A stretch of DNA of 30,952 nt, taken from the UHGV virus genome UHGV-0110025. The stretch is one strand, 5' to 3'. Positions within the stretch are counted from its first letter, which is position 1, and the number at the start of each line of letters is the position of its first letter. The position numbers and the translations under genes were made by a program. This DNA comes from a virus. A model generated the notes under the pieces. It was given only the letters and a program-made list of their open reading frames with translations, was not told the origin of the DNA and searched no databases. Of the stretch, positions 1-30,952 are shown piece after piece.

Positions 1-49
1 CATATAAAACAATTAGTTAATGCAATTTTTAATGCAGTGAATTGCAGCG

Positions 50-1099
50 TTACGCAACCTCTGCCGCCACGTTGTCGCCAATACACAGTGACAACGGATT
101 CAAGGTGACAGCTTGTTCAAGATGGTCAGGAGCAAAGTGCGCATACTTCATTGTTTCACGAATATTTGCGTGACCGAGTATCTTCTGGAGTACAAGGATA
201 TTGCCGCCATTCATCATAAAATGCGCGCCAAAGGTGTGACGTAAAACGTGCGTTTTCTGCCCTTCAGTCAATTCAATGTTTGTGAGTTTGAGCATCTTCT
301 TAAAGTCCTGATAGCAGGGCTTGAACATTCTTCCCTGACGTTCGGACAACTCGTCATACAGCCATTTAGGAATCGGAACCGTGCGATTCTTCTTACCTTT
401 GGTTTTGGTGAAAGTCAGCTTGCAGGGGGAAAGTTGGGGACGTGTAAGTCTCTCAGCTTCTCCCCATCGTGCGCCAGTAGCCAGGCACACCTTAACAATC
501 ATAGTAAGATTTTCTTTGCCATATTGTTCACAGGCTCGGAACAGCTCCGGGAGCTGAGACAAAGTTAGCCAGGACATTTCTTTCTCAGCTTCTTTGAATA
601 CACGAATCCCGTCCAGTGGATTGGGTAAACTCCATTCACCTAATCGCCGCAGTTCATTGAACACAGCTTCGAGGTATTGCTGTTCGCGATTGACAGTTAT
701 AGGTTTGGCGATCCATTTCGCCGGGTCTTTGTGATAGCCGTTGTCTATTTCGCCACGTAATCGACGGTCACGGTAATGAGCCCAATCTTTAGCGGTAAGA
801 CGAGATGCAATAGGGTCGCCCAACCCGTTACATACAATTTGAAGCTTAGCTAACCGCGACTTACTGGCGACCAACGCCTGTCCATGTAAATTATGCCAAA
901 GCTGGATAATCTCACTTAAGCGTCGGCGGTCTTCTTTCTTGCCGAGCCACGGCTTATCTTCACTCTCGCTTTTCGTAAATGCTTCGAATGCCTCGGCCTC
1001 ACCTTTGGTATTGAATTGCCGACGTATTCGCCGCCCTTCTCGCCCATTAGGATAAAGCTCACATAACCATTTGCCATTTTTTTGCTTACTTATAGTCAT
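50..1099 (-). CDS. int: Tyrosine site-specific integrase (P2/186-type)
   Basis: ORF 50..1147; start taken at the second Met (ATG 1099, MTISKQKNGKW...). C-terminal catalytic region LRHTFGAHF...GHANIRETMKYAH carries the R/H-x-x-R-H...Y tyrosine-recombinase signature. Lies at the prophage edge downstream of cI as in P2. Confidence 0.9.
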   Translation of the reverse strand: MTISKQKNGKWLCELYPNGREGRRIRRQFNTKGEAEAFEAFTKSESEDKPWLGKKEDRRRLSEIIQLWHNLHGQALVASKSRLAKLQIVCNGLGDPIASRLTAKDWAHYRDRRLRGEIDNGYHKDPAKWIAKPITVNREQQYLEAVFNELRRLGEWSLPNPLDGIRVFKEAEKEMSWLTLSQLPELFRACEQYGKENLTMIVKVCLATGARWGEAERLTRPQLSPCKLTFTKTKGKKNRTVPIPKWLYDELSERQGRMFKPCYQDFKKMLKLTNIELTEGQKTHVLRHTFGAHFMMNGGNILVLQKILGHANIRETMKYAHFAPDHLEQAVTLNPLSLCIGDNVAAEVA

Positions 1100-1121
1100 A
1101 ATGTCACCGAGGCAACTCTTA

Positions 1122-1460
1122 TCATTCGCAAAGTGCTGTCGCAGCATCCATTACGGGATCCAAAGGAATTTTTACTCCTTCATAATCCGGGCTATCTTTC
1201 CAAACAGTATCAATATCGCTCCCCTCAAGCTTTCCAGACTTTACACCATCAATAGCAAACCCATTTAATGGGTATCGGTCATCTGTTGCTTTGTCGTACA
1301 CAAAGGCATATCTACCATTAACACAAGACACCGTAGCTTTTTCAAAAGTTAACGGCCAATCATCACCAAACTTAGCACCGTCTAAATCCTGTGTTTTTTC
1401 AGCGGCTGATGCACCGAAAGAAAGTGAAAGAAATAAAGCTAAAAAAAGCTTACGTTTCAT
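1122..1460 (-). CDS. Small exported protein with cleavable signal peptide (moron between cI and int)
   Basis: Start at ATG 1460 (MKRKLFLALFLSLSFGASA|AEK...), AAGGGA Shine-Dalgarno 4 nt upstream. N-terminal basic-hydrophobic-AxA signal peptide and two Cys in the mature part. Sits 8 nt after the cI stop and 22 nt before the int start, lower GC than neighbours. Confidence 0.6.
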   Translation of the reverse strand: MKRKLFLALFLSLSFGASAAEKTQDLDGAKFGDDWPLTFEKATVSCVNGRYAFVYDKATDDRYPLNGFAIDGVKSGKLEGSDIDTVWKDSPDYEGVKIPLDPVMDAATALCE

Positions 1461-1468
1461 AATGTCCC

Positions 1469-2305
1469 TTATACGTGTTTTTCCAATGTGAAAATTACAG
1501 CACCTACTGGTGTGATATCTGTAATGCTGCATTCAAACTCGGCAGACTTATTTGACAACCTGACTTTTCCGCCGGGAAGACGAATTACATCAAAAACATC
1601 AAGAGCGCCGTCAATATCAATTAACCAACGCCCATTACTTATGTTCGAAGCAGAACGGTTGACAAGCCAAGAGGCTCCAACACCTTCAACAAAAATCAAC
1701 TCCTCTGAGTCAGAGGGTATCATCGAGGGGTCTGGATGCCATTCGCCAGCGTCCTTAAGCTCACCCGCTTCAAGGCGAAATTTTTTAATTGAAAAACTTG
1801 ATGTGACCATTTCTCTGTTAGTTCGCATTTGCCCCTTGCCGGTTGCTAACCATTCCAGCGAAACACCAGTATCAAGGGCACAAGTAACAACTACATCGCC
1901 TGGGAAAAAATCACGCCGAACCCATGTGCTAATTGTTCCAGATGATATACCGAGTAAATCACCCAGCTCCTTTTGCATAGAAAAACCGTAAGCATCAAGG
2001 ATGCGTCTCAGAACAGGTTTACCACCTGAAGCCATGACCTTTTCATAAAGCTCTTTGCCCTTCAGGGTCGCACGTGAAGAGTTTGCTTTTGCAAGCTCCC
2101 CTGTCACTAACCATCCGATATCTGCGCCCGTTTCAATAGCACATTCAACAAATACATTGCCCGGAACGCTATCTCTGGCAAGCCAACTGCTTATGTTGTT
2201 GGCATAAATACCAAGTTTTTCGCCAAGTTCTTTTTGCGAGCTAAGTCCATAAGCCGAAAGGATTCTTTCGATAGCCGGAGCCGCACCATCTCCAAATTTA
2301 GCCAT
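1469..2305 (-). CDS. cI: CI-type immunity repressor (186 CI-like) with tandemly duplicated N-terminal HTH domain
   Basis: Two internal repeats: ...ERILSAYGLSSQKELGEKLGIYANNISSWLARDSVPGNVFVECAIETGADIGWLVTGE and ...RRILDAYGFSMQKELGDLLGISSGTISTWVRRDFFPGDVVVTCALDTGVSLEWLATGK, each matching the phage CI-repressor HTH pattern. Divergent from the early lytic operon, upstream of int. Confidence 0.8.
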   Translation of the reverse strand: MAKFGDGAAPAIERILSAYGLSSQKELGEKLGIYANNISSWLARDSVPGNVFVECAIETGADIGWLVTGELAKANSSRATLKGKELYEKVMASGGKPVLRRILDAYGFSMQKELGDLLGISSGTISTWVRRDFFPGDVVVTCALDTGVSLEWLATGKGQMRTNREMVTSSFSIKKFRLEAGELKDAGEWHPDPSMIPSDSEELIFVEGVGASWLVNRSASNISNGRWLIDIDGALDVFDVIRLPGGKVRLSNKSAEFECSITDITPVGAVIFTLEKHV

Positions 2306-2425
2306 GTATCGCCACCAAAATTAATTTTCGCCATTGCAAAATTAAATTTCGCGAACTAAAGTGATGATTATCAACCACGATGCACATCAATGCAGTTCAC
2401 TACAAACAACAGGAGATAATGCGAT
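2306..2425. promoter_or_regulatory. Lysis/lysogeny switch region: divergent cI / early-lytic promoters and operators
   Basis: 120-bp intergenic region between divergent cI and the apl/cox-like gene. Candidate rightward promoter: -35 TTGCAA (2334-2339), 17-nt spacer, -10 TAAAGT (2357-2362). AGGAG Shine-Dalgarno at 2412-2416 precedes ATG 2426. Confidence 0.5.
2317..2352. repeat. Two direct-repeat candidate operator sites AAAATTAA(T/A)TTTCGC spaced 21 bp
   Basis: AAAATTAATTTTCGC at 2317-2331 and AAAATTAAATTTCGC at 2338-2352. The first contains a perfect 12-bp palindrome AAAATTAATTTT. The second overlaps the spacer of the candidate rightward promoter. Confidence 0.5.
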
Positions 2426-2797
2426 ATGTCAGATGCAAAATCAATCTCGACGCATGATTCGCAAAACTCACAAAATCAAACTGTGCTGTTAGATCCGGCT
2501 CAGTTTGATGCCATCGTTACCGCTATGCTGCCAGCTCTGCAGACAATGATCCGCTCCGCTATGTCAGACACAATGACAGTGAAAGACTTTGCCGCCACTC
2601 GCGGTGTAAGCGAGCGTCTGGTCTGGCAATGGCTTGATGAGGGAATCCTCCTCAAAGCTCCAACTAAAGACTTTTCCAACAAGGAAGAGGCTGGAAAACG
2701 AAGCCGCACCCTCGTAAACGTGAAAGCATGGCGCGACAAACTAACCCAGCAAGCGATTGATTGTCGCTACATCGACCACCGCATCGCTCTTAACTGA
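2426..2797 (+). CDS. Apl/Cox-like early regulator / excisionase candidate (HTH protein)
   Basis: First gene of the rightward early operon, divergent from cI, the position of 186 apl / P2 cox. Central HTH-like segment MTVKDFAATRGVSERLVWQWLDEG. Good SD. At 123 aa it is longer than Apl/Cox, so the N-terminus or identity is uncertain. Confidence 0.55.
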   Translation: MSDAKSISTHDSQNSQNQTVLLDPAQFDAIVTAMLPALQTMIRSAMSDTMTVKDFAATRGVSERLVWQWLDEGILLKAPTKDFSNKEEAGKRSRTLVNVKAWRDKLTQQAIDCRYIDHRIALN

Positions 2798-2829
2798 ATT
2801 TGATTATGCAAGTTAGAGGGAATTTAACC

Positions 2830-3339
2830 ATGTTTGATTTTCAGATTTCTAAACATCCTCACTATGACGAAGCGTGCCGGGCTTTTGCGCAGCGTCACAA
2901 CATGGCGAAGCTGGCCGAGCGTGCGGGTATGAACGTTCAAACGTTACGTAACAAGCTCAACCCAGAACAGCCTCACCAATTCACACCGCCTGAATTGTGG
3001 CTGCTGACTGACCTGACCGAAGACTCAACCCTCGTTGATGGCTTTCTGGCGCAAATACATTGTCTGCCATGCGTGCCGGTTAATGAGCTGGCTAAAGAGA
3101 AATTGCAGTCTTATGTGATGCGCGCAATGAGTGAACTCGGCGAACTGGCGAGCGGTGCGGTATCAAATGAACGTATGACCTCTGACCGCAAACACAGCAT
3201 GGTTGAGAGTGTTAATGCAGGCATCCGCATGTTGTCTCTGTCGGCGCTGGCGTTACAGGCGCGTCTACAGGCTAACCCGGCAATGTCGAGCGTGGTTGAT
3301 ACCATGACCGGCATCGGCGCAACATTTGGTTTGGTATGA
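2830..3339 (+). CDS. cII: CII-like lysogeny establishment regulator (186 CII family)
   Basis: MFDFQISKHPHYDEACRAFAQRHNMAKLAERAGMNVQTLRNKLNPEQPHQFTPPELWLLTDL... matches my recollection of the 186 CII family. Start placed at the internal Met (ATG 2830); the six-frame ORF begins at 2800. Confidence 0.8.
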   Translation: MFDFQISKHPHYDEACRAFAQRHNMAKLAERAGMNVQTLRNKLNPEQPHQFTPPELWLLTDLTEDSTLVDGFLAQIHCLPCVPVNELAKEKLQSYVMRAMSELGELASGAVSNERMTSDRKHSMVESVNAGIRMLSLSALALQARLQANPAMSSVVDTMTGIGATFGLV

Positions 3340-3346
3340 GGTGTTT

Positions 3347-3547
3347 ATGCTGAAAAATGAACCCTCATTCGCATCTCTGCTCGTTAAACAAAATCCAGGT
3401 ATGCATTACGGTCACGGCTGGATCGCGGGTAAAGATGGTAAGCGCTGGCACCCGTGCCGCTCTCAGTCTGATTTACTGGCTGGCCTCTCTACTCAAAAGC
3501 TGGGGGAATCATGGCTATCGAAGCTGTTTCCGCGACTATTCCGCTAA
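3347..3547 (+). CDS. fil: Fil-like small protein (phage 186 Fil family, cell-division inhibitor)
   Basis: MLKNEPSFASLLVKQNPGMHYGHGWIAGKDGKRWHPC... follows cII as in 186. Start ATG 3347 preceded by GAGGTG. Confidence 0.6.
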   Translation: MLKNEPSFASLLVKQNPGMHYGHGWIAGKDGKRWHPCRSQSDLLAGLSTQKLGESWLSKLFPRLFR

Positions 3548-3849
3548 AAGCGGGTGAACGTCTGGCCGGTCTCAATCATGTAGCTGAATTGCGCGCGAGA
3601 TATTGGGGCGATAGTTGGAAAGAGGTTGAGCGCTTTGTCGATGATATGCGCGATAAACGTGACTCTCAATTTGAAGAAAATAATCGGGCGCTGGCCGCTA
3701 TTTTCTTTCTGGCAAAAATACCGGCGGCTCGTCATGAGCTCGAATTAAGTGAGCTGACTACTGACGAGAAAAAAGCGCTTATTACAGCGATGAATCATTT
3801 TCGTGCAGTAGTGAGCTTATTTCCCAAACGGCTAACCATGCCGAATTAA
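3511..3849 (+). CDS. Hypothetical early-operon protein
   Basis: 112-aa ORF in the early operon between fil and the DUF2732-like gene. No motif I recognise. Overlaps the fil 3' end, so the start is uncertain. Confidence 0.45.
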   Translation: MAIEAVSATIPLKAGERLAGLNHVAELRARYWGDSWKEVERFVDDMRDKRDSQFEENNRALAAIFFLAKIPAARHELELSELTTDEKKALITAMNHFRAVVSLFPKRLTMPN

Positions 3850-3915
3850 CCAAAACAGAAATTAATGGCGTAAACCCGCCGGGCATTTTATTGCCCAAAA
3901 TCAGGAGAGTTAGTT

Positions 3916-4143
3916 ATGCGTAATACCGAACCCCGTAGTTTTAATACTGATAGTGACACGCTGGCCGTGCTGCTGACAGATGCAAAAAAAGAAGAACGCA
4001 AAGACCGCGCACTCGCCGTTTCAATCCGTCTTGAGGCGCTGGCTATCCATATCACTAAAGAGGGCATGAACGGCACCGAAGCCGCTGAACTGCTGCGCCG
4101 TGAGGCCACCCGCTACGAAAACGAATCACAGGAGCTGCACTAA
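3916..4143 (+). CDS. Small acidic early protein (DUF2732-like, P2-family)
   Basis: 75-aa ORF with strong SD (AGGAGAG) upstream. Composition and position resemble the small conserved ORFs preceding gene A in P2-like phages. Family assignment is from memory only. Confidence 0.5.
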   Translation: MRNTEPRSFNTDSDTLAVLLTDAKKEERKDRALAVSIRLEALAIHITKEGMNGTEAAELLRREATRYENESQELH

Positions 4144-4364
4144 TGGCCGACGCAATGGATTTAGCACAACTGCGCGAGCAGGAAGACCGCGAGCGCCACA
4201 TCAGCAACGCGCGCAGCCGTATAGCAGCGTCCTCTCCTTTCCTCTGCGAAGAATGTGACTCACCAATCCCGGAAGCTCGCCGTGCTGCAATTCAGGGGGT
4301 GGCATTTTGCGTGACTTGTCAGCAAATCGCAGAGCTAAAAAACAAACACTATCGGGGGGTATAA
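4143..4364 (+). CDS. TraR/DksA-family C4 zinc-finger protein
   Basis: Four Cys in a C-x2-C ... C-x2-C arrangement (CEECDSP...CVTCQQ) in a 73-aa protein. ATGA start/stop overlap with the upstream ORF. Confidence 0.7.
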   Translation: MADAMDLAQLREQEDRERHISNARSRIAASSPFLCEECDSPIPEARRAAIQGVAFCVTCQQIAELKNKHYRGV

Positions 4365-4365
4365 A

Positions 4366-6588
4366 TTGGCTGTTCAATTCGCTTATCCGTGGAATGCTCC
4401 ACGATCGGCTATAGCCAGCCCATACCTTACTTATAAGCAACAGCATCGCCGCGACCGTATGTTCGCGGCGATGCTGCATGCTAAAAAGGTGCTTTCTCTC
4501 CAGCCCGACTGCGTGCGGTTAGATGTTTATCGCACTGCGGCAGTGCTGGAGCAAAATCAGGGCATTCAACGAGCCAATGCCTTTTTGATCAGCTTCTGCA
4601 AAAAGGCATTGCCGCGTCTTGAATTGGTCGCAAAAAAATACGAATGCGCGGGTATCAACAGCAAGGTATCAACCTCTGTTTTTGGAAGTCATTTTGATAC
4701 CCAGCTTATGCAATATCTGGCGTCACGCATGGTTAATATGGTCGCCCGATATAACCGCCTCCCGGATATGTCGCGCGCTGATGTTGACCTGTTGGCCGCC
4801 GATATTGCTAATTTCATTCGTGGTGAACTTGCCAACATTAATGACCACGGATTCGGCGAGCTTAAAACGCTGTACACCTGGTATAATCGTGCTGGCTTTA
4901 TTTCCCTCCAGTTCAACGTTATCCCCCCCCATTGGGATCGGGTTGCAAAAAAATATGTTGGCGCGGATGAAATCGCACCGGCTATCGCCAAGATGTTTAA
5001 CGATGGGTGGTGGCGTGGTCGTTTGCGCCGGGTTGCAGCTACGTGGCGCGAACACCTGCAAATTGCAGTCGGCAACGTCAGCAAGAAAAAAAACACCTAT
5101 GCGAGTAAAAACTGCGTGACTGACTGGCGTGAACAAAAGCGCCGAACTCGTGAATTTCTCAAAGGTCTGGATCTCGAAGACGAAGACGGCAACCGTATCA
5201 GCCTGATTGAAAAATATGATGGCTCAGTTGCTAACCCTGCGATTCGCCGCTGTGAGCTCATGACTCGCATTCGTGGGTTTGAAAACATCTGTAATGAGCT
5301 CGGTTATGTCGGTGAGTTTTACACTCTGACCGCGCCGTCGAAATATCACGCCACGACTAAAGCCGGTTACCGTAACAGCAAATGGAGCGGTGCCTGCCCG
5401 GCTGACACGCAAAACTATCTAACTGATATCTGGGCGCGTATCCGTGCCAAACTGCATCGGGAAGATGTCCGTATTTTCGGTATTCGTGTCGCCGAGCCCC
5501 ATCACGACGGTACTCCACACTGGCACATGCTGATGTTCATGCTGCCGGAAGATGTTGAATATGTTCGCTCCATCGTCCGTAAATACGCGTGGAAAGAAGA
5601 CCGCCGCGAACTGAAAAGCGATAAGGCAAAAAAAGCACGTTTCCACGCCGAGTCCATTGACCCGGAGAAAGGCAGCGCAACCGGCTATGTTGCTAAATAC
5701 ATATCAAAAAATATCGACGGTTATGCTCTCGATGGTGAAACCGATAATGAAAGCGGTGAACTGCTGAAAGAGACAGCCCCCGCCGTTTCAGCATGGGCTT
5801 CGCGCTGGCACATCCGTCAGTTTCAGTTTATCGGTGGTGCGCCGGTGACGGTTTACCGTGAGTTGCGTCGCCTCGCTGATACCGAAACCGCGCACGGACT
5901 GAGCGTTGAGTTTGCCGCCGTCCATGATGCCGCCGACGCTGGTGACTGGGCTGGTTATGTTAATGCGCAGGGTGGACCGTTTGTCCGTCGCGATGATTTA
6001 CAGGTGCGCACACTGTATGAACCACGTACCGAGCTTAATCAGTACGGTGAGGAAACGGTATGTATTAAGGGGGTCTACGATTCCTCCATAGGTGCAGGTA
6101 GCCCGATTTTAACCCGGCTCACTCAGTGGAAGATTGTTCCGAAGCATGCTGTTGATTTGGCCGTTGACCTTCAGGACGGCAAAGCCGTCCCTCGGAGTTC
6201 TGTCAATAACTGTACGGGAAGTGAAAGCGATCCACCGATACTGGATTTAACAAAACCACAGAGTCGGCGCGAAAGACGAGAGCTGACCAACCGACTCAGG
6301 AAGCAAAAACCAGCAATACGGCGAAAATTCGTCCACGGAATGGATGAGCAAAACGCAGCTATAGCGAAAACTATCGACGAGATACATCTGACAACCAGCA
6401 TCACAATCAGCCGGGGCGAAGCCCTGCACCTGATGGCAGGTGGGAAAAGCTGTTTTGATGGCAAATGGCTAAGGGGAACATCCAAAGGGGAGATATTTTC
6501 CACTGTCCCATCGAACCAAGCTAAAGCTAGTAAAATCCTCAATCGTGTTGCAGCGTTGGTAGAAGCATCAAAGTTAATAGATGATTAA
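4366..6588 (+). CDS. A: Replication initiation endonuclease (P2 gpA family, rolling-circle HUH nickase)
   Basis: 740-aa ORF with a histidine-rich metal-binding region EPHHDGTPHWHMLMF and a downstream tyrosine motif GYVAKYISKN, typical of gpA initiators. Apparent TTG start at 4366 after a G-rich SD; an in-frame ATG lies at 4459. Confidence 0.9.
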   Translation: MAVQFAYPWNAPRSAIASPYLTYKQQHRRDRMFAAMLHAKKVLSLQPDCVRLDVYRTAAVLEQNQGIQRANAFLISFCKKALPRLELVAKKYECAGINSKVSTSVFGSHFDTQLMQYLASRMVNMVARYNRLPDMSRADVDLLAADIANFIRGELANINDHGFGELKTLYTWYNRAGFISLQFNVIPPHWDRVAKKYVGADEIAPAIAKMFNDGWWRGRLRRVAATWREHLQIAVGNVSKKKNTYASKNCVTDWREQKRRTREFLKGLDLEDEDGNRISLIEKYDGSVANPAIRRCELMTRIRGFENICNELGYVGEFYTLTAPSKYHATTKAGYRNSKWSGACPADTQNYLTDIWARIRAKLHREDVRIFGIRVAEPHHDGTPHWHMLMFMLPEDVEYVRSIVRKYAWKEDRRELKSDKAKKARFHAESIDPEKGSATGYVAKYISKNIDGYALDGETDNESGELLKETAPAVSAWASRWHIRQFQFIGGAPVTVYRELRRLADTETAHGLSVEFAAVHDAADAGDWAGYVNAQGGPFVRRDDLQVRTLYEPRTELNQYGEETVCIKGVYDSSIGAGSPILTRLTQWKIVPKHAVDLAVDLQDGKAVPRSSVNNCTGSESDPPILDLTKPQSRRERRELTNRLRKQKPAIRRKFVHGMDEQNAAIAKTIDEIHLTTSITISRGEALHLMAGGKSCFDGKWLRGTSKGEIFSTVPSNQAKASKILNRVAALVEASKLIDD

Positions 6589-6662
6589 TTTACATCCATA
6601 TCATGCACATACAATACCTGCATGATTCACTTTTTCTCTTCCCATCATTTGCTAATACGTGA

Positions 6663-6682
6663 TACTGTACAAATATACAGTT
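6663..6682. promoter_or_regulatory. LexA (SOS) box TACTGTACAAATATACAGTT
   Basis: CTGT-N8-ACAG with an AT-rich spacer, close to the E. coli LexA consensus TACTGTATATATATACAGTA. Lies about 20 bp upstream of the ATG at 6703, with a candidate -35 TTGCTA at 6649-6654. Confidence 0.7.
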
Positions 6683-6702
6683 ATCATATTGGGAGGGATT
6701 TC

Positions 6703-6888
6703 ATGGTTGGGGAACATTTCAGCCGAACGCAGCAAAAGTGGGCTTGTGTGCAATTCATTGCCGAGATATCTCTGGTTGCAAACTGCAAGCCAGCAGACTT
6801 AAAGCTTGCGCTTACTCTCATTGCTGATCTGGCAAACAGCGAAAACAACGAAGAACCAGAAAATGAAGTCTTTTATAAGGCTGAATAG
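6703..6888 (+). CDS. Small SOS-controlled protein, candidate Tum-like antirepressor
   Basis: 61-aa ORF with SD GGGAGGGA (6691-6698), immediately downstream of the LexA box. It is downstream of gene A, where 186 carries the LexA-regulated tum gene. The protein has an acidic C-terminus; sequence identity to Tum is not verified. Confidence 0.45.
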   Translation: MVGEHFSRTQQKWACVQFIAEISLVANCKPADLKLALTLIADLANSENNEEPENEVFYKAE

Positions 6889-6891
6889 GTT

Positions 6892-7026
6892 ATGAAAATT
6901 AATCTCACATTGGATAAGAAACAAAAACTAGGCCGACCGGTTATTGATGCCTTTCAATGCGAATTGACCAAGAGGACACTGTCTATTTTTCCGTCAACAT
7001 GTGGTGCCGTCAAGAGAGCACTATGA
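6892..7026 (+). CDS. Small basic hypothetical ORF (44 aa)
   Basis: MKINLTLDKKQKLGRPVIDAFQCELTKRTLSIFPSTCGAVKRAL. Starts 3 nt after the stop of the Tum-like ORF, in the same frame. Below the 60-aa cutoff of the supplied track; translated by hand. Confidence 0.3.
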   Translation: MKINLTLDKKQKLGRPVIDAFQCELTKRTLSIFPSTCGAVKRAL

Positions 7027-7148
7027 GTGGTGCTGAGTTGATGGAGTTTGATATAGATTCAGATCGCGAGGCGCTTGATGGTATTCTCCAAGAAATCTGG
7101 GAAGACGAGCAGTTGGCGGTAGTTAATGACAGAATGTGCAGACCATAA
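7023..7148 (+). CDS. Small acidic hypothetical ORF (41 aa)
   Basis: MSGAELMEFDIDSDREALDGILQEIWEDEQLAVVNDRMCRP. Its ATG overlaps the TGA of the preceding 44-aa ORF (ATGA), suggesting translational coupling. Confidence 0.35.
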   Translation: MSGAELMEFDIDSDREALDGILQEIWEDEQLAVVNDRMCRP

Positions 7149-7193
7149 CCCTATGTCTAGTTGCACGGAGGTTAGAAAAAATGCTGTCCGAAT

Positions 7194-7214
7194 TAGCCCT
7201 CTCTCAGAGGGCTA
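7194..7214 (+). terminator. Perfect 9-bp-stem hairpin TAGCCCTCT-CTC-AGAGGGCTA
   Basis: Inverted repeat read from the sequence, downstream of the small-ORF cluster and upstream of the 7347 operon. A T-run (tgctgttttt) follows only after about 15 nt, so intrinsic-terminator function is uncertain. Confidence 0.35.
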
Positions 7215-7271
7215 TGAATTAAAAATGCTGTTTTTGATATGTTAACCTCTTAACAGTTTCATCTTTAAATC

Positions 7272-7299
7272 TTGTAAAGTAAAACTTTGCGTTTATGAT
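7272..7299 (+). promoter_or_regulatory. Candidate sigma70 promoter for the 7347-8947 operon
   Basis: -35 TTGTAA (7272-7277), 16-nt spacer, -10 TATGAT (7294-7299), in an AT-rich intergenic region. AAGGAG Shine-Dalgarno at 7333-7338 precedes ATG 7347. Confidence 0.35.
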
Positions 7300-7346
7300 T
7301 GATAAAAATTAAAAAAGTATGAAGAGGCTGTAAAGGAGTTTTATCA

Positions 7347-7862
7347 ATGCCTGGATTCCAAAATGCACAGCAAAATCAATTTGATGATCATGCTCCAGAA
7401 ATGGAGATAAACTTAATCGTAGATGTTGCTGAGCAGCCCGTAGCCTTTACCTATCAATATAGTGAGCAAATTAGCCACCTTGCACCGCAATGTCCGCCAG
7501 CAGAAGCGATTGAATGTGACAAAGAATGCTGGCGCTTCACTCTCAATCCGATAACGGACAGTTGCTTTTGGCCTCCAAAAAGAAGGGTTCCTGAGAGGGT
7601 TGCCTCAGACAGTCAGCAGGAGTGCTCTATGTGGGCGTTGTCTATGTATGAATCAGAGCGACAAGCTGTAGTCGCTTATTCTGGGCTTTCTAAGTCAGTG
7701 AGAAATATTAAGAAAACAATTGGAGATCACCTTGCAAGAGGCACGGTAGCTTGTGGTGATGGTAGATGTATGCCTCCAAATAGAAAAGGCCATTTTGACT
7801 TTCATCCATATTTAGATACTGAGTTCCCTGATGGCTTTCAGGTAATAAGAGCATTACCATGA
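7347..7862 (+). CDS. Hypothetical Cys-rich protein, gene 1 of an accessory two-gene operon
   Basis: 171-aa ORF with strong SD, AT-rich codon usage unlike the phage backbone, several Cys pairs (CPPAEAIECDKEC ... CGDGRC). No motif I recognise. Stop overlaps the next start (ATGA at 7859-7862). Confidence 0.6.
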   Translation: MPGFQNAQQNQFDDHAPEMEINLIVDVAEQPVAFTYQYSEQISHLAPQCPPAEAIECDKECWRFTLNPITDSCFWPPKRRVPERVASDSQQECSMWALSMYESERQAVVAYSGLSKSVRNIKKTIGDHLARGTVACGDGRCMPPNRKGHFDFHPYLDTEFPDGFQVIRALP

Positions 7863-8947
7863 TAAAATTAGATGCTAAAAGAATCACTGCACCGGAGGTC
7901 GGAGATTACTCGTGGTATTCTGACTTGGTGTATTTTGATGGACCACTGATTTGTTTATTTCGAGGAAGTGGCTATAAGGATGCTCTTTATGTTTGGCTTG
8001 ATAATTCAACCAGAGCCAACCGCTGGTGTTTAATACCTGTATCAAGGTCAACTTTAGATTCCTATCTTAATCAAAGAATGAGTCTAAGAGAAATCATACA
8101 ATCAAACGAATATGTTTATATTTGCAATCACTTTGCAGAAACAGGACGAAAAAATTATAGCCGTCTGAGCGTAGATGATTTCCCTGAGGAATATATGCCT
8201 GATGCTGACTCATATTTATATGAAGAAATATGCACCGATGACGCACTATTGTTAAAGCAAGAACGCACATCTAGCTATATGCTAGGACTGGACAACCAGT
8301 TGTTTATAAATGATTTATCAGAAATTCCAAAAATTTTCGAACAATTGTATTCTTTCCACTATGGACTTGCCCACTTGGGCAGAATTTCCATTAGAAATAC
8401 CATGCTGCGATTGATGGGTAGTTGGACTGGTGGATTCTCAGCAGTAAATATTTTCACTGGTTTAAAGAATGTCATTCCTGTCCTGCACCGCCCAGAAGTT
8501 AGCTCACTTCAATATAACTCCCCCGGACATATTGAATTGAACTTGCTTCCTGACTTGGCGCAGAGCGTTCAGGATGTATCTGTTCGTGTTGAAAATGAAT
8601 TTATTTATGACCGTTTAGAGAAAATCTATAAAAACAATTACACATACTTTAAAGATAAAGATCTATCAGGTTTTGATGAGGGTGGAGGAATTGAGTTAAG
8701 GAACATCGACTCTGAAACCACAGAAAATCTTCGTAAGCGTGTTAGAATTTTCTTTAGGTGTTTAGGTTGGAAAACCTATCAAGCGCAGTTTGATATGATC
8801 GGTGCCCATCCCTTGCAGCAGTTACGCGCAGTTATGGCGTATTACAGACGCCTGAAAACATTACGAGAATATATTGTGGCAGATAAATTATTCATTGGTC
8901 ATTCGCGAGTGCCGGTAGAGCAAATTACTGTGAATACTGAAAATTAG
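7859..8947 (+). CDS. Hypothetical protein, gene 2 of an accessory two-gene operon
   Basis: 362-aa ORF translationally coupled to the upstream gene, AT-rich. No P-loop, HExxH, HIT or other motif recognised. Located between gene A and cos. Confidence 0.65.
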   Translation: MIKLDAKRITAPEVGDYSWYSDLVYFDGPLICLFRGSGYKDALYVWLDNSTRANRWCLIPVSRSTLDSYLNQRMSLREIIQSNEYVYICNHFAETGRKNYSRLSVDDFPEEYMPDADSYLYEEICTDDALLLKQERTSSYMLGLDNQLFINDLSEIPKIFEQLYSFHYGLAHLGRISIRNTMLRLMGSWTGGFSAVNIFTGLKNVIPVLHRPEVSSLQYNSPGHIELNLLPDLAQSVQDVSVRVENEFIYDRLEKIYKNNYTYFKDKDLSGFDEGGGIELRNIDSETTENLRKRVRIFFRCLGWKTYQAQFDMIGAHPLQQLRAVMAYYRRLKTLREYIVADKLFIGHSRVPVEQITVNTEN

Positions 8948-9073
8948 CTTTCTGCATGAGGATGCGTGAATCTGCATTATTTATTAATTCAACCCATAGA
9001 TACTGTAGGACGCAATAGGCATGGGCTTGAGACCAAAATGCAACTGCATTAAAACCGCCCCATTAAGCGGGTA

Positions 9074-9092
9074 GGCGTGGCGGGGAAAGCAT
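9074..9092. other. cos: cos site (19-nt cohesive end) GGCGTGGCGGGGAAAGCAT
   Basis: Differs at two positions from the P2 cohesive end as I recall it (GGCGAGGCGGGGAAAGCAC). Lies in a GC-rich non-coding stretch between the A-side accessory genes and portal gene Q, where cos sits in an integrated P2-type prophage. Confidence 0.7.
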
Positions 9093-9311
9093 TGCGCGCC
9101 AGCAGTGATGCGTAATAATAAAAATTATCCTCTGAGCGCGTCGTGATGGCGCTGTCGTGGTCGCTGCTGGTTCGTTGGTGGTCGGGTGTGTTCGTGCGCG
9201 TGAGACGCATCTGATGCGTGATGGTGGTGTGCATGGAAAAGCCACCAGGAGCAGCGGCTTTACAGGAGTGGCAGGATTCAAACTGCTAATTATGTTTCTA
9301 CTATGATTAAA

Positions 9312-10316
9312 CTAATTTACATGTATGTAGAGTTCACCGTCGCCAGACCAATCGGGACACTCTAAAACAAGCCCAAACTGCTTGAATATTTCATCAATGA
9401 TTATTGTTATCTCCCGAAAATCACCAAAACCTGTAATGTGCTGGTCATTAAACTTCCCATAAAGATTCTGAAAAGCAATGCCTAATTCTGATAATTGATA
9501 TCTTATCTTTGAGTTGGATAGTGTAAGGGATAGCTTTGGATCGTATTCTTTAATATTGATGTTTAGAGAATGGACATAACCCATCGCATAAGCATAAGAG
9601 TTGATGATTAGCCTGATACGTTTTTTTACTTCGAGATACATGTCATTCAGAGAAATATTACCGTACTTATAACCCCAGATGAGTTTTTCAATCTCGTCAG
9701 ATACTTCATTTACAACAGTGTCAAGATTCTCTAAAAATAAATCAATAGTTTCTTGAGGGGCAGACCCCGAAGACATGTAATTAGCGAGATATTCAGACCA
9801 TGCACGCGTGGCTGAGATAAGAAGCGCGCTACCATACTCGTTGACTGTAAAATTTTGGGCTAAGCATGTTAGTAAGTTTTTTTCATGTACGTGCACTAAT
9901 TCATGGTGAATGCGATGGATGACTGCGAGGTATCCTTCTTCTTTCAGTTTTAAGAAGCTACCATCATTGAAAAGCTCAACAAAAAAATCAATCGATAGCA
10001 CAAGGGTATATTCTTCACATAGCCCATCATTGCCAATTTTTGTTACTAACTGCCCGACGGCTGCGCCCTGTTTGCTATTGGTAAATGAACTAGGGGATTT
10101 GTGTTGGTAAGAGGATGTTACCTTTTGAAGAGCTTCACTGAAGTTATAGGAAACAATCACGCATTTTAATTTGGAGATATCAAGATTGAGATTTTTTGTT
10201 AAAGCTCGGATAGCTTCTAGTGTGAAATTACCGATATTATTTGCTTCTTGCTCAGTAGCGAAACCTTCGAGGGTTATTTTAAAATCAGTTTCCAAAATAT
10301 TAATCTCCGCGCCCAT
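9312..10316 (-). CDS. Hypothetical protein with HExxH zinc-metallopeptidase-like motif
   Basis: 334-aa ORF, AT-rich, containing IHRIHHELVHVHEKN (HELVH = HExxH, with a second HE just downstream). Inserted between cos and Q. No strong SD at ATG 10316. Confidence 0.65.
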   Translation of the reverse strand: MGAEINILETDFKITLEGFATEQEANNIGNFTLEAIRALTKNLNLDISKLKCVIVSYNFSEALQKVTSSYQHKSPSSFTNSKQGAAVGQLVTKIGNDGLCEEYTLVLSIDFFVELFNDGSFLKLKEEGYLAVIHRIHHELVHVHEKNLLTCLAQNFTVNEYGSALLISATRAWSEYLANYMSSGSAPQETIDLFLENLDTVVNEVSDEIEKLIWGYKYGNISLNDMYLEVKKRIRLIINSYAYAMGYVHSLNINIKEYDPKLSLTLSNSKIRYQLSELGIAFQNLYGKFNDQHITGFGDFREITIIIDEIFKQFGLVLECPDWSGDGELYIHVN

Positions 10317-10393
10317 TGTTTTGATATTCGATGCACTATAGCTTTCGCAGATTGCATCTTCAATAATGAGCGCAGAGATTGTGGCGGCCTAAG

Positions 10394-11440
10394 TTATTCT
10401 GGGTTGTCGAGGGTGTACTCTTTGAACCTGATGACCTCCATACCGAGCCAGTCGTTTACCTCCCTGAACCTATCCTGCAGGGGTGACAGCTCATTACGCA
10501 CAAATACCTTTGCCACCTTCTCAACGTCACCGAGTGAACCGATATTCTCGGGCTTGCCGCCCATGAGCTGGAACGGTACGCGGTGCGCGTCCATCAGATC
10601 GGCGGCACTGGCCTTCTTGATGTTGAAAAAGTCATCCTTTGTGGCGACCTCGCTCAGTGGCACGATTTTGATGCCGTCCGGTTTTCCGCCGGGAGCGTAG
10701 AAAAACAGGTTCTTAAAGTTGCCGAGCCCTTTTGAGTTGCGCATCGCCTCGCGCAGCGATTCGACGTCGGTCGCGCTCTGCGCCGGGTCAGTCACATACA
10801 TGATGTAACCCGCGTGCGCGCCGTTCTGATAATACTTGCGGCGGAACAGCGTCGCGGATTCATTCAGCCAGGCGGAATTTAGCGCGCTGAGATATTCGGG
10901 CAGGCCGTAAATCTCCTGATTAATGTCGGGCTCCAGCAGGTGAAACACGGTATCAGGCGCGAACTCGTGCGGCTGGGTGAAGTTTTCCACAAACCAGAAA
11001 ATCGAATCGTCGACTCCGCGTCGGGTGTATTTGGCTGGCGAGGCCAGCAGTTTGATTAACTGGCCGGTGACGCTGTGGCGCTGCTCAAGAAAGGCGTTAC
11101 CGAACACCAGATAATCGAGCGCAAAGCGGCTGAAATCCTGACGGGATAACAACGGGTGCGGAATGTAGGTGCTCGCGAGCACGTTACGCTTAACATAAAT
11201 TGGCGAGCTGTGATGCACGGCAGAGCGCAGGCTCTTTGCCAGCCCTGAGAAGCTGACCGGCGGCTCGTACCATTTGCCGTTACTGATGCACTCGACGTAA
11301 TCCAGAATGTCGCGCTTATCGAGTACCGGCACCGGCTCGCCGAAGGTGAACGCTGTCGTTTTTGGCGGTGCGCTGGCGGTCAGTTGTTGTGGTTTGCTGG
11401 CCTTTTGTGCGTTGGCTTTACGGGATTTTTGTTTACCCAT
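10394..11440 (-). CDS. Q: Portal protein (P2 gpQ family)
   Basis: 348-aa ORF on the minus strand immediately upstream of terminase P, the P2 Q-P arrangement next to cos. N-terminal basic region and overall length fit gpQ. Confidence 0.9.
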   Translation of the reverse strand: MGKQKSRKANAQKASKPQQLTASAPPKTTAFTFGEPVPVLDKRDILDYVECISNGKWYEPPVSFSGLAKSLRSAVHHSSPIYVKRNVLASTYIPHPLLSRQDFSRFALDYLVFGNAFLEQRHSVTGQLIKLLASPAKYTRRGVDDSIFWFVENFTQPHEFAPDTVFHLLEPDINQEIYGLPEYLSALNSAWLNESATLFRRKYYQNGAHAGYIMYVTDPAQSATDVESLREAMRNSKGLGNFKNLFFYAPGGKPDGIKIVPLSEVATKDDFFNIKKASAADLMDAHRVPFQLMGGKPENIGSLGDVEKVAKVFVRNELSPLQDRFREVNDWLGMEVIRFKEYTLDNPE

Positions 11441-11441
11441 T

Positions 11442-13211
11442 TTAGTTGAACTCCAGAATAGATTTAGGCTGCATGCCGCTACCGGCAGAAAGCGGTTCGT
11501 TTAACAGGGCGTGCATGGTCGCCCATGCGATATCGGCGTGGCTGGCTTCCTCGGTGCGGCTGGCCTCATAGGTGGCGCTGCGCCCGCTGCTGGTCATGGT
11601 TTTGCGGATGGACATAAACGACTGCGTGACGTCGGTTGCTCCGGCGTCGTACTCCAGACAGCCACGGCGAATGGTGTCTTTCGCCTTGAGTACCATTGCG
11701 GTTTTCATTTCAGGTGTGTAACGGATGCCGCGTGCCGCCGGGTAAAATGAGCGCACCAGCTGGAACACGCCGAGACCGAGGCCGGTTGCGTCAATGCCGA
11801 TGTATTCGACGTTGTATTTCTCGGTCAGCTTGCGGATGCCCTCTGCCTGTGCTGCAAAATCCATGCCCTTCCACTGGTGGCGCTCCAGCATGCGGAACTT
11901 GCCACCAGAGACCACCGGCGGCGCGAGCACGACGCACCCGGCACTGTCGCCGGTGTGTGACGGGTCGTAGCCAATCCAGACAGGACGAGAGCCGAACGGA
12001 TGGTCGGCGAACGGGGCAAAGTCCTCCCATTCCTCCATCACATCGACCATGCAGCGCTGCAGCTCCTCGAACGGGAATACCGACGCTTTATCGTCGACAA
12101 ACTCGCACATAAACAGGTTCTTAAAGTCCTCATCACTGTTTTCGCGTTTGAGCTGGTCGAGGTCGAACAGGGTGCAGCCACCCGCAAGGGCGTCCTCAAT
12201 GGTGACAATCTGCCGCCACTGGCCATCGTCGCAGAGCTGGCCACCGGCGAGCGCGCTGTGACTGATGTCGATTTCGATGCGGTCGGCAATCCGGCTGCGC
12301 CCCTTGTTGAACAGCTCGCCAGACCAGAAGGGGTAAGCGCCGTGCGCCAGCGTGGAAGGTGTCGAAAAATAGGTCGAGCGCAGGTGCTTTTGCGAGGCCA
12401 TGCCCGAGGCGACTTTGCGCAGTTTCTGAAAATTCGGGATCCAGAATATTTCATCGACATACAGATCGCCGTTATGGCTCTGCGCGGTGTTGGAATTGGT
12501 ACCGAGAAAAATCAGTTTTGCGCCGTTGTTACCGATGACAATCGGGTCGCCAGTCAGGTCAACGTCGACCAGTCGCGCAAACTGGATGATGTATTCGCGG
12601 AACACGTAAGCCTGCGTTTTACTGGCTGATAAAAATATCTGGTTATGGCCGGTTTTGAGTGCGCGCAGCAGTGCCTCGCGGGAGAAATAGAATGTCGCGC
12701 CAATCTGGCGGGATTTGAGAATGTCACGAATACGGTGCTCCAGTCCTGCGCGGTACCACTGCAACTGGTACTCGAAAGACTGGTCGAAAAATAATTCCTC
12801 TAGTTTATCGATAGCCTCGTCGCTGAAAAAATTCTTTTTCGGCTTTTTGCGCTCCCCTTTGTTGCGGTTGGCGACGTTGGGGTTAAGGTCGGCTTCGTTG
12901 CCGGTCTGGCTGTAGCGGTTGACTCGCGCCAACCGTTCAATCTGCCGTCCGAGCAGGTCAATCTCTTTGAAATCACCCCCTGTCTTTTGCGGCTTGGCGA
13001 TGAGCTGAATCAGCCTAGCCTCAAGGCTGCTTTCAACGCGGGAAATCGGCGCGATGCCGTCCCAGCCGTCGCGCTGCTTCCAGCTCTGCACGGTCGGGCG
13101 CTTGACCTGCAGCATTTCGGCAATCTGTGGCACGGAAAAACCCTGCCAGTAAAGCAGCGATGCCTGCCGTCGCGGGTCATGCAACAAGGTTGTATCGGTG
13201 GAAATGGTCAT
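11442..13211 (-). CDS. P: Terminase large (ATPase) subunit (P2 gpP family)
   Basis: 589-aa ORF; stop is 1 nt from the Q start. Divergent from O-N-M-L as in P2. Confidence 0.9.
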   Translation of the reverse strand: MTISTDTTLLHDPRRQASLLYWQGFSVPQIAEMLQVKRPTVQSWKQRDGWDGIAPISRVESSLEARLIQLIAKPQKTGGDFKEIDLLGRQIERLARVNRYSQTGNEADLNPNVANRNKGERKKPKKNFFSDEAIDKLEELFFDQSFEYQLQWYRAGLEHRIRDILKSRQIGATFYFSREALLRALKTGHNQIFLSASKTQAYVFREYIIQFARLVDVDLTGDPIVIGNNGAKLIFLGTNSNTAQSHNGDLYVDEIFWIPNFQKLRKVASGMASQKHLRSTYFSTPSTLAHGAYPFWSGELFNKGRSRIADRIEIDISHSALAGGQLCDDGQWRQIVTIEDALAGGCTLFDLDQLKRENSDEDFKNLFMCEFVDDKASVFPFEELQRCMVDVMEEWEDFAPFADHPFGSRPVWIGYDPSHTGDSAGCVVLAPPVVSGGKFRMLERHQWKGMDFAAQAEGIRKLTEKYNVEYIGIDATGLGLGVFQLVRSFYPAARGIRYTPEMKTAMVLKAKDTIRRGCLEYDAGATDVTQSFMSIRKTMTSSGRSATYEASRTEEASHADIAWATMHALLNEPLSAGSGMQPKSILEFN

Positions 13212-13376
13212 TGATGCCTCGCCGTAGTGGATTCAGGGCAAGGCTACTTAATGGCCGTCAGTGATTCGCTAAGGTGCTGTTGTGTGGGCGGTTGTCCAGT
13301 CGTCATTGGTGGTCTGGCGTGTCCTGAGTCTGGAAACTGGCGGTGACCAGTAACCTCAACCTCAGGACTCCTGACA

Positions 13377-14231
13377 ATGGCAAAAAAAGTCTCAAAATTC
13401 TTTCGCATCGGCGTCGAGGGTGACACCTGCGACGGCCGCATTATCAGCGGCAACGATATTCAGGAAATGGCCGAATCGTTTGACCCTCGCGTCTACGGTT
13501 GCCGCATTAACCTTGAGCATATTCGCGGTCTCTTTCCTGATGGCGACTTCAAACGCTTAGGCGATGTGGTTGAACTGAAAGCTGAAATAATTGACGACGA
13601 TTCTGCGCTTAACGGCAAATGGGCGTTGTTCGCCAGAATCACCCCAACCGACGACCTGATTGCGATGAATAAAAAATTGCAGAAGGTCTACACCTCAATG
13701 GAAATTCAGCCGAATTTTGCCAATACCGGCAAATGCTACCTCGTCGGCCTTGCTGTCACCGATGACCCGGCGAGCCTCGGCACTGAATACCTCGAATTCT
13801 GCCGCAACGCGAAGCACAACCCTCTGCAGCGCTTTAAGGCCAACCCTGAAAACGTTTTTTCCGCTGCCACGCTGGCCGAACTGGAATTTGAAGACGTTCC
13901 CGATACGGTGCTAAACAGCCTGGCAGATAAGGTGAAAGCCATTTTCAGCCGTAAGCAGGTCAGCGACGATGCGCGCCTGAATGATGTGCATGAAGCGGTG
14001 AGCACCGTCAGCGAGCATGTGCAGACCAACCTCACTGCGCAGGATAAGCGTCTTTCCGCTATGGAAGCCGCGCTTACCACCTTTAAACAGGAACTGACCG
14101 GCAAGATTGAAGAAACCAGCCAGGCATTTTCCGCCCTGAAAGCCACCCTCGACAAAACCGAAAGTTTCAGCCAGCCGCGACGCACGAAAGCCAGCGGCGG
14201 TGGTGGCGATGAGCTGCTGACCGACTGCTGA
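13377..14231 (+). CDS. O: Capsid scaffolding protein (P2 gpO family)
   Basis: 284-aa ORF, first gene of the rightward capsid operon, with an acidic coiled-coil-like C-terminal half. N-terminus MAKKVSKFFRIGVEGDTCDGR... matches gpO as I recall it. Confidence 0.9.
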   Translation: MAKKVSKFFRIGVEGDTCDGRIISGNDIQEMAESFDPRVYGCRINLEHIRGLFPDGDFKRLGDVVELKAEIIDDDSALNGKWALFARITPTDDLIAMNKKLQKVYTSMEIQPNFANTGKCYLVGLAVTDDPASLGTEYLEFCRNAKHNPLQRFKANPENVFSAATLAELEFEDVPDTVLNSLADKVKAIFSRKQVSDDARLNDVHEAVSTVSEHVQTNLTAQDKRLSAMEAALTTFKQELTGKIEETSQAFSALKATLDKTESFSQPRRTKASGGGGDELLTDC

Positions 14232-14307
14232 TAAACCGCAGACCAGAAACCGGGCGGTAACTCCGCCCGATGCAGTGACTAACCGATAAATTCAAACAGG
14301 AAATACT

Positions 14308-15375
14308 ATGCGCCCGGAAACCCGTTTTAAGTTCAATGCCTATCTGACCCGCGTCGCTGAGCTGAACGGCATCAGCACTGATGACGTCAGTAAAAAATTC
14401 ACCGTCGAGCCGTCCGTCACGCAAACGCTGATGAACAAAGTGCAGGAGTCATCCGCGTTTCTGCAGACGATTAACATTCTGCCGGTTGCAGAAATGAAGG
14501 GTGAGAAAATCGGCGTCGGTGTGACCGGTACTATCGCCAGCACGACCGACACCTCGGGCGATGATGAGCGTAAGACCGCAGACTTCACCGCGCTTGAGTC
14601 CAACAAGTACGAGTGCGACCAGATTAACTTTGACTTCCATCTGAAATATAAAACCCTCGACCTGTGGGCGCGTTTTCAGGACTTTCAGCGCCGCATCCGT
14701 GACGCCATTGTTAAGCGTCAGGCGCTCGATTTCATCATGGCCGGTTTTAACGGTACCACCCGCGCCGCCACCTCTGACCGCACCAAAAATCCGATGCTGC
14801 AGGATGTAGCCGTCGGCTGGCTGCAGAAATACCGCAACGAAGCCCCGACGCGTGTGATGAGCAATATCACCGATGCTGACGGTAAGGTCGTTTCGGCAGT
14901 GATTCGCGTCGGTAAAAACGGCGACTATGAGAACCTCGACGCGCTGGTGATGGATGCTACCAACAACCTGATTGACGAGGTTTATCAGGATGACCCGAAA
15001 CTCGTTGCCATCGTTGGCCGTAAGCTGCTGGCCGACAAATATTTCCCGCTGGTGAACAAGCCGCAAGAAAACAGCGAAGCGCTCGCGGCAGATATCATCA
15101 TCAGCCAGAAGCGAATCGGCAACCTGCCTGCTGTGCGTGTGCCGTACTTCCCGGCGAATGCCGTGTTAGTGACAACGCTGGAAAACCTCTCTATCTATTT
15201 CATGGATGAGAGCCACCGCCGCAGCATTGATGAAAACCCGAAAAAAGACCGCGTGGAAAACTACGAGTCAATGAATATCGACTATGTGGTCGAGGCGTAT
15301 GCCGCCGGGTGTCTGCTGGAAAACATCACCCTGGGCGATTTCACCGCACCTGCAGCACCGGAAAGCGGAGAGTAA
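14308..15375 (+). CDS. N: Major capsid protein (P2 gpN family)
   Basis: 355-aa ORF following O; length, position and high GC backbone composition fit gpN. Confidence 0.9.
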   Translation: MRPETRFKFNAYLTRVAELNGISTDDVSKKFTVEPSVTQTLMNKVQESSAFLQTINILPVAEMKGEKIGVGVTGTIASTTDTSGDDERKTADFTALESNKYECDQINFDFHLKYKTLDLWARFQDFQRRIRDAIVKRQALDFIMAGFNGTTRAATSDRTKNPMLQDVAVGWLQKYRNEAPTRVMSNITDADGKVVSAVIRVGKNGDYENLDALVMDATNNLIDEVYQDDPKLVAIVGRKLLADKYFPLVNKPQENSEALAADIIISQKRIGNLPAVRVPYFPANAVLVTTLENLSIYFMDESHRRSIDENPKKDRVENYESMNIDYVVEAYAAGCLLENITLGDFTAPAAPESGE

Positions 15376-15379
15376 GCCC

Positions 15380-16129
15380 ATGACGAGCCCCGCACAGCGT
15401 CACATGATGCGGGTCTCGGCCTCTCAAGCCGCGCAGCGGGAACAAGCCCCGCTGCGCCATGCAACCGCCTACGAGCAGATGCTGGTAAAGCTGGCCGATG
15501 ACCGCCGCACGTTGAAAACCATCCGTTCAAACGAACTGAAAGCCGCGAAAAAGCGTGAGCTGCTGCCGTTCTATGCGCCGTGGGTCGCCGGTGTGCTGGC
15601 TGATGGCCGTGGTGCGCAGGATGACATTCTGATGACAGTCATGCTGTGGCGTCTCGATGCCGGTGATATCGCTGGCGCGCTGGAAATTGCGCCATACGCG
15701 CTGAAGTACGGCCTCACCTCTGACTATCGCCGCACGACACCTTACATGCTGGTTGAGGAGGTGGCGCTTGCCGCGCTGCGCCTGCGCGATGCCGGTGAGC
15801 CTGTCGACCTCGCATTACTGCTGACCACCCTTAGCCTGACCGACGGCGCTGACGTTCCCGATATGGTGCGCGCTCGACTGCATAAGGTGACCGGTCTAAC
15901 CCTGCGCGATGCCGGTCAGAGCGCCGAAGCACTGGCACAGTTTCAGCGCGCGATGCAGCTCGACCGCAATGCCGGTGTGCGCAAAGAGATTGAGCGACTG
16001 GAGCGGGCATTGAAGCCTAAGCCCGATGCCGCGCCCCGTAAAACGACTAAACCGCGCACGCGCAAACCTGCCACCAAACCGGCGGCAAAGCGCGGGCGTC
16101 CACCAAAGGCGGTAAAAACCGCCGGTTAA
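15380..16129 (+). CDS. M: Terminase small (endonuclease) subunit (P2 gpM family)
   Basis: Start placed at ATG 15380 (MTSPAQRHMMR...), 4 nt after the N stop with GGAG upstream; the six-frame ORF extends upstream into N. Basic Pro/Lys/Arg-rich C-terminus. Confidence 0.85.
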   Translation: MTSPAQRHMMRVSASQAAQREQAPLRHATAYEQMLVKLADDRRTLKTIRSNELKAAKKRELLPFYAPWVAGVLADGRGAQDDILMTVMLWRLDAGDIAGALEIAPYALKYGLTSDYRRTTPYMLVEEVALAALRLRDAGEPVDLALLLTTLSLTDGADVPDMVRARLHKVTGLTLRDAGQSAEALAQFQRAMQLDRNAGVRKEIERLERALKPKPDAAPRKTTKPRTRKPATKPAAKRGRPPKAVKTAG

Positions 16130-16222
16130 CTGAACGCTCCCCGAGCCGGGCGGCACGCCGGTCAAAGCGGGTTTTGACCCTGACGGCGACCGGCGTCCAC
16201 CGCCCAACCTAATGAGGTTGTC

Positions 16223-16732
16223 ATGACGACAGTAATACTGAATCAGCCCGACGAACCGCAGGACGTACCGGGCGTGGTGATTCCCGCACCGGAGACGGGC
16301 GACGCAGTGATTAAAAACACGTTCTTTTTCCCTGATGTGGATCCGAAGCGGGTGCGCGAGCTGATGCGCCTTGAGCAGACGGTTTCCGATGCGCGCCTGC
16401 GCAACGCCATCAAGACCGGCATGGCGGAAACCAATGCGGAGCTTTACGACTACCGGCTGCGCCAGATTGCCGCAGGGTTTAAGACACTGGCCGACGTGCC
16501 TGACGCCGAGGAAATCGACGGCGAGAATGTGCGCGTTTTCCACTACCTCAGCGCCGTGACGGCGATGGCGACCGCCACCCTGTATGAGCGTTATCGCGGG
16601 GTTGAGGCCACCGGCAAGGGTGACAAAAAAGCCGACAGCGTCGAAACCACCATTGATGACCTGTGGCGGGATATGCGCTGGTCGGTCTCGCGCCTGCAGG
16701 ATAAGCCGCGCTGCATCGTGGGTCAGCTCTGA
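16223..16732 (+). CDS. L: Head completion/stabilisation protein (P2 gpL family)
   Basis: 169-aa ORF after M, in the conserved position and of the expected size. Confidence 0.85.
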   Translation: MTTVILNQPDEPQDVPGVVIPAPETGDAVIKNTFFFPDVDPKRVRELMRLEQTVSDARLRNAIKTGMAETNAELYDYRLRQIAAGFKTLADVPDAEEIDGENVRVFHYLSAVTAMATATLYERYRGVEATGKGDKKADSVETTIDDLWRDMRWSVSRLQDKPRCIVGQL

Positions 16733-16935
16733 TGAAAGTCTACGCGATGCAGGGCGACACCATCGACGCGCTTTGCGCCCGGTATTACGGGCGCACTGAG
16801 GGCGTGGTCGAGGCTGTGCTGCAGGCTAATCCCGGTCTGTCTGAGCTGGGCGTCATTCTGCCGCATGGCACGGCAATTGACCTGCCCGACGTGGCATCGT
16901 CACCCGTAACAGAAACTATCAACCTTTGGGAGTAA
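16732..16935 (+). CDS. X: Tail protein X (P2 gpX family)
   Basis: 67-aa ORF overlapping the L stop, in the conserved position preceding the lysis genes. Confidence 0.8.
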   Translation: MKVYAMQGDTIDALCARYYGRTEGVVEAVLQANPGLSELGVILPHGTAIDLPDVASSPVTETINLWE

Positions 16936-16938
16936 ACC

Positions 16939-17235
16939 ATGACAGAAGGGGAAAAAGGCGTCCTGTCACTGTTTGTGATTGGCGTGATGATTGTTGTCGG
17001 AAAAGTGCTGGCGGGTGGTGAGCCCATTACCCCGCGCCTGTTTATCGGCCGCATGCTGCTCGGCGGTTTTGTTTCAATGGTCGCCGGTGTTGTTCTGGTG
17101 CAGTTTCCAGATATGTCACTGCCTGCCGTTTGTGGGATTGGATCCATGCTCGGCATTGCAGGTTATCAGGTGGTGGAAATCGCCATTCAGCGCCGCTTTA
17201 AGTCACAACAGGGGGATAGCGATGCCGGTCATTAA
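16939..17235 (+). CDS. Y: Holin (P2 gpY-like)
   Basis: 98-aa protein with hydrophobic transmembrane segments (VLSLFVIGVMIVVGKVL..., LLGGFVSMVAGVVLV...) and a charged C-terminus, immediately upstream of the endolysin. Confidence 0.7.
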   Translation: MTEGEKGVLSLFVIGVMIVVGKVLAGGEPITPRLFIGRMLLGGFVSMVAGVVLVQFPDMSLPAVCGIGSMLGIAGYQVVEIAIQRRFKSQQGDSDAGH

Positions 17236-17719
17236 TACTCACCAGAATATCGCCGCGTTTCTGGACATGCTGGCCTATTCCGAAGGGACGGCGATGCATC
17301 CGCTGACGAAAAATCGTGGTTACGACGTCATTGTCACTGGCATTGATGGCAAGCCGGAAATTTTCACCGACTACACCGACCACCCTTTCGCACATGGCAG
17401 ACCAGCGAAAGTGTTTAATCGACGCGGCGAAAAATCCACGGCATCAGGGCGTTACCAGCAGCTTTATCTCTACTGGCCGCACTATCAGAAACAGCTCGCA
17501 TTGCCTGATTTCAGCCCGTTGTCGCAGGACAAACTTGCGATTCAGTTAATCCGGGAGCGCGGTGCCATTGAGGATATTAAAGCGGGGCGTATTGAGCGAG
17601 CAATTTCACGTTGCCGCAATATATGGGCGTCGCTGCCGGGTGCAGGTTACGGCCAGCGTGAGCACAGCCTCGACAAACTGGTCACTGTGTGGCGCACGGC
17701 TGGCGGGGTGATGGCATGA
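17222..17719 (+). CDS. K: Endolysin (P2 gpK / lambda R-like lytic transglycosylase)
   Basis: Start at ATG 17222 (MPVINTHQNIAAFLDMLAYSEGT...), overlapping the holin 3' end. Lysozyme-like sequence. Confidence 0.85.
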   Translation: MPVINTHQNIAAFLDMLAYSEGTAMHPLTKNRGYDVIVTGIDGKPEIFTDYTDHPFAHGRPAKVFNRRGEKSTASGRYQQLYLYWPHYQKQLALPDFSPLSQDKLAIQLIRERGAIEDIKAGRIERAISRCRNIWASLPGAGYGQREHSLDKLVTVWRTAGGVMA

Positions 17720-18129
17720 AAATCCTGATAACGCTGCTGGTGCTGGCCGTGCTCGGGCTGCTGTGGTTGCGCCATGAGAACGGCAATTTATCCCGCTCCT
17801 TTGAGACGGCAAACCGCGTCGCAAGCGAACAAAAGACGACGATTGGCATGCTGAAAAATCAGCTCAGTGTTGCCGGTCAGCTTGCCCGACGTAATGAATC
17901 CGCGCAGGTGGAACTGCGCGAACAGCTCGCAAAGGCCAGCGCAGAGGCCAGCCGCCGTGAGCAGACGATAACGAGGTTACTTAATGAAAATGAAGCCTTT
18001 CGCCGCTGGTATAACGCTGCTTTGCCTGATGTTGTGCGTCGGCTGCACACCCGCACCGCCTGCGCCAGTGCCGGTGATTGTGGTCAGCGGATGCCCGAGG
18101 GTGAGCCTTTGTCCGATGCCGGGAAGTGA
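17716..18129 (+). CDS. lysB: Inner-membrane spanin (LysB / Rz-like)
   Basis: Start at ATG 17716 (MKILITLLVLAVLGLLWL...): N-terminal TM anchor followed by a coiled-coil-like periplasmic region. Confidence 0.7.
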   Translation: MKILITLLVLAVLGLLWLRHENGNLSRSFETANRVASEQKTTIGMLKNQLSVAGQLARRNESAQVELREQLAKASAEASRREQTITRLLNENEAFRRWYNAALPDVVRRLHTRTACASAGDCGQRMPEGEPLSDAGK

Positions 18130-18274
18130 CCCGAAAACCAATGGTGACCTGAGCGCAGATATCCGCCGTCTTGAGGGCGCGCTGACCGCCTGCGCGCTGC
18201 AGGTTAAAACCGTCAAACACTGTCAGGATGAACTCGATGCAGAAGCACAAAAGCCTGCGCAAAGCGCTGATTAA
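17984..18274 (+). CDS. lysC: Outer-membrane lipoprotein spanin (LysC / Rz1-like), overlapping lysB in another frame
   Basis: ORF begins inside lysB in a different frame and extends past its stop. N-terminus MKMKPFAAGITLLCLMLCVGC has signal-peptide and lipobox-like features; mature part is Pro-rich. The LCVGC lipobox is non-canonical. Confidence 0.5.
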   Translation: MKMKPFAAGITLLCLMLCVGCTPAPPAPVPVIVVSGCPRVSLCPMPGSDPKTNGDLSADIRRLEGALTACALQVKTVKHCQDELDAEAQKPAQSAD

Positions 18275-18704
18275 CGCCGTGCCGCAGCTCCGAAATAATC
18301 CCGATATGCTGCGCCTTTTTGCCGACAACGGCCATACCGATTCCCGACTGGCGAGCTCGCTGTCGTTTGAAAAGGTGTACGTGCTTAACGTGGTGGTTAC
18401 CGACTTCACCGGTGACCTTGATTTGATATTCGTGCCGGTGCAGGCGTGGCTGCGTGAACATCAGCCGGACATTATGACCACCGACGACGGGCGGGAAAAA
18501 AGATTCACCTGGATTATTGATATCAATAACGACGATTCGCTCGATATCAGTATCAGCCTGAGGCTCACCGAGCGCACGCTCGTCAAAGAGGTCGACGGCG
18601 CGCTGCACGTCAGCTATGCCCCTGAGCCGCCACTGCCTGAGCCGGTGACGCGCCCGGTCGAGCTGTACGTTAACGGCGAACTGGTGAGTAAGTGGGATGA
18701 GTGA
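18237..18704 (+). CDS. R: Tail completion protein R (P2 gpR family)
   Basis: Start at ATG 18237 (MQKHKSLRKAL...) with AGGA 8 nt upstream; the six-frame ORF begins at 18228. Confidence 0.8.
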   Translation: MQKHKSLRKALINAVPQLRNNPDMLRLFADNGHTDSRLASSLSFEKVYVLNVVVTDFTGDLDLIFVPVQAWLREHQPDIMTTDDGREKRFTWIIDINNDDSLDISISLRLTERTLVKEVDGALHVSYAPEPPLPEPVTRPVELYVNGELVSKWDE

Positions 18705-19143
18705 ATTAACCGCGCTGCAGGAACGCCTTGCCGGTCTGATTGCCAGCCTGTCACCGGCGGCACGTCGGCAAATGGCGGCTGAGATTGCGAAAAAGCTGCG
18801 TACCAGTCAGCAACAGCGTATCAAGCGCCAGCAGGCACCCGACGGCACCCCGTATGCGGCACGAAAGCGCCAGCCGGTGCGGAGCAAGAAAGGTCGGATT
18901 AAACGTGAAATGTTCGCCAAACTGCGCACCAGTCGCTTTATGAAAGCCAAAGGCAGCGACAGTGCGGCGGTGGTGGAGTTTACCGGCAAGGTGCAGCGCA
19001 TGGCGCGGGTTCATCAGTACGGCCTCAAAGACCGGCCAAACCGTAACAGCCGGGATGTGCAGTACGAGGCGCGCCCGTTGCTCGGTTTCAATAGTATAGA
19101 TATGAGAATTATTGAGCGGTTAATAATTGGGGCTTTGGATTAA
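18697..19143 (+). CDS. S: Tail completion / virion morphogenesis protein S (P2 gpS family)
   Basis: 148-aa ORF overlapping the R stop, last gene of the capsid-lysis late operon. Confidence 0.8.
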   Translation: MSELTALQERLAGLIASLSPAARRQMAAEIAKKLRTSQQQRIKRQQAPDGTPYAARKRQPVRSKKGRIKREMFAKLRTSRFMKAKGSDSAAVVEFTGKVQRMARVHQYGLKDRPNRNSRDVQYEARPLLGFNSIDMRIIERLIIGALD

Positions 19144-19171
19144 TTATGATCTAATATATTATTTTGTGATG

Positions 19172-19200
19172 AGGCTGGATAAACACCAGCCTTGATTTTA
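19172..19200 (+). terminator. Rho-independent terminator after gene S
   Basis: Perfect 7-bp stem AGGCTGG / CCAGCCT with a 7-nt loop (19172-19192) followed by TGATTTTAT. Sits between the convergent S and HIT-like gene 3' ends. Confidence 0.45.
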
Positions 19201-19842
19201 TAGTTTGAAATCTGCGTAATTATCAATAACCTCTAGAACACCGCTGATATTGTTATCTCTGCGCCAATTCCAATTGCCATGTATCAAATTTGCATTAGAA
19301 TAAAGATATCTAAGGAACTGAGATGGTAAGAGTGGTTTGTTGCATAAAAATTCATCATAACTATTACTCATATACCACACATATCCATTTTTAATGTCAA
19401 AACTTAAATTCTCACCTTCAATTTTCTTAAAGTTAATTTCTTTATTTAGAGCATTTTCAAACTCTTGTGTATAATAAACACAGTGTATATGAGCGTGAGA
19501 AATGCACCCTCCTGAACGATCTATATTTTCACCTGCTCCGCTTTCAAAGAAAATTAGAGATCTACCAGATTGGTGGATTATAAATTCATTAAGTTCTCGC
19601 AGAATCTCCTTGCCATTACTCCGGGTATCTCGATCAAGAGCAGCAAAGGAGTTGATATGCCGCTTAGGAATCAGCATCACATGCGAATTATTTAGCGGGC
19701 CAATACTAGGTACAATTAGAAAATCATTTGTTTCTGCAATGATATTTTTCTTGTCATTTACGATTTCATCGTATCCTTTGATAAGGCTAATGCCATTTAT
19801 TTCATCGCATATTCCACAGAACGAATTACAAGAATTATTCAC
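19198..19842 (-). CDS. HIT (histidine-triad) superfamily nucleotide hydrolase/transferase-like protein with C-terminal extension
   Basis: N-terminal CNSFCGIC, then FLIVPSIGPLNNSHVMLIPKRHI and the histidine triad SGGCISHAHIHCV, matching the Hint/HIT pattern (C-x-F-C ... H-x-L-V-I-P-K-x-H-I ... H-x-H-x-H). About 90 aa follow the triad. Apparent GTG start; AT-rich island. Confidence 0.75.
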   Translation of the reverse strand: MNNSCNSFCGICDEINGISLIKGYDEIVNDKKNIIAETNDFLIVPSIGPLNNSHVMLIPKRHINSFAALDRDTRSNGKEILRELNEFIIHQSGRSLIFFESGAGENIDRSGGCISHAHIHCVYYTQEFENALNKEINFKKIEGENLSFDIKNGYVWYMSNSYDEFLCNKPLLPSQFLRYLYSNANLIHGNWNWRRDNNISGVLEVIDNYADFKL

Positions 19843-20356
19843 GTTTATTGTCTCCTGGTTTTTTAGGGAGCAATTTTTCAGCCCAAGATGCGAGTCGGCT
19901 TAGAACTAAGTCTGAAAAATATCCTAATATAAAACAAATCGAGAATGCAATTTTGGTCTTACCATGCCCTTTAATGGAGGATACAAACGTATCCGGAGAT
20001 AATATCGTATAAGAACAAAAAGCCACTAAAGCAGCTAAGAACGGAATAAAAATCCTCCAGTAGAACTTATGGGATTCCCAAGGAAAATTATACTGATTGT
20101 TTTTCCCTCTAGCAGTTACTCTATAAAACCATTTTGCATTATACACCCACCCTCCAAAAAAACCGCCAAGAATAGAAAACAAAGATATTTTATTATTATA
20201 TGACAGCTCAAAAACAAATTGGAAAAGAAAGGCGAGAATGCAACCTATTACAAAAAGAACTATTAAATAAGCAAATTCGAATTTTATTTGTTCACAATCG
20301 TTATTAAAATAAGGCACAACCTCATCATCGCCTAAGGTTTTTTTTCTTTCAGTCAT
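19835..20356 (-). CDS. Multi-pass membrane protein, upstream partner of the HIT-like gene
   Basis: About four hydrophobic helices (FAYLIVLFVIGCILAFLFQFVF, ISLFSILGGFFGGWVY, IFIPFLAALVAFCSYTIL, IAFSICFILGYFSDLVL). Its stop overlaps the HIT-like start by 8 nt. Start taken at ATG 20356 (SD GAAGGTG 8 nt upstream); the six-frame ORF extends to 20407 (TTG), with another ATG at 20401. Confidence 0.6.
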   Translation of the reverse strand: MTERKKTLGDDEVVPYFNNDCEQIKFEFAYLIVLFVIGCILAFLFQFVFELSYNNKISLFSILGGFFGGWVYNAKWFYRVTARGKNNQYNFPWESHKFYWRIFIPFLAALVAFCSYTILSPDTFVSSIKGHGKTKIAFSICFILGYFSDLVLSRLASWAEKLLPKKPGDNKRE

Positions 20357-20532
20357 TTGCCAAACACCTTCATTTTTTACTGTGAGCCAGGGTAATTGCA
20401 TATTCAACTTGGCTATTCTAATTAATTCTCACAAGATTTCATAGATGTTGAGTAGACCTCTCAGAAGTTGTTTCATTCCTCACAGAATCCATCTCGATTG
20501 CCACTAATCTTGCCGGGCGTCATCCTTCCCAT

Positions 20533-21168
20533 ATGAAAAATCTAAATTCTTTGCAAGAAATCGCACGCGCGATCCGAAATCTCATCCGTACCGGCATCGT
20601 TAGCGACGTAGACCTCAAGGAGGGGCTATGTCGTATCCAGACCGGGGGGATGCAAACCACTTGGCTGAACTGGCTGACCACCCGAGCCGGTCGTTCGCGG
20701 ACGTGGTGGGCTCCCTCGGTCGGTGAGCAGGTTCTGCTGCTGGCAATCGGTGGCGAGCTTGATACCGCTTTCGTGCTGCCGGGTATTTTCTCCGACGATA
20801 ACCCCGCCCCGTCTGCCTCGGCGGATGCGTGGCATGTGGCTTTCCCTGATGGTGCGGTCATTGAGTACGAGCCCGAAACCGGCGCGCTGACGGTCAGCGG
20901 CATAAAAACGGCCGACGTGACGGCATCGGAGTCCATCACCGCAACCGTACCGCTGGTACTGGTGAAAGCCTCGACCAGTATCACCCTCGACACCCCGGAG
21001 GTGATTTGCACCAATAAGCTAACGACGGCGACGCTTGAGGTGCAGAAAGGCGGCAAGATGAGCGGCAATATCGAACATACCGGCGGGTCACTGTCGTCTA
21101 ATGGCAAGGTACTCCACACCCATAAACACCCGGGCGACAGCGGCGGGCAAACGGGGGCACCGTTATGA
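20533..21168 (+). CDS. V: Baseplate assembly protein V / spike (P2 gpV family)
   Basis: 211-aa ORF, first gene of the baseplate/fibre operon, with a Gly-rich C-terminus (HTHKHPGDSGGQTGAP). Confidence 0.85.
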   Translation: MKNLNSLQEIARAIRNLIRTGIVSDVDLKEGLCRIQTGGMQTTWLNWLTTRAGRSRTWWAPSVGEQVLLLAIGGELDTAFVLPGIFSDDNPAPSASADAWHVAFPDGAVIEYEPETGALTVSGIKTADVTASESITATVPLVLVKASTSITLDTPEVICTNKLTTATLEVQKGGKMSGNIEHTGGSLSSNGKVLHTHKHPGDSGGQTGAPL

Positions 21169-21512
21169 CGGCGCGCTATCAGGGGATGAACCGAAATACC
21201 GGCCTTGGCATCAGCGATACCGAGCATATCAGCCAGAGCATGCGCGATATTCTGCTGACGCCGGTCGGCTCGCGGGTGATGCGTCGTGAATATGGCTCGC
21301 TTCTGTCGGCGCTGATTGATATGCCGCAAAACCCGGCGCTCAGGCTGCAAATTATGGTGGCGTGCTATTCGGCTATCCAGAAGTGGGAGCCGCGCATCAG
21401 GCTTACATCCATCAGCTTTGAGGCCGGCGACGCTGGCGAGATGTATGTCGATATTACCGGGATGCGTACCGATACCGGTGCGTCAGTTTCAACCACTGTT
21501 TCACTGAGTTAA
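21165..21512 (+). CDS. W: Baseplate protein W (P2 gpW family)
   Basis: 115-aa ORF overlapping the V stop, in the conserved position. Confidence 0.85.
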   Translation: MTARYQGMNRNTGLGISDTEHISQSMRDILLTPVGSRVMRREYGSLLSALIDMPQNPALRLQIMVACYSAIQKWEPRIRLTSISFEAGDAGEMYVDITGMRTDTGASVSTTVSLS

Positions 21513-21518
21513 ATAACT

Positions 21519-22427
21519 ATGCCAACCGTTGACCTGAGTCAGTTACCCGTTCCCGATGTGGTTGAGGAACTGGACTATGAAACCATCCTTGCGGAACGCA
21601 AAGCGACGCTGATATCGCTCTATCCAGAAGACCAGCAGGAGGCCATTGCCCGGACGCTCACACTTGAGTCAGAGCCGGTTGTTAAGCTGCTGCAGGAAAA
21701 CGCCTACCGTGAAGTTATCTGGCGTCAGCGGGTGAACGAAGCCGCGCAGGCGGTGACGCTGGCCTACTCCGCCGGTAACGACCTCGACGTCGTAGCCGGG
21801 AACAATAATACCGAACGCCTGACCATCACCCCGGCGGATGATATCACCATCCCGCCGATACCTGCCGTTATGGAATCTGATACCGACCTGCGACTGCGCA
21901 CGCAACAGGCGTTTGAGGGATTGAGCGTGGCGGGTCCGGTCGGTGCATATGAGTATCACGGTCGCAGCGCCGACGGGCGGGTCGCTGACGTTTCGGTCGC
22001 CAGCCCGTCGCCAGCCTGCGTGACGATTACCGTGCTATCGCGTGAGGGTGACGGCACTGCCAGCCCTGAGCTACTGGCGATTGTTGATAAAGCGCTGAAC
22101 GCCGAAGATGTGCGCCCGGTGGCTGACCGGGTGACCGTCCAGTCAGCCGAGATTGTACCGTACCAGATTGACGCGACGATCTACGTTTACCCCGGCCCCG
22201 AATCTGAACCCATCAGGCAGGCGTCAGAGCAGAAGCTGCAGAGCTACATCAGCGCGCAGCACCGCCTCGGGCGTGATATCCGTCTGTCAGCCATTTATGC
22301 GGCGCTGCATGTTGAGGGGGTGCAGCGTGTCGAGCTGACATCACCGCAGGCCGACATAGTGCTGAGTAAGTCGCAGGCGTCGAACTGTACCGAGTACCAG
22401 ATAACTATCGGGGGCTCGGATGAATGA
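21519..22427 (+). CDS. J: Baseplate protein J (P2 gpJ family)
   Basis: 302-aa ORF following W, in the conserved position and size. Confidence 0.9.
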   Translation: MPTVDLSQLPVPDVVEELDYETILAERKATLISLYPEDQQEAIARTLTLESEPVVKLLQENAYREVIWRQRVNEAAQAVTLAYSAGNDLDVVAGNNNTERLTITPADDITIPPIPAVMESDTDLRLRTQQAFEGLSVAGPVGAYEYHGRSADGRVADVSVASPSPACVTITVLSREGDGTASPELLAIVDKALNAEDVRPVADRVTVQSAEIVPYQIDATIYVYPGPESEPIRQASEQKLQSYISAQHRLGRDIRLSAIYAALHVEGVQRVELTSPQADIVLSKSQASNCTEYQITIGGSDE

Positions 22428-23028
22428 CCGGCTATTACCCGTTGGCTCGTCGCCGCTGGAGGTCGCCGCCGCCGCTGCGTTCTCTGAGATTCAGCGCGTG
22501 CCGGTACCGCTACGCACCCTGTGGAACTGGCGCACCTGCCCGGTAAAGCTGCTGCCGTATCTGGCGTGGGCGCTGTCGGTCGACAGGTGGGATGAGAAAT
22601 GGCCGGAGGCGACAAAGCGCAGCGTCTGCGCGTCCTCGTTTTTCGTCCATCAGCACAAAGGCACCATCAGCGCATTGCGTCGGGTCGTCGAGCCGCTCGG
22701 CTTTCTGATTGAGGTGCGCGAGTGGTGGCAACTCGACGAGGAGCCAGGCACATTCCGCCTCGTTGTTGGCGTCCTCGACAGCGGCATCACTGACGAAATG
22801 TATCAGGAGCTTGAGCGCCTGATTGAAGACGCCAAACCGGCAAGTCGCCACCTGACCGGGCTGGCTATCAGTCTGAGCTCGACCGGCGAACTGTATGTCG
22901 GCGCGGGATGCTATCACGGCGACGCACTGACTGTTTACCCCTACACCCCCGAGGAGATTGTCGTCGGCGGTGAATATTACCCGGCCTCGGCCATCCATTT
23001 GATTGATAACCTGAGAGTAAACGCATGA
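22420..23028 (+). CDS. I: Tail/baseplate protein I (P2 gpI family)
   Basis: 202-aa ORF overlapping the J stop, preceding the tail fibre gene. Confidence 0.85.
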   Translation: MNDRLLPVGSSPLEVAAAAAFSEIQRVPVPLRTLWNWRTCPVKLLPYLAWALSVDRWDEKWPEATKRSVCASSFFVHQHKGTISALRRVVEPLGFLIEVREWWQLDEEPGTFRLVVGVLDSGITDEMYQELERLIEDAKPASRHLTGLAISLSSTGELYVGAGCYHGDALTVYPYTPEEIVVGGEYYPASAIHLIDNLRVNA

Positions 23029-23990
23029 CCGCAAAATATTTTGCCATTCTGACCAATCAGGGCGCGGCGCGGCTGGCGAACGCGGCGGCACTCGGTACCA
23101 AACTCAACCTGACGCAGATGGCCGTCGGTGATGCGAATGGTACGTTGCCGACCCCTGACCCGGCGCAGACGAAGCTCATTAACCAGAAACGCATCGCGCC
23201 GCTGAACCTGCTGACCGTTGACCCGGCCAATACCAGTCAGATTATCGCGGAACAGATTATTCCCGAGAATGAAGGTGGTTTCTGGATCCGCGAGATTGGT
23301 CTCTATGACGATGATGGTATTCTGATTGCCGTGGCGAACTGTCCGGAGACCTACAAGCCACAACTGCAGGAGGGAAGCGGTCGCACGCAGACCATTCGCA
23401 TGATTCTGATTGTGTCGAGCACATCGGCAATCACCCTGAAAATCGACCCGGCAGTCGTGCTGGCAACGCGCCAGTATGTCGACGATAAGGTTATCGAGGT
23501 GAAAGCTTATGCTGATGACCTGATGAAAAAGCATGTTGAAGCCGTAAATCCGCATAAGCAGTACCCGCTGATTGCCAACGCGCTTAAAGAAATGGTTGAT
23601 GCCGGACTGGTTGATGAGATTTTTGCAAATTTAGGGTTGGGAACAGCCGCAAAAAAAGACATTGGTACGGGGGCTAATCAGATTCCAGATATGAATAGCT
23701 TCAATGGGAGTCTTGGTACAAATGGTTACTCGAAACTGCCAAATGGGCTAATTTTTCAATGGGGATGGTTTAGTATGAAATCCACATCAGGTGCGGTTGG
23801 GACAAGCACAGTTACGCTTCCAATTGCATTCCCTGTAGCATTTTTAACGCTTACAGCTTTGTTTAGTACACAGGATCCATCAACGCGTTCAGTTGGCTTT
23901 AATACAGCACTATCGGGGAAAACAGCAATTAACTTTACATATGTTTCACCAACTGACAATTCTATTTTTTGGTTTGCGGTGGGGTGCTGA
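23025..23990 (+). CDS. H: Tail fibre protein (P2 gpH-like conserved N-terminus, short divergent C-terminal tip)
   Basis: N-terminus MTAKYFAILTNQGAARLANA... resembles gpH. At 321 aa it is much shorter than P2 H, and the last ~130 codons drop sharply in GC. Confidence 0.8.
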   Translation: MTAKYFAILTNQGAARLANAAALGTKLNLTQMAVGDANGTLPTPDPAQTKLINQKRIAPLNLLTVDPANTSQIIAEQIIPENEGGFWIREIGLYDDDGILIAVANCPETYKPQLQEGSGRTQTIRMILIVSSTSAITLKIDPAVVLATRQYVDDKVIEVKAYADDLMKKHVEAVNPHKQYPLIANALKEMVDAGLVDEIFANLGLGTAAKKDIGTGANQIPDMNSFNGSLGTNGYSKLPNGLIFQWGWFSMKSTSGAVGTSTVTLPIAFPVAFLTLTALFSTQDPSTRSVGFNTALSGKTAINFTYVSPTDNSIFWFAVGC

Positions 23991-23991
23991 G

Positions 23992-24405
23992 ATGGAAAAA
24001 ATATACTACTTTGACCCTGCAAGTCCTGGTTTCTACATCTCACCTGATAGCCCGTTAATTCCTGAAGGTTCTGTAGAAATTAGAGTCGAACAATATATGC
24101 AATATGCCGGGATTGCGTGGCCGGAAAATAAAGTATTGGGTGCTGATTCTTCGGGGCTACCTGCATGGCTGGATGCGCCACCGAAGACAAAACAAGAGAT
24201 GATTGACGAGGCAAAAGGTCGCCGGGTAAATCTGATTACCGAGGCTAAAGACGCCATTAGCCTGTGGCAGACCGAGCTGCAACTCGGCATCGTCAGCGAC
24301 GATGACAAGGCCAACCTGATTGCATGGATGAAATACATTCAGGCGCTGAACGCGGTCGACACCTCAACAGCACCGGATATCGAGTGGCCGGTAAAACCGG
24401 AATAA
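23992..24405 (+). CDS. G: Tail fibre assembly chaperone (P2 gpG / Tfa family)
   Basis: Start ATG 23992 immediately after the H stop (MEKIYYFDPASPGFY...). 137 aa. The 5' part shares the low GC of the H tip. Confidence 0.75.
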   Translation: MEKIYYFDPASPGFYISPDSPLIPEGSVEIRVEQYMQYAGIAWPENKVLGADSSGLPAWLDAPPKTKQEMIDEAKGRRVNLITEAKDAISLWQTELQLGIVSDDDKANLIAWMKYIQALNAVDTSTAPDIEWPVKPE

Positions 24406-24410
24406 CGCAA

Positions 24411-24436
24411 GGCGGGCTGATGCCCGTCTTTTTTAT
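24411..24436 (+). terminator. Rho-independent terminator after the tail fibre operon
   Basis: GGCGGGC-tgat-GCCCGTC hairpin (7 bp with one G-U pair) followed by TTTTTTAT, 6 nt after the G stop. Confidence 0.5.
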
Positions 24437-24536
24437 GATTTGTTTATGTGCCATCCCCTACCCATCGCCGATAAATAGCCCCTCAACAGACCAGCCAGGA
24501 CAATAACACTTGCCCACTAACCACGGAGTTAACCGG

Positions 24537-25715
24537 ATGAGTGATTTTCACCACGGCGTGCAGGTGCTTGAGATTAACGACGGCACCCGCGTCATTTCCA
24601 CTGTTGCAACCGCAATCGTCGGCATGGTCTGTACAGCCAGCGATGCGGATGCGGCAACCTTTCCCCTCAACGAGCCGGTACTGATTACCAATGTGCAAAG
24701 CGCCATTGCGAAAGCCGGTAAAAAAGGCACTCTGGCCGCGTCCCTGCAGGCCATCGCCGACCAGTCAAAACCTGTCACAGTTGTCGTGCGTGTTGCCGAA
24801 GGTACCGGAGAAGACGCCGAAGCGCAGACCATTTCCAATATCATCGGCGGCACGGATGAGAACGGTAAATATACCGGCATCAAGGCGCTGTTGACTGCCG
24901 AAGCAGTCACCGGCGTTAAGCCGCGCATTCTCGGCGTGCCGGGTCTCGATACCAAAGAGGTCGCAGTCGCACTTGCTTCGGTCTGTATCAGCCTGCGCGC
25001 GTTTGGTTATGTCAGCGCATGGGGTTGTAAAACCATTTCCGAGGCGATGGTCTATCGCGAGAATTTCAGCCAGCGCGAGCTGATGGTCATCTGGCCTGAT
25101 TTCCTTGCATGGGATACCACCACAAACGCCACCGCACCGGCATACGCAACTGCGCGCGCACTCGGCCTGCGTGCCTATATCGACCAGACCGTCGGCTGGC
25201 ACAAAACCCTGTCTAACGTCGGCGTGCAGGGTGTCACCGGCATCAGTGCGTCAGTGTTTTGGGATTTGCAGGCATCCGGCACCGATGCTGATCTGCTCAA
25301 CGAGGCCGGGGTCACGACACTGGTGCGTAAGGATGGCTTCCGCTTTTGGGGTAACCGCACCTGCTCTGATGACCCGCTTTTCCTGTTTGAGAACTACACC
25401 CGCACCGCGCAGGTGCTGGCCGACACGATGGCCGAGGCGCACATGTGGGCGGTCGATAAGCCCATCACCGCATCACTTATCCGTGACATTGTCGACGGCA
25501 TTAACGCCAAATTCCGCGAGCTGAAATCAAACGGCTACATCGTGGACGGTGAATGCTGGTTCGACGAGGAATCGAACGATAAGGAAACCCTCAAGGCCGG
25601 GAAACTGTATATCGACTACGACTATACACCGGTTCCACCACTGGAAAGCCTAACCCTGCGCCAGCGTATCACCGATAAATATCTGGTGGATCTGGCCGAA
25701 TCGGTCAACAGCTAA
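24537..25715 (+). CDS. FI: Contractile tail sheath protein (P2 gpFI family)
   Basis: Start at ATG 24537 (MSDFHHGVQVLEINDGTRVISTVATAIVG...) with GGAG upstream; the six-frame ORF begins at 24510. Confidence 0.9.
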   Translation: MSDFHHGVQVLEINDGTRVISTVATAIVGMVCTASDADAATFPLNEPVLITNVQSAIAKAGKKGTLAASLQAIADQSKPVTVVVRVAEGTGEDAEAQTISNIIGGTDENGKYTGIKALLTAEAVTGVKPRILGVPGLDTKEVAVALASVCISLRAFGYVSAWGCKTISEAMVYRENFSQRELMVIWPDFLAWDTTTNATAPAYATARALGLRAYIDQTVGWHKTLSNVGVQGVTGISASVFWDLQASGTDADLLNEAGVTTLVRKDGFRFWGNRTCSDDPLFLFENYTRTAQVLADTMAEAHMWAVDKPITASLIRDIVDGINAKFRELKSNGYIVDGECWFDEESNDKETLKAGKLYIDYDYTPVPPLESLTLRQRITDKYLVDLAESVNS

Positions 25716-25730
25716 GGAGCCTGAAACAAC

Positions 25731-26249
25731 ATGGCACTACCCCGCAAACTTAAATATCTGAACATGTTCAATGACGGCCTTAGCTACATGGGCGTTGTGG
25801 AATCCGTGACGCTGCCGAAGCTGACCCGCAAGCTCGAAAACTATCGCGGCGGCGGCATGAATGGCGCGGCGGCGATTGACCTTGGTCTCGACGATGATGC
25901 GCTCACCGTCGAATGGTCTGTCGGTGGCCTGCCTGATGTGGCGCTGTGGGCGCAGTACGCCGCGCCGGGTGCTGACGCAGTGCCGTTGCGTTTTGCTGGC
26001 TCTTACCAACGTGACGACACTGGCGAAATCGTGGCGGTCGAGGTGGTCATGCGTGGCCGTCATAAAGAAATCGACGGCGGCGAGAATAAGCAGGGTGAAA
26101 ACACCTCGACCAAACTGTCGACCGTATGCACCTATTACCGCCTCACGATTGATGGTAGCGACGTCATCGAAATCGACACCGTCAACATGGTTGAGAAGGT
26201 GAACGGCGTCGACCGTCTGGAACAGCACCGCCGCGCAATCGGGCTGTAA
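25731..26249 (+). CDS. FII: Tail tube protein (P2 gpFII family)
   Basis: 172-aa ORF directly after the sheath gene, in the conserved position and size. Confidence 0.9.
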   Translation: MALPRKLKYLNMFNDGLSYMGVVESVTLPKLTRKLENYRGGGMNGAAAIDLGLDDDALTVEWSVGGLPDVALWAQYAAPGADAVPLRFAGSYQRDDTGEIVAVEVVMRGRHKEIDGGENKQGENTSTKLSTVCTYYRLTIDGSDVIEIDTVNMVEKVNGVDRLEQHRRAIGL

Positions 26250-26312
26250 TTCCCTGGCCGGTCAGCACTGCTGGCCGGTTATTAATCCCCATTCAGAGCA
26301 GAGAAAAACATC

Positions 26313-26648
26313 ATGGCAAAAGCACCACGTAAAACCGCTGAATTTGTTGATATGGCTGGCAATGAAATTGACACCGTAAACCCGAACGTCGTGACCCTCG
26401 ACAAGCCGATTAAGCGCGCCGGTCAGACGATTGATAAAGTCACACTGATTGAGCCGAACGCCGGTACCCTGCGCGGTGTCAGTCTGGCAGCGGTGGCGCA
26501 GTCCGAAGTCGATGCGCTGATTAAGGTATTGCCACGCATGACCTACCCCGCGCTTACGGCGCAGGAGCTTACCGCAATGAACCTGCCCGATATGCTGTCG
26601 CTGGCCGCTAAGGTGATTAGTTTTTTGTCACCGGCTTCGGCGGAGTAG
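26313..26648 (+). CDS. E: Tail assembly chaperone E (P2 gpE family)
   Basis: 111-aa ORF between the tube and tape-measure genes, ending just after a slippery heptamer. Confidence 0.8.
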   Translation: MAKAPRKTAEFVDMAGNEIDTVNPNVVTLDKPIKRAGQTIDKVTLIEPNAGTLRGVSLAAVAQSEVDALIKVLPRMTYPALTAQELTAMNLPDMLSLAAKVISFLSPASAE

Positions 26649-26800
26649 ATTTCCCGCCCGACCTGTCGACCGATGACCTGATGGCGGATATCGCGGTGAT
26701 ATTCCACTGGCCGCTATCAGATCTCTATTCCCTGAGCCTGACCGAGCTCATCACATGGCGCGAAAAGGCGCTGCAGCGTAGCGGACACCACAATGAGTAA
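26621..26800 (+). other. E': Programmed -1 frameshift site (T_TTT_TTG) and E' extension giving the E+E' fusion chaperone
   Basis: Slippery heptamer TTTTTTG at 26621-26627 in the X_XXY_YYZ register of the E frame. The -1 frame is open from the slip site to TAA 26798-26800 (...DFPPDLSTDDLMADIAVIFHWPLSDLYSLSLTELITWREKALQRSGHHNE), ending at the T start. Confidence 0.65.
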
Positions 26801-29237
26801 TAACCTGAGACTTGAGGTTTTGCTGAAAGCGGTCGACCAGGCGACCCGACCGCTTAAATCCATCCAGACCGCGAGTAAAACCCTGTCGGGCGATATTCGC
26901 GACACACAAAAAGGGCTGCGTGACCTGAACGGGCAGGCCGCGAAAATCGACGGCTTTCGCAAAACCAGCGCTCAACTGGCCGTAACCGGCCAGTCGCTGG
27001 AGAAGGCAAAGCGCGAGGCTGAAGCGCTTGCCACGCAATTCAAAAATACTGAGCGCCCGACGCGAGCGCAGGCACAGGTGCTCGAATCCGCAAAACGTGC
27101 CGCCGAGGGGCTGCAGGTTAAATACAACAGCCTCACCGAGTCGGTTAAACGCCAGCAACGCGAGCTGGGTGCCGCCGGTATCAATACCCGCAATCTGGCA
27201 AACGATGAGCGGGGGCTTAAAACACGTATCAGCGAGACGACGGCGCAGCTCAACCGGCAGCGTGAAGCATTGGCGAAGGTCAGCGCACAGCAGGCGCACC
27301 TAAACCGAGTGAAAGAGCGATATAAATCGGGTAAGGAGCTTGCCGGTAACATGGCCGCTGCAGGTGCTGCCGGGGTCGGTATTGCGACAGCGGGAACGAT
27401 GGCCGGGGTTAAATTGCTGATGCCCGGTTATGACTTTGCGCAAAAAAACTCCGAGCTGCAGGCTGTGCTCGGGGTCGATAAGCAGTCGCCAGAAATGCAG
27501 GCGTTACGCAAACAGGCGCGCCAGCTCGGTGACAATACAGCCGCTTCTGCTGATGATGCAGCCAGTGCGCAGATTATCATTGCAAAAGGTGGTGGTGATG
27601 CGGCGGCTATAGCGGCCATGACACCTGTGACTCTCAACCTGTCGCTTGCAAACAAAAAAACAATGGAGGAAAACGCGCAACTGTTGATGGGGACAAAAGC
27701 CGCCTTTCAACTTTCTAATGACGCGGCTGCACATATCGGTGATGTTCTTTCAACCACGATGAACAAAACCACCGCTGATTTTCAGGGACTAAGTGACTCA
27801 TTAAGTTACCTTGCCCCTGTTGCGAAAAATGCTGGGGTGAGTCTTGAACAGGCGGCGGCGATTACCGGCACACTTCATGATAATAACATCAGGGGGTCAA
27901 TGGCTGGGACTGGCGGCGCTGCTGTTATAACGAGACTACAGGCACCCACAGGCAAAGCATACGATGCTCTCAAAGAGCTGGGAGTTAAAACCTCAGACAG
28001 CAAAGGCAATACGCGCCCGCTATTTACCATCCTGAAAGAAATGCAGGCCAGTTTTAAGCGCAACAATCTTGGTACCTCACAAAAGGCCGAGTACGTGAAA
28101 ACGATATTCGGCGAGGAGGCTATGAAGTCTGCAAGTGTCCTTATGGCGGCAGCGGCAAGCGGAAAACTCGATAAGCTAACTGCCACGATAAAGGATTCAG
28201 ACGGTAAAACAGAGGAGCTGGTCAAGGTTATGCAGGATAACCTCGGCGGCGACTTCAAGGAGTTCCAGTCAGCATATGAGGCGGTCGGCACTGACCTCTA
28301 TGACCAGCAAGATAGCTCATTGCGTCAGCTAACTCAGACAGCAACACGGTATGTGCTAAGGCTTGATGACTGGATCAAAGACAACAAGGAGTTAGCGGAA
28401 ACTATCGGCATCATCGCCGGTGGTGCGCTGGCGCTGATTGGTATCATCGGCGGCATTGGTCTCGTTGCGTGGCCGGTTGTCATGGGGATTAATGCAATTA
28501 TCGCCGCTGCTGGCGTGCTGGGTACGGTCTTTACTGTCGTCGGTAGTGCCATTGCGACAGCGCTCGGTGCGATTACCTGGCCGATAGTGGCCGTCGGTGC
28601 GGCGATTGTGGCGGGGGCGCTACTCATCCGTAAATATTGGGAGCCCATCAGCGCATTTTTCTCGGGAGTGATTGAAGGCATCATGAGTGCCTTTGCCCCA
28701 GTCGGGGAAATGTTAGCTCCACTGGCTCCCATTTTTGATGGTCTCGGCGAGAAACTGCGCGGCGTCTGGCAGTGGTTTAAAGACCTGATAGCACCGGTTA
28801 AGGCCACGCAGGAAACGCTTGATAGCTGCAAAAATGTCGGCGTCATATTTGGTCAGGCACTGGCCTCTGCCTTGATGGCTCCGCTCAATGTTTTTAACAA
28901 GCTGCGCAGCGGTGTCGACTGGCTTCTCGAAAAGCTCGGCATCATCAACAAAGAGTCGGACAGCCTCGACCAGACCGCCGCCAAAACCAATGCCGCCACA
29001 CAGGGTAATTCCTACATCCCGGCAACCAGCACATATGGCGGCTATCAGGCTTATCAGCCAGTTACCGCACCGGCGGGGCGCTCTTACATTGACCAGAGCA
29101 AAAGCGAATACAACATCAATCTGCCGGGAGGTGTTGCGCCGGGGCATCAGCTTGACAGACAACTACGCGACACGCTCGAACAGATTGAGCGCGATAAACG
29201 CGCCCGCCAGCGTGCCAACATGACCCACGACTATTGA
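26793..29237 (+). CDS. T: Tail tape measure protein (P2 gpT family)
   Basis: 814-aa ORF with a coiled-coil N-terminal part and a Gly/Ala-rich hydrophobic central region, after the E/E' chaperone pair. Confidence 0.9.
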   Translation: MSNNLRLEVLLKAVDQATRPLKSIQTASKTLSGDIRDTQKGLRDLNGQAAKIDGFRKTSAQLAVTGQSLEKAKREAEALATQFKNTERPTRAQAQVLESAKRAAEGLQVKYNSLTESVKRQQRELGAAGINTRNLANDERGLKTRISETTAQLNRQREALAKVSAQQAHLNRVKERYKSGKELAGNMAAAGAAGVGIATAGTMAGVKLLMPGYDFAQKNSELQAVLGVDKQSPEMQALRKQARQLGDNTAASADDAASAQIIIAKGGGDAAAIAAMTPVTLNLSLANKKTMEENAQLLMGTKAAFQLSNDAAAHIGDVLSTTMNKTTADFQGLSDSLSYLAPVAKNAGVSLEQAAAITGTLHDNNIRGSMAGTGGAAVITRLQAPTGKAYDALKELGVKTSDSKGNTRPLFTILKEMQASFKRNNLGTSQKAEYVKTIFGEEAMKSASVLMAAAASGKLDKLTATIKDSDGKTEELVKVMQDNLGGDFKEFQSAYEAVGTDLYDQQDSSLRQLTQTATRYVLRLDDWIKDNKELAETIGIIAGGALALIGIIGGIGLVAWPVVMGINAIIAAAGVLGTVFTVVGSAIATALGAITWPIVAVGAAIVAGALLIRKYWEPISAFFSGVIEGIMSAFAPVGEMLAPLAPIFDGLGEKLRGVWQWFKDLIAPVKATQETLDSCKNVGVIFGQALASALMAPLNVFNKLRSGVDWLLEKLGIINKESDSLDQTAAKTNAATQGNSYIPATSTYGGYQAYQPVTAPAGRSYIDQSKSEYNINLPGGVAPGHQLDRQLRDTLEQIERDKRARQRANMTHDY

Positions 29238-29250
29238 GGGGGATTAAACG

Positions 29251-29736
29251 ATGATGCTTGCTCTCGGAATGTTTGTGTTTGAACTTCGCACCCTGCCTTA
29301 CCAGTCGATGCAGCATTCGAAAGATTATCGCTGGATGTCCAATGACCGGGTGGGTAAACCACCTGCCTATCAGTTTCTTGGCGAGGGGGAAACCTCTATA
29401 CAGCTTGCTGGTACGCTATACCCCGCTATCACTGGCGGTTGGATCTCACTAAAGGCTGTAGAGGTGATGGCCAATGAAGGCAGAGCGTGGCCGTTGATAG
29501 AGGGAACCGGAAATATCCTCGGGATGTATATCGTCGATAAAGTATCGACTACACGCACCGAGTTTTTCAGTGATGGTGCGGCCAGAAAGATTGATTTCAC
29601 GCTTTCGCTAAAACGGGTTGATGAATCGCTGACAGAGATGTTTGGTGACCTGAATAAACAGGCCAGTGAGCTTCTCGGCTCTGCCGGTAATTTGACAGAT
29701 AAACTGCAGGGTATGCCCGGAGGTTTCACTGCATGA
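29251..29736 (+). CDS. U: Tail protein U (P2 gpU family)
   Basis: 161-aa ORF following T, in the conserved position. Confidence 0.85.
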   Translation: MMLALGMFVFELRTLPYQSMQHSKDYRWMSNDRVGKPPAYQFLGEGETSIQLAGTLYPAITGGWISLKAVEVMANEGRAWPLIEGTGNILGMYIVDKVSTTRTEFFSDGAARKIDFTLSLKRVDESLTEMFGDLNKQASELLGSAGNLTDKLQGMPGGFTA

Positions 29737-30902
29737 TAACGGGGATGGCAATTGACGCCGGTGCCAGCCTTGCACCGGCATTTATGTTGACGCTGAACAG
29801 CCAGGACATTACCAGCAATTTTAGTGACCGATTGATTTCTCTCACCATGACCGATAACCGGGGTTTTGAGGCTGACCAGCTCGATATTGAGCTTGATGAT
29901 ACCGACGGGAAAGTTGAGTTACCCCTGCGCGGGGCAGTGCTGACGCTGTGGCTTGGCTGGCAGGGCTCGGCGTTGCTGAATAAGGGGGATTTTACGGTCG
30001 ATGAGATTGAGCACCGGGGAGCGCCTGACACCCTGACCATCCGGGCGCGCAGCGCGGACTTTCGCGGCACGCTAAATTCCAGGCGTGAAGAGTCATGGCA
30101 TGACACCACCATCGGAGAACTGGTCAGCACCATCGCAAAACGCAATAAACTGACGGCCAGTGTCGCTGATTCACTGAAAAAAATCCCGGTACCGCATATC
30201 GACCAGTCGCAGGAGTCCGACGCGGTGTTTCTGACCCGGCTAGCTGACCGAAACGGAGCTGCGGTGTCAGTGAAAGCGGGGAAATTGCTGTTTCTGAAAG
30301 CCGGTAGTGCGATGACGGCCAGCGGCAGAGCCATCCCGCAAATGACGCTGACCCGTAGCAATGGTGACCGTCATCAATTTGCTATTGCCGACCGTGGGGC
30401 TTATACCGGCGTAACGGCAAAATGGTTGCACACTAAAGACCCGAAGCCGCAAAAGCAAAAAGTGACGCTGAAACGCCAGCCAAAAGAGAAACACCTACGC
30501 GCACTGGAGCACCCGAAAGCAAAGCCTGTCAGCAAAAAGACAAAGGCCAAAAAAGAGCAGGAGGCTCGCGAGGGTGAGTATATGGCCGGTGAAGCCGATA
30601 ACGTGCTGGCGCTGACAACGGTCTACGCATCAAAGGCGCAGGCGATGCGTGCCGCTCAGGCTAAGTGGGATAAACTGCAGCGAGGCGTTGCGGAGTTTTC
30701 AATCACACTGGCGCTAGGGCGAGCGGATTTATTTCCTGAGACGCCTGTACGTGTGTCGGGCTTTAAGCGCGTAATAGACGAACAGGTATGGTTAATCAGT
30801 AAAGTAACTCACATTCTGAATAATAGTGGCTTCACGACGGGGTTAGAGCTTGAGGTTAAGCTATCTGATATAGAGTACAGCTCAGAGGAAAGCGAAATAT
30901 AA
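29733..30902 (+). CDS. D: Tail protein D (P2 gpD family)
   Basis: 389-aa ORF overlapping the U stop, last gene of the tail operon within the window. Confidence 0.85.
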   Translation: MITGMAIDAGASLAPAFMLTLNSQDITSNFSDRLISLTMTDNRGFEADQLDIELDDTDGKVELPLRGAVLTLWLGWQGSALLNKGDFTVDEIEHRGAPDTLTIRARSADFRGTLNSRREESWHDTTIGELVSTIAKRNKLTASVADSLKKIPVPHIDQSQESDAVFLTRLADRNGAAVSVKAGKLLFLKAGSAMTASGRAIPQMTLTRSNGDRHQFAIADRGAYTGVTAKWLHTKDPKPQKQKVTLKRQPKEKHLRALEHPKAKPVSKKTKAKKEQEAREGEYMAGEADNVLALTTVYASKAQAMRAAQAKWDKLQRGVAEFSITLALGRADLFPETPVRVSGFKRVIDEQVWLISKVTHILNNSGFTTGLELEVKLSDIEYSSEESEI

Positions 30903-30952
30903 AAAAGCAAATCATAACTTGCAAATGCAATTTTAGAGTTTATTATTCCCTC

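Follow-up and report, generated by a model that had tools for sequence, protein, structure and literature searches.

A DUF2511/YebY-family gene with a predicted signal peptide occupies a cargo slot between cI and int in 186/PSP3-type prophages

The window analysed here, the complete 30,952-nucleotide stretch of virus genome UHGV-0110025, is a 186/PSP3-type prophage (Peduoviridae, Eganvirus-like) with a gene set comprising CI, CII, Fil and an Apl-like protein. A near-identical prophage lies beside yfiB/dgcN in E. coli A38, with 99.9–100% identity over the stretches compared. At the left end of the window three genes are carried on the minus strand. The first of these, cI (1469–2305, minus strand), encodes a 278-residue immunity repressor with two tandem PF07022 helix-turn-helix (HTH) domains and a PF16452 C-terminal domain, and the last, int (50–1099, minus strand), encodes a 349-residue tyrosine integrase for which the ATG at 1099 (MTISKQ...) was taken as the true start and a start at 1147 was rejected. 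Between them lies a DUF2511/YebY-family gene (1122–1460, minus strand), assigned from its PSP3 gp28 homologue, PHROG 2950, Pfam and RefSeq. The RefSeq annotation of E. coli A38 gives identical coordinates for all three genes, naming this ORF 'DUF2511 domain-containing protein' and its flanks 'phage repressor protein CI' (1469–2305) and 'site-specific integrase' (50–1099), and the window's copy is identical to WP_001407049.1 of that strain. To the right of cI, a putative switch region assigned by analogy with the 186 annotation (2306–2425) separates the repressor gene from an Apl/Cox-position gene of the PSP3 gp30 type (2426–2797, plus strand; 123 residues, without a Pfam match), which is followed by cII (2830–3339, plus strand; PF06892), whose product is 92% identical to 186 CII. 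A conserved CII-binding inverted repeat at the start of cII (ATGTTTG ... AAACAT; 2830–2857, plus strand) aligns with the annotated pE/CII site of 186.

The ORF between cI and int consists of 113 codons with the stop and encodes a protein of 112 residues; an earlier sequence-only reading of this DNA had correctly recognized the ORF and its orientation but counted the stop codon as a 113th residue. Its ATG lies 8 nt past the cI stop, and the segment formed by this spacer and the cI stop codon at 1469–1471 (1461–1471, minus strand) carries an AAGGGA Shine-Dalgarno sequence that overlaps the cI stop. The int ATG follows 22 nt past the ORF stop, the intervening spacer (1100–1121, minus strand) carrying a GGTGA ribosome-binding site. 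The cI-ORF junction is kept in related loci. A start at 1460 is supported by the PHROG match covering residues 1–112 of 112, by an MK.. start in all homologues and by the Shine-Dalgarno sequence. An upstream ATG at 1532, giving 136 residues, was rejected because the longer frame runs into the coding sequence of cI and this start lacks conservation, and antisense ORFs on the plus strand at 1071–1268 and 1291–1491 are without support. A search of Rfam with both strands of positions 1–3000 produced zero matches at E ≤ 0.1, leaving an RNA element within or antisense to the ORF unsupported. The lower GC content previously remarked upon was borne out: the ORF has 40.7% (27.4% at third codon positions), cI 45.0%, int 47.2% and the window as a whole 51.4%. 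Matches to Pfam (E = 1.4e-16) and to YebY in the PDB (E = 9.5e-8), together with a dN/dS of approximately 0.15 over 783 pairs, show that the reading frame is genuine and not fortuitous.

A homology search, suggested as a check in the sequence-only reading, returned matches to Pfam DUF2511, PHROG 2950 and YebY, and the HMM matches, cysteines, predicted signal peptide and fold identify the product as a member of both the Pfam and the PHROG family. The match to PF10709 (DUF2511) scored 61.1 bits against a cut-off of 21 and covered profile positions 5–87 of 87, and residues 1–112 aligned with positions 1–112 of the PHROG 2950 profile (E = 1e-52). Sequence comparison with the PDB identified E. coli YebY (7N0J), in which the disulfide pair C48-C113 aligns with C46 and C111 of the phage protein. 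An AF2 model built from 16 close homologues was of moderate quality (pLDDT 69.6, pTM 0.61) and was used for fold assignment only; in a Foldseek search against the PDB it matched only YebY 7N0J (E = 2e-5, TM-score 0.72) and MlbQ. The ORF had no match in NCBIfam, and in PADLOC, at E ≤ 0.1, no family was found for its product or for two alternative cargo proteins described below. Within a library of 1.84 billion representatives, DUF2511 comprises 427 members at E ≤ 1e-3 and 8 at E ≤ 1e-10. The phage protein is only 25–32% identical to YebY of the type encoded in yobA-yebZ-yebY (AZY) operons, and recent capture of a host yebY was therefore rejected. The phage clade, together with other P2-like prophage copies, forms a separate deep lineage, and in a rough neighbour-joining tree it falls with enterobacterial AZY YebY in one large gammaproteobacterial group. 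The protein is not YebY proper, its gene being flanked by cI and int with no copC or copD. A DUF2511 peptide from E. cloacae found in proteomics data was of the chromosomal YebY type, and the corresponding E. coli entry consisted of an accession alone.

Of the two cysteines, C46 is invariant among 53 distinct alleles and C111 is present in all except a C111W variant, which occurs in two IMG/VR loci, in a protein cluster of 101 members and in E. coli S3. The latter strain is one of 11 listed E. coli genomes that all show the same 91.6% identity to the window in their junction DNA. Loss of either cysteine abolished expression of YebY, and on this basis the C111W protein may be dispensable in that sizeable E. 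coli sub-lineage.

The first 19 codons (1404–1460, minus strand) encode a predicted Sec-type signal peptide, MKRKLFLALFLSLSFGASA, identified from sequence features and a comparative −3/−1 pattern. It is made up of an n-region MKRK, an h-region LFLALFLSLSF (mean Kyte-Doolittle value 2.5) and a c-region GASA. Across the 53 alleles position −1 is alanine or serine, position −3 is alanine, serine, valine, threonine or rarely isoleucine, and the mature N-terminus AEK is almost invariant, a pattern that places the predicted cleavage at ASA|AEK and not one residue later. The cleavage after ASA proposed in the sequence-only reading is thereby supported. The signal peptide is of type I, with no lipobox cysteine, and the predicted mature form has 93 residues, a mass of approximately 10.2 kDa and a pI of 4.3. 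Experiments have located YebY in the periplasm, and signal peptides are found in most members of the family (PMC8689200). The ORF product is thus predicted to be a small acidic protein exported to the periplasm.

In 186, according to its annotation, cI and int form one lysogenic operon that is transcribed from pL in lysogens and from the CII-activated pE during establishment. By analogy, pR and the leftward maintenance promoter pL are expected to lie within 2306–2425, and the repeat at 2830–2857 likely marks pE, reading leftward through cI, the ORF and int. A consensus scan, which is a weak test of promoters and terminators, gave no site for pL or pR within 2306–2425, where pL could not be placed confidently by eye either, and showed no sigma-70-like site and no convincing terminator flanking the ORF, counts being no higher than in shuffled sequence. 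A promoter or terminator belonging to the ORF could in any case hardly fit into spacers of 8 and 22 nt. Co-transcription with the repressor gene is expected from the shared strand and tight packing between cI and int, and since the ORF begins 8 nt behind cI and has no detectable signals of its own it is expected to be made whenever cI is made; translational coupling of cI and the ORF is plausible. By analogy with 186, transcription of the ORF would start at the maintenance promoter in lysogens and, at a higher level, at the CII-activated establishment promoter soon after infection. The arrangement suggests operon-embedded cargo and not an autonomous moron, no promoter or terminator of its own having been detected. 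The term moron applied in the sequence-only reading therefore fits in part, in that base composition is atypical and presence in close relatives is patchy, but the dedicated promoter and terminator of a moron in the strict sense were not found.

The age of the association between repressor and DUF2511 genes was assessed by examining the genomic surroundings of nine among the nearest representatives of clusters at 50% identity, which are 32–37% identical to the window's protein apart from a Pantoea copy at 57%. Eight of the nine lie in P2-like phage contexts, at least six immediately following a repressor-type HTH gene, and the context of the ninth was uninformative. The copies from Pantoea, Winslowiella, Yersinia and Edwardsiella and one metagenomic copy follow directly behind a CI repressor gene with single or tandem HTH domains, and three more, one of which immediately follows a small HTH protein, lie in P2-like elements beside gpD or Ogr. 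As the linkage is kept at 32–37% protein identity it is old and does not stem from a recent insertion. The sequence-only reading had taken P2 as its reference; for a phage of the 186/PSP3 type the valid comparison is with 186 or Fels-2, in both of which int directly follows cI and no DUF2511 gene is present.

The slot between cI and int holds other cargo in place of or besides DUF2511. In Klebsiella phage 4LV2017 it is occupied by an unrelated 349-residue ORF, and in E. coli E21 an unrelated exported protein of 134 residues (PHROG 3807) replaces DUF2511. Genes for both DUF2511 and the 134-residue protein are present in Escherichia sp. E1V33 and in one IMG/VR locus, and a bPH/SHOCT protein is encoded downstream of DUF2511 in four IMG/VR loci and in a Winslowiella remnant. 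A remote homology between DUF2511 and the 134-residue cargo was rejected (hhalign probability 24%), the signal peptides alone being aligned. These observations establish the cI-int interval as a cargo site and, taken with the signal peptide, the periplasmic location of YebY, the absence of the gene from 186 and Fels-2 and its replacement in E21, uphold the earlier description of an exported accessory gene.

Conservation was examined in 65 IMG/VR loci together with phage records and genome loci, a scan of genome contigs having provided two loci. The order cI, ORF, int was found in all of them, and 70 of 70 homologous copies among the loci fetched were intact with 112–113 residues, so that in related prophages of this immunity type the ORF was neither absent nor disrupted. 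Median Nei-Gojobori dN/dS values were 0.15 for the whole gene, 0.11 for the codons of the mature part and 0.46 for those of the signal peptide, and 26 of 93 mature positions show no variation among alleles that are already saturated at synonymous sites. These data indicate purifying selection on the mature exported protein, beyond the mere presence of the gene.

The ORF is nevertheless the most variable gene of the module, with 49–100% amino acid identity compared to 91–98% for int. Among loci with an int 91–98% identical to that of the window, the ORF allele is shuffled relative to the cI type, and the edges of the exchanged segment are sharp, the ORF (49–100% amino acid identity) being set between flanks that are 85–100% identical in DNA. 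In two loci, L065 and L066, identity to the window at the DNA level is 77–98% in cI, the 77% occurring only in the last comparison interval at the 3′ end, and 77–100% in int, but 53–67% in the ORF itself, and in a further locus, L030, a recombination point lies inside the ORF. The integrase type was present in 68 of 5,426 complete E. coli genomes, of which 44 carried the window-type allele, 17 an allele 66% identical to it, 6 an allele 51% identical and 1 a different gene. The 66%-identical allele is common to E. coli and Salmonella, and because allele classes coexist within E. coli their divergence does not track the host. The ORF thus behaves as a sharply bounded allelic cassette.

Both the gene and its placement were already known, from PSP3 gp28, PHROG 2950 and a study of YebY which noted that several Enterobacteriaceae encode homologues flanked by a XerD-like recombinase and a CI repressor of PF07022 (JBC 2021, PMC8689200). 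In the literature searched no function was reported for the phage DUF2511 copies and no paper linked yebY and yebZ to phage, and the gene is not discussed in a review of P2-like regulatory regions or in the SEN1 paper. What is new is the extension of the linkage to homologues of 32–37% identity, the 70 intact copies out of 70, the cassette alleles, the alternative cargo and the lack of detected signals of its own. The earlier interpretation was right in substance and is partly supported, but the words 'moron' and 'inserted' and the choice of P2 for comparison lacked precision. Across very divergent Peduoviridae the gene for a YebY-like periplasmic protein has retained its place immediately after that of the repressor. 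Approximately half of representative YebY-family genes adjoin copC and copD (PMC8689200), leaving about half of the DUF2511 family outside copper operons, and a function for the phage gene could inform that half. The cassette would gain in interest if it turned out to represent a novel system of periplasmic exclusion, or a means by which the phage modulates copper import in its host.

Taken together, the data make it highly probable that the ORF is cargo of a lysogenic operon (cI, ORF, int) and that its product is small, acidic, exported through Sec and folded like YebY and MlbQ. As to its function, the reading favoured, although tentatively and with less than even confidence, is that of a periplasmic blocker of the superinfection-exclusion type that protects the lysogen. 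The product would act as a stoichiometric binding or blocking protein shielding a new or established lysogen, most likely by binding a periplasm-exposed part of an incoming related phage or tailocin, or alternatively an envelope factor needed by such a phage for DNA entry. The very divergent, swapping alleles would then represent specificity variants. Exclusion is favoured because the gene is the most polymorphic of its module and is exchanged as a sharply bounded cassette, because several alleles occur in one host species whose YebZ and YobA do not vary and because the slot takes other exported cargo. Precedents among prophages point the same way. Genes co-expressed with a prophage repressor frequently serve exclusion or defence, as in lambda rexAB, P22 sieA/sieB and repressor-adjacent genes of mycobacteriophages; old, tin and fun of P2 are repressor-linked prophage exclusion or conversion genes; and Sim of P1 provides the precedent of a processed periplasmic exclusion protein. 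Against exclusion, no experiment or homologue ties DUF2511 to phage exclusion and PADLOC gave no match, the two characterized relatives, which both work by extracytoplasmic binding, point elsewhere, YebY to copper import and MlbQ to lantibiotic binding, and the low overall dN/dS gives no indication that positive selection is pervasive. The C111W sub-lineage, in which the protein may be dispensable, likewise counts against this reading. The diversity of alleles might also simply be long-standing variation linked to the immunity region. A generalization of the exclusion reading, in which YebY-fold proteins of P2/186-like phages are exchangeable envelope-exclusion cassettes directed against phages or P2-related tailocins, with hijacking of CopD/YebZ as a variant, is somewhat unlikely as it stands. 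If true, it would add a previously unrecognized class of superinfection-exclusion factor and provide a first physiological entry point to the half of the DUF2511 family that is not of the AZY kind.

The best surviving alternative, albeit an unlikely one, is that the protein acts as a brake on copper import, damping uptake in the manner of YebY through the host CopD/CopC pair (YebZ/YobA). Such a brake would shift the copper load of the lysogen, induction of the mar regulon and metallation of NDH-2, and would amount to classical lysogenic conversion. The phage protein shares the Pfam family and fold of YebY, co-expression of which with YebZ lowered cellular copper, leading to its proposal as a safety valve for import (PMC11923076), and this is the sole activity demonstrated for an enterobacterial member of the family. 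The hosts named for the phage clade (Escherichia, Salmonella and Enterobacter) come from the family where YebY homologues occur most often, the AZY operon is present on the E. coli chromosome and the adjacency of many YebY-family genes to copC/copD, together with the grouping of the phage clade and AZY YebY in the rough gammaproteobacterial tree, is consistent with a shared role. In Winslowiella, moreover, copC-copD-yebY is immediately adjoined by a prophage remnant that carries cI-DUF2511. The low identity to AZY-type YebY (25–32%) and the deep separation of the phage clade count against this explanation, however, as does the coexistence in one host species of alleles 49–66% identical when YebZ and YobA are essentially invariant. 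Furthermore, the exchangeable cargo of the same slot has no copper link, and a single yebY deletion was without effect on a copper reporter.

That the protein confers immunity in the manner of MlbQ, sequestering a peptide that targets the envelope (for example a bacteriocin, a microcin, a lipid II binder or an antimicrobial peptide of the host) and so rendering lysogens more resistant, is improbable. MlbQ, the only other characterized member of the family, is proposed to provide self-resistance by direct binding of the lantibiotic NAI-107, its structures are matched by the AF2 model, and allelic diversity in the phage gene could mirror different ligands. Identity to MlbQ is nevertheless only 19–22%, and MlbQ is membrane-anchored and encoded with ABC transporters, unlike the phage protein, which is predicted to be soluble and has no transporter partner. 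To our knowledge lantibiotics generally fail to reach the enterobacterial periplasm, and expression at the levels of a repressor operon would suit a scarce target better than bulk sequestration.

A role internal to the phage, in which the product or simply a translated spacer serves lysogeny through the cI:Int ratio or conditioning of the envelope with no benefit to the host, is more doubtful still. The very stable position behind the repressor gene across divergent P2-like phages and the tight spacing, suggestive of translational coupling in an operon, would fit such a role, but 186, Fels-2 and many other CI-type phages do without the ORF, an unrelated exported protein can replace its product, and purifying selection acts on the mature protein and not on its presence alone. 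A decaying or hitch-hiking passenger linked to the immunity region, to which the C111W variant without its disulfide cysteine and the low GC content suggestive of foreign origin might point, is scarcely credible given 70 of 70 intact copies of constant length, dN/dS values of 0.11–0.15 and 26 of 93 mature positions invariant despite saturated synonymous sites.

Among known systems the closest counterpart of the ORF is gp28 (orf28) of PSP3, with 89% amino acid identity and the same position in the order int - gp28 - cI. The PSP3 orf28 deposit carried a remark on its E. coli homologue. The same gene is found at the same int-cI position in SEN1, SW9, SI22, Midge, vB_EcoM-613R3 and RCIP0057, which together with PSP3 span 72–92% amino acid identity; the Midge homologue (92%) is recorded as a 'putative periplasmic protein'. 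With YebY (7N0J) the phage protein shares the Pfam DUF2511 assignment, a signal peptide, a length of approximately 110 residues, two cysteines, a YPLN motif and an alpha/beta fold. It differs in being only about 30% identical and in belonging to a separate, deep phage clade, and, whereas yebY is the third gene of the yobA-yebZ-yebY copper-uptake operon, the ORF lies in a prophage lysogeny operon with no copC or copD. MlbQ from Microbispora (PDB 2MVO, 6QFP) is likewise of the same family and fold, with a disulfide in the same place, and is an extracytoplasmic, proposed ligand-binding protein, but it is a lipid-anchored lipoprotein with a long linker whose gene accompanies ABC transporters, in contrast to the phage-encoded protein with its type I signal peptide. 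The exclusion phenotype considered for the ORF is hypothetical and the product has no sequence or fold relation to RexAB, SieA/SieB, Sim, Old/Tin/Fun or the mycobacteriophage proteins; the likeness to these systems lies in similar placement, in presence or absence between related phages and in allele polymorphism.

Other genes are also found at the junction of cI and int in related prophages. A gene for a 134-aa exported protein (PHROG 3807) replaces the DUF2511 gene in the cI-int slot of some prophages and sits 5' of it in others. The encoded protein contains two cysteines, is unrelated to DUF2511 and gave no match in Pfam. It was located at 4130-4534 in the E. coli E21 locus (L089) and at 3570-3974 in two further loci, L006 and L033. 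In the latter pair the gene lies upstream of DUF2511, and its junction with cI, TAAGGGAACTTATGAAACGT, nearly matches the one between cI and DUF2511 in the window; in E21 the junction is different. The E21 prophage occupies the same integration site as the window prophage, directly 3' of yfiB in yfiR-dgcN-yfiB (window 1-50; locus L004 1-2000), and carries an integrase of the same type.

In some prophages (L038, L039, L048 and L049, approximately 4361-4861) a gene encoding a 166-aa protein with bacterial PH (bPH_3/GRAM) and SHOCT domains (PHROG 2700) is placed between DUF2511 and int. Klebsiella phage 4LV2017, another phage with a tandem-HTH CI, carries in its cI-int interval an ORF for a 349-aa hypothetical protein with a weak match to PHROG 10040 (L078, 1083-2900 region), together with approximately 770 nt of unannotated DNA. 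Given this 4LV2017 ORF, CI-type Peduoviridae appear to use the cI-int junction generally as a site for cargo.

A degraded P2-like prophage in Winslowiella toletana (L072 and L073, 1-5400) directly adjoins the chromosomal copC-copD-yebY operon and retains fragments of an integrase and of CII along with cI, DUF2511 and the bPH/SHOCT gene, the last again 3' of DUF2511 (5475-5975 in both loci). The DUF2511 product of the remnant is only 32% identical to that of the neighboring chromosomal yebY, which rules out a recent duplication as the origin of the pair. The position of the remnant next to the operon may be coincidental or may reflect an attachment site.

A common allele of the DUF2511 gene, found in a 101-member protein cluster (P0002), two IMG/VR loci (L028 and L029) and E. 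coli S3 (L090 73-411), combines C111W, by which the C-terminal disulfide cysteine is lost, with R3C in the signal peptide. Junction DNA of the S3 group, comprising 11 listed E. coli complete genomes, shows the same 91.6% identity to the window. As replacement of either cysteine abolished expression of YebY, the E. coli chromosomal relative, the DUF2511 protein of the C111W lineage may, by analogy, be destabilized or inactive.

The gene in the Apl/Cox position (window 2426-2797, plus strand) encodes a 123-aa protein of the PSP3 gp30 type for which no Pfam match was obtained. A 2011 review of P2-like regulatory regions described the PsP3 protein in this position as a singleton with no detectable domains, and a record for phage Midge assigns Cox-like status to the Apl/Cox-position protein by HHpred. 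Single-HTH CI proteins also precede DUF2511, in Yersinia and on one metagenomic contig. The window CI (1469-2305, minus strand) is a 278-aa protein in which Pfam places a tandem pair of PF07022 HTH domains ahead of a C-terminal PF16452 domain; the CI of phage 186 is shorter, at 192 aa, and contains only one HTH. The same review credits PsP3 CI with a "longer C-terminal domain", but Pfam matches on the window CI suggest that it is the N-terminal DNA-binding domain that has been duplicated.

Follow-up and report, generated by a model that had tools for sequence, protein, structure and literature searches.

The prophage studied here raises the question of what a phage repressor does with two DNA-binding domains. 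The window, by which we mean the whole 30,952-nucleotide (31-kb) stretch of DNA that was analysed, is a PSP3-like E. coli prophage of the P2/186 family, and its repressor CI carries two HTH domains in one chain. An earlier note on this DNA had suggested that a single such polypeptide acts as a single-chain dimer which reads direct repeats in the switch region. Our analysis points to separate targets for the two domains. The first (HTH1) would read immunity-specific operators at the early promoter pR, and the second (HTH2) would read conserved operators that flank the switch and lie at a late promoter. We give this reading a probability of roughly 0.58.

Architecture of the CI protein

The gene and the domains of its product are located as follows.

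1469-2305, minus strand: cI, 278 aa, composed of HTH1, a linker, HTH2, a linker and a 186-type C-terminal domain
2096-2281, minus strand: HTH1, aa 9-70, recognition helix region YANNISSWLARD (limits by hmmsearch)
1835-2020, minus strand: HTH2, aa 96-157, recognition helix region SSGTISTWVRRD, near-invariant
1472-1792, minus strand: 186 CI-type oligomerisation domain at the C terminus (PF16452; Foldseek match to 2fkd_A)

The presence of two CI-type HTH copies, which the earlier note had reported, was borne out. In Pfam, PF07022 (Phage_CI_repr) matched the cI product in two stretches (E 3.3e-48), and residues 7-70 aligned with residues 92-155 without gaps at 34 of 64 identical positions (53%, E 7e-26). 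The range of 1835-2352 originally given for this feature had to be adjusted: its start coincides with the end of HTH2, and cI itself occupies 1469-2305. Residues 172-271 matched PF16452 (Phage_CI_C, E 8.7e-21), phmmer matched CI to both 2fjr and 2fkd, and the C-terminal domain of the AlphaFold2 model agreed with 2fkd_A in Foldseek (TM 0.87, rmsd 1.9 A). Moreover, HTH2 together with the C-terminal domain (aa 97-271) aligned to the entire solved 186 CI (2fjr residues 9-182). Therefore, HTH1 is an N-terminal addition. With two HTHs and 278 aa, CI departs from the canonical 186-type architecture, which comprises a single HTH and about 190 aa.

Other repressors were considered for comparison. The C proteins of P2 and W-phi are likewise immunity repressors of the P2 family with direct-repeat operators, and these repeats, placed beside or across the early promoter, are separated by two helical turns (22 nt) or by three (PMC1904263). 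However, the C proteins are unrelated to CI in sequence and have about 100 aa, a single HTH, neither PF07022 nor PF16452 and no distal operators, and P2-type C and CI cannot be aligned (PMC3448106). A P2 C-type identity of the 278-aa protein, with its PF07022 and PF16452 domains, was ruled out. Wmk of Wolbachia prophages resembles CI in having two XRE-type HTH domains per chain. Engineered single-chain 434 repressors also combine two HTH heads in one chain. Both differ from CI in lacking a 186-type oligomerisation domain, and in the engineered proteins the two heads share an operator, while the evidence presented below points to separate targets.

Structure prediction had been proposed as a check on the single-chain dimer and lent it no help. 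The AlphaFold2 monomer (pTM 0.39) showed no confident packing of HTH1 against HTH2, and the inter-HTH linker of ~12 residues was disordered with a pLDDT below 50. Taken by itself, the predicted monomer geometry is neutral on whether HTH1 and HTH2 form a pseudo-dimer.

Operators and promoters at the switch

The gene order int-cI-apl-cII, with int-cI directed leftward and apl-cII rightward, is that of 186, and the following features were assigned in and around the switch.

2315-2331, no strand: O1, CCAAAATTAATTTTCGC, operator copy closest to cI
2336-2352, no strand: O2, GCAAAATTAAATTTCGC, a 17-bp pseudo-palindrome covering the -35 and spacer of pR
2334-2362, plus strand: candidate early lytic promoter pR, TTGCAA (2334-2339), 17 nt, TAAAGT (2357-2362)
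2416-2444, minus strand: candidate lysogenic promoter pL, TTGATT, 17 nt, CATTAT, 8/12 consensus positions, convergent with pR
2426-2797, plus strand: Apl/Cox analogue that opens the early operon, no match in Pfam
2831-3339, plus strand: cII (PF06892), second gene of the early operon

A default promoter scan of 2200-2900 returned no promoter, and candidate pR emerged from a relaxed scan and from comparison with relatives. It matches the consensus at 8 of 12 positions and corresponds to the annotated 186 pR adjoining the cI start. Relatives of other immunity types carry TTTACA-17-TATAGT/TAAAGT promoters at the same position, with 10/12 matches in the PSP3, SI22 and Midge classes. For 2416-2444 we only infer a role as pL, from a relative position equal to that of the annotated 186 pL. 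At 2434-2444, over the -35 of this candidate, TGCAAAATCAA repeats the left part of O2.

A repeat search recovered two 16-nt direct repeats, CAAAATTAATTTTCGC (2316-2331) and CAAAATTAAATTTCGC (2337-2352), which are 94% identical and spaced by 21 nt. Both the repeats and their 21-bp spacing, as previously noted, thus held up, and so did the placement of the second repeat on the early promoter, where O2 overlaps the -35 and the spacer. Copies without mismatch were confined to O1 and O2 in the 31-kb window. O1 adjoins the ribosome-binding site of cI (CCACC, i.e. GGTGG on the minus strand). Conservation in related prophages was likewise found: the repeats are present in same-immunity relatives, and O1 is kept in 11 class-A loci, with its 3' CGC changed to TGC or TAC in most of them.

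The intergenic region has a G+C content of 33-37%, and the repeats could in principle be chance products of low-complexity AT-rich DNA without any operator role. We regard this as extremely improbable: when the 120-nt intergenic region was shuffled 2000 times, not one shuffle gave a 15/16 match, the repeats are kept in same-immunity relatives and swapped wholesale when HTH1 changes, and their position is that of the three annotated CI sites of 186. O1 and O2 are therefore very probably CI operators, being non-random, conserved within the immunity type and located on the early promoter.

The orientation of the repeats bears on how they would be read. In both O1 and O2 the repeat unit is a 17-bp pseudo-palindrome, and O2 can be written as GCAAAATT-A-AATTTCGC with 7 of 8 pairs complementary. 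In the window, O1 and O2 match at 15/17 positions in direct and at 12/17 in inverted alignment. In most class-A relatives O1 ends in TTTTTGC, and the two scores with O2 are about equal (14/17 direct, 13/17 inverted). An inverted repeat of 12 nt (92% complementary) is scored from these arms too, and 'direct' is therefore a description rather than a demonstrated asymmetry. The spacing of two helical turns is no signature of tandem HTHs; it is a published property of 186 CI with its single HTH, whose pR operators also lie two DNA turns apart (PMC3675496).

HTH1 varies with the adjoining DNA and HTH2 is constant

We compared cI and its adjacent DNA in 86 related loci. The recognition helix of HTH1 occurred in 13 variants, and the 57 nt adjoining cI were 96% identical between loci with the same HTH1 recognition helix and 31% identical between loci with different ones. 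O1 and O2 stayed with a given immunity type and gave way entirely to other sequence under a different HTH1. HTH2, on the other hand, retained one recognition helix across all 86 loci. It was 79-97% identical to that of the window in the main immunity classes and 68% identical in one class-H variant, and it was conserved even where the C-terminal domain was only 34-36% identical.

The form of the operators differed between immunity classes. A dyad-axis scan revealed an inverted repeat centred on the -35, with both arms variable, in classes C, E, H, H' and I; at an arm length of 12 pairs no significant axis emerged in class A (the window) or class B (PSP3). Classes B and D have no clean dyad at pR, class D carries direct repeats ACTCAWWWTCGATTTA at 21 bp, and the repeat spacing in class C is 18, compared with 21 in the window. 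Therefore, a pair of HTH1 domains on a palindrome does not describe all classes uniformly.

Two general operator schemes were abandoned. A uniform rule of one palindrome on the -35 was dropped, the recurrent -35 axis being limited to classes C, E, H, H' and I. An operator of ~42 bp with four half-sites for a dimer of tandem heads, as suggested by the outer symmetry TAGAT...ATCTA in class H, was absent in the other classes.

These comparisons can be set against the idea of a single-chain (hetero)dimer, in which each operator would consist of one HTH2 and one HTH1 half-site in fixed orientation, giving direct repeats along a single helix face. The slightly better direct alignment of O1 and O2 in the window agrees with it, as do the direct repeats of class D and the three TGTGA-core direct repeats found with the tandem CIs of Klebsiella phages; in addition, the left half of O2, ATTGCAAAA, resembles the HTH2-type half-site CTTGCAAAA. 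However, an invariant HTH2 should leave an invariant half-site in every class, and none was found among the operators of the immunity classes apart from the -35 itself. The inverted repeats with two variable arms in five classes, the equal scores in most class-A relatives and the disordered, unpacked linker of the predicted monomer also argue against it, and it leaves the conserved sites described in the next section without explanation. We consequently judge the single-chain dimer unlikely. The pseudo-palindromic form of the repeats, the covariation of promoter DNA with HTH1 but not with HTH2, and the likely different target of HTH2 speak against it as well.

A conserved inverted repeat at three positions

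The inverted repeat CTTGC-N4-GCAAG occurs at three places in the window (2082-2095, 2799-2812 and 30918-30931), corresponding to the following candidate operators.

2082-2095, minus-strand sequence CTTGCAAAAGCAAA: FL-like candidate operator inside cI, encoding linker residues L-A-K-A-N
2799-2812, minus-strand sequence CTTGCATAATCAAA: FR-like candidate operator between the stop codon of the apl-like gene and the cII start
30916-30933, no strand: candidate operator of the late-activator (ogr/B) promoter, AACTTGCAAATGCAATTT, over the -35 and directly after the gene D stop

The FL-like site has one mismatch to CTTGCAAANGCAAG, the ogr-promoter site one mismatch to the motif, and the FR-like site of the window three mismatches to the consensus. 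At up to one mismatch the motif has exactly two matches in the window, inside cI and at the ogr promoter, where ~0.04 would be expected by chance. ACTTGC-N4-GCAAGT at up to three mismatches was not enriched in the window overall (11 versus 15 expected), so only the matches with at most one mismatch and their positions are meaningful.

The FL-like site was present in 72 of the 86 loci. Some FR-like site lay +470 to +540 from the cI start in 70 of them, the exact variant of the window occurred in 38 loci, and about 14-16 of the 86 loci had no FL-like or FR-like site at the thresholds used. Over the FL-like site synonymous codons are frozen (CTT in 45/45, GCA in 41/41) and neighbouring codons vary, which reveals constraint at the DNA level. 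Class D retains the site with its strand reversed and its position moved by about 8 nt. The mosaic junction of the immunity cassette also falls on the FL-like site. At the ogr promoter, PSP3, SI22, Midge and 613R3 all have AACTTGCAAATGCAA unchanged; together with the window they represent four immunity classes. A scan of IMG/VR with this 15-mer returned at least 120 loci, six of them P2-like among the matches listed, a count that has no bearing on specificity.

In 186, the annotated CI sites FL (in cI), FR (between apl and cII) and pB (on the -35, just after D) carry ATTCAC-N5-GTGAAT, and binding of 186 CI to pB has been described (PMC3675496). The three sites of the window occupy homologous positions as conserved inverted repeats and are predicted CI targets. 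As the 186 sites carry their own motif there, the operator type seems to change with the HTH type of CI at all three positions.

Single-HTH relatives and the probable target of HTH2

The HTH2 of the window is 82-84% identical to the sole HTH of Rahnella/Ewingella CI, which has the same recognition helix. These loci are remnants without apl, cII and int genes, and in 18 of 19 the spacer of pR contains inverted repeats of the AACTTGCAAATGCAAGTT type. From this one comparison we infer that HTH2 would recognise CTTGC-type sites.

Alternatively, HTH1 could be the sole working DNA-binding domain, with HTH2 as a structural spacer or as a docking surface, for example for a Tum-type antirepressor as in 186; the conserved inverted repeats would then belong to another conserved factor or mark recombination junctions. 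A protein partner could indeed account for the conservation of HTH2, and the location of the FL-like site at the cassette junction would fit. We nevertheless hold this to be improbable, because in Rahnella/Ewingella a CI with the HTH2-type domain alone is accompanied by the motif in the promoter adjoining cI, in loci without apl and cII, and because 186 has CI sites defined by experiment at these same three positions.

A further possibility is that both heads are mixed at every site, HTH2 anchoring on TTGCA/TTTACA at pR with HTH1 providing specificity, and HTH1 making a weak contribution at FL and FR. In every class the -35 region does share TT.CA with the HTH2 half-site, and the partial O2 copy on the -35 of candidate pL would be in line with such binding. 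However, likeness to a -35 hexamer is uninformative, and no HTH1-type (O1/O2) sequence was found near FL, FR or the ogr promoter, which makes general mixing improbable in our view. The left side of class-A O2, CCATTGCAAAATTAAATT, matches the operator of Rahnella L016 at 13 of 18 positions. Because of this resemblance to an HTH2-type operator, HTH2 may also touch pR. In this immunity class O2 may be a composite HTH2 and HTH1 site.

A proposed division of labour

The reading that we prefer assigns separate targets to HTH1 and HTH2. A 186-type repressor, consisting of an HTH and a wheel-forming C-terminal domain, would have gained a second, N-terminal HTH. HTH1, hypervariable among phages, would read O1 and O2 at pR, each probably bound by the HTH1 pair of one CI dimer as in 186. 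As O2 covers the -35 and the spacer, binding there would shut off the early lytic operon. The almost invariant HTH2 would read CTTGC-N4-GCAAG at the FL-like site in cI, at the FR-like site preceding cII and on the -35 of the late-activator promoter. These sites would serve long-range cooperativity or looping as well as direct repression of late genes, the roles of FL, FR and pB in 186. In its stronger form, with a fast-evolving HTH1 setting immunity at pR and a frozen HTH2 reading one family-wide operator at FL, FR and the late-activator promoter, we regard the proposal as evenly balanced.

The comparison with 186 extends to the PF07022 HTH and PF16452 C-terminal domain, the int-cI and apl-cII order, the convergence of pR and candidate pL, operators that adjoin the cI start over pR, and their two-turn spacing (21 nt here). 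The dimers of 186 CI are arranged on a wheel (PMC3675496), and its single HTH reportedly recognises two different operator sequences (Shearwin, Dodd and Egan 2002, as cited in PMC1904263 and PMC3675496). The window differs from 186 in having two HTHs instead of one, two pR operator copies instead of three, pR operators that are unrelated in sequence to the flanking and late-promoter operators, and a flanking operator type common to phages of differing immunity. Furthermore, 186-type CI forms a 14-mer wheel (heptamer of dimers), whereas the prediction here concerns the monomer fold only. A CI dimer would carry four HTHs, which was counted against the model with respect to the fit on a 186-type wheel.

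Within the PSP3 group, Salmonella phage PSP3 as well as SEN1, SW9/SI22, Midge, RCIP0057 and 613R3 have CIs of this tandem architecture, with near-identical HTH2 and C-terminal domains. Their FL-like, FR-like and ogr-promoter sites agree with those of the window, as do their early genes. They differ in HTH1 and in roughly 55 bp adjoining cI, in accordance with their different immunity classes.

Distribution and implications

The earlier note had called the architecture unusual. In terms of occurrence this does not apply, as tandem CIs are common in Enterobacterales prophages, including those of Klebsiella, Enterobacter, Salmonella and E. coli. Matches to the tandem type comprised 836 database proteins at E <= 1e-5, and the best 120 of the 836 were all of tandem length. 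At the DNA level, the cI of the window had a match in 44 of 5426 complete E. coli genomes. A scan of genome contigs gave 25 loci, and the scan of viral contigs was more useful. Judging from pairwise identities, and not from a formal tree, the tandem architecture may have arisen twice, the second time in Klebsiella phages. The architecture nevertheless appears undescribed: no paper describing a tandem-HTH CI was found in the literature searched, and the one paper located there with a comment on PsP3 CI attributes to it 'a longer C-terminal domain' (PMC3448106).

The 186 switch is among the best-studied alternatives to that of lambda. If the specificities are indeed split between the two domains, the tandem CIs represent a natural experiment in which immunity evolves without breaking looping and late-gene control. 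Immunity would then be exchangeable as a small cassette that has the FL-like site and the -10 of pR as its limits and comprises HTH1 and about 55 bp of operator sequence, with long-range cooperativity and late-gene control left untouched. Phages of different immunity would still cross-repress each other's late activator. Prophages of different immunity that share a cell are predicted to regulate one another in part, and the protein would offer a ready scaffold with two specificities for synthetic circuits. As the tandem architecture is common, the result therefore affects the annotation of immunity groups in such prophages.

A 186-type prophage and its switch region

By gene content and gene order the window belongs to the 186 branch of the P2-like phages. 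The following genes frame the analysis.

50-1147, minus strand: integrase
1122-1460, minus strand: DUF2511 lipoprotein gene (DUF2511/YebY-family secreted protein), between int and cI
1469-2305, minus strand: cI, 278 aa
2426-2797, rightward: Apl/Cox analogue, 123 aa, first gene of the early operon
29733-30902: tail gene D, at the right end of the window

The DUF2511/YebY gene occupies the same place in PSP3 and its relatives; it is probably an accessory gene of the cI-int operon that is expressed in lysogeny. The gene in the Apl/Cox position had no Pfam match, and its PsP3 version was termed a singleton in a 2011 study. It is followed in the rightward early operon by CII of the CP76 family, DUF5347, DUF2732 and a TraR-like zinc finger gene, and a 740-aa ORF downstream, of the size of P2 gpA, is taken to be a putative replication gene. 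Among cultured phages the window is closest to Escherichia phages 613R3 and Midge and to Salmonella phage PSP3 (84-89% DNA identity over 1100-4400), and in all three the late activator ogr comes after gene D. An E. coli chromosome is 99.9% identical to the window in the cI region.

CI carries an additional HTH domain

Pfam assigned PF07022 twice and PF16452 once to CI. The two HTH copies share 34 of 64 residues without gaps (E 7e-26), which bears out the tandem duplication described in the earlier note. Because residues 97-271 align to the entire crystallised 186 CI, and the AlphaFold2 C-terminal domain superimposes on that of 186 (TM 0.87, rmsd 1.9 A), the extra element is the N-terminal copy, HTH1. 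In the AlphaFold2 model (pTM 0.39), linkers predicted with low confidence (71-82 and 159-169) connect three folded domains, and there is no confident HTH1-HTH2 pseudo-dimer.

With a cut-off of E ≤ 1e-5, a protein search returned 836 relatives. The best 120 of these are all 267-287 aa long, are spread over many Enterobacterales and bear no annotation beyond 'phage repressor protein CI'. The tandem form is present in PSP3, SEN1, SW9/SI22, Midge, RCIP0057 and 613R3; Klebsiella phages have far more divergent tandem CIs, at about 30% identity. In Klebsiella phages Kp4860-7 (L006) and ST11-OXA48phi15.3 (L007) the two HTHs are 56-61% identical to each other but only 35-42% to HTH1 of the window, which suggests gene conversion or a second duplication that arose independently. 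Three direct repeats with a TGTGA core, irregularly spaced (29 and 20 nt), lie in the pR regions of these two phages. We found no description of a CI HTH duplication in the literature; the only remark found on PsP3 CI, in a 2011 comparative study, concerns 'a longer C-terminal domain' (PMC3448106). The tandem-HTH 186-type switch is common in databases and apparently undescribed.

Probable operators at the early promoter

Between cI and the early operon lies a direct repeat pair, CAAAATTAATTTTCGC (2316-2331) and CAAAATTAAATTTCGC (2337-2352), spaced by 21 nt. The pair has no other copy within the window, and its match was reached in 0 of 2000 shuffles of the intergenic region. The second repeat overlaps the candidate early promoter pR, TTGCAA-17-TAAAGT, a weak consensus match (8/12) located exactly where relatives have TTTACA-17-TATAGT. 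In the 186 GenBank record the corresponding place, abutting the cI start, holds pR and three CI sites. The repeats, with the second one over the candidate early promoter, were thus described correctly.

The earlier note had interpreted this arrangement as a single-chain dimer, with one polypeptide on direct repeats along one face of the helix. A composite mode of this kind, with both HTHs of one chain on one operator, draws on the left half of operator O2 (2336-2352), which resembles an HTH2 half-site. Duplication and repeats are real, but the interpretation stood only in part, since each repeat is itself pseudo-palindromic, the two-turn spacing is known for 186 CI and AlphaFold2 gave no confident pseudo-dimer; we consider such a composite unlikely. 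O2 is a 17-bp pseudo-palindrome, GCAAAATT-A-AATTTCGC, with 7 of 8 pairs complementary, and in a repeat search the arms of O1 (2315-2331) and O2 also scored as a 92% inverted repeat. In most relatives of the same immunity O1 ends in TTTTTGC instead of TTTTCGC, so that direct and inverted alignments of O1 and O2 are about equal. For 186 CI, adjacent operators at two-turn spacing have been published, with the dimers side by side on a wheel (PMC3675496).

A candidate lysogenic promoter pL (2416-2444, minus strand; TTGATT, 17 nt, CATTAT; 8/12) is convergent with pR. It sits at the pL position of 186, with the -10 just ahead of the apl start codon and the -35 within apl. The latter overlaps TGCAAAATCAA (2434-2444), 11 nt that nearly repeat the left part of O2 and may be a weak CI site. 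Between the two promoters, ATGCAC and ATGCAG repeats (2381-2400) with 10-bp phasing are kept in all PSP3-like classes. In 186 this place holds direct repeats with one-turn spacing that are bound by Apl, and by analogy the repeats of the window may be targets of the Apl analogue.

HTH1 and the promoter-proximal DNA vary together

We compared 86 tandem-CI loci of several immunity classes. The recognition helix of HTH1 occurs in 13 variants and that of HTH2 in essentially one, SSGT[IV]STW[VI]RR. Measured against the window, HTH2 keeps 79-97% identity across the main classes (68% in one class-H variant), even where the C-terminal domain falls to 34-36% and HTH1 to 50-58%. Over the 57 nt beside the cI start, loci with the same HTH1 helix show 96% identity and loci with different helices 31%. 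HTH1 therefore covaries with the promoter-proximal DNA, and the two together form an immunity cassette. Megablast matches to other classes end at 2062, which puts the start of the cassette, at the DNA level, just past HTH2. The exchangeable cassette (~2062-2362) comprises HTH1 and ~55 bp of operator DNA and is bounded by a conserved site in the cI linker, the FL-like site, and by the conserved pR -10 region; these patches could act as recombination junctions.

Operator grammar depends on the class. Class A, that of the window, has two tandem pseudo-palindromes and class D has 21-bp direct repeats, while five independent classes (C, E, H, H' and I) have a ~24-bp inverted repeat centred on the -35 hexamer (axis +0.5 to +1.5). 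Class C has a repeat spacing of 18 bp, and classes B (PSP3) and D showed no clean dyad at pR. In the inverted repeats centred on the -35 the arms are symmetric and both variable, which suggests binding by pairs of identical HTH1 and not by an HTH1-HTH2 composite. In class H (L106, L100, L103, L110) the inverted repeat is surrounded by an outer symmetry, TAGAT...ATCTA, absent from the other classes; the resulting ~42-bp dyad may reflect contacts of all four HTHs per dimer.

A probable second operator type, for HTH2

A conserved prophage remnant of Rahnella and Ewingella encodes a CI whose only HTH shares its recognition helix with HTH2 and matches that domain at 82-84% identity. The remnant is conserved across species (L016-L034, in Rahnella, Ewingella and related genomes), carries DUF5347-like and TraR-like genes beside a DAHP-synthase gene, contains no int, apl or cII gene, and looks like a domesticated repressor module. 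The inverted repeat AACTTGCAAATGCAAGTT or a close variant lies in the early promoter spacer of 18 of the 19 loci. At ≤1 mismatch it has exactly two matches in the window, where by our arithmetic ~0.04 would be expected by chance; a weaker third copy was also found.

2082-2095: FL-like site, inside cI
2799-2812: FR-like site, the weaker copy CTTGCATAATCAAA, between the end of the apl-like gene and the start of cII
30918-30931: ogr-promoter site, on the -35 (TTGCAA) of that promoter and right behind the stop codon of gene D

Each of the three sites is conserved from one immunity class to another. Upstream of ogr, AACTTGCAAATGCAA is identical in PSP3, SI22, Midge and 613R3. The FL-like site was present in 72/86 loci and the FR-like site in 70/86, at fixed distances from cI and including class H with its divergent neighbouring genes; about one in six loci had no FL-like or FR-like site at the thresholds used. 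The FL-like site encodes the linker residues L-A-(N/K)-A. Across 45 distinct DNA sequences the site uses the codons CTT (45/45), GCA (41/41) and GCA (34/35), with three to six synonymous codons in use for each neighbouring Leu, Ala and Gly. Class D retains the site displaced by ~8 nt and on the opposite strand. We read the frozen codons and the displaced site as signatures of constraint at the DNA level.

The assignment of this motif to HTH2 draws on the one Rahnella/Ewingella clade of single-HTH relatives and on the comparison with 186. In the 186 record CI sites lie inside cI (FL), between apl and cII (FR) and on pB, which has two; the first of the pB pair covers the -35, right behind D. The 186 sites carry that phage's own ATTCAC-N5-GTGAAT motif type, whereas the window has CTTGC-N4-GCAAG at the three homologous positions. 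Since the motif differs at all three, the operator type changes with the HTH type of CI, here HTH2. It is this joint change that argues most strongly for CI sites at these positions, putatively read by HTH2; that HTH2 is structural or partner-binding and another factor occupies the motif seems improbable beside it. The single HTH of 186 CI has been reported to recognise two distinct sequence types (Shearwin et al. 2002, as cited in PMC1904263 and PMC3675496). PSP3-like repressors appear to have given each of the two operator types its own domain. Mixed binding of both heads at all sites has little probability in our view.

A proposed two-headed repressor

We favour, with a probability of roughly 0.58, a putative two-headed model in which HTH1 serves O1/O2 and HTH2 the FL-like, FR-like and ogr-promoter sites. 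CI would dimerise via its 186-type C-terminal domain, HTH1 pairs would sit on O1 and O2 at two-turn spacing, and occupation of O2 would block RNA polymerase at pR. HTH2 pairs on the FL-like and FR-like sites would allow looping or cooperativity, as in 186, and on the ogr promoter they would keep the late genes off. The switch is a variant of the known 186-type switch, and the mechanism proposed for it is testable and more interesting than the first one. Immunity would be exchangeable as a cassette with the FL-like site and the pR -10 as its ends.

What the first reader, a model, noticed from the sequence alone, without database searches (positions are those of the whole stretch)
6649..6888. 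Near-consensus LexA box controlling a small ORF downstream of gene A (Tum-like SOS induction module)
TACTGTACAAATATACAGTT (6663-6682) fits CTGT-N8-ACAG with an AT-rich spacer and sits just after a candidate -35 TTGCTA, 20 bp before a 61-aa ORF with a strong SD. The cI here shows no recognisable LexA-like self-cleavage motif, so, as in phage 186, induction would be expected to run through a LexA-repressed antirepressor. The two small coupled ORFs that follow may share this SOS-regulated transcript.
Basis: partly seen in the sequence, partly recalled or inferred. Interest (0 to 1): 0.6.

Follow-up and report, generated by a model that had tools for sequence, protein, structure and literature searches.

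The report
LexA-controlled tumA antirepressor of P2/186-like prophage
This is the ordinary, already described DNA-damage switch of PSP3/186-type prophages: a LexA-repressed promoter drives a 61-residue antirepressor gene (tumA), followed here by a frameshift-broken dinI-like gene.

Summary
TACTGTACAAATATACAGTT lies at 6663-6682 and is the only LexA-type site in the window. It scores 25.7 bits; the next best site scores 8.7. It sits 20 nt upstream of a 61-aa ORF (6703-6888) that has a GGGAGGG Shine-Dalgarno sequence.

The window is a PSP3/186-like P2-family prophage. The ORF is 85% identical to PSP3 TumA and lies in the same place, just after replication gene A. All 29 related loci from different enterobacterial species carry a strong LexA box, 17-23 nt before the start codon in 28 of them and 40 nt in one. 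The ORF is under purifying selection (median dN/dS about 0.13).

A profile comparison links TumA to the N-terminal, anti-CI half of phage 186 Tum (94% probability). The repressor here is a 186/PSP3-type CI with no S24 self-cleavage domain. The literature states that the upstream PSP3 gene carries the antirepressor activity.

Two corrections:
- The conserved -35 is TTCCCA (6639-6644), with the box's left arm TACTGT as the -10.
- The "two small coupled ORFs" are the halves of one dinI-like tumB gene, broken by two 1-nt indels.

The parts
6639..6644 (+). Probable -35 hexamer TTCCCA of the p95-equivalent promoter
   Evidence: Aligns with the -35 annotated for 186 p95 (TTCACA). The T, T and final A are invariant or nearly invariant across 22 upstream regions. 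It lies 18 nt from the TACTGT -10.
6649..6654 (+).
   Evidence: Present in the sequence and in close relatives as TTGCCA/TTGCTA. It is not conserved in more distant tumA loci. Spacings of 16-19 nt give only weak -10 candidates inside the box spacer.
6663..6682 (.). LexA (SOS) box TACTGTACAAATATACAGTT; its left arm TACTGT (6663-6668) doubles as the probable -10
   Evidence: Unique in the window: 25.7 bits against 8.7 for the next site. The CTGT and ACAGT arms are invariant in 22 aligned upstream regions. A box scoring 21-28.7 bits is present in 29 of 29 related loci. Homologous to the LexA site annotated for 186 p95.
6691..6697 (+). Shine-Dalgarno sequence GGGAGGG, 5 nt before the ATG
   Evidence: Read directly from the sequence. 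A purine-rich block is conserved at this position in relatives.
6703..6888 (+). tumA, a 61-aa predicted antirepressor of the PSP3-type CI
   Evidence: 85% identical to PSP3 TumA. 140 homologues were found, mostly of 60-61 aa. Median dN/dS is 0.13. hhalign against the N-terminal half of 186 Tum gives 94% probability, E 1.2e-7. The AlphaFold2 model is a two-helix hairpin, residues 2-25 and 30-45, with pLDDT above 90 in the core.
6892..7026 (+). N-terminal fragment (44 aa) of a disrupted dinI-like tumB
   Evidence: tblastn against the 186 Tum C-terminal half matches residues 1-42 at 69% identity in frame 1. Matches PHROG 189 (DinI) at profile positions 71-113. A 1-nt deletion near 7013-7016 relative to 186, 613R3 and PSP3 causes a stop at 7024-7026.
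7023..7148 (+). C-terminal fragment (41 aa) of the disrupted tumB, starting in an ATGA overlap with the previous stop
   Evidence: tblastn matches 186 Tum C-terminal residues 40-72 in a different frame. Matches PHROG 189 at positions 116-144 and gives a weak Pfam DinI hit. A second 1-nt insertion near 7108 replaces the conserved ...EDESWR* ending with a 13-residue unrelated tail.
7194..7214 (+). 9-bp GC-rich hairpin TAGCCCTCT-CTC-AGAGGGCTA; possible end of the SOS transcript (inferred)
   Evidence: Found by RNA folding of 7140-7260, z = -2.8. There is no adjacent U-run, so the terminator scan did not report it. It lies at a position comparable to 186 t95a.
1469..2305 (-). cI immunity repressor, the presumed target of TumA
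   Evidence: Matches Pfam Phage_CI_repr (twice) and Phage_CI_C, with no Peptidase_S24 match. 33% identical to 186 CI and 78% identical to PSP3 CI.

Best explanation
The region is the SOS induction module of a PSP3/186-type P2-family prophage. The proposed mechanism has four steps.

1. In an undamaged lysogen, host LexA binds the single box at 6663-6682. The box overlaps the -10 (TACTGT) and the probable start site of a promoter whose -35 is TTCCCA (6639-6644). Transcription is therefore shut off.
2. DNA damage activates RecA and LexA cleaves itself. The promoter then fires and produces a short transcript carrying tumA (6703-6888) and the remnant of tumB.
3. TumA, a 61-residue two-helix protein, binds the 186/PSP3-type CI repressor and prevents it from binding its operators. 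This repressor has no self-cleavage domain. The early lytic promoter is thereby derepressed and the prophage is induced.
4. The downstream dinI-like tumB would normally modulate RecA and the SOS response. Here two frameshifts have inactivated it, and it is dispensable for the switch.

Shown here: the site, its uniqueness, its conservation, the homologies, the repressor type and the tumB disruption. Inferred from homologues and the literature: LexA binding, SOS-dependent transcription and the TumA-CI interaction.
For: - **Site strength and uniqueness:**
- **Conserved box.** A LexA box of 21-28.7 bits lies upstream of tumA in 29 of 29 loci from different species, 17-23 nt before the start codon in 28 of them and 40 nt in one. 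The box arms are the invariant columns of the upstream alignment.
- **Promoter homology.** The region aligns with the annotated 186 p95 promoter, LexA site and tum.
- **Position.** tumA sits immediately after gene A, as in PSP3, 613R3 and 186.
- **tumA homology.** TumA is 85% identical to PSP3 TumA. The TumA profile matches the 186 Tum N-terminal profile with 94% probability, E 1.2e-7, over 51 columns.
- **Selection:** median dN/dS 0.13.
- **Repressor.** CI is 186-type without S24 and 78% identical to PSP3 CI.
- **Literature.** 186 Tum is LexA-regulated and inactivates CI (PMC7708051). [quoted passage not shown] In the E. coli HS prophage DuoHS, the deleted 'tum' (ECHS_RS04495) is a 62-aa stand-alone ORF preceded by a LexA box and followed by a separate dinI-like gene. 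Both the tum deletion and lexA(Ind-) abolish mitomycin C induction.
- **tumB is accessory.** It is absent from 20 of 29 loci and independently frameshifted in L022.
Against: - There is no experimental evidence for this prophage.
- The PSP3 TumA antirepressor activity is known to me only as a personal communication cited second-hand (PMC3121763).
- BLASTP finds no similarity between TumA and 186 Tum, so the link rests on one profile-profile comparison.
- The DuoHS Tum is only weakly related to the TumA family (hhalign 63%).
- Pfam, NCBIfam and PADLOC have no model for TumA, and PHROG 1993 is labelled 'unknown function'.
- The promoter hexamers are weak matches to consensus, and the generic promoter scan did not report them.
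- My LexA matrix was built from sites recalled from memory.
Confidence: 0.88

Rival explanations
1. The LexA-controlled operon is an SOS-modulating accessory module centred on the dinI-like gene rather than the induction switch. The small upstream ORF would then have some other role, such as a small SOS-induced regulator or toxin, and the prophage would be induced by another route or not by SOS at all.
For: The downstream gene family is DinI-like. Databases list TumA as having unknown function. Similarity between TumA and the 186 Tum N-terminus is weak.
Against: - The dinI-like gene is the dispensable part. It is broken here and absent from 20 of 29 loci, while the LexA box plus tumA is always kept.
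- The profile link to the anti-CI half of 186 Tum has 94% probability.
- The literature assigns the antirepressor activity to the upstream PSP3 gene.
- Deleting the analogous small ORF in DuoHS blocks induction.
- No other LexA site and no S24 repressor exist in the window.
Confidence: 0.06
2. The module is a relic in a decaying prophage. The site and ORF are intact in sequence but no longer drive induction, as the frameshifted tumB might hint.
For: tumB carries two frameshifts that are reproduced in independent assemblies.
Against: - tumA, its Shine-Dalgarno sequence and the LexA box are intact and near consensus.
- The window is about 96% identical over 82% of the first 24 kb compared to an isolated phage, vB_EcoM-613R3.
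- cI, cII, gene A and the integrase match their expected families as full-length ORFs.
- ORFs at the portal and terminase positions have the same lengths as in 613R3.
- tumB loss is common in otherwise conserved loci.
Confidence: 0.04
3. The palindrome is a chance match or binds a regulator other than LexA.
For: A bare CTGT-N8-ACAG match is expected 0.28 times per window by chance.
Against: The full 20-mer match was never seen in shuffles. It scores better than most genuine E. coli SOS boxes. It is conserved in position and sequence in 29 of 29 loci across many enterobacterial genera, while the flanks diverge.
Confidence: 0.02

Closest known systems
Salmonella phage PSP3 tumA/tumB (GenBank AY135486; AAN08399, AAN08400)
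   Same: - Same genome position after gene A.
- Same LexA box (TACTGTATAAATATACAGTA in PSP3) and Shine-Dalgarno sequence.
- TumA 85% identical, with a 3-nt gap before tumB.
- Same long CI of about 280 aa with two HTH domains (78% identical).
   Different: The window's tumB is split by a 1-nt deletion and a 1-nt insertion. Its sequence is closer to the 186 and 613R3 version than to PSP3 TumB. The cargo downstream differs: PD-T4-10 here.
Coliphage 186 p95-tum SOS operon (LexA-repressed Tum antirepressor; Lamont 1989, Shearwin 1998, as cited in PMC7708051 and PMC3121763)
   Same: - The promoter and LexA-box region are homologous and can be aligned.
- Same position after gene A.
- CI of the same Pfam families.
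- Same logic: LexA represses an antirepressor that inactivates CI.
   Different: In 186 the antirepressor and DinI-like parts are fused in one 146-aa protein. The N-terminal half is only remotely similar to TumA: no BLASTP hit, hhalign 94%. 186 CI has a single HTH domain, and 186 carries orf97 downstream.
E. coli HS P2-like prophage DuoHS tum (ECHS_RS04495; Phollow study, PMC12055606)
   Same: A stand-alone 62-aa ORF after gene A, preceded by a LexA box and followed by a separate dinI-like gene, with a 186-type CI. The tum deletion and lexA(Ind-) block mitomycin C induction.
   Different: The sequence is a different, only weakly related variant (hhalign 63%). Its CI has one HTH domain.
Gifsy-prophage antirepressors GfoA/GftA and N15 AntC (LexA-controlled antirepressors; PMC3121763)
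   Same: The same regulatory logic: a LexA-repressed small antirepressor inactivates a non-cleavable repressor, in an operon that also encodes a DinI homologue.
   Different: The phage type is unrelated (lambdoid). The gene order is reversed, with dinI first. No sequence relationship was tested or is claimed.

Membership tests
PSP3 TumA / 186 Tum LexA-controlled antirepressor module | Near-consensus LexA box overlapping the promoter immediately upstream of the gene | tested here: met
   25.7-bit site at 6663-6682, unique in the window. Conserved in 29 of 29 loci. Aligns with the LexA site annotated for 186 p95.
PSP3 TumA / 186 Tum LexA-controlled antirepressor module | Located directly downstream of replication gene A in a P2/186-like genome | tested here: met
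   Gene A is at 4366-6588 and tumA at 6703-6888. The order matches PSP3, 613R3, 186 and DuoHS.
PSP3 TumA / 186 Tum LexA-controlled antirepressor module | Sequence homology to PSP3 TumA | tested here: met
   85% identity over the full length, E 3e-40.
PSP3 TumA / 186 Tum LexA-controlled antirepressor module | Sequence homology to the N-terminal (anti-CI) half of 186 Tum | tested here: met
   BLASTP finds nothing. Profile-profile comparison gives 94% probability, E 1.2e-7, over 51 columns; narrower profiles give 69-77%. The feature is met only at profile level.
PSP3 TumA / 186 Tum LexA-controlled antirepressor module | Cognate immunity repressor is a 186-type CI without a LexA-like autocleavage domain | tested here: met
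   PF07022 + PF16452, no Peptidase_S24 match. 33% identical to 186 CI and 78% to PSP3 CI.
PSP3 TumA / 186 Tum LexA-controlled antirepressor module | Protein binds CI and blocks operator binding; required for SOS induction | not testable with these tools
   Known for 186 Tum, and by personal communication for PSP3 TumA (PMC3121763). Shown genetically for DuoHS tum (PMC12055606).
PSP3 TumA / 186 Tum LexA-controlled antirepressor module | Transcription induced by DNA damage and dependent on LexA cleavage | not testable with these tools
   Requires a reporter fusion or RNA measurements in wild-type and lexA(Ind-) hosts.
DinI-like family (PF06183) / PSP3 TumB | Sequence similarity to DinI or the C-terminal half of 186 Tum | tested here: met
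   tblastn gives 69-70% identity to the 186 Tum C-terminal half across two frames. PHROG 189 matches at profile positions 71-113 and 116-144.
DinI-like family (PF06183) / PSP3 TumB | One uninterrupted ORF of about 76-80 aa encoding the whole domain | tested here: not met
   Split into 44-aa and 41-aa ORFs by a 1-nt deletion, and the C-terminus is altered by a 1-nt insertion. The same state appears in two independent assemblies. Neither fragment reaches the Pfam cut-off.
Lambda-type self-cleaving repressor (Peptidase_S24) as the alternative SOS sensor | S24 peptidase domain in the immunity repressor | tested here: not met
   The Pfam scan of CI (1469-2305) gives no S24 match.

The most novel reading that the evidence does not exclude
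The split tumB might not be dead. The ATGA stop/start overlap at 7023-7026 could allow translational re-initiation. That would produce a free 41-residue peptide carrying the acidic C-terminal helix of DinI (…DREALDGILQEIWEDE…), which might still act on RecA filaments on its own. The same split state in three independent assemblies would then reflect a maintained two-peptide variant rather than recent decay.
Probability: 0.05. Interest if true: 0.4.

Novelty: already known. Interest (0 to 1): 0.15.

Why it matters
The result gives a confident annotation. This prophage should be SOS-inducible through a LexA-repressed antirepressor acting on a non-cleavable CI, as in 186, PSP3, Fels-2 and DuoHS.

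Practical value is modest:
- TumA-family proteins are still labelled 'hypothetical' or 'unknown function' in Pfam, NCBIfam, PHROGs and RefSeq. The comparative data here could justify a family annotation: the LexA box is conserved in 29 of 29 loci, dN/dS is 0.13, and there is a profile link to 186 Tum.
- The data show that the dinI-like partner is the dispensable half of the module.

No open question is made newly testable.

Tried and rejected
- BLASTP of TumA against 186 Tum gave no alignment, so profile-profile comparison was needed.
- Pfam, NCBIfam and PADLOC have no family for TumA. PHROG 1993 carries no function.
- The AlphaFold2 model is a plain helical hairpin, and Foldseek against the PDB gave no match with E below 4. 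This was uninformative.
- The generic sigma-70 scan proposed GTGATA-17-TATCAT (6659-6687). I rejected it because transcription would then start inside the Shine-Dalgarno sequence and the hexamers are not conserved.
- The 88-aa reading from ATG 6622 was rejected because it starts upstream of the promoter and the homologues are 60-61 aa.
- A sequencing error as the cause of the tumB frameshifts was rejected. Two independent metagenome assemblies show both indels, and one of them differs by a SNP.
- A shared slippage site was considered, because L022 is also frameshifted. It was rejected because the L022 indel is at a different position.
- The E. coli complete-genome search found no genome carrying this exact tumB region.
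- The primary papers (Lamont 1989, Bunny 2002) and the Christie and Calendar 2016 review are not held in the library. A search for 'TumA/TumB' returned only unrelated papers.
- The search for related loci with the broad alignment failed for lack of a conserved stretch; the narrower alignment worked.

Full report
**What is in the sequence.** TACTGTACAAATATACAGTT occupies 6663-6682. GGGAGGG lies at 6691-6697 and an ATG at 6703. That ATG opens a 61-codon ORF ending at 6888: MVGEHFSRTQQKWACVQFIAEISLVANCKPADLKLALTLIADLANSENNEEPENEVFYKAE.

- The core CTGT-N8-ACAG occurs once in the window, against 0.28 expected.
- The 20-mer lies within 3 mismatches of TACTG(TA)5CAGTA, which no shuffle reached.
- A matrix built from 25 E. 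coli SOS boxes (recalled from memory, so approximate) scores it at 25.7 bits. That is above 23 of the 25 training sites. The runner-up in the window scores 8.7 bits and the weakest training site 12.7.

**Genomic context.** The window is a P2-family (Peduoviridae, PSP3/186-like) prophage.

| Feature | Coordinates |
|---|---|
| integrase | 50-1147 (-) |
| DUF2511 gene | 1122-1532 (-) |
| cI | 1469-2305 (-) |
| cII | 2800-3339 (+) |
| replication gene A | 4366-6588 (+) |
| the finding | from 6639 (+) |
| cargo, then portal and terminase | from 7347 |

These assignments rest. The closest phage record is Escherichia phage vB_EcoM-613R3, about 96% identical over 82% of the first 24 kb. PSP3 is about 87% identical.

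In PSP3 the two genes after gene A are annotated tumA ('similar to 5' end 186 tum; UV induction of prophage') and tumB ('similar to dinI and 3' end of 186 tum'). 613R3 labels them 'UV induction of prophage' and 'DNA-damage-inducible protein I'. The window's ORF is 85% identical to PSP3 TumA.

**Is the ORF a real gene, and how is the site conserved?**
- The protein search found 140 homologues, mostly of 60-61 aa, in prophages of Salmonella, Klebsiella, Enterobacter, Citrobacter, Yokenella, Kosakonia, Buttiauxella and other genera. Most are named 'hypothetical' and a few 'TumA'.
- The alignment has an invariant core, CVQFIAE.SL.ANC.P..LKLA...IA.L.
- Median dN/dS against 18 loci with unsaturated dS is 0.13.
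- In 29 loci from species-representative genomes, every one has a LexA box of 21-28.7 bits. It lies 17-23 nt before the tumA start, with one exception at 40 nt.
- In an alignment of 22 upstream regions, the invariant columns are the CTGT and ACAGT arms, a TT...A element 18 nt upstream of the box, the purine-rich Shine-Dalgarno block and the ATG. The flanks have diverged.

**Promoter.** The upstream region aligns with the p95 region of phage 186. The 186 record annotates a -35 (TTCACA), a -10 (TACTGT, the left arm of the box) and the LexA site.

The corresponding window elements are TTCCCA (6639-6644) and TACTGT (6663-6668), with an 18-nt spacer. These are the conserved positions. Under either assignment LexA would occlude the core promoter.

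**Link to 186 Tum.** BLASTP sees no similarity between TumA and 186 Tum. The exhaustive profile search extended the TumA family to about 30-40% identical small proteins. The resulting profile aligns with a profile of the 186 Tum N-terminal half at 94% probability, E 1.2e-7, TumA residues 10-60 against Tum residues 8-58. The shared pattern is V..IA......C...(D/E)..(I/L)AL.LIA(D/E)(I/L)A.

The 186 record assigns CI inhibition only to the full-length Tum. It describes the shorter products that start downstream, including the DinI-like 76-aa one, as 'modulating' induction. This agrees with the N-terminal half carrying the antirepressor activity.

AlphaFold2 predicts a two-helix hairpin with a disordered acidic tail. 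Foldseek found nothing specific.

**Published evidence.**
- Lemire et al. [quoted passage not shown] The last point is a personal communication from G. E. Christie cited via Bunny et al. 2002.
- PMC7708051 summarises LexA-regulated p95-tum and the inactivation of CI by Tum.
- In the Phollow study (PMC12055606), deleting tum (ECHS_RS04495) or introducing lexA(Ind-) abolishes mitomycin C induction of the E. coli HS prophage DuoHS. I checked that locus. It is a 62-aa stand-alone ORF after gene A, preceded by TACTGTAAATATAAACAGTG and followed by a separate dinI-like gene. It is only weakly related to TumA (hhalign 63%), but it has the same architecture.

**The repressor.** The cI product matches Phage_CI_repr (PF07022, twice) and Phage_CI_C (PF16452), with no Peptidase_S24 match. 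It is 33% identical to 186 CI and 78% identical to the 286-aa PSP3 CI.

**The two following ORFs.** They are not independent genes.
- ORF 6892-7026 aligns with residues 1-42 of the DinI-like half of 186 Tum. ORF 7023-7148 aligns with residues 40-72, in a different frame.
- They match consecutive parts of PHROG 189, 'RecA filament binding protein DinI'.
- Relative to 186, 613R3 and PSP3 there is a 1-nt deletion near 7013-7016. It causes a stop at 7024-7026, overlapping an ATG at 7023. A 1-nt insertion near 7108 changes ...EDESWR* into ...EDEQLAVVNDRMCRP*.
- Two independent metagenome assemblies, Logan SRR19716476 and ENA ERZ27289120, carry both indels. The ENA contig differs by one SNP, so this is not an assembly error in the window.
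- tumB is absent from 20 of 29 tumA loci and independently frameshifted at another position in an Atlantibacter genome.

tumB is therefore the accessory part of the module, and the most likely reading is a pseudogene. It starts 3 nt after the tumA stop with no intervening promoter, so it would be co-transcribed. A 9-bp hairpin at 7194-7214 may end the transcript, but it lacks a U-run.

**Verdict.** The system is the known PSP3/186-type LexA-Tum-CI induction circuit, so its novelty is 'already known' and its interest is low. The steps that remain inferred for this prophage are LexA binding, SOS-dependent transcription and the TumA-CI interaction.

Noticed in passing
window 7347-7862 (+) and 7859-8947 (+): The two overlapping genes directly downstream of the tum operon match PADLOC PD-T4-10_A (E 6.5e-69) and PD-T4-10_B (E 3.3e-169). 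This is a known two-gene anti-phage defence system, sitting in the variable cargo spot between tum and the portal gene. The closest phage, 613R3, has different genes there.
   Followed up: partly
window 1469-2305 (-): The CI repressor has two tandem 186-CI-type HTH domains (about residues 12-70 and 98-157) ahead of the CI C-terminal domain. PSP3 and 613R3 CI (286 aa) share this architecture. 186 CI (192 aa) and DuoHS CI (189 aa) have one HTH domain. The Tum type (PSP3 TumA, 186 Tum, DuoHS Tum) appears to vary together with the CI type, which I did not test systematically.
   Followed up: partly
window 6892-7148 (+); also L022 3187-3416: The dinI-like tumB is frameshifted here at two positions. 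It is independently frameshifted in an Atlantibacter genome and missing from 20 of 29 tumA loci. The SOS module repeatedly loses its DinI half.
   Followed up: yes
window 1122-1532 (-): A DUF2511-family ORF (E 2.4e-16; PHROG 2950, unknown function) lies between the integrase and cI and overlaps both ORF ends. It corresponds to PSP3 gp28 and 613R3 'Gp28'.
   Followed up: no
window 2426-2797 (+): The first gene of the early lytic operon, at the position of apl/cox, is 123 aa. It matches PHROG 3554 (unknown function) strongly and Cox-like excisionase families only weakly (E 1.6e-4). It is longer than 186 Apl, which is 87 aa.
   Followed up: no
L036 19540-19600 (E. coli HS, upstream of ECHS_RS04495): The experimentally validated DuoHS tum is annotated in RefSeq only as 'hypothetical protein'. 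Upstream it has one clear LexA box (TACTGTAAATATAAACAGTG) followed by a second partial ACAGT-containing repeat.
   Followed up: no

Follow-up and report, generated by a model that had tools for sequence, protein, structure and literature searches.

What do the two AT-rich genes between gene A and cos of this P2-family genome encode, and do they constitute a genuinely undescribed system, as the original prediction supposed? The window, by which we mean the whole 30,952-nucleotide stretch that was analysed (UHGV virus genome UHGV-0110025), has the backbone of a 186/PSP3-like member of the Peduoviridae (P2 family). From the ORF list and the raw sequence we confirmed a co-oriented pair of genes on the plus strand, A at 7347..7862 (171 aa) and B at 7859..8947 (362 aa). 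The stop codon of A overlaps the start codon of B as ATGA (7859..7862, +, read from sequence) in an arrangement of translational coupling, and the pair is preceded by a Shine-Dalgarno sequence as strong as had been claimed (AAGGAG at 7333..7338, +, 8 nt 5′ of the A ATG, read from sequence). The pair had also been credited with a promoter-like sequence of its own: a weak, putative sigma-70-like promoter (TTGTAA-16-TATGAT at 7272..7299, +) is indeed present, but it matches at 9/12 positions, and the region has no excess of such sites (11 found vs. 12.1 expected from shuffled sequence), and for this reason we rejected it as evidence.

The surroundings of the pair bear out its predicted placement. 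The record of Salmonella phage PSP3 begins at the annotated cohesive end (cos), and this first position aligns to window position 9074; by this alignment cos occupies 9074..9092 (+) and reads GGCGTGGCGGGGAAAGCAT; gene A, annotated in relatives as replication endonuclease or GpA, occupies 4366..6588. The pair falls between these landmarks, in the slot where P2 carries old and tin, and its composition sets it apart from the backbone (40.1% GC vs. 50.8% in gene A, 51.4% over the entire window and 56.6% in the morphogenesis genes, 10394-18600) and marks it as a foreign, AT-rich cargo operon. The variable cargo region, P2 ‘hotspot 1’, extends from the end of gene A to the conserved cos region (6589..9037, no strand assigned; GC 39.9%), with similarity to phage records picking up again at 9038, and contains, besides the A-B pair, a small phrog_1993 ORF and a broken DinI-like gene. 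The DinI-like gene (6892-7148, +) appears to be broken: weak DinI matches fall in two frames that overlap each other (6892-7026, 6957-7148), in agreement with a pseudogene labelled ‘DinI-like family protein, frameshifted’ at the equivalent place in E. coli relatives. Between this remnant and the operon, at 7195-7213, two 8-bp arms pair perfectly around a 3-nt loop (AGCCCTCT-CTC-AGAGGGCT). This inverted repeat could be an operator, or it could terminate the early operon upstream; it was passed over in the terminator scan because no T-run stands directly 3′ of the repeat.

We found that standard defence-annotation models recognise both proteins. PADLOC matched A to PD-T4-10_A (PDLC04023; E 6.5e-69, 228 bits, model positions 4-148 of 148) and B to PD-T4-10_B (PDLC04024; E 3.3e-169, 561 bits, model positions 1-351 of 353). 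PD-T4-10 was recovered from E. coli ECOR65 in a functional selection for T4 resistance (Vassallo et al., 2022, Nat Microbiol, PMC9519451), where it was described as two overlapping ORFs for which no function was predicted; the lengths of the E. coli pair (516 + 1092 − 4 = 1604 bp) correspond to the published ECOR65 interval, 196254-197857. The window pair shares with the ECOR65 system both protein families, the gene order, the 4-nt overlap and the slot between gpA and the portal gene, with nearly the same protein sizes (171 + 362 aa vs. 171 + 363 aa); it differs in being a diverged allele (identity to the E. coli-type pair 67% for A, 88% for B and 76% for DNA) that stands closer to a Klebsiella/Raoultella-type cassette (83% for A, 90% for B). 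The 76%-identical copy occurs in 13 of 5,426 complete E. coli genomes, in the same slot of a P2-like prophage. Taken as a whole, the window pair is very probably a diverged PD-T4-10 orthologue, that is, an abortive-infection toxin-antitoxin (TA) module carried as prophage cargo in the slot between gene A and cos.

How, then, could the locus have passed for something new? The exact window proteins are already in public E. coli draft assemblies, labelled ‘hypothetical protein’, the RefSeq label of the E. coli B orthologue goes no further than ‘DUF6575 domain-containing’, and scans of A and B against Pfam, NCBIfam and PHROGs gave no match beyond a sub-threshold DUF6575 for B, all of which would fit an undescribed defence system. 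Against this stand the strong, full-length matches to both PD-T4-10 models, which the same PADLOC models extend to distant family members, and the published, experimental validation of PD-T4-10, which together make the idea of an undescribed system highly improbable. The A-B system is already known, having been described and validated in 2022, and is caught by models in routine use; the claim of novelty falls. The guess of a defence function from location was sound. For the genome scan, the locus is to be relabelled from a candidate new system to an annotatable instance of PD-T4-10, and the slot formed by gene A, cos and Q in P2-like prophages is confirmed here as a good predictor of defence cargo. 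In the 2022 study, 4 of the 21 new systems came from the P2 interval bounded by the genes for the replication endonuclease and the portal, and the hotspot was named there (PMC9519451).

The pair is kept together well beyond this slot. In all 23 distinct loci examined, A immediately precedes B and its stop codon overlaps the start codon of B (ATGA in 19/23); these loci range from Enterobacterales to Pseudomonas, Marinobacter and Lysobacter and lie both within and outside prophages; non-prophage chromosomal settings were seen in Marinobacter, P. syringae, Pectobacterium and Lysobacter, and the more distant members inspected have the same overlap arrangement. Homologues of B form 108 clusters at 90% (Enterobacterales, Pseudomonas, Marinobacter, Halomonadaceae and Lysobacter/Stenotrophomonas), and an exhaustive profile search gathered homologues of A in 1,365 clusters at 50% identity, so that the module is spread far wider than its E. 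coli prophage copies, a breadth that could guide experiments. The P2-like context, in which gpA flanks the pair on its upstream side and the portal gene on its downstream side, recurs in at least 12 loci, which answers the co-occurrence check that had been proposed.

This distribution bears on whether the pair might serve a core phage function (structure, replication or packaging). The position beside cos and gene A is the sole support for that reading; in 50,697 deposited phage genomes we found neither copies of PD-T4-10 nor phage-encoded mimics of A, the pair also resides in chromosomal contexts unconnected with phages, and in base composition it stands apart from the backbone. Moreover, other genes replace it in the gene A-cos slot of the closest sequenced phage, vB_EcoM-613R3, which is how a cargo hotspot is expected to behave. 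We consider a core phage function barely conceivable.

Both genes are conserved in relatives and bear the marks of purifying selection (pN/pS vs. a Klebsiella-type copy, L012, of 0.23 for A and 0.085 for B), which settles in their favour the question of coding signal that had been raised. The synonymous divergence of the two genes from the Klebsiella-type cassette (L012 and L011 compared) differs two-fold, with pS of 0.34 for A and 0.62 for B, which suggests a recombination breakpoint inside the operon and hence a mosaic cassette.

What the pair does can be read, with due reserve, from the validated system. In ECOR65, B expressed alone is toxic and co-expressed A neutralises it fully; a deletion of A was not obtainable, and deletion of B abolished defence (PMC9519451). 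The system protected strongly against T-even phages at low, but not at high, multiplicity of infection (PMC9519451), which implies abortive infection. By sequence kinship we would expect the same of the window pair, with B (7859..8947, +) as the toxic effector, A (7347..7862, +) as the neutralising ‘antitoxin’, and abortive infection of T-even phages as the outcome; the range of phages that trigger the window allele could nonetheless differ, given that its A is 67% identical to the validated protein. P2 old and tin share with PD-T4-10 the gene A-cos locus and the role of prophage-encoded exclusion (PMC9519451), and differ from it in that their proteins and mechanisms are unrelated.

A different purpose for the same architecture would be selfish: the pair might stabilise its prophage by post-segregational killing, with defence incidental to, or absent from, the window allele. 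Such an addiction module would be in keeping with the toxin-antitoxin arrangement, with an E. coli A that cannot be deleted, and with the presence of the pair at chromosomal sites outside prophages. Yet the orthologue was obtained from a selection for phage resistance, which is lost with B, and the slot in which the pair sits exchanges defence cargo (old, tin, an AIPR family protein). In addition, a search of 72,556 plasmids, from which the pair is essentially missing, returned two weak matches that cover the C-terminal domain of B alone, and this near-absence speaks against plasmid addiction as its main role. We therefore hold addiction to be improbable and retain abortive infection as the preferred reading.

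We next turn to A itself, which the model divides into two parts. Residues 1-35 form a disordered, Gln- and acid-rich extension that is found in the enterobacterial copies only, and residues 36-171 are predicted to fold into a compact globular core (pLDDT >93). Across 221 diverse members, C93, S99, G139 and H149 are conserved in 100%, and C49, P50, R63, P76, R84, G126 and F150 in at least 97%. The description of A as Cys-rich holds for the window protein, which has seven cysteines, and fails for the family, in which C49 and C93 alone are conserved. Likewise, the statement that neither protein has an assignable motif remains true of biochemistry (sub-threshold DUF6575 for B and no Pfam match for A) and is untrue of PADLOC, which matches both.

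The predicted fold of the A core resembles that of ADP-ribosyltransferases (ARTs), which we treat as a new lead rather than an established fact; the ART-fold proteins named beside A are Rhs ART toxins, DarT, the diphtheria, pertussis, LT and CARDS toxins, Tne2, Tse6, AcrF11 and Arr. In the model, R63 lies on strand 1, S99 lies on strand 2 and is followed by a long helix, and H149 opens strand 5 after a loop. The R-S-E class of ARTs carries at those three positions an Arg, a Ser-Thr-Ser motif and the catalytic Glu. From topology, and without superposition, we infer that R63, S99 and H149 may be the counterparts of the R-S-E positions. None of the catalytic triads of ARTs (H-Y-E, R-S-E or the R-E-S of RES proteins) is present in A, however, as the invariant His149 takes the place of the Glu and the A family has no conserved Glu, and we know of no active ART configuration in which His replaces Glu. 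The Cys-Cys-His set could instead form a metal site in the predicted structure.

Remote-homology searches with A were near-silent outside PADLOC. A Foldseek search of the PDB with the A model returned nothing significant, two A profiles (A4 and A6) run against PDB sequences found no match, profile searches of the PDB that drew on three alignments in total yielded nothing meaningful, and Pfam gave no match for 77 members of the A family at E values up to 10. The published HHpred tables of the 2022 authors likewise contain noise alone for both PD-T4-10 proteins. The check by remote homology and structure that had been suggested was productive in part: PADLOC identified both proteins and monomer models were made, while Pfam, NCBIfam, PHROGs and the PDB profiles contributed next to nothing. 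None of the profile methods connected A with RES proteins, with KptA or with other ART families, and this, like the Foldseek result, counts against the ART reading.

In P. syringae, the PD-T4-10-like pair is followed ~600 bp downstream by a gene of opposite orientation for a RES-domain protein, an ART-fold toxin (L006-L008, 6716-7942), and this gene and the pair together probably form a small defence or TA islet. Comparison of the A family with this RES-domain protein by hhalign gave a probability of 2%, that is, no relationship.

We also considered A as a canonical type II antitoxin, and rejected it: A has no HTH, RHH or AbrB domain, its conserved part is folded (pLDDT >93), and its one disordered part (residues 1-35), where a toxin-binding segment of the usual kind might be sought, is absent from most members. 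We reasoned that the lack of a DNA-binding domain, the compact globular form of the conserved core and the ART-like predicted fold with its near-invariant R63, S99 and H149 together set A apart from conventional type II antitoxins.

In the mechanism that we favour, the ATGA overlap would couple translation so that A and B are produced together and in matched amounts, and in the uninfected lysogen the globular core of A would hold B in an inactive state, most likely by binding to it directly at 1:1. Upon infection by a T-even-type phage, B would escape A and bring about arrest or death of the cell before progeny are released, by which sister lysogens would be protected. Two routes of escape can be envisaged: A may be lost once host gene expression is shut off, by analogy with RnlAB/LsoAB, or a phage product may act on the A-B complex. 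RnlAB and LsoAB are TA modules that abort T4 infection, and their labile antitoxins decay after T4 shuts off host expression; they serve here as a possible model for the activation step of PD-T4-10.

The neutralisation step could, however, be enzymatic. The ART-like fold and the near-invariant R63, S99 and H149 of the model hint that NAD+ or a related ligand may serve neutralisation or sensing, and A might then act in the manner of a type VII antitoxin, as an NAD+-using ART-fold enzyme that modifies B or the target of B, with defence firing once the activity of A or its substrate is lost in infection; this alternative differs from simple binding in the neutralisation step only. The globular core, the lack of a DNA-binding domain and the catalytic-looking residues lead us to give enzymatic or ligand-dependent neutralisation a minor share of our belief, as an unlikely reading that merits attention. 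More doubtful again is the fuller proposal that A, published as an antitoxin without a known fold, is a catalytically active member of a large and so far unrecognised branch of the ART fold (~1,365 clusters at 50% identity, invariably paired with a DUF6575-type toxin), with an R-S-H signature, and that it neutralises or gates its toxin through NAD+-dependent chemistry. If true, PD-T4-10 would be without precedent among TA and defence modules in using an ART-fold protein as antidote or sensor and not as poison. Should A use NAD+, the family would bring a new logic to toxin-antitoxin immunity; otherwise the window adds one more allele of a known system.

The comparison with other TA modules makes the contrast plain. 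In RES-Xre, MbcTA, ParST, NatRT and DarTG, the ART fold belongs to the toxin, which is paired with an antitoxin that is an Xre protein, a COG5642 protein or a macrodomain. Here, by contrast, the protein with the ART-like predicted fold would be the neutraliser, the toxin would be an unrelated protein of 362 aa, and A has neither sequence similarity to those toxins nor an R-E-S or H-Y-E signature. HepT/MntA (HEPN-MNT), a type VII TA system, is also among the closest known systems. Beyond the 2022 paper we found no mechanism for PD-T4-10 or DUF6575 in the literature, and a 2024 review gives the function as unknown. Among the validated E. coli systems, PD-T4-10 is one of those whose proteins both lack an assigned fold and activity, and an ART-like predicted fold of its neutraliser, with near-invariant Arg, Ser, His and two Cys residues, could guide experiments.

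For B, the AlphaFold model (pLDDT 91.3, pTM 0.89) predicts a beta-rich, DUF6575-like N-terminal domain (residues ~1-135) and a mainly helical C-terminal domain with one hairpin (residues ~140-350). The match to Pfam DUF6575 scores 21.5 bits, below the cut-off of 26.6, and covers residues 43-116 alone; across 100 members of the B family, DUF6575 matches were weak in 94 (best E 3.9e-8), and the Pfam scan of these members did not disclose a consistent hidden family. The residues that remain invariant even in relatives of 23-29% identity include D22, D48, N54, R55, W56, Y112, D145, D152, Y164, S221-P-G, Y329 and R330, a set that hints at an active or binding site and matches none known. The C-terminal domain of B shows no four-helix HEPN fold with an Rx4-6H motif.

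This C-terminal domain also occurs by itself. A 213-aa protein of Salmonella enterica (NZ_CP092913.1; L033, 3004-3645) corresponds to the C-terminal domain of B alone (hhalign probability 99.3%; PADLOC PD-T4-10_B E 1e-34) and is encoded immediately past ogrK, where a P2-like prophage ends; we found no A-like gene upstream of it. The existence of this stand-alone homologue indicates that the two domains of B are separable, which could likewise guide experiments. Many GenBank entries shorten B to 250 or 251 aa by placing its start at the internal Met113, and PADLOC model PDLC04025 (244 positions) mirrors this shortened annotation; conservation of the N-terminal domain, together with the ATGA overlap, shows the true gene to be the long one.

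Other accessory genes were noted in the window. Between cos and the portal gene Q, a 334-aa, AT-rich ORF (9312-10316, −) matches phrog_11743 (unknown function) alone, with no match in Pfam, NCBIfam or PADLOC; vB_EcoM-613R3 has a hypothetical-protein gene, also of 334 aa, at the same place by its portal gene (L032, 4775-5779; likeness by length and place), and in E. coli relatives the place is taken by an AIPR family protein or by a different hypothetical protein. The 334-aa ORF is possibly a further cargo gene beyond cos. A second AT-rich island (19198-20407, −; 33-38% GC) lies between a tail-completion gene (18697-19143) and baseplate gene V (from 20533), and holds two overlapping, co-oriented ORFs, neither of them in PADLOC: a 190-aa multi-pass membrane protein without a family match (19835-20407, −) and a 214-aa HIT-like protein (19198-19842, −) with matches to Pfam HIT, DcpS_C and CwfJ_C_1 above threshold and an HAHIH motif. 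We regard these two as a candidate for an uncharacterised accessory or defence pair at a second variable locus of P2. Finally, a small accessory gene between the integrase and the CI repressor (1125-1532, −) encodes a 136-aa DUF2511 protein.

Follow-up and report, generated by a model that had tools for sequence, protein, structure and literature searches.

The interval at about 8950-9265 of the analysed DNA most probably (roughly 0.9) represents the module for cos packaging in what looks like a complete 186-like prophage, carrying cargo on both sides within the gpA-cos-portal hotspot. The window, which is the whole 30,952-bp stretch analysed here, appears by its gene content to comprise essentially a whole 186-like (Peduoviridae, Eganvirus-type) prophage. 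Its genes are arranged in the order int-CI-CII-...-A-cos-Q-P-O-N-M-L-...-T-D, as in a whole 186-like phage, from the integrase (50-1147, minus strand) through the replication protein A (gpA, 4366-6588) to D (29733-30902), the last of the listed genes, which follows L, the tail genes and the tape measure gene. The cos is flanked by the gene A side on the left and by the portal gene on the right, and the genes of a cognate terminase of the gpP/gpM type are close by. In agreement with the original prediction, which described a GC-rich stretch between two AT-rich islands, the GC content was 54% at 9050-9300 versus 40% at 7347-8947 and 37% at 9312-10316, that of the whole window being 51%, and accessory genes were found on both sides of the cos, namely PD-T4-10AB on the left and a gene for a 334-aa protein on the right. 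These AT-rich islands are horizontally acquired cargo.

Results

The cohesive-end sequence and its cognate terminase

The cohesive end was located at 9074..9092 (plus strand) as the 19-nt sequence GGCGTGGCGGGGAAAGCAT, the equivalent of cosN, by its match to the annotated cos of phages 186 and PSP3. It is identical at 19/19 positions to the 186 cos (U32222, bases 1-19) and at 19/19 positions to the PSP3 cos, which the PSP3 record describes as 'identical to 186 cos'. The cosL of P2 (AF063097, bases 1-19) reads GGCGAGGCGGGGAAAGCAC and differs from GGCGTGGCGGGGAAAGCAT at positions 5 and 19, so the 17/19 match to the P2 cohesive end given in the original prediction is correct, and the alignment to the P2 and 186 cos regions that had been proposed as a check returned 17/19 and 19/19, respectively. 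Because of the complete identity to both 186 and PSP3, a genuine P2-family (Peduoviridae) cos of the 186-type variant, not of the P2 type, is supported; of the earlier designation as a 'P2-type cos', the P2-family cos in its expected place holds, but the type is that of 186, in the 19-mer as in the terminase.

GGCGTGGCGGGGAAAGCAT was the sole match in the 30,952-bp window with up to three mismatches allowed, and 0 matches were obtained in 100 dinucleotide-preserving shuffles (chance expectation 0). When the cos region was compared with phage records by blastn, the alignments of the cos-linearised genomes of 186, PSP3, EtG and SEN1 all began at query base 125, which corresponds to window position 9074. 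U32222 annotates the 186 cos as 'top strand cut at 5' end and bottom strand cut at 3' end', and positions transferred from this annotation predict staggered nicks between 9073 and 9074 on the top strand and between 9092 and 9093 on the bottom strand, which would leave 5' overhangs.

The packaging genes are likewise closest to those of 186. The portal gene (10394..11440, minus strand), a homologue of 186 W and P2 Q, matches Pfam Phage_portal and TIGR01540 and is 94% identical to 186 W. It is followed by the large terminase gene (TerL; 11442..13211, minus strand), a homologue of 186 Orf12 and P2 gpP and the presumed cos-cutting enzyme, with Terminase_6N, Terminase_6C and Terminase_5 domains, which shows 99% identity to 186 and 89% to P2. 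The small terminase (TerS; 15380..16129, plus strand; Pfam Phage_term_smal), a homologue of 186 R and P2 gpM and the presumed cos-recognition subunit, shares 92% identity with 186 R in an alignment that sets in at residue 33 of the ORF beginning at 15284. Scaffold O and capsid N lie between TerL and TerS, and on the other side a DinI-like gene and then the left cargo lie between gpA and the cos.

A scan of IMG/VR with GGCGNGGCGGGGAAAGCAY yielded at least 120 loci, 116 of them with enough flank for analysis, and among the matches listed these 116 carried 83 P2-type, 31 186-type and 2 hybrid 19-mers. The cos variant could be compared with TerL at 61 IMG/VR loci among the matches listed, where 38 were P2 with P2-like, 19 were 186 with 186-like, 2 were ambiguous and 2 had the hybrid 19-mer, that is, consistent pairing in 57/59 non-hybrid loci among the matches listed. 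By these sequence comparisons the window carries a normal cognate cos-terminase pair, a pairing that may reflect specificity or mere linkage. The two hybrids (L040 and L065) carry GGCGAGGCGGGGAAAGCAT, which agrees with P2 at position 5 and with 186 at position 19; one of their TerL proteins is 186-like and the other is slightly nearer P2.

Several further features of the early region were observed. A DUF2511 protein of 136 aa (Pfam E 2.4e-16) is encoded at 1122-1532 (minus strand) between the integrase and the CI repressor genes. The longest ORF of the CI repressor (1469-2305, minus strand) has 278 aa, and the CI helix-turn-helix domain was matched in it in two stretches; 186 CI is much shorter, at about 190 aa. 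Translation may in fact begin at an internal start codon, or the protein may carry an N-terminal extension relative to 186 CI. The position of the DUF2511 gene fits a minor int-side accessory hotspot in P2-like prophages (PMC13586616). Downstream of gene A, an 88-aa ORF (phrog_1993) and the DinI-like ORF (6622-7148) stand in place of 186 tum/orf97; the homologue of the 88-aa ORF in 613R3 is annotated 'UV induction of prophage', which bears on SOS inducibility.

The conserved core, the right arm and the terminator

To delimit the module, nine circularised junctions were anchored ungapped at the nick, those of the window, 613R3, the E. coli 222 prophage, 186, Klebsiella RCIP0057, Yersinia MDG94-186, P2, phage 899 and the satellite P4. 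Comparison with 186, P2 and P4 defined a conserved 55-bp core (9045..9099, plus strand, -29 to +26), which runs from TGCATTAAAACCG to AAGCGGG, through the 19-mer, to TGCGCGC. Its identity was 51/55 to 186, 49/55 to P2 and 47/55 to P4, while P2 and P4 shared 52/55 with each other, and over 108 unique IMG/VR flanks among the matches listed it was conserved at 80-100%. The segment 9045-9099 corresponds to the '55 bp' of P2/P4 homology, as far as this is quoted from Ziermann & Calendar 1990 in PMC9594776.

To the right of the core, a G/T-rich non-coding arm (9100..9237, plus strand) is conserved in phage alignments of the P2/186 type only, with 83-88% identity among 186-like phages, and is still recognisable by alignment in P2; P4 showed no homology to the right of +26 and thus has no right arm, and an Rfam search of the right arm region returned no family at E<=1. 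The arm ends at a predicted rho-independent terminator hairpin (9238..9261, minus strand), identified by a terminator scan and by alignment with the annotated tW of 186, to which, as to P2 tQ, it is homologous. This hairpin has a calculated energy of -11.5 kcal/mol (RNA) and is followed by a U tract, the value for 186 tW being -15.1; in the present arrangement it follows the 334-aa cargo gene.

The stretch had been called non-coding, and this description appears to hold, although two small ORFs (9049-9234 and 9063-9281, both minus strand) span the cos. That the GC-rich stretch encodes a small protein from one of these and is not purely a cis-acting site is very improbable: a 61-aa ORF has been called in ON470592 and some NCBI contigs, and an ORF of 61-66 aa occurs at the equivalent position in 186 and the Klebsiella phage, but neither cos-spanning ORF matched a PHROG profile, the ORF is missing from P2, phage 899 and the Yersinia phage, comparison with 186 shows single-base indels that disrupt its frame, no feature is annotated at this position in the curated records of 186 and P2, and the predicted peptide is of low complexity and rich in T, R and P. 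The public 61-aa 'hypothetical protein' across the cos (ON470592.1, 34244-34429; contigs L015, L016 and L018, 4191-4376) is probably an annotation artefact, and the stretch is best read as a non-coding cos region.

TGCAT repeats at fixed distances to the left of the nick

To the left of the nick the conserved element is an array of short repeats on the plus strand, TGCAT at 8953-8957 (-121), TGCGT, with one mismatch, at 8963-8967 (-111), TGCAT at 8973-8977 (-101) and a fourth TGCAT at 9045-9049 (-29). The positions 8953-8977 together with 9045 are the sole place in the window with at least three TGCAT per 105 bp. The distances of the repeats to the nick (about -124, -111, -101 and -29) were constant, without gaps, in 9/9 reference junctions including that of P4, the first repeat of the window being offset by 3 bp relative to 186 and its middle repeat being TGCGT, not TGCAT. 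This register is fixed despite the fact that the spacer from -95 to -40 is unrelated among P2, P4, 186 and the window.

The same pattern was found in the public loci. Among the matches listed, the 108 unique IMG/VR flanks carried TGCAT at -29 in 104 cases and at -101/-100 in 88, and, again among the matches listed, at -111/-110 in 80 and at -124/-121/-120 in 73, and the background of TGCAT in the spacers was 0.0007 per position. Clustering of the spacers (-95 to -38) of the matches listed gave 52 mutually unrelated clusters, most of which keep the TGCAT register. Among the listed flanks without a phage-type right arm, P4-like satellites included, 53/59 carried TGCAT at -101. Cargo genes on the left stop outside this array: no plus-strand ORF of at least 100 aa on the left side ended nearer to the nick than -104, the 95th percentile being -127 (IMG/VR, among the matches listed), and the PD-T4-10B stop codon TAG (8945-8947), whose last base lies at about -126, 5 bp before the first TGCAT, is among the closest approaches to the nick in the public loci listed.

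These repeats are proposed to be a cis-acting packaging element, in the simplest case a set of putative small-terminase sites phased at about one helical turn and at a fixed distance from the nick, and the functional cos module probably spans about -125 to +26, beyond the 19-mer or the 55-bp core alone. A wider proposal, which we put forward tentatively and at somewhat less than even odds, is that the array is a cosB-like small-terminase recognition array of the whole P2/186/P4 guild, copied by satellites and forming a cargo-proof boundary, and that, separately, the 334-aa HExxH protein described below is a new single-gene defence or counter-defence effector. Under this proposal satellites would copy the array so as to be packaged, and the array would set the left boundary of the cos module and limit where cargo can lie; if it is such a boundary, this would be why left cassettes of the hotspot keep a distance of about 126 bp or more from the nick. 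A full-text literature search found no paper naming TGCAT here, but this search did not cover the 1990 P2/P4 cos deletion analysis, and no novelty is claimed.

The left cargo is a PD-T4-10 system

Between the DinI-like gene and the cos, two genes gave full-length HMM matches to the components of PD-T4-10, the putative antitoxin PD-T4-10A (7347..7862, plus strand; PADLOC PDLC04023, E 6.5e-69) and the toxin PD-T4-10B (7859..8947, plus strand; PADLOC PDLC04024, E 3.3e-169). They overlap by 4 nt (ATGA at 7859-7862), as is typical of this system. Experiments on the reference system established PD-T4-10 as a toxin-antitoxin pair that protects against T-even phages by abortive infection (Abi), with B as the toxin and A as the antitoxin (PMC9519451). 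By these matches the left cargo is a PD-T4-10 toxin-antitoxin system, whose protective function is known from the reference system only. At the DNA level the allele of the window shares only about 76% identity with its counterparts in complete E. coli genomes, where the annotation reads DUF6575 plus a hypothetical protein. At least 24 draft or metagenomic contigs, however, have an identical copy in the same phage setting.

The right cargo resembles a metallopeptidase gene and lies within the portal terminator

The right cargo consists of a gene for a 334-aa protein (9312..10316, minus strand), a predicted gluzincin-like zinc metallopeptidase. The HExxH motif (H138-E-x-x-H142) is invariant, as are E145 and E175, both candidate third metal ligands, and a zincin-type catalytic-domain fold was predicted. 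The protein had no match in Pfam, NCBIfam or PADLOC and matched only phrog_11743, whose function is unassigned in PHROG, and its sequence did not place it in a curated peptidase family. Thus, in motif and in its modelled, gluzincin-like fold, it looks like a metallopeptidase. A promoter-like site at 10363-10335 (minus strand) ahead of the gene was identified by consensus match only.

The edges of this cassette were recognised by alignment with 186 and the Klebsiella phage, both of which lack the insertion. A duplicated half-arm of the old portal terminator, TGGCGGCCTAAG (10382..10393, plus strand), abuts the portal stop codon and marks the right edge of a cassette of about 9267-10381, and the full terminator hairpin survives on the cos side (9238-9266). 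These alignments place the insertion of the right cassette inside the ancestral portal terminator. Because the whole hairpin remains on the cos side while the half-arm TGGCGGCCTAAG stands at the portal stop, the sequence suggests that cassettes are exchanged via recombination at terminator-like sequences. The right-side cargo is a minority configuration: the portal stop lies 179-198 bp from the nick in 78/92 IMG/VR loci among the matches listed, and the remaining 14/92 listed carry 393-3227 bp inserted, one of them with the 1320 bp of the window.

At least 24 public contigs show the arrangement gpA - PD-T4-10AB - cos - 334 aa - portal, with a 100% identical cos module in 6/6 independent public contigs read with the same cargo. 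Other cargo occupies the equivalent place in 186, P2, E. coli 222 and 613R3. Among the complete E. coli genomes in the collection, none carried at least 80% of 6500-11500.

Discussion

Packaging and mobility of the cargo

P2-family phages package their DNA cos-to-cos from monomer circles, and P2 and 186 proceed from excision through rolling-circle replication from an A-nicked origin to terminase nicking 19 bp apart and packaging through the portal. From the homologies described above we infer cleavage between 9073 and 9074 and between 9092 and 9093, and an inducible prophage. After induction the prophage would excise and replicate by rolling circle from the A-nicked origin, the terminase (TerS 15380-16129, TerL 11442-13211) would recognise the cos on the circular genome and nick it 19 bp apart, and the nicked DNA would be packaged through the portal. 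The left end of the virion DNA would then lie at 9074 and be followed by the right arm, the 334-aa gene, the portal gene and onward, and the right end, at 9073/9092, would carry gene A, the DinI-like gene, PD-T4-10AB and the TGCAT array; upon injection, annealing of the 5' overhangs would restore the junction. Given an inducible prophage, it can soundly be concluded that the virion DNA would carry PD-T4-10 at its right terminus and the 334-aa gene at its left terminus. The cargo would travel with the phage because it lies inside the excised circle; the position of the cos only makes it terminal.

The site might instead be a perfectly kept but unused cos in a defective (cryptic) prophage, in which case the cargo would not be mobilised. 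The window does not reach the att sites, the host flanks or the outermost ends of the prophage, the collection offers no well-studied lysogen since no complete E. coli genome in it contains the cos region with both cargoes at the length given above, and the cos-adjacent terminator is weaker than in 186. We nevertheless consider a cryptic prophage improbable, as all packaging, head, replication and lysogeny genes examined are full-length ORFs that match their families strongly and are 92-99% identical to 186, the prophage of about 31 kb suits a 186/P2 capsid (186 30.6 kb, P2 33.6 kb), and the identity of module and cargo in many independent contigs fits recent spread. The same core and TGCAT array also occur in P4-like satellites, which would allow the cos to belong to such a satellite integrated beside phage genes, but this is hardly credible: phage genes surround the site, gene A on one side and the portal and terminase genes on the other, and it has the phage-specific right arm and tW-type terminator, both missing in P4, and none of the satellite genes sid, psu, delta and alpha primase was found adjacent to it. 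The preferred reading is therefore that of a working cos of an apparently complete 186-like prophage.

Significance

Homology to 186 would fix the physical ends of the virion DNA of this prophage, and a validated anti-T-even defence and an uncharacterised metallopeptidase-like gene would become its terminal genes, beside the proposed recombinogenic ends of the P2/P4 hotspot. In practice, the spurious ORF across the cos can be removed from annotations, and the design of 186/P2/P4 cosmids should take account of the conserved module of about -125 to +26, not of the 19-mer or the 55-bp core alone. The cos site itself offers no new biology; modest leads come from the TGCAT array and the HExxH gene.

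Comparison with known systems

The finding of the cos is correct and already known in kind, because the cos has the 186 sequence and the A-Q interval is a published hotspot; what this analysis adds is refinement, namely the 186 type, the probable module of about -125 to +26, the right cargo in the portal terminator and the metallopeptidase-like gene. That defence genes accumulate in the cos-proximal interval between gpA and gpQ of P2-like phages has been published (Rousset et al. 2022, PMC9122126; Vassallo et al. 2022, PMC9519451; PMC13586616). Several of the new systems of PMC9519451 were reported from this very place in P2-like prophages, with the replication endonuclease on one side and the portal gene on the other, and PD-T4-10 too was reported from P2-like prophages. 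That cohesive ends promote recombination there was already a speculation of the hotspot authors (PMC9122126, PMC9519451, PMC13586616). The window resembles this hotspot in its AT-rich accessory genes between A and Q, adjoining the cos and including the validated defence PD-T4-10; however, the hotspot studies treat A-Q as one locus, whereas the cargo of the window is split by the cos into a left and a right cassette.

Phage 186 shares with the window the identical 19-nt end, 51/55 positions of the core, a right arm of about 86% identity through tW and the same position relative to the portal and terminase genes. The portal stop of 186 lies at +196, directly after the terminator, whereas that of the window lies at +1320, with the cassette of about 1.1 kb and its 334-aa gene in between; the left cargo is tum/orf97 in 186 but PD-T4-10 in the window, and the spacers from -95 to -40 are unrelated. 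P2 and P4 (AF063097, X51522) resemble the window in the 19-nt staggered-cut architecture, the 55-bp core and the distances of TGCAT to the nick, but differ by two substitutions in the 19-mer, A5T and C19T, whose distribution over the public loci among the matches listed follows the lineage of the terminase; P4 is without the right arm, and the left cargo of P2 is old and tin. The cos of lambda (cosN, cosB, cosQ) offers an analogy only. It too has a staggered nick and short repeats at a fixed distance on one side, and the R sites of lambda bind the small terminase, but it shows no sequence similarity to the cos of the window, the terminase of P2-family phages differs in acting on monomer circles, and the lambda overhang is 12 nt, compared with 19 nt here.

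Follow-up and report, generated by a model that had tools for sequence, protein, structure and literature searches.

Introduction

What is an AT-rich gene doing between the cos site and the portal gene of a 186/P2-type prophage, and what function might its product have? The question is posed by a 30,952-nt stretch of DNA, referred to below as the window, which is a 186/P2-type (Peduoviridae) prophage. An original prediction for this DNA had described a solitary minus-strand gene inserted at this position and had proposed that it encodes a zinc metallopeptidase that could serve as an abortive-infection or anti-defence factor.

The location is of interest as the cos-proximal locus between gpA and gpQ is an experimentally supported defence hotspot of P2 (PMC9122126, PMC9519451). 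Its contents include old, tin and many validated defence systems (PMC9122126, PMC9519451, PMC13586616), and also non-defence cargo such as partition systems and the cytolethal distending toxin (PMC9122126). The presence of the cargo gene is not new, since the same 334-aa sequence already appears as system #76 of Table S5B in Rousset et al. 2022, recorded as one protein with no Pfam assignment, 51 occurrences and no comment; it does not occur in Table S2 of that study, which holds the systems that were evaluated for defence (PMC9122126). A 2026 NAR survey of P2/P4 hotspots reported new defence functions from P4 loci only. Our literature searches on metalloprotease defence systems returned no description of the zincin family described below, and neither the placing of the protein in a zinc-protease family nor the layout of the insertion appears to have been described before.

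A single-gene insertion between the portal gene and its terminator

The ORF in question occupies positions 9312..10316 on the minus strand, where it encodes 334 amino acids when read from its ATG codon, and is flanked by the cos site (9074-9092) and the portal gene (10394-11440). Its length, strand and location are as originally described, as is its AT-rich character, at 37.4% GC, where the portal and terminase genes have 55.6% and 57.0%, respectively. The left landmark, which lies outside of the insertion, is the cohesive-end core GGCGTGGCGGGGAAAGCAT on the plus strand, which has 2 mismatches to the P2 cos sequence and aligns with nt 1-19 of phage 186, the segment annotated as cos in that phage. 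The right landmark is the minus-strand portal gene (Q in P2, W in 186), which matches Pfam Phage_portal with E = 5e-13 and is followed by the large terminase gene; its orientation is shared by the ORF. Across cos, 365 nt from the ORF, is the PD-T4-10 A/B toxin-antitoxin defence system (7347..8947, plus strand), identified by PADLOC matches to PD-T4-10_A (E = 6.5e-69) and PD-T4-10_B (E = 3.3e-169). PD-T4-10 is a complete two-gene toxin-antitoxin abortive-infection system that has been validated at this hotspot (PMC9519451).

The extent of the insertion was defined by pairwise alignment with phage 186, in which nt 1-193 of 186 correspond to window positions 9074-9266 and nt 178-260 correspond to positions 10382-10458. 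The match to 186 is thus interrupted after 9266 and taken up again at 10382, so that the segment 9267..10381 is an insertion separating the portal stop codon from tW, the terminator of the portal gene. This minus-strand segment is a single-gene cassette of ~1.1 kb with a GC content of 37.2%, and a repeat of ~12 nt taken from one arm of tW is present at both of its junctions (9254-9266 and 10382-10393). The portal (W) stop codon of 186 is located at nt 196, i.e. 196 nt from cos, as compared to ~1300 nt in the window, which bears out the predicted insertion between cos and the portal gene. The cassette is a single-gene moron that this 186/P2-type prophage carries in the gpA-gpQ interval beside cos, and like other cargo of the hotspot its gene is variable and non-core. 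Whatever the function of the gene, the junctions show a moron that has been slotted between a gene and its terminator, an arrangement that lets it borrow the terminator and receive late read-through transcription.

Probable start codon, promoter and terminator

The true start of the inserted gene is probably not the ATG but the TTG codon at 10295, which yields a protein of 327 aa. On the minus strand (10293..10308) a GGAG sequence at 10305-10308 is followed 9 nt later by this TTG (10293-10295), and the two are a likely ribosome binding site and start codon. The TTG start is used in the PGAP annotation of E. coli strain 222, and a Yersinia homologue has the equivalent TTG start and lacks the upstream in-frame ATG. 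Additionally, the conserved part of the protein starts at residue 8, most homologues open with an equivalent ME(P/T)D, and homologue lengths are mostly 323-329 aa.

Between the portal stop codon and the gene, a consensus scan detected a sigma-70-like promoter, TTGAAG-17 nt-TATAGT (10335..10363, minus strand), in a region where the number of promoter-like sites is not above shuffled expectation. Both hexamers are conserved, as are the GGAG-TTG pair and the downstream hairpin, in E. coli, Citrobacter and Salmonella copies of the cassette (whose proteins are ~90% identical), and the persistence of the hexamers across these copies suggests that the gene is active in the lysogen. The inserted gene is followed by a hairpin with a T-run (9241..9255, minus strand) that matches the portal terminator tW, located at nt 164-187 in 186 and mapping to ~9238-9260 of the window. 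This hairpin is kept in the Salmonella and Citrobacter copies with changes that preserve the stem, and tW probably terminates the inserted gene. No terminator-like site was found between 10316 and 10394, i.e. from the portal gene to the cassette. From these sequence features we infer dual expression, in which the gene may be transcribed from its own promoter in the lysogen and also by read-through of the late terminase-portal transcript.

A large protein family with a conserved, putative zinc site

The HELVHVHE sequence that gave rise to the zinc-metallopeptidase prediction is present at residues 138-145 of the 334-aa protein, with the HExxH motif (H138-E139-L140-V141-H142) encoded by CAT GAA TTA GTG CAC at 9891-9905 on the minus strand. 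In this motif H138 and H142 would be two zinc ligands and E139 the catalytic residue. Scans of the protein against Pfam and PADLOC v2 (both at E <= 1) and NCBIfam returned nothing significant, which includes no match to a known defence model in PADLOC v2, while PHROGs returned only families of function unknown, including phrog_11743. With an exhaustive profile search, 344 cluster representatives were retrieved at E <= 0.001; almost all of them are 300-340 aa in length and match over their full length. The family thus has at least 344 clusters at 50% identity, and it has no name. Conservation was assessed with one alignment of 28 close members (A1) and another of 94 distant members that are 17-50% identical to the query (A2); a second homologue search with the A2 profile added four extra proteins, none of them named. 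H138, E139 and H142 are invariant in both alignments, and the 94 distant members have exactly four invariant columns, namely H138, E139, H142 and E175, with W173, Y176, A178, G246 and G315 conserved in at least 90% of them. The HExxH motif is therefore not peculiar to the window protein: it is kept by 120 of the 122 full-length representatives, 111 of which also have a W-x-E-[YFW] motif 20-50 residues downstream. In the window protein the latter motif is W173-S174-E175-Y176 (codons at 9789..9800, minus strand). Some family members additionally exhibit weak Pfam matches to Peptidase_Mx1, PhageMetallopep and Peptidase_M64.

An AlphaFold2 model of the protein (pLDDT 90, pTM 0.89) is ordered from residue 10 and contains an N-terminal alpha/beta subdomain, a helix at 126-148 that carries HExxH, a helix at 160-185 that carries E175, a C-terminal helical domain of ~125 residues and a terminal hairpin. 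On the basis of conservation and of this model, we propose that E175, located on the next helix 32 residues after H142, is the third zinc ligand. The predicted fold matches that of gluzincin catalytic domains, i.e. it appears to be a thermolysin-like catalytic-domain fold. A structure search had been suggested in the original prediction as a way to assign a peptidase clan; Foldseek with the model against BFVD and PDB returned no match at E <= 0.001, which indicates that the structural similarity is distant. At the sequence level, PDB gave only spurious coiled-coil matches, whether the query was the protein itself or the A2 profile.

The invariant HExxH...E tetrad together with the predicted fold places the family among gluzincin-like zincins, and the claim of a zinc metallopeptidase is thereby supported and very probably genuine. 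The protein has a mass of 37.8 kDa, a pI of 5.0 and a maximum Kyte-Doolittle value of 1.19. Neither a signal peptide nor a transmembrane segment was found in it (these entries are also blank in Table S5B), and as it has no hydrophobic segment it is predicted to be cytoplasmic. The dN/dS values of 0.18-0.28 between E. coli, Citrobacter and Salmonella alleles indicate that the gene is under purifying selection. From the conserved residues and the model we infer that the protein is likely to be an active cytoplasmic zinc endopeptidase, and we are confident, short of certainty, that the cassette carries a real cargo gene for an active metallopeptidase.

Distribution and genomic context

Among 33 related phage records in which the flanking sequences are present, vB_EcoM-613R3 is the sole carrier, and the other 32 lack the gene. 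Relatives of the prophage thus do not uniformly carry a homologue at this position, and a virion or packaging role is rejected because nearly all of them lack the gene. Among complete E. coli genomes it occurs in 26 of 5426, always as a single copy and always in the chromosome, and isolates of extraintestinal pathogenic E. coli are among its carriers. It is very common at the same position in P2-like prophages of Salmonella enterica, where it was found in about 2000 assembly blocks.

The cargo located to the left of cos varies among carriers. For example, the window has PD-T4-10 A/B at this site, vB_EcoM-613R3 and E. coli 222 have a gene for a 313-aa hypothetical protein, and strain PKF8 has only small ORFs. 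Since the cargo across cos differs between prophages, the gene is independent of PD-T4-10, and in other prophages it is mostly found without an adjoining PD-T4-10. A role as a third component of PD-T4-10 is consequently rejected, as neighbours vary and co-occurrence is not conserved.

The gene has passed between mobile elements that are unrelated to each other, and its more remote homologues (40-60% identity) occupy other contexts. In Yersinia-type P2-like prophages a homologue follows the portal gene and Ogr/Delta in the same orientation; another is located at the margin of an unrelated prophage whose portal is of the SU10 type; and a third adjoins the inovirus genes Rep_trans, RstB and Zot in an inovirus-like element. 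Still others are situated beside resolvases, in resolvase or toxin islands, or in chromosomal variable regions of Shewanella, Psychromonas and Kosakonia. A search for related loci with the close alignment A1 returned 13 loci, and a neighbourhood survey covered 84 proteins encoded within three genes of 15 homologue loci. No Pfam family occurred in more than 2 of these 84 neighbouring proteins, so a conserved partner gene is rejected, and the gene is solitary, as originally described. Several neighbours of distant homologues are associated with defence, specifically AbiO/Nhi in Bacillus, a DpdF-like protein plus a helicase in Alteromonadaceae and a TIR protein in Colwellia, but with such neighbours at about 3-5 of 15 loci the association is anecdotal, and an enrichment statistic would call for a larger sample.

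Fusions to DUF2971

Two of the 150 representatives listed, out of 344 clusters, are fusions (P0137 and P0206) in which an N-terminal DUF2971 domain precedes a whole zincin domain; both are distant from the window protein. The ADP-ribosyltransferase fold of DUF2971 resembles that of DarT/AbiGi (PMC12522546), and the validated lactococcal abortive-infection system Aristaios consists of this domain alone (PMC11381338). The fusions tie the zincin family to conflict systems. The zinc site is kept in P0206, while in P0137 H138 is replaced by Arg and E175 by Ala with the rest of the zincin domain kept. The degenerate site of P0137 indicates that the fold can persist without catalysis, and the fusions hint that the zincin domain may be able to act as a recognition module.

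A possible role in phage exclusion

An abortive-infection or anti-defence role, as originally suggested, is made plausible by the location in the hotspot, by carriage on unrelated mobile elements and by the rare DUF2971 fusions. From sequence context and by analogy we would ascribe to the cassette, with moderate confidence for the defence reading as a whole, a role in abortive infection or the exclusion of phages. The mechanism is understood for few of the abortive-infection genes that encode proteases. The classical example is Lit, a cell-death peptidase (MEROPS U49) of the E. coli cryptic prophage e14 that stays latent until it is triggered by the Gol peptide of T4 and EF-Tu is cleaved. The window protein would likewise be a latent, self-contained protease that recognizes a protein of an infecting phage. 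Recognition would be followed either by destruction of the phage protein or by triggered cleavage of an essential host factor, such that the infection is aborted, and the lysogen would gain from the exclusion of other phages. We suggest only tentatively, with somewhat more doubt than conviction, that the protein could be the founder of a new family of stand-alone immunity proteases unrelated to Lit, in which a latent gluzincin would also constitute a sensing or regulatory module in the DUF2971 fusions.

Transcription that runs on from the late operon would be just as compatible with a function in the lytic cycle of the phage itself, and this counts against the defence reading, as does the non-defence cargo of the hotspot. 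The leading alternative is that the protease is made late as a counter-defence factor or lytic-cycle helper, and degrades a host immune or stress protein or a protein of a P4-type satellite to the benefit of the carrier phage. This would fit a gene located immediately downstream of the portal gene, on the same strand, with no terminator in between and with tW, after the cassette, as the only one; it would also fit the Yersinia-type P2-like prophages, where the gene again comes after the portal gene and Ogr/Delta in the same orientation. However, the conserved promoter-like hexamers suggest expression in the lysogen, the hotspot is best known for defence cargo, and many homologues reside outside of phages, in chromosomal islands or between resolvases, where a lytic-cycle role makes little sense. 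We therefore consider a helper function to be unlikely.

Prophages also carry zinc protease effectors, such as NleC and GtgA/GogA, which raises the alternative that the gene contributes to host fitness or virulence, for instance through a zinc protease that is secreted or injected, and has no part in phage conflict. An AT-rich prophage cargo gene that is very common in Salmonella enterica and is found in extraintestinal pathogenic E. coli is in keeping with such a role, and the P2 hotspot does hold toxins such as CDT. Arguing against this, the protein has no signal peptide and no transmembrane segment, its model is ordered from residue 10, and no Pfam match to an effector peptidase family was obtained. 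Furthermore, the taxa with homologues include Shewanella, Psychromonas, Pseudoalteromonas, Colwellia, Gilliamella, Bacillus and environmental metagenome-assembled genomes, which we assume to be without a matching secretion system. A virulence function thus seems improbable.

Still less can be said for an ImmA/IrrE-type (M78, COG2856) regulatory protease, which by cutting a repressor or antitoxin would govern the prophage or a nearby toxin-antitoxin pair such as PD-T4-10. Mobile elements do commonly carry HExxH metallopeptidases whose substrates are Xre-type repressors (PMC12828697), and PD-T4-10 is only 365 nt away. However, the gene occurs without PD-T4-10 in most contexts, and M78 membership is rejected as the protein has no Peptidase_M78 match, no HTH partner is adjacent to the gene in the window, and HTH_3 is found in only 2 of the 84 neighbouring proteins. 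With 327-334 aa and a large C-terminal helical domain the protein is also unlike the known M78 peptidases, which are generally much shorter, and we regard a regulatory role as very improbable. Finally, it is scarcely to be expected that the zincin fold works mainly through binding or sensing, for instance as a decoy that binds substrates, and not through proteolysis. Although the fusion P0137 keeps the domain despite loss of H138 and E175, the catalytic tetrad is the only invariant feature of the stand-alone proteins over very large divergence, which is a signature of selection for catalysis.

The family is large, with at least 344 clusters, has no entry in Pfam or in defence databases, and is carried by prophages in thousands of Salmonella assemblies and in clinical E. 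coli. If the cassette does exclude phages, then a new single-gene system could be added to defence-annotation tools, some of the "dark" cargo in the P2 hotspot would be accounted for, and there would be a bearing on host range in phage therapy directed against Salmonella and E. coli.

Comparison with known systems

The cassette shares its locus with the P2 hotspot cargo described by Rousset 2022 (PMC9122126) and Vassallo 2022 (PMC9519451), but that cargo is mostly on the gpA side of cos whereas the cassette is on the portal side, inside the portal transcription unit. Aristaios and other DUF2971 proteins are linked to the zincin family through the two fusions (PMC11381338, PMC12522546). The window protein differs from Aristaios in having no DUF2971 domain, and one of the two fusions that provide the link has a degenerate zinc site.

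The gluzincins used for comparison were those of clan MA(E), specifically M1 aminopeptidases, M4 thermolysin, M9 collagenase and M30 hyicolysin/lugdulysin. The window protein is only 8-13% identical to these proteins, with no Pfam or PDB sequence match, and is distinguished from them by an HExxH-32-E arrangement in which the Glu is part of a WSEY motif, by a distinct C-terminal helical domain and by being stand-alone and, by prediction, cytoplasmic. GxMEN, the exopeptidase motif of M1-type enzymes, was not seen in its sequence. The M78 ImmA/IrrE peptidases (COG2856) are likewise HExxH zinc peptidases of prophages and integrative elements, from which the window protein differs in family match, in size and architecture, and in the absence of an adjoining Xre/HTH gene.

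The closest analogue is Lit, in logic rather than by descent. Both are solitary, prophage-encoded HExxH proteins of ~300 aa that have no partner gene, and Lit is a cytoplasmic zinc protease, as the window protein is predicted to be. Homology between the two is rejected, as hhalign of K-12 Lit against A2 gave a probability of 15% over 17 columns around the motif, BLASTP gave no match and the Pfam U49 model was not matched. In a further difference from Lit, the predicted fold and the proposed third zinc ligand of the window protein are gluzincin-like.

Possible entry of the cassette at the portal-gene terminator

A direct repeat of ~12 nt lies on both sides of the zincin cassette, TGGCGGCTTTACAGG at 9254-9266 and TGGCGGCCTAAG at 10382-10393, and corresponds to a single arm of tW, the portal-gene terminator of phage 186. 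The presence of this arm at both ends suggests that recombination at the hairpin of tW brought the cassette in. The portal gene is now trailed by a leftover half-terminator.

Distant homologues of the cassette protein

Two distant representatives of the family, P0137 and P0206 (~590 aa each), have a DUF2971 domain at the N-terminus joined to a complete zincin domain. The DUF2971 domain is of the DarT/AbiGi-like type, which is ADP-ribosyltransferase-like. The zinc site of P0137 is short of two residues (H138 replaced by R and E175 by A, in the numbering of the window protein), both of which are kept in P0206. A distant homologue that is 28% identical over part of its length is also present in Candidatus Marinarcus (locus L030, 4280-8867), where the start of its gene overlaps the 3' end of an upstream 1211-aa ORF by ~10 nt. 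PADLOC gave no match for the latter, which may be an operon partner limited to the Candidatus Marinarcus lineage.

Known and candidate defense genes flanking cos

On the gpA side of cos, two overlapping plus-strand ORFs of 171 and 362 aa (7347-8947) were called by PADLOC as PD-T4-10 A (E = 6.5e-69) and B (E = 3.3e-169), a toxin-antitoxin abortive-infection system (Vassallo et al. 2022, PMC9519451). With PD-T4-10 to the left of cos and the zincin cassette to the right, this prophage thus has a known defense system and a candidate flanking cos. In the prophages of vB_EcoM-613R3 and E. coli 222, the PD-T4-10 position is instead occupied by a minus-strand gene (L001 4858-5799 and L006 4584-5525, respectively) for a 313-aa hypothetical protein with zero matches in a Pfam scan. 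This gene is further unannotated cargo of the gpA-gpQ hotspot.

Other regions of low GC content

GC content falls to 42% at 23500-24000, which covers the C-terminal part of ORF 23025..23990 and the start of the next ORF. By its position the former looks like a tail-fiber gene, and the drop is consistent with an exchanged host-range module.

A second AT-rich island besides the zincin cassette (~19150-20500, 33-38% GC), bounded by ORFs of 148 aa (18697..19143) and 211 aa (20533..21168), is taken to sit within the tail/baseplate gene block. It contains two minus-strand ORFs, 19835..20407 and 19198..19842, that overlap by 8 nt. One product is a hydrophobic 190-aa protein for which a family search returned no match, and the other is a HIT-like 214-aa protein with an HAHIH motif and Pfam matches to HIT (9.6e-5), DcpS_C (2.3e-6) and CwfJ_C_1 (1.6e-6). 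Neither has an entry in PADLOC v2. The island may be a two-gene cargo composed of a membrane protein and a HIT hydrolase. In P2, the equivalent position is occupied by orf30.

Follow-up and report, generated by a model that had tools for sequence, protein, structure and literature searches.

Two genes on the + strand occupy positions 17716-18274 of the window, that is, of the whole stretch of 30,952 nucleotides that was analysed, which represents a nearly complete genome of a phage-186-like phage of Peduoviridae. The first gene, lysB (17716..18129), encodes a Rz-like i-spanin of 137 aa and was identified from the list of open reading frames (ORFs), TIGR03495, and PHROG 89. Its ATG at 17716 overlaps the stop codon of the endolysin gene (ATGA), and its frame closes at the TGA at 18127-18129. 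The second gene, lysC (17984..18274, + strand), matches NF038368 and PF23793 and is predicted to encode a Rz1-like lipoprotein, an o-spanin precursor of 96 aa. The lysC ORF lies in the +1 frame relative to lysB, has two candidate starts (ATG 17984 and ATG 17990), and ends with the stop codon at 18272-18274, which gives a product of 96 or 94 aa. The two genes share 146 nt, and lysC continues for 145 nt beyond the lysB stop (18274 minus 18129). The sequence and the ORF list confirmed to the base the coordinates of the original prediction, which had lysC opening inside lysB in another frame and running 145 nt past its stop. Its text called the arrangement overlapped, and this term stands, since the o-spanin gene begins out of frame within the i-spanin gene and ends beyond it; its title called the pair embedded, which does not agree with the classification in PMC6139136.

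The 2-kb stretch around the two genes, which includes the lysis cassette, showed 92% nucleotide identity to phage 186 and 99.5% to Escherichia phage vB_EcoM-613R3. Upstream of the holin gene lies the gene for tail protein X (16732-16935). The holin gene (16939..17235, + strand) is a homologue of P2 Y and of 186 Orf24 (PF04550 Phage_holin_3_2, E = 6e-42; PHROG 175), and the endolysin gene (17222..17719, + strand) is a homologue of 186 P (PHROG 90 endolysin, E = 4e-68). Phage 186 annotation calls the latter product an endolysin, and RefSeq assigns it to glycoside hydrolase family 24 or 104. Downstream of the spanin genes, we found the tail completion gene R (18237..18704, + strand), a homologue of 186 N (PF06891 P2_Phage_GpR, E = 1e-41). 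The PF06891 match begins at residue 4 of an ORF opening at 18228, the annotated start of R in phages 186 and P2 is equivalent to 18237, and an AGGA lies 8 nt upstream of that position. If R starts at 18237, lysC and R overlap by 38 nt, and 107 of the 291 nt of lysC are exclusive to it. Thus, the gene order is X, holin, endolysin, lysB, lysC, and the tail genes R and S, and the spanin genes follow the holin and endolysin genes within the lysis cassette. The synteny from holin to R is common to phages 186 and PsP3. In addition, a low-GC gene pair adjoins tail gene S. PADLOC and Pfam searches of this pair gave no match or weak ones only, and a paper on defence hotspots in P2-like phages (PMC13586616) contained nothing specific on a low-GC pair near tail gene S.

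Protein families of LysB and LysC

LysB matched the TIGR03495 phage_LysB equivalog over residues 2-136 with 163.2 bits (cutoff 92.75) and PHROG 89, a Rz-like spanin group, with E = 7.5e-55. Weak matches to other Rz-like spanin PHROGs (739, 214, and 9841; E = 2e-5 to 2e-3) were also found, and no Pfam family matched LysB at E <= 0.01. The protein is 95% identical to phage 186 Orf27, 89% to PsP3 gp11, and about 61% to P2 LysB. Its sole hydrophobic stretch is at residues 2-18 (KILITLLVLAVLGLLWL; 17719..17769, + strand), with the highest Kyte-Doolittle 17-residue mean (2.57) at residue 2, and this stretch is predicted to be an N-terminal transmembrane segment that is followed by a periplasmic helical domain. 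An AlphaFold2 single-sequence model consisted of an unbroken helix from residue 2 to residue 119 (mean pLDDT 87) and a disordered C-terminal tail. By prediction, LysB therefore has the build of an i-spanin, a type II inner-membrane protein that crosses the membrane once near its N-terminus and is mostly helical in the periplasm. It also contains two cysteines, C116 and C122.

LysC matched the NF038368 P2_Rz1 equivalog with 127.3 bits (cutoff 27), and the alignment started from residue 4. Its sole Pfam match was PF23793 LysC (51.7 bits, cutoff 27). Together, the LysB/LysC pair matched PHROGs 89, 456, and 952, all of which are Rz-like spanin groups. LysC is 97% identical to that of phage 186, 95% to that of PsP3, and 72% to that of P2. 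The predicted mature protein (18044..18271, + strand) has 76 aa. Its N-terminal half is rich in proline (9 Pro within the first 30 residues), and its conserved C-terminal part reads NGDLSADIRxLE...C...QV...CQ. Periplasmic cysteines are present at positions 37, 43, 70, and 80, of which C37, C43, and C70 are invariant, and cysteines able to form intermolecular disulfides are thus present in both LysB and LysC. Comparison of LysB and LysC with solved structures gave nothing significant (best E = 0.25 and 0.81).

NCBI already includes the exact 96-aa protein under the name "Rz1-like lysis system protein LysC" and the exact 137-aa protein under the name LysB. Furthermore, 21 complete E. coli genomes carry the 559 nt of the pair with an identity of at least 99%. 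Among these, the eight that were listed show 100% identity, and both genes are annotated in them. The hairpin proposed as an attenuator in P2 lysC is not kept in this phage (the equivalent stretch showed no better folding than shuffled sequence did, z = +0.59), and a pattern scan listed no terminator-like site within lysC.

Conservation of the LysC frame and selection in the overlap

The length of the lysC ORF was dropped as evidence for the gene. The window contains 55 ATG-ORFs that reach 96 aa or more, and an antisense ORF at the same site (17981-18409, 142 aa) is longer than lysC itself. Such long ORFs in alternative frames would fit a reading in which the +1 ORF is an unexpressed chance frame in GC-rich DNA and LysB acts alone as the "lysis regulatory protein" of older annotations. 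The missing annotation of lysC in several phage records points the same way. However, the LysC frame is open in all 80 distinct relatives of equal length, whereas the antisense ORF is broken in 75 of the 80 and the third sense frame in all of them. The original prediction was to be given up if no lipoprotein signal were predicted and the frame lacked conservation in related phages, and such conservation was found. A tblastn search with the 96-aa query hit 231 phage records, with query coverage of at least 80% in 224, and reached phages of Klebsiella, Yersinia, Pseudomonas (phiCTX), and Burkholderia at 37-45% identity. In addition, we gathered 95 loci (the window, 80 viral contigs, and 14 loci from annotated phages), and in every one of them the +1 ORF is present and has a start codon at the position of codon 1 of lysC. 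Phages P2, Fels-2, phiCTX, and phiE12-2 share the same +1 overlapped layout, with overlaps of 146-176 nt.

The substitution pattern among 67 distinct ungapped relatives also argues against a chance frame. In the part that codes for LysB only (17716-17983), pN/pS was 0.42 in the LysB frame, 1.10 in the LysC frame, and 1.37 in the third frame. In the part that codes for LysC only (18130-18236), the values were 1.72, 0.23, and 1.75, respectively. In the overlap (17984-18129), both the LysB frame (0.43) and the LysC frame (0.50) had low values, and the third frame had 2.80. Nucleotide diversity was halved in the overlap (0.127 versus 0.272 outside), and the diversity at third codon positions of LysB fell from 0.387 to 0.150 on entering it. 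Thus, the overlap DNA encodes two proteins under purifying selection. Besides the value of 0.23 in the LysC-only stretch, a chance frame would hardly persist in phages of Pseudomonas and Burkholderia at identities as low as 37% while keeping the lipobox cysteine invariant, and would hardly pass curated family models; moreover, PMC6139136 names P2 LysB/LysC as a spanin that was tested by experiment. This reading is already refuted by the comparative data, and we give it practically no chance. The families, synteny, selection, frame conservation, and the spanin database all agree with the Rz/Rz1-type spanin pair that had been proposed at the outset.

Probable start codon and predicted lipidation site of LysC

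The annotated length of LysC varies among records. It is 96 aa in phages 186, PsP3, and P2. In RefSeq, however, identical E. coli DNA carries an 81-aa CDS (from ATG 18029, equivalent to 18029-18274), and vB_EcoM-613R3, ST147-VIM1phi7.1, Midge, and 11W carry a 159-nt CDS of 52 aa from the equivalent of ATG 18116. We counted start codons at aligned codons in 91 distinct relatives. Codon 1 (17984) is a start codon in all 91 (87 ATG and 4 GTG), codon 3 (17990) in 45 (it is ACG in the P2-like half), codon 16 (18029) in 80, and codon 45 (18116) in 85. A Shine-Dalgarno-like GAGG (17973..17976, + strand) lies 7 nt before ATG 17984 and 13 nt before ATG 17990, within the LysB codons for T-R-L-L. The sequence ACGAGGTTACT upstream of the lysC start is retained in most of 92 distinct relatives, and the same GAGGT is given in the spanin database as the Shine-Dalgarno sequence of the fiAA91-ss o-spanin. 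We take 17984 as the probable start, because codon 1 is universally a start codon, GAGG lies upstream of it, and the later starts (18029 and 18116) would remove the signal peptide. ATG 17990 may also be used, but this would give the same mature LysC.

The first 20 residues (17984..18043, + strand) are predicted to be a signal peptide, with the n-region MKMK, the h-region PFAAGITLLCLML, and then C-V-G, and the N-terminus of the precursor can be written as MKMKPFAAGITLLCLMLCVG|CTPAPP. This signal includes two lysines and a 15-residue hydrophobic core. The cysteine after the predicted cut is preceded by Gly (-1), Val (-2), and Cys (-3) and is followed by Thr (+2). Among 13 divergent homologues, G9 and L15 are invariant and A7 is nearly so. 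The codon TGC at 18044..18046 (+ strand) encodes Cys21, the predicted lipidated residue and residue 1 of the mature protein, with Thr at +2. Residues 17-21 read L-C-V-G-C, which had been noted as a non-canonical lipobox. Indeed, the strict lipobox patterns (PROSITE PS51257, DOLOP, G+LPPv2, and [LVI][ASTVI][GAS]C) fail at Cys21, and they fail solely because position -3 is Cys. Nevertheless, Cys21 does not vary among 82 unique homologues. The residue before it (-1) is G or A in every one of them (82/82), and A, V, S, or C occupies position -2 without exception (82/82). The motif is LCAGC in 48 and LCVGC in 27 of them, and more distant members have canonical xLSGC or LLAGC. Relatives of P2 also carry Cys at -3 (LCAGC), and this lipobox is database-assigned. 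The spanin database lists for the fiAA91-ss o-spanin a 20-aa signal, the lipobox LCAG, and a 76-aa mature domain (a cut at 20|21), and for the PsP3 o-spanin a mature domain of 76 aa (PMC6139136). The comparative data thus favour Cys21 as the predicted lipidation site of LysC. Direct evidence of lipidation in the LysC family was not found in the literature covered, which did not include the primary P2 lysC paper.

Two other readings of the LysC N-terminus were considered. In one of them, translation begins at an internal ATG (18029 for 81 aa or 18116 for 52 aa), so that LysC would be made without a signal peptide and not as a lipoprotein. The RefSeq CDS, the four phage records with the 159-nt CDS, and the frequent ATG at codons 16 and 45 speak for this reading. 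However, neither internal ATG is as universal as the start at codon 1, and no GGAG-like motif was noted in the 21 nt that precede either of them. The protein sequence of codons 1-44 is conserved, with G9, L15, and C21 invariant, and pN/pS in the overlap is 0.50 in the LysC frame versus 2.8 in the third frame. A start at 18029 would leave five residues before Cys21, too few for a signal peptide. Furthermore, the alignment to NF038368 already begins at residue 4, the curated spanin database has the 96-aa form, and gene callers disfavour o-spanin genes of the overlapped type and often misplace their starts (PMC6139136). Considering these points, we find an internal start very unlikely. In the other reading, the lipidated residue is Cys37, with a canonical V-S-G lipobox and a signal peptide of 36 aa. 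Cys37 is invariant in the family, and the sole matches of LysC to the strict patterns, among them PS51257 (APVPVIVVSGC) and [LVI][ASTVI][GAS]C (VSGC), end there. Nevertheless, the motif around it is not conserved. The strict pattern is satisfied in just 18 of the 82 homologues, and position -2 belongs to A/S/T/V/I/C in 26 of the 82 and is often Asn. Three homologues have Glu, Arg, or Thr at position -1, and the variants include VVNGC in phage 186, VPNAC in P2, and SLNEC in phiE12-2. In addition, a stretch of 16 residues, for the most part rich in proline, lies between the hydrophobic core and Cys37, and position 37 lies outside the range of 15-35 in the PROSITE lipobox rule. The cut in the spanin database is also at 20|21, as described above. 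Cys37 was therefore rejected as the lipidation site, for which we consider it extremely improbable, and it more plausibly serves in periplasmic disulfide bonds.

LysC may also exist in several forms, through a dual start at 17984/17990 or through the largely conserved ATGs at codons 16 and 45, and the conserved additional cysteines of the signal peptide (C14, and C18 at position -3 of the lipobox) could modulate its processing. The MKM dual start resembles the S107/S105 motif of lambda. If this were true, the export-incompetent or differently exported products could tune the timing of outer-membrane rupture. We think that such multiple forms are improbable to a high degree, and the preferred product is the 96-aa precursor from 17984.

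Proposed function and comparison with known spanins

Based on the sequence comparisons, positions 17716-18274 almost certainly encode the two-component spanin of a phage-186-like (P2-family) phage in the overlapped arrangement. In the proposed mechanism, LysB would be the inner-membrane subunit, anchored at its N-terminus and extending into the periplasm as a long domain that is largely helical. Translation of LysC would begin at ATG 17984 in the +1 frame and give a precursor of 96 aa. After export, this precursor would receive its lipid on Cys21, and signal peptidase II would cleave it behind Gly20. With Thr and not Asp at +2, LysC would then be sorted to the outer membrane and reside in its inner leaflet. 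By analogy to lambda Rz/Rz1, and in view of the reported tests of P2 LysB/LysC, the C-terminal parts of the two proteins may bind each other across the periplasm. After the action of holin and endolysin, the spanin complex would fuse both membranes, as the last step of lysis (PMC6139136, PMC3091744).

The closest known systems are Orf27/Orf28 of phage 186 and gp11/gp12 of PsP3 (Eganvirus), with an identical layout: the proteins have 137 and 96 aa, the second gene is in the +1 frame, the overlap is 146 nt, and 145 nt follow the stop of the first gene. The lipobox LCVGC is shared with phage 186, whereas PsP3 has LCAGC. The LysC of phage 186 reads TPEQPAPV where this one reads TPAPPAPV, and there are few substitutions overall. 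PsP3 is classed as "ovl" with an overlap of 146 nt in the +1 frame (PMC6139136), and the spanin database also classes fiAA91-ss and L-413C as "ovl" with an overlap of 146, equal to that of the present pair. P2, Fels-2, phiCTX, phiE12-2, and others belong, together with PsP3, to the P2 o-spanin family of the spanin survey, and P2 itself is an experimentally tested overlapped spanin in the +1 frame (PMC6139136). A comparison with P2 lysB/lysC had been suggested as a check, and it bore out the assignment: the P2 proteins belong to the same families (TIGR03495 and NF038368), and the P2 genes have the same +1 overlapped layout, with lysC running into R. P2 LysC also has 96 aa and a lipobox at Cys21 with Cys at -3 (LCAGC). 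However, it begins with MRTK and has no second ATG. In addition, the endolysin gene and lysB of P2 are separated by lysA (antiholin), which is absent both here and in phage 186.

Lambda Rz/Rz1 has the same functional design, namely, a type II inner-membrane protein and a small outer-membrane lipoprotein that is rich in proline and is encoded by the same stretch in the +1 frame, and each pair forms the final genes of its lysis cassette (PMC6139136). However, lambda Rz1 lies wholly within Rz (embedded), whereas lysC extends 145 nt past lysB. Mature Rz1 of lambda has 40 aa and one Cys (PMC6139136), whereas LysC would have 76 aa, the predicted lipidated Cys, and four others. No family shared with lambda Rz/Rz1 was found in the Pfam and PHROG searches of LysB and LysC. 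Because LysB has no Pfam match, its likeness to lambda Rz is one of function and architecture, and not of family. PseT.3/PseT.2 of T4, which are separate and non-overlapping genes, and the unimolecular gp11 of T1 have the same role in outer-membrane disruption (PMC6139136), and no sequence similarity between them and LysB/LysC was found.

The lysB/lysC pair is already known. It is a textbook overlapped spanin, and nothing sets it apart from hundreds of database entries. Its practical value is one of annotation, in that the same or near-identical DNA is recorded with an 81-aa LysC, a 52-aa LysC, or no LysC. The comparative data favour a start at 17984, which gives the 96-aa precursor, and Cys21 as the lipidated residue over what many public annotations imply. 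Furthermore, simple lipobox patterns mislead in the LysC family, where they point to Cys37.

Shortened and omitted lysC genes in public records

In many public records, the o-spanin gene lysC, which encodes a 96-aa precursor in the window (17984-18274), was cut short or omitted. It was cut to 52 aa in GenBank phage entries, including one by a specialist phage-annotation group, and to 81 aa by RefSeq PGAP, and both calls lose the signal peptide. Among the relative loci used in the comparison, the shortened genes were found at L002 1917-2075, L003 1918-2076, L004 2269-2427, L013 833-991, and L095 1814-2059, and the shortened calls correspond to window 18116 or 18029 through 18274. Furthermore, lysC was left out entirely in other public records. 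The shortening and omission of lysC is a systematic annotation error for the LysC family.

Within the LysC family, the 186-like half has the N-terminus Met-Lys-Met (window 17984-17992), a dual-start pattern shared with the lambda holin S107/S105. However, the second start is not conserved, because the P2-like half of the family begins with Met-Lys/Arg-Thr.

Other features of the lysis region

In the P2 record AF063097, a hairpin within lysC was annotated as a "putative transcription attenuator" at 8399-8417 (898-916 of our locus L005), with the sequence GCTGGCAC-GCT-GTGCCAGC. The counterpart in the window (about 18177-18200) differs from P2 in sequence, and its predicted fold was no better than that of shuffled sequence.

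The endolysin gene (17222-17719, plus strand) showed a strong match to PHROG 90, and searches of Pfam-A and NCBIfam at E <= 0.01 gave no matches for it. In RefSeq, some genomes list the same protein under glycoside hydrolase family 24 and others under family 104.

Low-GC genes outside the lysis region

A two-gene insert with a GC content of 0.34 (19198-20407, minus strand) is flanked by tail gene S (ending at 19143) and spike gene V (20533-21168), whereas the S to V gap of phage 186 is about 70 nt and empty. One product (214 aa) showed weak HIT/DcpS_C/CwfJ_C_1 matches and matched PHROG 23000. The other product (190 aa) was assigned to PHROG 22917 (unknown function) and had no matches in Pfam and PADLOC. 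In E. coli SF-468, S is adjoined by the same HIT family gene. In addition, the end of S and the convergent HIT-like gene are separated by a terminator-like hairpin (19170-19194, plus strand; z = -3.2 relative to shuffles), whose 9-bp stem leads into a T-rich tail. The insert may represent uncharacterised cargo, either accessory or for defence.

A low-GC island (about 7200-10200) includes two adjoining plus-strand genes (7347-8947; GC 0.37-0.41) encoding 171 aa and 362 aa, which scored 228 bits against the PADLOC model PD-T4-10_A and 561 bits against PD-T4-10_B, respectively. The neighbouring 334-aa ORF (9312-10316, minus strand) matched only PHROGs of unknown function. The gene pair is flanked by the replication and portal genes, and it appears to be an anti-phage defence system that the prophage carries as cargo.

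Follow-up and report, generated by a model that had tools for sequence, protein, structure and literature searches.

The window analyzed here, a stretch of 30,952 nucleotides from virus genome UHGV-0110025, carries a two-gene cassette encoding a membrane protein and a histidine-triad (HIT) protein between the P2 genes S and V. This cassette is a horizontally mobile unit that moves among cargo and immunity positions in mobile elements without relationship to each other. In our main reading, to which we assign a probability of about 0.5, it would be a self-contained mobile module that is carried as cargo to the benefit of the lysogen and functions in anti-phage defence, abortive infection or superinfection exclusion. 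We consider it a credible new and uncatalogued candidate for such a defence or exclusion function.

The S-V slot and its cargo

The cassette (34% GC) stood out clearly in base composition, with GC values of 0.30-0.39 over positions 19150-20500 compared to 0.53-0.64 (about 0.58) in the flanks. The first-pass annotation had described two overlapping minus-strand genes in an AT-rich island bounded by a terminator on one side and the V promoter region on the other, and this layout was borne out (Table 1). In an E. coli prophage of 99.7% identity, the left boundary gene carries the annotation phage virion morphogenesis protein, and gpV is annotated on the other side. The terminator-like hairpin is positioned between the convergent S and HIT genes, 3' of S as the last gene of the late operon, and the P2 annotation places a rho-independent O-operon terminator at the equivalent position as well as the pV activator site and the V start on the opposite side of the slot. 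The right edge of the island is approximate and corresponds to the point where homology to the empty S-V junctions restarts. The -35/-10 pair upstream of the membrane gene could possibly give the cassette a promoter of its own, separate from those of the late operons; since the promoter-like and terminator-like sites scanned in this region were not more numerous than expected from shuffling, expression in the lysogen is an assumption. An Rfam scan of the island gave no match. The sole repeat flanking the island, a 14-nt inverted repeat of 86% (19103-19116 and 20418-20431), probably arose by chance.

Table 1. Features of the S-V region in the window
Feature	Position	Strand	Basis
gpS (tail completion/virion morphogenesis), left boundary of the slot	18697..19143	+	ORF; annotation of a 99.7% identical prophage; P2 S at same position
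AT-rich acquired island, ~1.3 kb, in the P2 "orf30" slot	19144..20460		GC; comparison with empty junctions; alignment to P2
G+C-rich hairpin followed by T-run, likely late-operon terminator	19170..19194	+	Terminator-like site; P2 equivalent
Predicted two-domain HIT enzyme, 214 aa, GTG start	19198..19842	-	ORF
8-nt overlap of membrane-gene stop and HIT start (GTGAATAA)	19835..19842	-	Sequence
Membrane protein, 173 aa from ATG 20356 (most likely start)	19835..20356	-	ORF; RefSeq start; alignment of 55 homologues; AlphaFold2; hydropathy and K/R distribution
Alternative membrane-protein ORF, 190 aa from TTG	19835-20407	-	ORF
Sigma-70-like -35/-10 (ATGAAA-16-TAGAAT), putative cassette promoter	20415..20442	-	Consensus scan, 9/12 matches
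gpV promoter region	~20460-20532		P2 pV activator site and V start at equivalent place; alignment
gpV (baseplate assembly/spike), right boundary of the slot	20533..21168	+	ORF; annotation; P2 pV activator site; alignment

The orf30 slot between S and V is one of three recognized horizontally acquired regions in P2-like phages (PMC3091744). Among the S-V junctions of 80 related phages, 60 were empty and measured 71-72 bp, while the other 20 were filled by inserts of 0.9-1.5 kb with a GC of 0.32-0.38 that comprised at least 11 different gene sets, most of them in antisense orientation. The HIT/membrane allele was found at two of the 80 junctions surveyed. Other cargos matched PD-T4-7 and FRG/PDC-S15 genes, and a UPF0489-domain cargo present in three loci (L085, L039 and L048) had, with 261 aa, the same size as P2 Orf30. 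The cassette shares the identical slot, the antisense orientation and the low GC with P2 Orf30 and the other S-V cargos but is unrelated to P2 Orf30 in sequence and consists of two genes instead of a single 261-aa gene. The "prophage moron slot" proposed at first can thus be specified as the P2 orf30 region, which is mostly empty in relatives and otherwise filled by unrelated AT-rich cargos, and the cassette has the hallmarks of accessory cargo: its GC is low, it lies between pV and the terminator of S, and in relatives this position is usually empty or else taken by unrelated genes.

The HIT protein, its membrane partner and their coupling

The Pfam profiles for HIT (23.4 bits, cut-off 21.5), DcpS_C (28.5, cut-off 24) and CwfJ_C_1 (28.4, cut-off 21) all scored above their cut-offs and identified the downstream gene product as a true HIT-superfamily protein. 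Its alpha+beta fold is that of HIT proteins, the HIT model matched all 54 homologues, and the protein profile recovered Hint-type HITs from the PDB (E 1.6e-5). The complete histidine-triad signature claimed in the first-pass annotation proved near-universal among these homologues: SHVMLIPKRH (H54, H62) and HAHIHCV (H116, H118, H120) were invariant in the 54 sequences, and the positions C9/C12 (a zinc-type CxxC), H54, H62 and H116-A-H118-I-H120 were invariant or nearly so. We predict a nucleotidyl hydrolase/transferase type enzyme with an intact catalytic triad.

Closer examination of the domain structure revealed that the C-terminal stretch of ~90 aa, regarded earlier as an extension, forms a second domain with strong conservation (GYVW, LPSQFLRYLY, WNWRR), which follows the N-terminal HIT/CwfJ_C_1 domain bearing the CxxC, SHVMLIPKRH and HAHIHCV motifs. 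CwfJ_C_1 (PF04677) exceeded its gathering score in the window protein and matched 54/54 homologues at E <= 1 (best E 6e-9). The two-domain fold is held in common with solved CWF19 proteins, and the whole HIT protein resembles the CwfJ/CWF19 type of two-domain HIT, a relationship missed at first. This likeness of the C-terminal domain is one of fold only. In the Pfam scan, CwfJ_C_2 (PF04676) matched none of 54 full-length members and none of 30 isolated C-domains, and a C-domain profile retrieved no CWF19 chain, nor any other chain, from the PDB sequences; sequence homology to CwfJ_C_2 was therefore rejected. Derivation of the C-domain from a degenerate second HIT half, as in a GalT-like internal repeat, was likewise discarded because an hhalign comparison of the N-half and C-half profiles gave no signal. 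The viral fold library BFVD contained only single-domain HITs of actinophages and giant viruses as matches (E about 1e-3). The HIT protein is acidic and has just three conserved basic residues.

For the membrane gene, the start is most likely ATG 20356 (173 aa) and not the TTG 20407 (190 aa) of the first-pass annotation. The RefSeq call, the N-termini of homologues, a GAAGGTG motif 8 nt upstream and the location of the promoter-like -35/-10 pair all favour this choice. The approximately four transmembrane helices claimed earlier were recovered as four long helices in an AlphaFold2 model (pLDDT 78). In the hydropathy profile, two membrane helices were strong and two, Gly-rich, were moderate. 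Alignment of 55 homologues showed an invariant cytoplasmic loop (KWFYRVTARGK...HKFYWR), which is basic, K/R-rich and situated between helices 2 and 3, as well as a GYFSD motif. With a pI of 9.1 for the small inner-membrane protein and 5.5 for the cytoplasmic HIT protein, the two partners carry complementary charges.

The two genes were also found to be strictly paired in other genomes. In loci from Escherichia, Enterobacter, Pantoea, Halomonas, Pseudomonas, Burkholderia, Vibrio and metagenomic sources, the order was constant, with the membrane gene first and the HIT gene second wherever upstream sequence was present. Thirteen distinct loci were compared: the cassette was lower in GC than its flanks in all of them, and in 12 its genes overlapped by 4-14 nt. 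The 8-nt overlap in the window together with an AGGAG motif 9 nt upstream of the HIT start implies translational coupling. Each gene has more than 100 homologous clusters, with families of similar size that have contigs in common, and pN (0.075-0.23) was well below pS (0.69-0.85) for both, indicating purifying selection; neither is thus a chance ORF. In every locus compared, the membrane protein was better conserved (about 42-87% identity) than the HIT protein (32-75%). One protein (P0261) joined the C-terminal half of the membrane protein to the HIT module, with the membrane-protein profile at residues 34-111 (E 3e-13) directly followed by the HIT module at 118-325. As the single such fusion in the database, and one that is truncated at its N-terminus, it may have arisen artificially through misassembly or a frameshift.

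Distribution and comparison with known systems

The cassette is rare. Of 5426 complete E. coli genomes, 8 carried it, in all cases at least 99.4% identical, and a contig scan of about 100,000 species-representative genomes found it in one of them, at one locus. No DNA or protein match was obtained among 50,697 GenBank phage records, and plasmids yielded nothing beyond one weak Rhizobium match. The gpA-portal hotspot of P2-like phages, a documented defence reservoir (PMC9122126; 2026 preprint), also houses the same cassette (L015; L112-114). In temperate phages of Pseudomonas the cassette adjoins the CI/S24 repressor, in a Vibrio filamentous prophage it lies beside an ADP-ribosyltransferase-like gene, and in Halomonas it directly follows a Mks/Wadjet-like operon. 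A decayed P2 remnant has kept it, along with an AAA_15/21+HNH pair. The chromosomal contexts in Pseudomonas sp. 9AZ, Burkholderia and two further loci (L106 and L107) were free of recognizable defence neighbours. Placement in a P2 defence hotspot and next to repressors, defence-type neighbours, and the PD-T4-7 and PDC-S15 matches of the alternative S-V cargos all lend support to the defence or exclusion reading, even though guilt by association in hotspots is imperfect since P2 hotspots hold toxins and other cargo as well.

PADLOC-DB 2.0, which includes Kiwa, Thoeris, the PD-T4/T7/lambda systems and PDC candidates, did not match either protein at E <= 1, while PD-T4-10 was readily detected elsewhere in the window with the same library. 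Text searches of the literature, among it the Rousset 2022 study, the 2026 P2/P4 preprint and recent discovery and survey papers, turned up neither a HIT plus membrane protein system nor the accessions or PHROG ids. The initial impression that the pair is not a named system has therefore stood.

The exclusion pair RexAB of phage lambda, which is encoded beside CI and expressed from the prophage, consists of a cytoplasmic protein and an inner-membrane protein with four helices. The cassette likewise combines a cytoplasmic with a four-helix membrane protein and, in temperate phages of Pseudomonas, sits directly beside a CI-type repressor. In contrast, no sequence relationship was detected (no PADLOC match), RexA is not a HIT enzyme, and the gene order differs. 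A pair of HAD hydrolase and transmembrane protein from P4/P2 hotspots has been validated against T7, and abortive infection with a membrane effector was proposed for it (PMC9122126). This system (Rousset et al. 2022) is similar to ours in that two genes in a P2/P4 variable hotspot encode a small phospho-hydrolase-type enzyme and a membrane protein, but the enzymes have HAD and HIT folds, respectively, the membrane proteins are unrelated, and the T7 validation belongs to the HAD system alone. ThsC, the accessory HIT protein of Thoeris type II (PADLOC classification, PMC8565338), is another HIT-domain protein tied to an anti-phage system. The window protein differs from it in the lack of a PADLOC match at E <= 1 and of ThsA/ThsB neighbours, and it is of the two-domain CwfJ type with a membrane partner.

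A close structural parallel is the C-terminal module of the CWF19/Drn1 proteins, which are associated with the eukaryotic spliceosome (CwfJ_C_1 plus CwfJ_C_2; CWF19L1, CWF19L2 and S. pombe Cwf19), of which the window protein matches CwfJ_C_1 above cut-off. The key residues of Drn1 are a CxxC, two His residues 8 apart, HxH and then an Arg and a Trp 15 apart (PMC4105757), and the window HIT protein has counterparts at the same spacing (C9/C12, H54/H62, H116/H118 and R178/W193). Unlike the CWF19 proteins, it is a stand-alone bacterial/phage protein of 214 aa without an N-terminal Dbr1-like, zinc-finger or RRM region, retains the full HxHxH triad, is coupled to a membrane protein, and has a C-domain without a CwfJ_C_2 sequence match. 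CWF19L2 clamps the lariat junction by a positively charged surface (PMC6461851), whereas the window protein is acidic with three conserved basic residues, which calls for caution in ascribing branched (lariat) RNA binding to the bacterial protein.

Proposed function and alternative explanations

In the defence or exclusion reading, the cassette would be transcribed in the lysogen from its own promoter, antisense to the late operons, and the two proteins would assemble on the cytoplasmic side of the membrane, where the HIT protein may bind its partner at two places, the C-terminal tail and the invariant K/R-rich loop that separates helices 2 and 3. Upon infection, the HIT enzyme would act on an NMP-X substrate, either a phosphoanhydride or a phosphoramidate, by way of a nucleotidyl-histidine intermediate at H118. 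Candidate substrates are dinucleoside polyphosphates, nucleic-acid ends that are nucleotide-capped or 5'-adenylylated, and nucleotide signals. This catalytic event would be coupled to the membrane protein. The version that we prefer is RexAB-like: catalysis by the HIT protein, the more variable of the two, would provide the sensor or switch, and the better conserved membrane protein would be the effector that compromises membrane integrity. Alternatively, the membrane protein might position or trigger the HIT protein where DNA enters the cell, and the HIT protein itself would be the effector. Further points in favour of the defence or exclusion reading are the strict pairing, the fusion protein, the purifying selection, the complementary charges, the higher conservation of the membrane protein, the gene neighbours of distant two-domain HIT relatives and the precedent of the HAD system. 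The assignment of sensor and effector is what we infer for the two partners; because no informative structural relative of the membrane protein was found and it is an orphan in this respect, its effector role is conjecture. A more specific possibility, which we regard as a long shot, is that the HIT protein would be a catalytically intact bacterial counterpart of the CwfJ module of CWF19/Drn1 that acts on nucleic acid and not on a free nucleotide, recognizing 2'-5' branched or 5'-nucleotidylated RNA or DNA arising from infection (lariat-like, retron-like or with a capped/adenylylated end) and coupling this recognition to a membrane effector.

Among the other explanations, a lysogenic-conversion or metabolic module of the envelope appears doubtful. 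The HIT protein would be a nucleotidyl transferase or hydrolase of the GalT, Apa or CDP-diacylglycerol pyrophosphatase kind whose substrate is a lipid or sugar activated by a nucleotide. The membrane protein would provide an anchor or a substrate channel, and the resulting change in surface or membrane composition could itself block adsorption or injection. A toxin-antitoxin or addiction module, which we consider unlikely, would have the membrane protein as a membrane-damaging toxin that is neutralized by the co-translated HIT protein, stabilizing the carrier element without a dedicated anti-phage role. The small, overlapping and translationally coupled genes, the isolated two-gene islands in chromosomes, the mobility among elements and the retention in a decayed prophage fit this explanation, but an antitoxin would need no invariant catalytic triad, zinc site or conserved second domain, and the placement in a defence hotspot and next to repressors fits defence equally. 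The distinction is not a sharp one, since many pairs of this kind are in fact abortive-infection systems and the explanation thus overlaps with the main reading.

Counter-defence, with the HIT protein degrading immune signalling nucleotides or alarmones of the host for the benefit of the phage, is very unlikely. Even though HIT enzymes cleave dinucleoside polyphosphates and NMP conjugates, Nudix hydrolase fusions occur among related two-domain HITs and the cassette is phage-borne, such a role leaves the obligate membrane partner unexplained. The cassette moreover occurs in chromosomal islands outside phages and next to defence operons of the host, is absent from all of the GenBank phage records, and its location antisense to late genes and apart from the early operon, or adjacent to a repressor, fits expression in the prophage state. 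An ordinary housekeeping HIT protein (Hint- or Ap4A-hydrolase-like) that happens to lie in a prophage is effectively ruled out by the distribution in 8 complete E. coli genomes and one species representative. In all cases the gene exceeds its flanks in AT content and has the membrane gene as its partner, and scores for the NCBIfam housekeeping models were far below their cut-offs despite labels such as "Ap4A HIT family hydrolase" or "ATP adenylyltransferase" for homologues in some sources.

An exhaustive profile search revealed more than 2,000 clusters (50% identity) of similar two-domain HIT proteins of ~200-240 aa, which makes the window an entry point to a large uncharacterized bacterial family. 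Some of these relatives are fused to Nudix or SAM-methyltransferase domains, and both fusions were confirmed; extra domains considered MazG-like (P0309, P0344 and P0384) or deoxyribosyltransferase-like (P0320) had no PDB sequence matches. Distant two-domain HIT relatives share an operon with genes for a 2-TM and a SIR2 protein, and TIR and PDC-S26 genes lie nearby. The identification of a 363-aa partner of one distant relative (L103) as a PRTase fusion was unsupported by Pfam.

If the cassette protects against phages, it would represent a new immune enzyme chemistry, that of a CwfJ-type two-domain HIT protein, together with a new family of small membrane proteins, and the little-studied S-V (orf30) slot would become a third reservoir of defence genes in P2-like phages that is exchangeable with the gpA-portal hotspot. 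The structural link to CWF19/Drn1 offers an evolutionary and mechanistic lead on binding and catalysis by a poorly understood spliceosomal module. Should the HIT protein indeed be a bacterial counterpart of the CwfJ module, the cassette would belong to a previously unknown class of membrane-coupled immune systems, which would suggest that a eukaryotic cofactor of splicing and debranching descended from an enzyme of prokaryotic conflict systems.

Structure of the operon and its two products

The cassette located between the tail genes S and V of this P2-like prophage is a strict translationally coupled operon. Its products are an inner-membrane protein, which is basic and has four helices, and an acidic HIT enzyme of two domains whose zinc-type CxxC and catalytic triad are intact. 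As described in the first-pass annotation, two overlapping minus-strand genes form an AT-rich island between S and V, which the ORFs, the flanking genes and a sharp drop in GC content (0.30-0.39 vs 0.53-0.64 on either side) all confirmed. The GTG start of the HIT gene overlaps the membrane-gene stop by 8 nt (GTGAATAA) and has AGGAG 9 nt upstream. Since it is the RefSeq call and fits the N-termini of homologues, ATG 20356 (173 aa, with GAAGGTG ahead of it) is more probably the start of the membrane gene than TTG 20407. In E. coli, RefSeq names the two genes "HIT family protein" and "hypothetical protein".

A terminator and the V promoter region had also been proposed to flank the island. The equivalent slot of phage P2 contains an annotated O-operon terminator, the non-essential antisense orf30 and a V-promoter activator site, and a hairpin with a T-run was located 3' of S. 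The promoter and terminator scans of this region did not exceed shuffle expectation, so these calls are consistent with a P2-type arrangement rather than proof of it. A 14-nt inverted repeat (86% complementary) brackets the island and coincides with its edges, probably by chance.

Features of the window and of compared loci (L numbers)
Feature	Coordinates	Strand	Remarks
PD-T4-10_A match	7347-7862	+	gpA-portal hotspot; full length, E 6.5e-69
PD-T4-10_B match	7859-8947	+	overlaps the preceding gene; full length, E 3e-169
Hotspot cargo gene	9312-10316	-	334 aa; adjoins PD-T4-10, just upstream of portal gene
gpS	18697-19143		left neighbour of cassette
Low-GC island	19144 to ~20460
Inverted repeat	19103-19116 and 20418-20431
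Hairpin with T-run	19170-19194		3' of S; scan
HIT gene	19198-19842	-	214 aa; ORF
Membrane gene, longest ORF	19835-20407	-	190 aa from TTG
-35/-10-like pair	20442-20415		upstream of membrane gene; scan
gpV	20533-21168		right neighbour of cassette
Filled S-V junctions (L024-L027, L038, L039, L048, L073, L076, L079, L081-L083, L085-L088, L098)	about 5448-6930 or equivalent locus coordinates
Vibrio filamentous prophage (L010, also L011)	7132-10642
Three-gene operon (L103, same in L104)	4917-9260
Divergent locus (L106)	6001-7874
Enterobacter sp. FB remnant (L111)	1023-8247

The HIT protein, like essentially all 54 homologues, scored above the curated Pfam cut-offs for CwfJ_C_1, DcpS_C and HIT, and the family profile matched Hint-type HIT structures in the PDB (E 1.6e-5). 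The complete histidine-triad signature reported earlier was corroborated: C9 and C12 (CxxC), PSxGPL, H54 and H62 (SHVMLIPKRH), FFESGAG, as well as G111, C113, H116, A117, H118 and H120 (HAHIH) are invariant or near-invariant. The same applies to GYVW, N168, P170, LPSQFLRYLY and WNWRR in the last 90 residues, so that the stretch described earlier as a C-terminal extension is in fact a conserved domain. With a pI of 5.5 (family median 6.4), the protein is acidic, and just three of its basic residues are conserved.

The membrane protein matched no curated family. PHROGs contains a full-length family for each of the two proteins (phrog_22917 and phrog_23000), both of unknown function. The prediction of about four transmembrane helices was upheld by an AlphaFold2 model with four long helices (pLDDT 78) and by hydropathy, which revealed two strongly and two moderately hydrophobic, Gly-rich segments; a fold search returned nothing informative. 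The helix 2-3 loop (KWFYRVTARGKNNQY..W..HKFYWR) is its most conserved part. With six K/R in this loop and five in the C-tail, the positive-inside rule predicts an N-in/C-in topology that places the invariant loop in the cytoplasm.

Pairing, genomic sites and rarity

Each family comprises about 90-135 clusters at 90% identity, many of them on common contigs. The two genes consistently co-occur: the membrane gene lies directly upstream of the HIT gene in every locus with upstream DNA present, spanning Escherichia, Enterobacter, Pantoea, Halomonas, Pseudomonas, Burkholderia, Vibrio and metagenomic sequences, and this order is kept down to 42% and 32% identity. Among 13 distinct loci, 12 exhibited a stop/start overlap of 4-14 nt and all had a pair GC below that of the flanks. 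Both genes are under purifying selection (pN 0.075-0.23 vs saturated pS 0.69-0.85). In one N-terminally truncated representative protein, P0261, the C-terminal half of the membrane protein (profile match at P0261 residues 34-111, E 3e-13) is joined to the HIT module (P0261 residues 118-325). This fusion could be a frameshift artefact; as a Rosetta-stone case it hints at joint action of the pair, the enzyme lying on the cytoplasmic side. In the divergent locus L106, a Cytidylate_kin2 (P-loop NMP-kinase-like) gene follows 3 nt after the pair; in that lineage the module may have three components.

The view of the S-V junction as an insertion slot held up among 80 IMG/VR phages with a close gpS. 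While 60 junctions were empty (71-72 bp), 20 carried inserts of 0.9-1.5 kb with a GC content of 0.32-0.38. These comprise no fewer than 11 unrelated gene sets, almost all of them antisense; the HIT/TM allele occupied only two junctions. Other alleles include a PD-T4-7-like gene (E 1e-10) and an FRG-domain PDC-S15 gene (E 7e-38), both matched by PADLOC, TM plus a pentapeptide-repeat protein, and a UPF0489-domain protein equal in size to P2 Orf30. Further cargos were a TM plus 140-aa pair, an amidase-like plus lipoprotein pair and several proteins without family. The orf30 region counts among the three regions of P2-like phages that are recognised as horizontally acquired (PMC3091744), and the slot appears to be a third, little-explored cargo hotspot.

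The cassette moves among unrelated elements, in which it occupies cargo and immunity sites. It was present in the gpA-portal hotspot of other P2-like phages (L015 and Pantoea loci), a documented defence reservoir (PMC9122126; 2026 preprint), next to the S24-peptidase CI repressor in Pseudomonas temperate phages with a lambda-like terminase, and after a Mks/Wadjet-like operon in Halomonas. In a Vibrio filamentous (Rep_trans/Zot) prophage the pair is cargo at the prophage end, neighboured by an ADP-ribosyltransferase-exoenzyme-like gene (Pfam E 5.7e-7) and a 347-aa unknown gene. The decayed P2 remnant of Enterobacter sp. FB contains V-W-J-I, a tail-fibre fragment, Ogr, a Cox-S fusion ORF and an integrase and keeps the pair together with an AAA_15/AAA_21 plus HNH_5 gene pair, which suggests that cargo was kept after phage functions were lost. 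Elsewhere the cassette is an isolated two-gene island among housekeeping genes. It is rare, with eight occurrences in 5426 complete E. coli genomes (99.4-99.7% identical, same place in a P2-like prophage), one in about 100,000 species-representative genomes by the patterns used, one weak plasmid match and none by DNA or protein in 50,697 GenBank phage records.

Known systems and proposed function

Consistent with the earlier statement that the cassette is not a named system, no PADLOC 2.0 model matched either protein, although the library does recognise PD-T4-10 in the same window. Besides the cassette, the prophage thus bears a known defence system of two genes, located in its main hotspot; the adjoining 334-aa gene had no PADLOC match and no Pfam match above threshold. 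No HIT+TM system turned up in text searches of the literature, in the supplements of P2/P4 hotspot studies or in recent large-scale discovery papers. The only HIT in a defence context in the searched literature was ThsC of Thoeris type II, to which the cassette HIT protein gives no match. The cassette would resemble known prophage enzyme+TM modules in its mode of action, yet it falls into none of them.

The suggested role in defence, abortive infection or superinfection exclusion draws on good contextual and comparative evidence and is, in our assessment, partly supported; we give the defence or exclusion reading a probability of about 0.5. Under such a scheme, a lysogen would express the cassette from its own promoter, both proteins would form a complex at the cytoplasmic membrane face, and catalysis via H118-NMP on an NMP-X substrate would be coupled to a membrane event during infection. 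In 13 of 13 distinct loci compared, the membrane protein shows higher conservation than the enzyme, and the membrane partners of known enzyme+TM systems are presumed effectors (PMC9122126). On these grounds we favour an abortive or exclusion mechanism of the RexAB type, in which the HIT protein would serve as catalytic sensor or switch and its membrane partner as effector. The roles might be reversed, the membrane protein serving as sensor or anchor at the DNA-entry site and the enzyme as effector. Rival explanations of the conserved pair are a TA/addiction module, an envelope-modifying conversion module and a counter-defence enzyme. A housekeeping HIT is effectively excluded by the distribution.

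The wider HIT family and its resemblance to CWF19 and Drn1

An exhaustive profile search of 1.84 billion representative proteins yielded 2,081 matches at E <= 1e-10, of which 49 reached E <= 1e-30. Of the 150 best, nearly all were 200-245 aa in length and aligned across the whole profile, which identifies the two-domain HIT architecture as a large uncharacterised bacterial family, of which the TM-paired clade is a small top tier. Members with unusual architectures (database proteins P0262, P0291, P0309, P0320, P0321, P0344, P0356 and P0384) were observed, and the family includes fusions to Nudix (PDB MutT and Ap4A hydrolases, E 2.6e-10) and SAM methyltransferase (E 2e-9) domains as well as a tandem duplication. 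The Nudix fusions point to nucleotides or nucleotide-capped molecules as substrates. Two other extra domains were also present, one of ~110 aa that is shared ('LVRDKIPxII') and one of ~170 aa at the C-terminus.

Distant members (25-31% identity) occur in defence-type neighbourhoods. In L103, one such HIT (30% identity) is part of an apparent three-gene operon, following a 363-aa protein with two N-terminal membrane helices (8-nt overlap) and preceding an 845-aa LmuA/ThsA-like SIR2_2 protein (E 4e-20), with TIR_2, LytTR and TnpV genes close by; this may be a separate candidate system. Another adjoins a PDDEXK_4 gene matching PDC-S26.

Yeast Drn1 requires C269/C272, H311/H319, H366/H368, R459 and W474 (PMC4105757), which are matched with the same spacing by C9/C12, H54/H62 (8 apart), H116/H118 and R178/W193 (15 apart) of the HIT protein. 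No sequence method linked the family's C-domain to CwfJ_C_2 or any PDB chain, and no internal repeat was detectable in the HIT protein. Moreover, the lariat-junction clamp of CWF19L2 is a positively charged surface (PMC6461851), whereas the HIT protein is acidic with few conserved basic residues. We therefore place it among two-domain HITs of the CwfJ_C_1 type, with a CWF19-like fold, and make no claim of branched-RNA binding. A reading in which a bacterial CwfJ enzyme, coupled to a membrane effector, targets branched or nucleotidylated nucleic acids seems quite improbable; if true, it would have implications for the origin of CWF19/Drn1.

Follow-up and report, generated by a model that had tools for sequence, protein, structure and literature searches.

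The tail fibre H and the assembly protein G of phage P2 were described as mosaic in a 1992 paper, as cited in PMC13100340. For the tail-fibre assembly chaperone Tfa, North et al. (2019, as cited in PMC9608196) proposed two domains, of which the variable N-terminal one attaches to the distal fibre and the conserved C-terminal one serves trimerisation. At the Z/fun hotspot locus of P2, fibre and Tfa genes are reported to be swapped and DNA invertases to be frequent (bioRxiv 10.1101/2024.10.15.618418). In phage Mu, the G segment is bounded by the annotated crossover sites gixL and gixR, and the record of phage 186 lists a 'Mu-like inversion crossover site' in its fibre gene K. Here, we analysed the tail-fibre locus within a stretch of DNA of 30,952 nucleotides (referred to as the window). 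Our findings make it very likely that a portable host-range module, consisting of the fibre tip and the N-terminal domain of Tfa (Tfa-N), was exchanged as one block within a conserved 186-like late operon.

The window represents an Escherichia coli prophage of the 186-like kind (186/P2-type, Peduoviridae). Its late operon gave Pfam matches to Baseplate_J, Tail_P2_I and Phage_sheath, and the gene order V-W-J-I-fibre-Tfa, followed by a terminator and then sheath and tube, is that of the Peduoviridae late tail operon. The flanking DNA is 93-98% identical to the 186-like phages 613R3, Midge, RCIP0057 and EtG (EtG 93% overall; 92-98% for the flanks of the other three in the breakpoint comparison described below). 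Up to ~23530, the N-terminal part of the fibre gene is also ~76% identical in nucleotides to P2-like coliphage records (KC618326.1/NC_041848.1, labelled 'Escherichia phage P2'). At the position equivalent to the terminator downstream of tfa, the 186 record has the terminator t45, with the promoter pJ after it, and ~24473-24545 is about 95% identical to the pJ-sheath start region of 186 (counted on the printed alignment). The features of the locus are compiled in Table 1.

Table 1 Features of the tail-fibre locus, with positions in the window.
Feature	Position	Strand	Basis and remarks
Tail-fibre gene (P2 H / 186 K homologue)	23025..23990	+	321 aa; ORF and Pfam
Constant backbone part of the fibre (baseplate-attachment domain and start of shaft, by family)	23025..23485	+	Near-identity to 613R3
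Shoulder of the fibre gene: protein conserved, DNA diverged	23486..23619	+	Per-base comparison with 613R3
Degenerate Mu gix-like 26-bp crossover site (putative), TTTTTGCAAATT TA GGGTTGGGAACA	23620..23645	+	Core 23632-23633
Variable, predicted receptor-binding tip: conserved linker (..GTGANQIPDM..), then gp53-like all-beta head	23646..23987	+	GC3, homology, fold
Predicted gp53-like all-beta head domain of the tip	23733-23987	+	AF2 model and Foldseek
Tail-fibre assembly chaperone Tfa (P2 G / Mu U family), chimeric	23992..24405	+	137 aa from ATG
Tfa N-terminal, predicted fibre-binding domain (~residues 1-70), moves with the tip, low GC	23992..24200	+	Co-variation, GC3
Tfa C-terminal conserved domain, backbone type	24201..24402	+	Right recombination junction at its start (24190-24236)
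Intrinsic terminator closing the V-W-J-I-H-Tfa operon (186 t45 counterpart)	24409..24440	+	9-pair hairpin, then T-run

A preliminary description of this DNA had assigned a P2 gpH-like N-terminus to the fibre, and the Pfam search confirmed this: Phage_tail_fib (PF12571) matched residues 1-150 with an E-value of 8e-63 (211.3 bits at a gathering cut-off of 23) and was covered over model positions 1-150 of 150. At the C-terminus, Gp53-like_C (PF21882) matched residues 237-321 (E 7e-15; 55.8 bits at a cut-off of 24.9; model positions 1-84 of 84). The same description had remarked that the fibre has 'only 321 aa'; the length is correct, but the fibres of sibling phages have 320-326 aa, and the shortness is no truncation. 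Tfa matched Caudo_TAP (PF02413) with residues 28-137 (E 4e-32; 111.7 bits at a cut-off of 22.1). Its ATG, 1 nt past the fibre stop codon, was taken as the start because Tfa homologues begin with MEKIYYFD in the N-terminal alignment; the same homologue N-termini ruled out a TTG at 23893, which would open a 170-aa ORF (23893-24405). The profile of Mu protein U (5yvq_B, residues 86-175) matched exclusively the C-terminal half of Tfa, as did most PHROG Tfa families. Neither ORF is disrupted, the domain matches are full-length, and the reading frames run unbroken across both junctions of the module.

The limits of the module emerged from the comparison with the fibre genes of related prophages. Nucleotide homology to the backbone twins is lost between about 23611-23696 and regained at 24316-24461. 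Within this interval, the tip protein is 36-42% identical to those of 613R3, Midge, RCIP0057 and EtG, compared to 98% amino acid identity of the fibre N-part to 613R3, Midge and RCIP0057; the C-terminal domain is hence not conserved together with the N-terminal domain. A per-base comparison with 613R3 gave just 3 mismatches over 22900-23485, after which mismatches start at 23486, become dense from 23531 and fall mostly on third codon positions. The left edge of the latest exchange thus lies at 23486-23531, which displaces upstream the breakpoint at the core of the gix-like site that the BLAST ends against Midge and RCIP0057 had indicated. As the latest exchange began upstream of this site, it points to homologous recombination. 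The left edge forms a gradient over 23486-23631 with no sharp point, and more than one event may therefore be superimposed. On the right side, nucleotide homology to a locus of Enterobacter asburiae (L047) stops at ~24190, and that of tfa to EtG starts at 24236 (82%), to RCIP0057 at 24316 and to Midge at 24364; in the Tfa alignment, the C-terminus is of the RCIP0057 type. We accordingly placed the right junction at the start of the Tfa C-domain. It is this comparison with other genomes, not the base composition, that demonstrates the exchange.

The chaperone itself is divided between tip and backbone. In the loci L005-7, L011 and L012, which have other backbones, the identity to the present locus amounts to 60-62% for the tip and 66-67% for Tfa-N, but drops to 37-45% for the C-terminal domain of Tfa. 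In the backbone twins, with their fibre N-part at 98%, the tip is at 36-42%, Tfa-N at 34% or less or undetected, and the Tfa C-domain at 43-56%. Tip and Tfa-N thus co-vary as a unit on other backbones, and the C-domain tracks the backbone. The share of the chaperone in the module comprises the N-terminal ~70 residues only, and Tfa is a chimera. Of the earlier proposal that the tip was acquired with its cognate chaperone, the tip and Tfa-N part is therefore borne out by co-variation, whereas the Tfa C-domain belongs to the backbone type. At the level of sequence, this modular pattern of a tip-specific variable N-domain and a conserved C-domain agrees with the model of North et al. 2019.

No donor of the module was found. 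In a set of 5.8 billion proteins, the closest were tip-only ORFs of E. asburiae with 84-85% amino acid identity, followed by tips at 57-62%, and GTDB representative genomes and IMG/VR held no tip above about 62%. The middle part of the module occurred in 0 of 5,426 complete E. coli genomes, though 65 share the flanks. For the shoulder, the best match among complete E. coli genomes reached just about 80% in nucleotides, and a plasmid search gave no match. Searches of phage records by megablast, blastn and tblastn returned no donor; a 96% match to a Logan contig (L046; 944 nt, frameshifted) represents the same phage type and is not a donor. The genomic contexts of the related cassettes differ widely. 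In Enterobacter ludwigii, a myovirus with Phage_Wedge1/Baseplate_J carries the cassette as a fibre of 207 aa whose N-terminus differs. In E. asburiae, a silent copy adjoins a Resolvase/HTH_7 invertase, and L047 shows a tip-Tfa / convergent Tfa' layout; L012 also carries the cassette in silent orientation. The tip allele is rare, being present in a few E. coli draft genomes with its nearest relatives in Enterobacter, which suggests that cassettes travel between genera. The same tip family on an unrelated myovirus backbone and in silent cassettes beside invertases likewise speaks for the swap of a putative host-range module that had been suspected before.

The deep boundary of the portable module is, by sequence, the gix-like site, which encodes ..A-N-L-G-L-G.. 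and lies at the constant/variable junction at fibre codon 202. The 26-bp length of such crossover sites is given in the Hin paper. Taking gix from the annotated record of Mu as the reference, we found that the site aligns column for column with gixL/gixR at the annotated boundaries of the G segment, and also with intact sites in 613R3, L011, L012 and L004. With 3 mismatches in its AAACC/GGTTT cores, it is probably a degenerate relic and no working site. A tblastn search of the window with two invertases from related loci found no invertase (best E = 2.9), and the window contains neither an intact or inverted partner of the single degenerate crossover site nor, anywhere, a second copy of tip or Tfa. 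Both an invertase remnant and a working switch were rejected after these searches, and the cassette appears to be fixed here and unable to switch. A match downstream of tfa to the end of the 613R3 'invertase' proved to be backbone intergenic DNA that the truncated 613R3 ORF reads into.

This site also underlies the strongest alternative. A tip'-Tfa' cassette may first have come into the lineage as a silent, inverted copy beside a Gin-type invertase and then have been flipped onto the constant fibre at gix; deletion would later have removed the invertase and the alternative cassette, and the site would have decayed. Relatives indeed hold the cassette in Gin-type invertible segments; the closest relatives of the tip are silent or invertible copies adjoining invertases, that of L012 being 75% identical to Mu Gin, and the homology to silent cassettes and to other backbones starts at the gix-like site. 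At the same locus, 613R3 carries an inverted Tfa'/tip' pair and a frameshifted invertase remnant, and phage 186 has its annotated fossil site. Moreover, among junctions that encode NLGLG, the AAACC/GGTTT cores are perfect in 5 of 5 cases with an invertase in the fetched locus (613R3/L001 counting with its frameshifted remnant), compared to 3 core mismatches in those without, this prophage included. This is a hint in the sequences that site integrity may track the presence of an invertase, but it comes from few loci, several of them truncated or with other site variants, and is clean only in the NLGLG-coding subset; over all loci, the mean of 2.1 vs 3.3 core mismatches (invertase present vs absent) is a weak trend. 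Against such a capture stands that the divergence from 613R3 begins 100-145 nt upstream of the core, which would not be expected from site-specific joining alone, and that the window has no invertase remnant, 24406-24460 being plain backbone common to Midge and RCIP0057. The chimeric Tfa requires a homologous crossover in any case. We therefore regard capture and subsequent locking as rather unlikely; it relates to the deeper history and can coexist with homologous recombination as the latest event.

The preliminary description had also reported a drop in GC over the last ~130 fibre codons and the start of tfa, and our quantification agrees with it. GC and third-position GC (GC3) fall from 0.54 and 0.64 in fibre codons 1-195 to 0.415 and 0.31 in codons 196-321; in tfa, they are 0.46 and 0.37 for codons 1-65 and 0.52 and 0.63 for codons 66-137. 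The neighbouring genes V, W, J, I, FI and FII have a GC3 of 0.67-0.73, the constant fibre part (23025-23485) one of 0.6-0.8, and the shoulder goes down to about 0.5. For the 700 bp at 23550-24249, the GC of 0.440 corresponds to z = -4.3 relative to 650 equal-sized windows of the structural region (mean 0.566, sd 0.029, minimum 0.497). For the module (fibre codons ~202-321 and tfa codons 1-70; 190 codons, in frame), the GC3 of 0.337 corresponds to z = -5.2 relative to 1035 backbone windows of 192 codons (mean 0.658, sd 0.062, minimum 0.458). The composition is thus clearly non-uniform. The low-GC span had been drawn as 23600-24405, and its limits have to be shifted: the dip begins with the shoulder at ~23475 and ends at ~24200, in the middle of tfa.

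A low GC content may in principle arise from amino acid composition or codon-usage needs and carry no historical meaning, and the presence of the dip in every allele of the class would allow such a cause intrinsic to the module. However, the drop affects third positions (0.31-0.37 vs 0.64-0.73), and second-position GC (GC2) is unchanged or higher; as GC2 is not lowered in the tip (0.51), amino acid composition does not explain the dip. An argument from expression is weak, since the module is co-transcribed and co-translated with operon neighbours of high GC3, and the breakpoints are independently visible in the DNA identity. We thus consider a mere coding or expression effect highly improbable. 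In 13 of 13 paired loci, the tip has a lower GC3 than the fibre N-part, and 44 tips on several backbones have a mean GC3 of about 0.42. Low GC3 is therefore common to all alleles of the module class on all backbones examined and is a signature of the cassette pool, so that a dip by itself is no proof that the event in this prophage was recent.

Receptor-binding tips are generally under diversifying selection, and synonymous changes build up gradually at the left edge; both would fit a tip that evolved rapidly in place, by such selection or by local hypermutation and with AT-biased mutation lowering the GC, with no exchange at all. This is barely conceivable, however, given that flanks up to about 99-100% identical to 613R3 adjoin a tip protein at ~40%, a step whose size and abruptness exceed what clock-like divergence would give. 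Moreover, the pair of tip and Tfa-N recurs at 60-85% identity on unrelated backbones and in silent cassettes, and the intact fibre and tfa ORFs with their full-length domain matches also argue against it. That an assembly chimera or sequencing artefact joined two prophages has a negligible chance, even though contigs often break at tail-fibre repeats and L004 and L047 end at the cassette: the exact 321-aa fibre is found on 23 and the exact 137-aa Tfa on 22 E. coli draft contigs from several sources, the longest of 564 kb, and the frames are intact over both junctions.

To characterise the tip head, we used an AF2 monomer model, in which the head had a pLDDT of about 85-93. Foldseek matched the modelled head to 4mtm (AP22 gp53; E 6.5e-7) and to the R1/R2 pyocin fibres 6cl6, 6cl5, 6ct8 and 6cxb, with E-values of 6e-7 to 7e-6 in all, TM about 0.6 and 22-29% identity; phmmer of the tip against 4mtm gave E 8e-6. 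The head is accordingly predicted to have the AP22 gp53 / R-pyocin fibre fold.

In the exchange of tip and Tfa-N as one block, which we favour, the module would extend from fibre codon 202 (the N-L-G-L-G junction) to codon 321 and through Tfa residues ~1-70, so that a low-GC block of about 0.6-0.75 kb would be replaced jointly. Judging from the protein families, the constant N-terminal fibre domain would plug into the baseplate, and the tip would form a trimer whose lectin-type all-beta head may bind to a receptor on the cell surface, for which a saccharide is the likeliest candidate. The N-domain of Tfa would recognise its particular tip, and the conserved C-domain would drive trimerisation from the C-terminus onward; tip and Tfa-N would therefore have to be exchanged together. 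In the latest event, a block of ~750 bp (~23486 to 24190-24236) was probably received from a related fibre gene by homologous recombination, with the left crossover within the conserved end of the constant fibre region and the right one at the boundary between the N- and C-domains of Tfa, giving rise to the chimeric protein. On a deeper level, the cassette is one of a pool also found in Gin-type invertible segments, its 5' edge being a now-degenerate gix-like site. A wider scenario is speculative and we think it improbable: the tip and Tfa-N cassettes of enterobacterial myoviruses might form one shared and compositionally distinct pool, with gix-type NLGLG sites as joining points similar to integron attachment sites and Gin-type invertases capturing cassettes and distributing them between genomes. 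Low GC3 would then be kept by long untranslated residence in silent form, and lineages that have lost their invertase, this prophage among them, would erode the site synonymously.

The exchange of the tip is real but ordinary, as it follows a well-documented phage route to a change of host range. Fibre mosaicism, chaperones that are cognate to the fibre, invertible segments and, in phage 186, a fossil crossover site have all been documented before, so that the locus holds nothing conceptually new; the tip belongs to a known kind, of which it is a rare allele. What the analysis adds is that the putative re-targeting unit of a short-fibred 186-like phage or tailocin can be bounded to within a few tens of bases, from the N-L-G-L-G of the fibre to about residue 70 of Tfa, and that the Tfa C-domain can remain with the backbone. 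This may be of use for predicting host range from prophage sequences and for fibre engineering, although the practical value is modest.

Among the known systems, phage 186 (NC_001317) shares the synteny of V-W-J-I-fibre-Tfa, terminator, late promoter and sheath, and in its fibre gene the change from constant to variable sequence likewise coincides with a 26-bp fossil crossover site that has no invertase. Phage 186 differs by a K protein of 462 aa with a longer, different distal part and by a different Tfa, and the DNA identity is just about 84% over 57% of the region. In phage 186, the GC3 dip is limited to the N-terminal part of Tfa. With the Mu G segment (S/U and S'/U', Gin, gix), the present locus has in common a junction homologous to gix and the pairing of a variable fibre part with Tfa, and relatives of the cassette have invertases 75% identical to Gin; unlike in Mu, the AAACC/GGTTT cores are lost here, together with the invertase, the second site and the alternative cassette. 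Mu Tfa (protein U) with its fibre tip (PDB 5YVQ; North et al. 2019) is a comparable two-domain chaperone and matches the C-terminal half of the present Tfa, whereas Tfa-N is devoid of a detectable sequence match, and its binding to the tip is predicted by analogy. AP22 gp53 and the R1/R2 pyocin fibres, to which the tip head is related by its predicted fold, belong to different hosts and have low sequence identity, and the pyocin fibres are much longer. P2 H, at 669 aa, is about twice as long as the present fibre. The tip family of H is different, the present allele being a short fibre with a gp53-like head; H and G nevertheless share with our locus the conserved N-terminal fibre domain, the exchangeable distal part and the adjoining Tfa at the same place in the genome.

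The window is a P2/186-type (Peduoviridae) prophage. Across 21500-25800 it is 98.4% identical in DNA to Escherichia phage vB_EcoM-613R3 (613R3), and for phages Midge, RCIP0057 and EtG the figure is 93-94%; each of these matches covers only ~80% of the stretch, and the uncovered part is the swapped segment. A few draft assemblies of E. coli encode the exact fibre protein, on 23 contigs, and the exact tail-fibre assembly chaperone (Tfa), on 22, which identifies E. coli as the host. A terminator hairpin (24409-24430) lies directly 3' of Tfa, and the stretch leading up to the start of the sheath gene has its homologue in the t45-pJ region annotated in phage 186. Within it, 24473-24545, 5' of the sheath gene, shares ~95% identity with the annotated late promoter pJ region, while 24403-24472, whose counterpart in 186 holds terminator t45 and the B-protein binding site, is far less conserved.

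Backbone and late tail genes of the prophage
Feature	Position	Strand	Context
Integrase	50-1147	-	
Replication gene A	4366-6588		
Portal gene	10394-11440	-	
V	20533-21168		late tail operon
W	21165-21512		late tail operon
J	21519-22427		late tail operon
I	22420-23028		late tail operon
Fibre	23025-23990		late tail operon
Tfa	23992-24405		late tail operon; followed by sheath and tube

In BLAST comparisons with the three closest phages, homology is lost at 23611-23696 and returns at 24316-24461. Of 5,426 complete E. coli genomes, 65 contain the flanks and none the middle part. When the tip alone was used to search 5.8 billion proteins, just 37 relatives were recovered. Three of them reach 84-96%: tip-only fragments from E. 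asburiae and a read assembly with a frameshift. E. ludwigii and Serratia supply a group at 57-62%, and the remainder are at no more than 61%. No tip match above ~62% was present in GTDB representative genomes or IMG/VR. These comparisons support the preliminary description, which had proposed a horizontally acquired receptor-binding tip, with three refinements: the module holds only the N-terminal domain of Tfa, its low GC is class-wide, and the cassette comes from a pool of Gin-type invertible segments and is fixed here. A host-range effect, the receptor and the chaperone specificity of the module are presumptive.

To delimit the unit of exchange, four query pieces were compared by tblastn with 45 fetched loci. 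In the backbone twins of the window, the fibre N-part is 98% identical, compared to 36-42% for the tip, at most 34% or undetectable for the Tfa N-terminal domain (Tfa-N) and 43-56% for the C-terminal domain (Tfa-C). Loci L005-7, L011 and L012 match the tip at 60-62% and Tfa-N at 66-67%, but Tfa-C at only 37-45%. Tip and Tfa-N thus co-vary. Correspondingly, the protein alignment shows a chimeric Tfa, with residues 1 to ~72 of the L005/L011/L012 type and a C-terminus of the RCIP0057 type; the earlier assignment of a cognate chaperone to the module therefore holds for Tfa-N and not for Tfa-C, which is of the backbone type. As nucleotide homology to E. asburiae locus L047 (75-88%) fades by ~24190 and that to Tfa of the 186-like EtG sets in at 24236 (82%), the right junction is placed at 24190-24236, which is the Tfa N/C domain boundary. 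In RCIP0057 and Midge, Tfa homology begins at 24316 and 24364, respectively.

On the left, inverted repeats in 613R3, L011 and L012, together with the alignment of expressed and silent junctions, set the homology onset exactly at AAAACC-TT-GGTTTGGGA, coding for (K)NLGLG. These junction sites align column for column with gix, the crossover site of the Mu Gin invertase (TTATCCAAAACC TC GGTTTACAGGAA, taken from the annotated G-segment boundaries). The homologous 26-mer at 23620-23645 in the window (TTTTTGCAAATT TA GGGTTGGGAACA) still encodes N-L-G-L-G, and both of its core pentamers are altered. Because the window carries no invertase and no second tip or Tfa, and no further gix-like site was found near the fibre, the cassette is fixed. 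Among the exact N-L-G-L-G junctions (window 23628-23642, L001, L011, L012, L013, L018 and L039-L041; a small sample with some truncated loci), those with an invertase in the locus read AAC CTT GGT TTG GG, that is, perfect gix cores, and those without one, including the window, differ at three core bases, largely in synonymous codon positions.

The closest sibling, 613R3, is virtually identical to the window through 23485, with mismatches, mostly third-position, from 23486 that become dense from 23531. The latest exchange therefore began 100-145 nt upstream of the gix-like site, within the conserved terminal stretch of the fibre's constant part. An upstream start of this kind would be expected if a related donor fibre had recombined homologously. 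For this shoulder (23486-23619), matches in complete E. coli genomes reached 80% at most, and plasmids gave no closer one.

Relatives of the cassette occur in several settings. A 62% relative is a fibre of 207 aa whose N-terminus is unrelated; it belongs to another myovirus backbone (Sheath_initiator, Baseplate_J, Phage_Wedge1) and has Tfa downstream. An 85% relative is a tip-only ORF adjoining a Resolvase/HTH_7 invertase at a contig end, and an 84% relative is followed by Tfa and a convergent alternative Tfa'. L012 carries the cassette as the silent copy of an invertible segment, and the invertase there shares 75% identity with Mu Gin. In 613R3, the locus corresponding to that of the window (L001 3405-4557) contains Tfa' and tip' as an inverted pair, along with the remnant of an invertase that has a frameshift. 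This annotated 'DNA invertase' is truncated to ~100 codons and runs into backbone intergenic DNA; the 613R3 switch is probably dead as well. The top match to the tip in the phage collection (59% aa) lies in unannotated DNA of Cronobacter phage JK004 (MZ188976.1, 93.8 kb), whose record has five separate tip-like places, suggesting that this large phage has a shufflon-like fibre region with several cassettes.

The low GC of the fibre end and Tfa start, noted previously, was confirmed. GC3 falls from 0.64 (fibre codons 1-195) to 0.31 (196-321); within Tfa it rises from 0.37 (codons 1-65) to 0.63 (66-137), versus 0.67-0.73 in neighbouring genes; GC2 does not fall. The 700 bp of 23550-24249 have a GC of 0.440 (z = -4.3), whereas none of 650 segments of the same size in the structural region falls below 0.497, and in-frame GC3 over the 190 module codons is 0.337 (z = -5.2; backbone mean 0.658, sd 0.062, minimum 0.458). 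The dip extends from a shoulder near 23475 to near 24200, mid-Tfa. Tip and Tfa-N GC3 is likewise 0.33-0.43 in 613R3, RCIP0057, L005, L011 and L012, which carry other alleles on backbones of 0.6-0.7, and the dip is milder in Midge. Over all fetched loci, mean GC3 is lowest in Tfa-N (0.40, n = 12) and the tip (0.42, n = 44), reaches 0.475 in Tfa-C and is highest in the fibre N-part (0.64, n = 13); where tip and N-part could be paired, the tip had the lower value in all 13 of 13 loci. The dip is class-wide rather than peculiar to this prophage, and low GC marks the cassette pool; the swap is proven by the comparative breakpoints, not by composition. Low GC3 (~0.40-0.42) of tip and Tfa-N was universal over alleles and backbones in the 45 loci; it may stem from a foreign pool common to them, from time spent as silent copies that are not translated, or from another cause.

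Other low-GC islands were observed. Two genes at 7347-8947 (+) match components A and B of the anti-phage defence PD-T4-10 (PADLOC E 6.5e-69 and 3.3e-169) and sit in an interval of GC 0.37-0.43 that is flanked by replication gene A and the portal gene, the classic P2 old/tin hotspot. In the same hotspot, a 334-aa ORF (9312-10316, -) without match in Pfam or PADLOC is possibly further uncharacterised cargo. A two-gene island at 19198-20407 (-; GC 0.33-0.36), between the tail-completion genes and V, takes the position of P2 orf30. It encodes a 214-aa protein with weak HIT/DcpS_C/CwfJ_C matches (E 1e-6 to 1e-4; PHROG 23000) and a 190-aa protein without Pfam match (PHROG 22917). As neither ORF has a PADLOC match, they are a candidate uncharacterised accessory or defence pair.

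The fibre has the P2 gpH-like N-terminus described earlier (PF12571, residues 1-150) and a C-terminal Gp53-like domain (PF21882, residues 237-321). Its length of 321 aa is correct, but its shortness is a lineage trait, as sibling fibres have 320-326 aa. The AlphaFold model of residues 191-321 is confident over an all-beta head (pLDDT ~85-93), for which Foldseek gives matches at E 6e-7 to 7e-6 to the fibres of AP22 (gp53, 4mtm) and of the R1/R2 pyocins; the head also resembles H-type lectins weakly. Tfa has a Caudo_TAP match, and its similarity to Mu protein U (5yvq_B residues 86-175) and to most Tfa families is confined to the C-terminal half. The tip/Tfa-N unit agrees with the Tfa model of North et al. 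2019, as summarised in PMC9608196, in which a variable N-domain binds the distal fibre and a conserved C-domain mediates trimerisation. That P2 fibre genes move horizontally (Haggard-Ljungquist et al. 1992, as cited in PMC13100340) and that fibre and Tfa genes are swapped at this P2 locus, where invertases are frequent (bioRxiv 10.1101/2024.10.15.618418), has been described; the module seen here is of a known kind, and its allele is rare and new. In the reference record of phage 186, the corresponding point of the fibre gene already bears the annotation 'Mu-like inversion crossover site', and the relic in the window is thus a known feature of the type phage.
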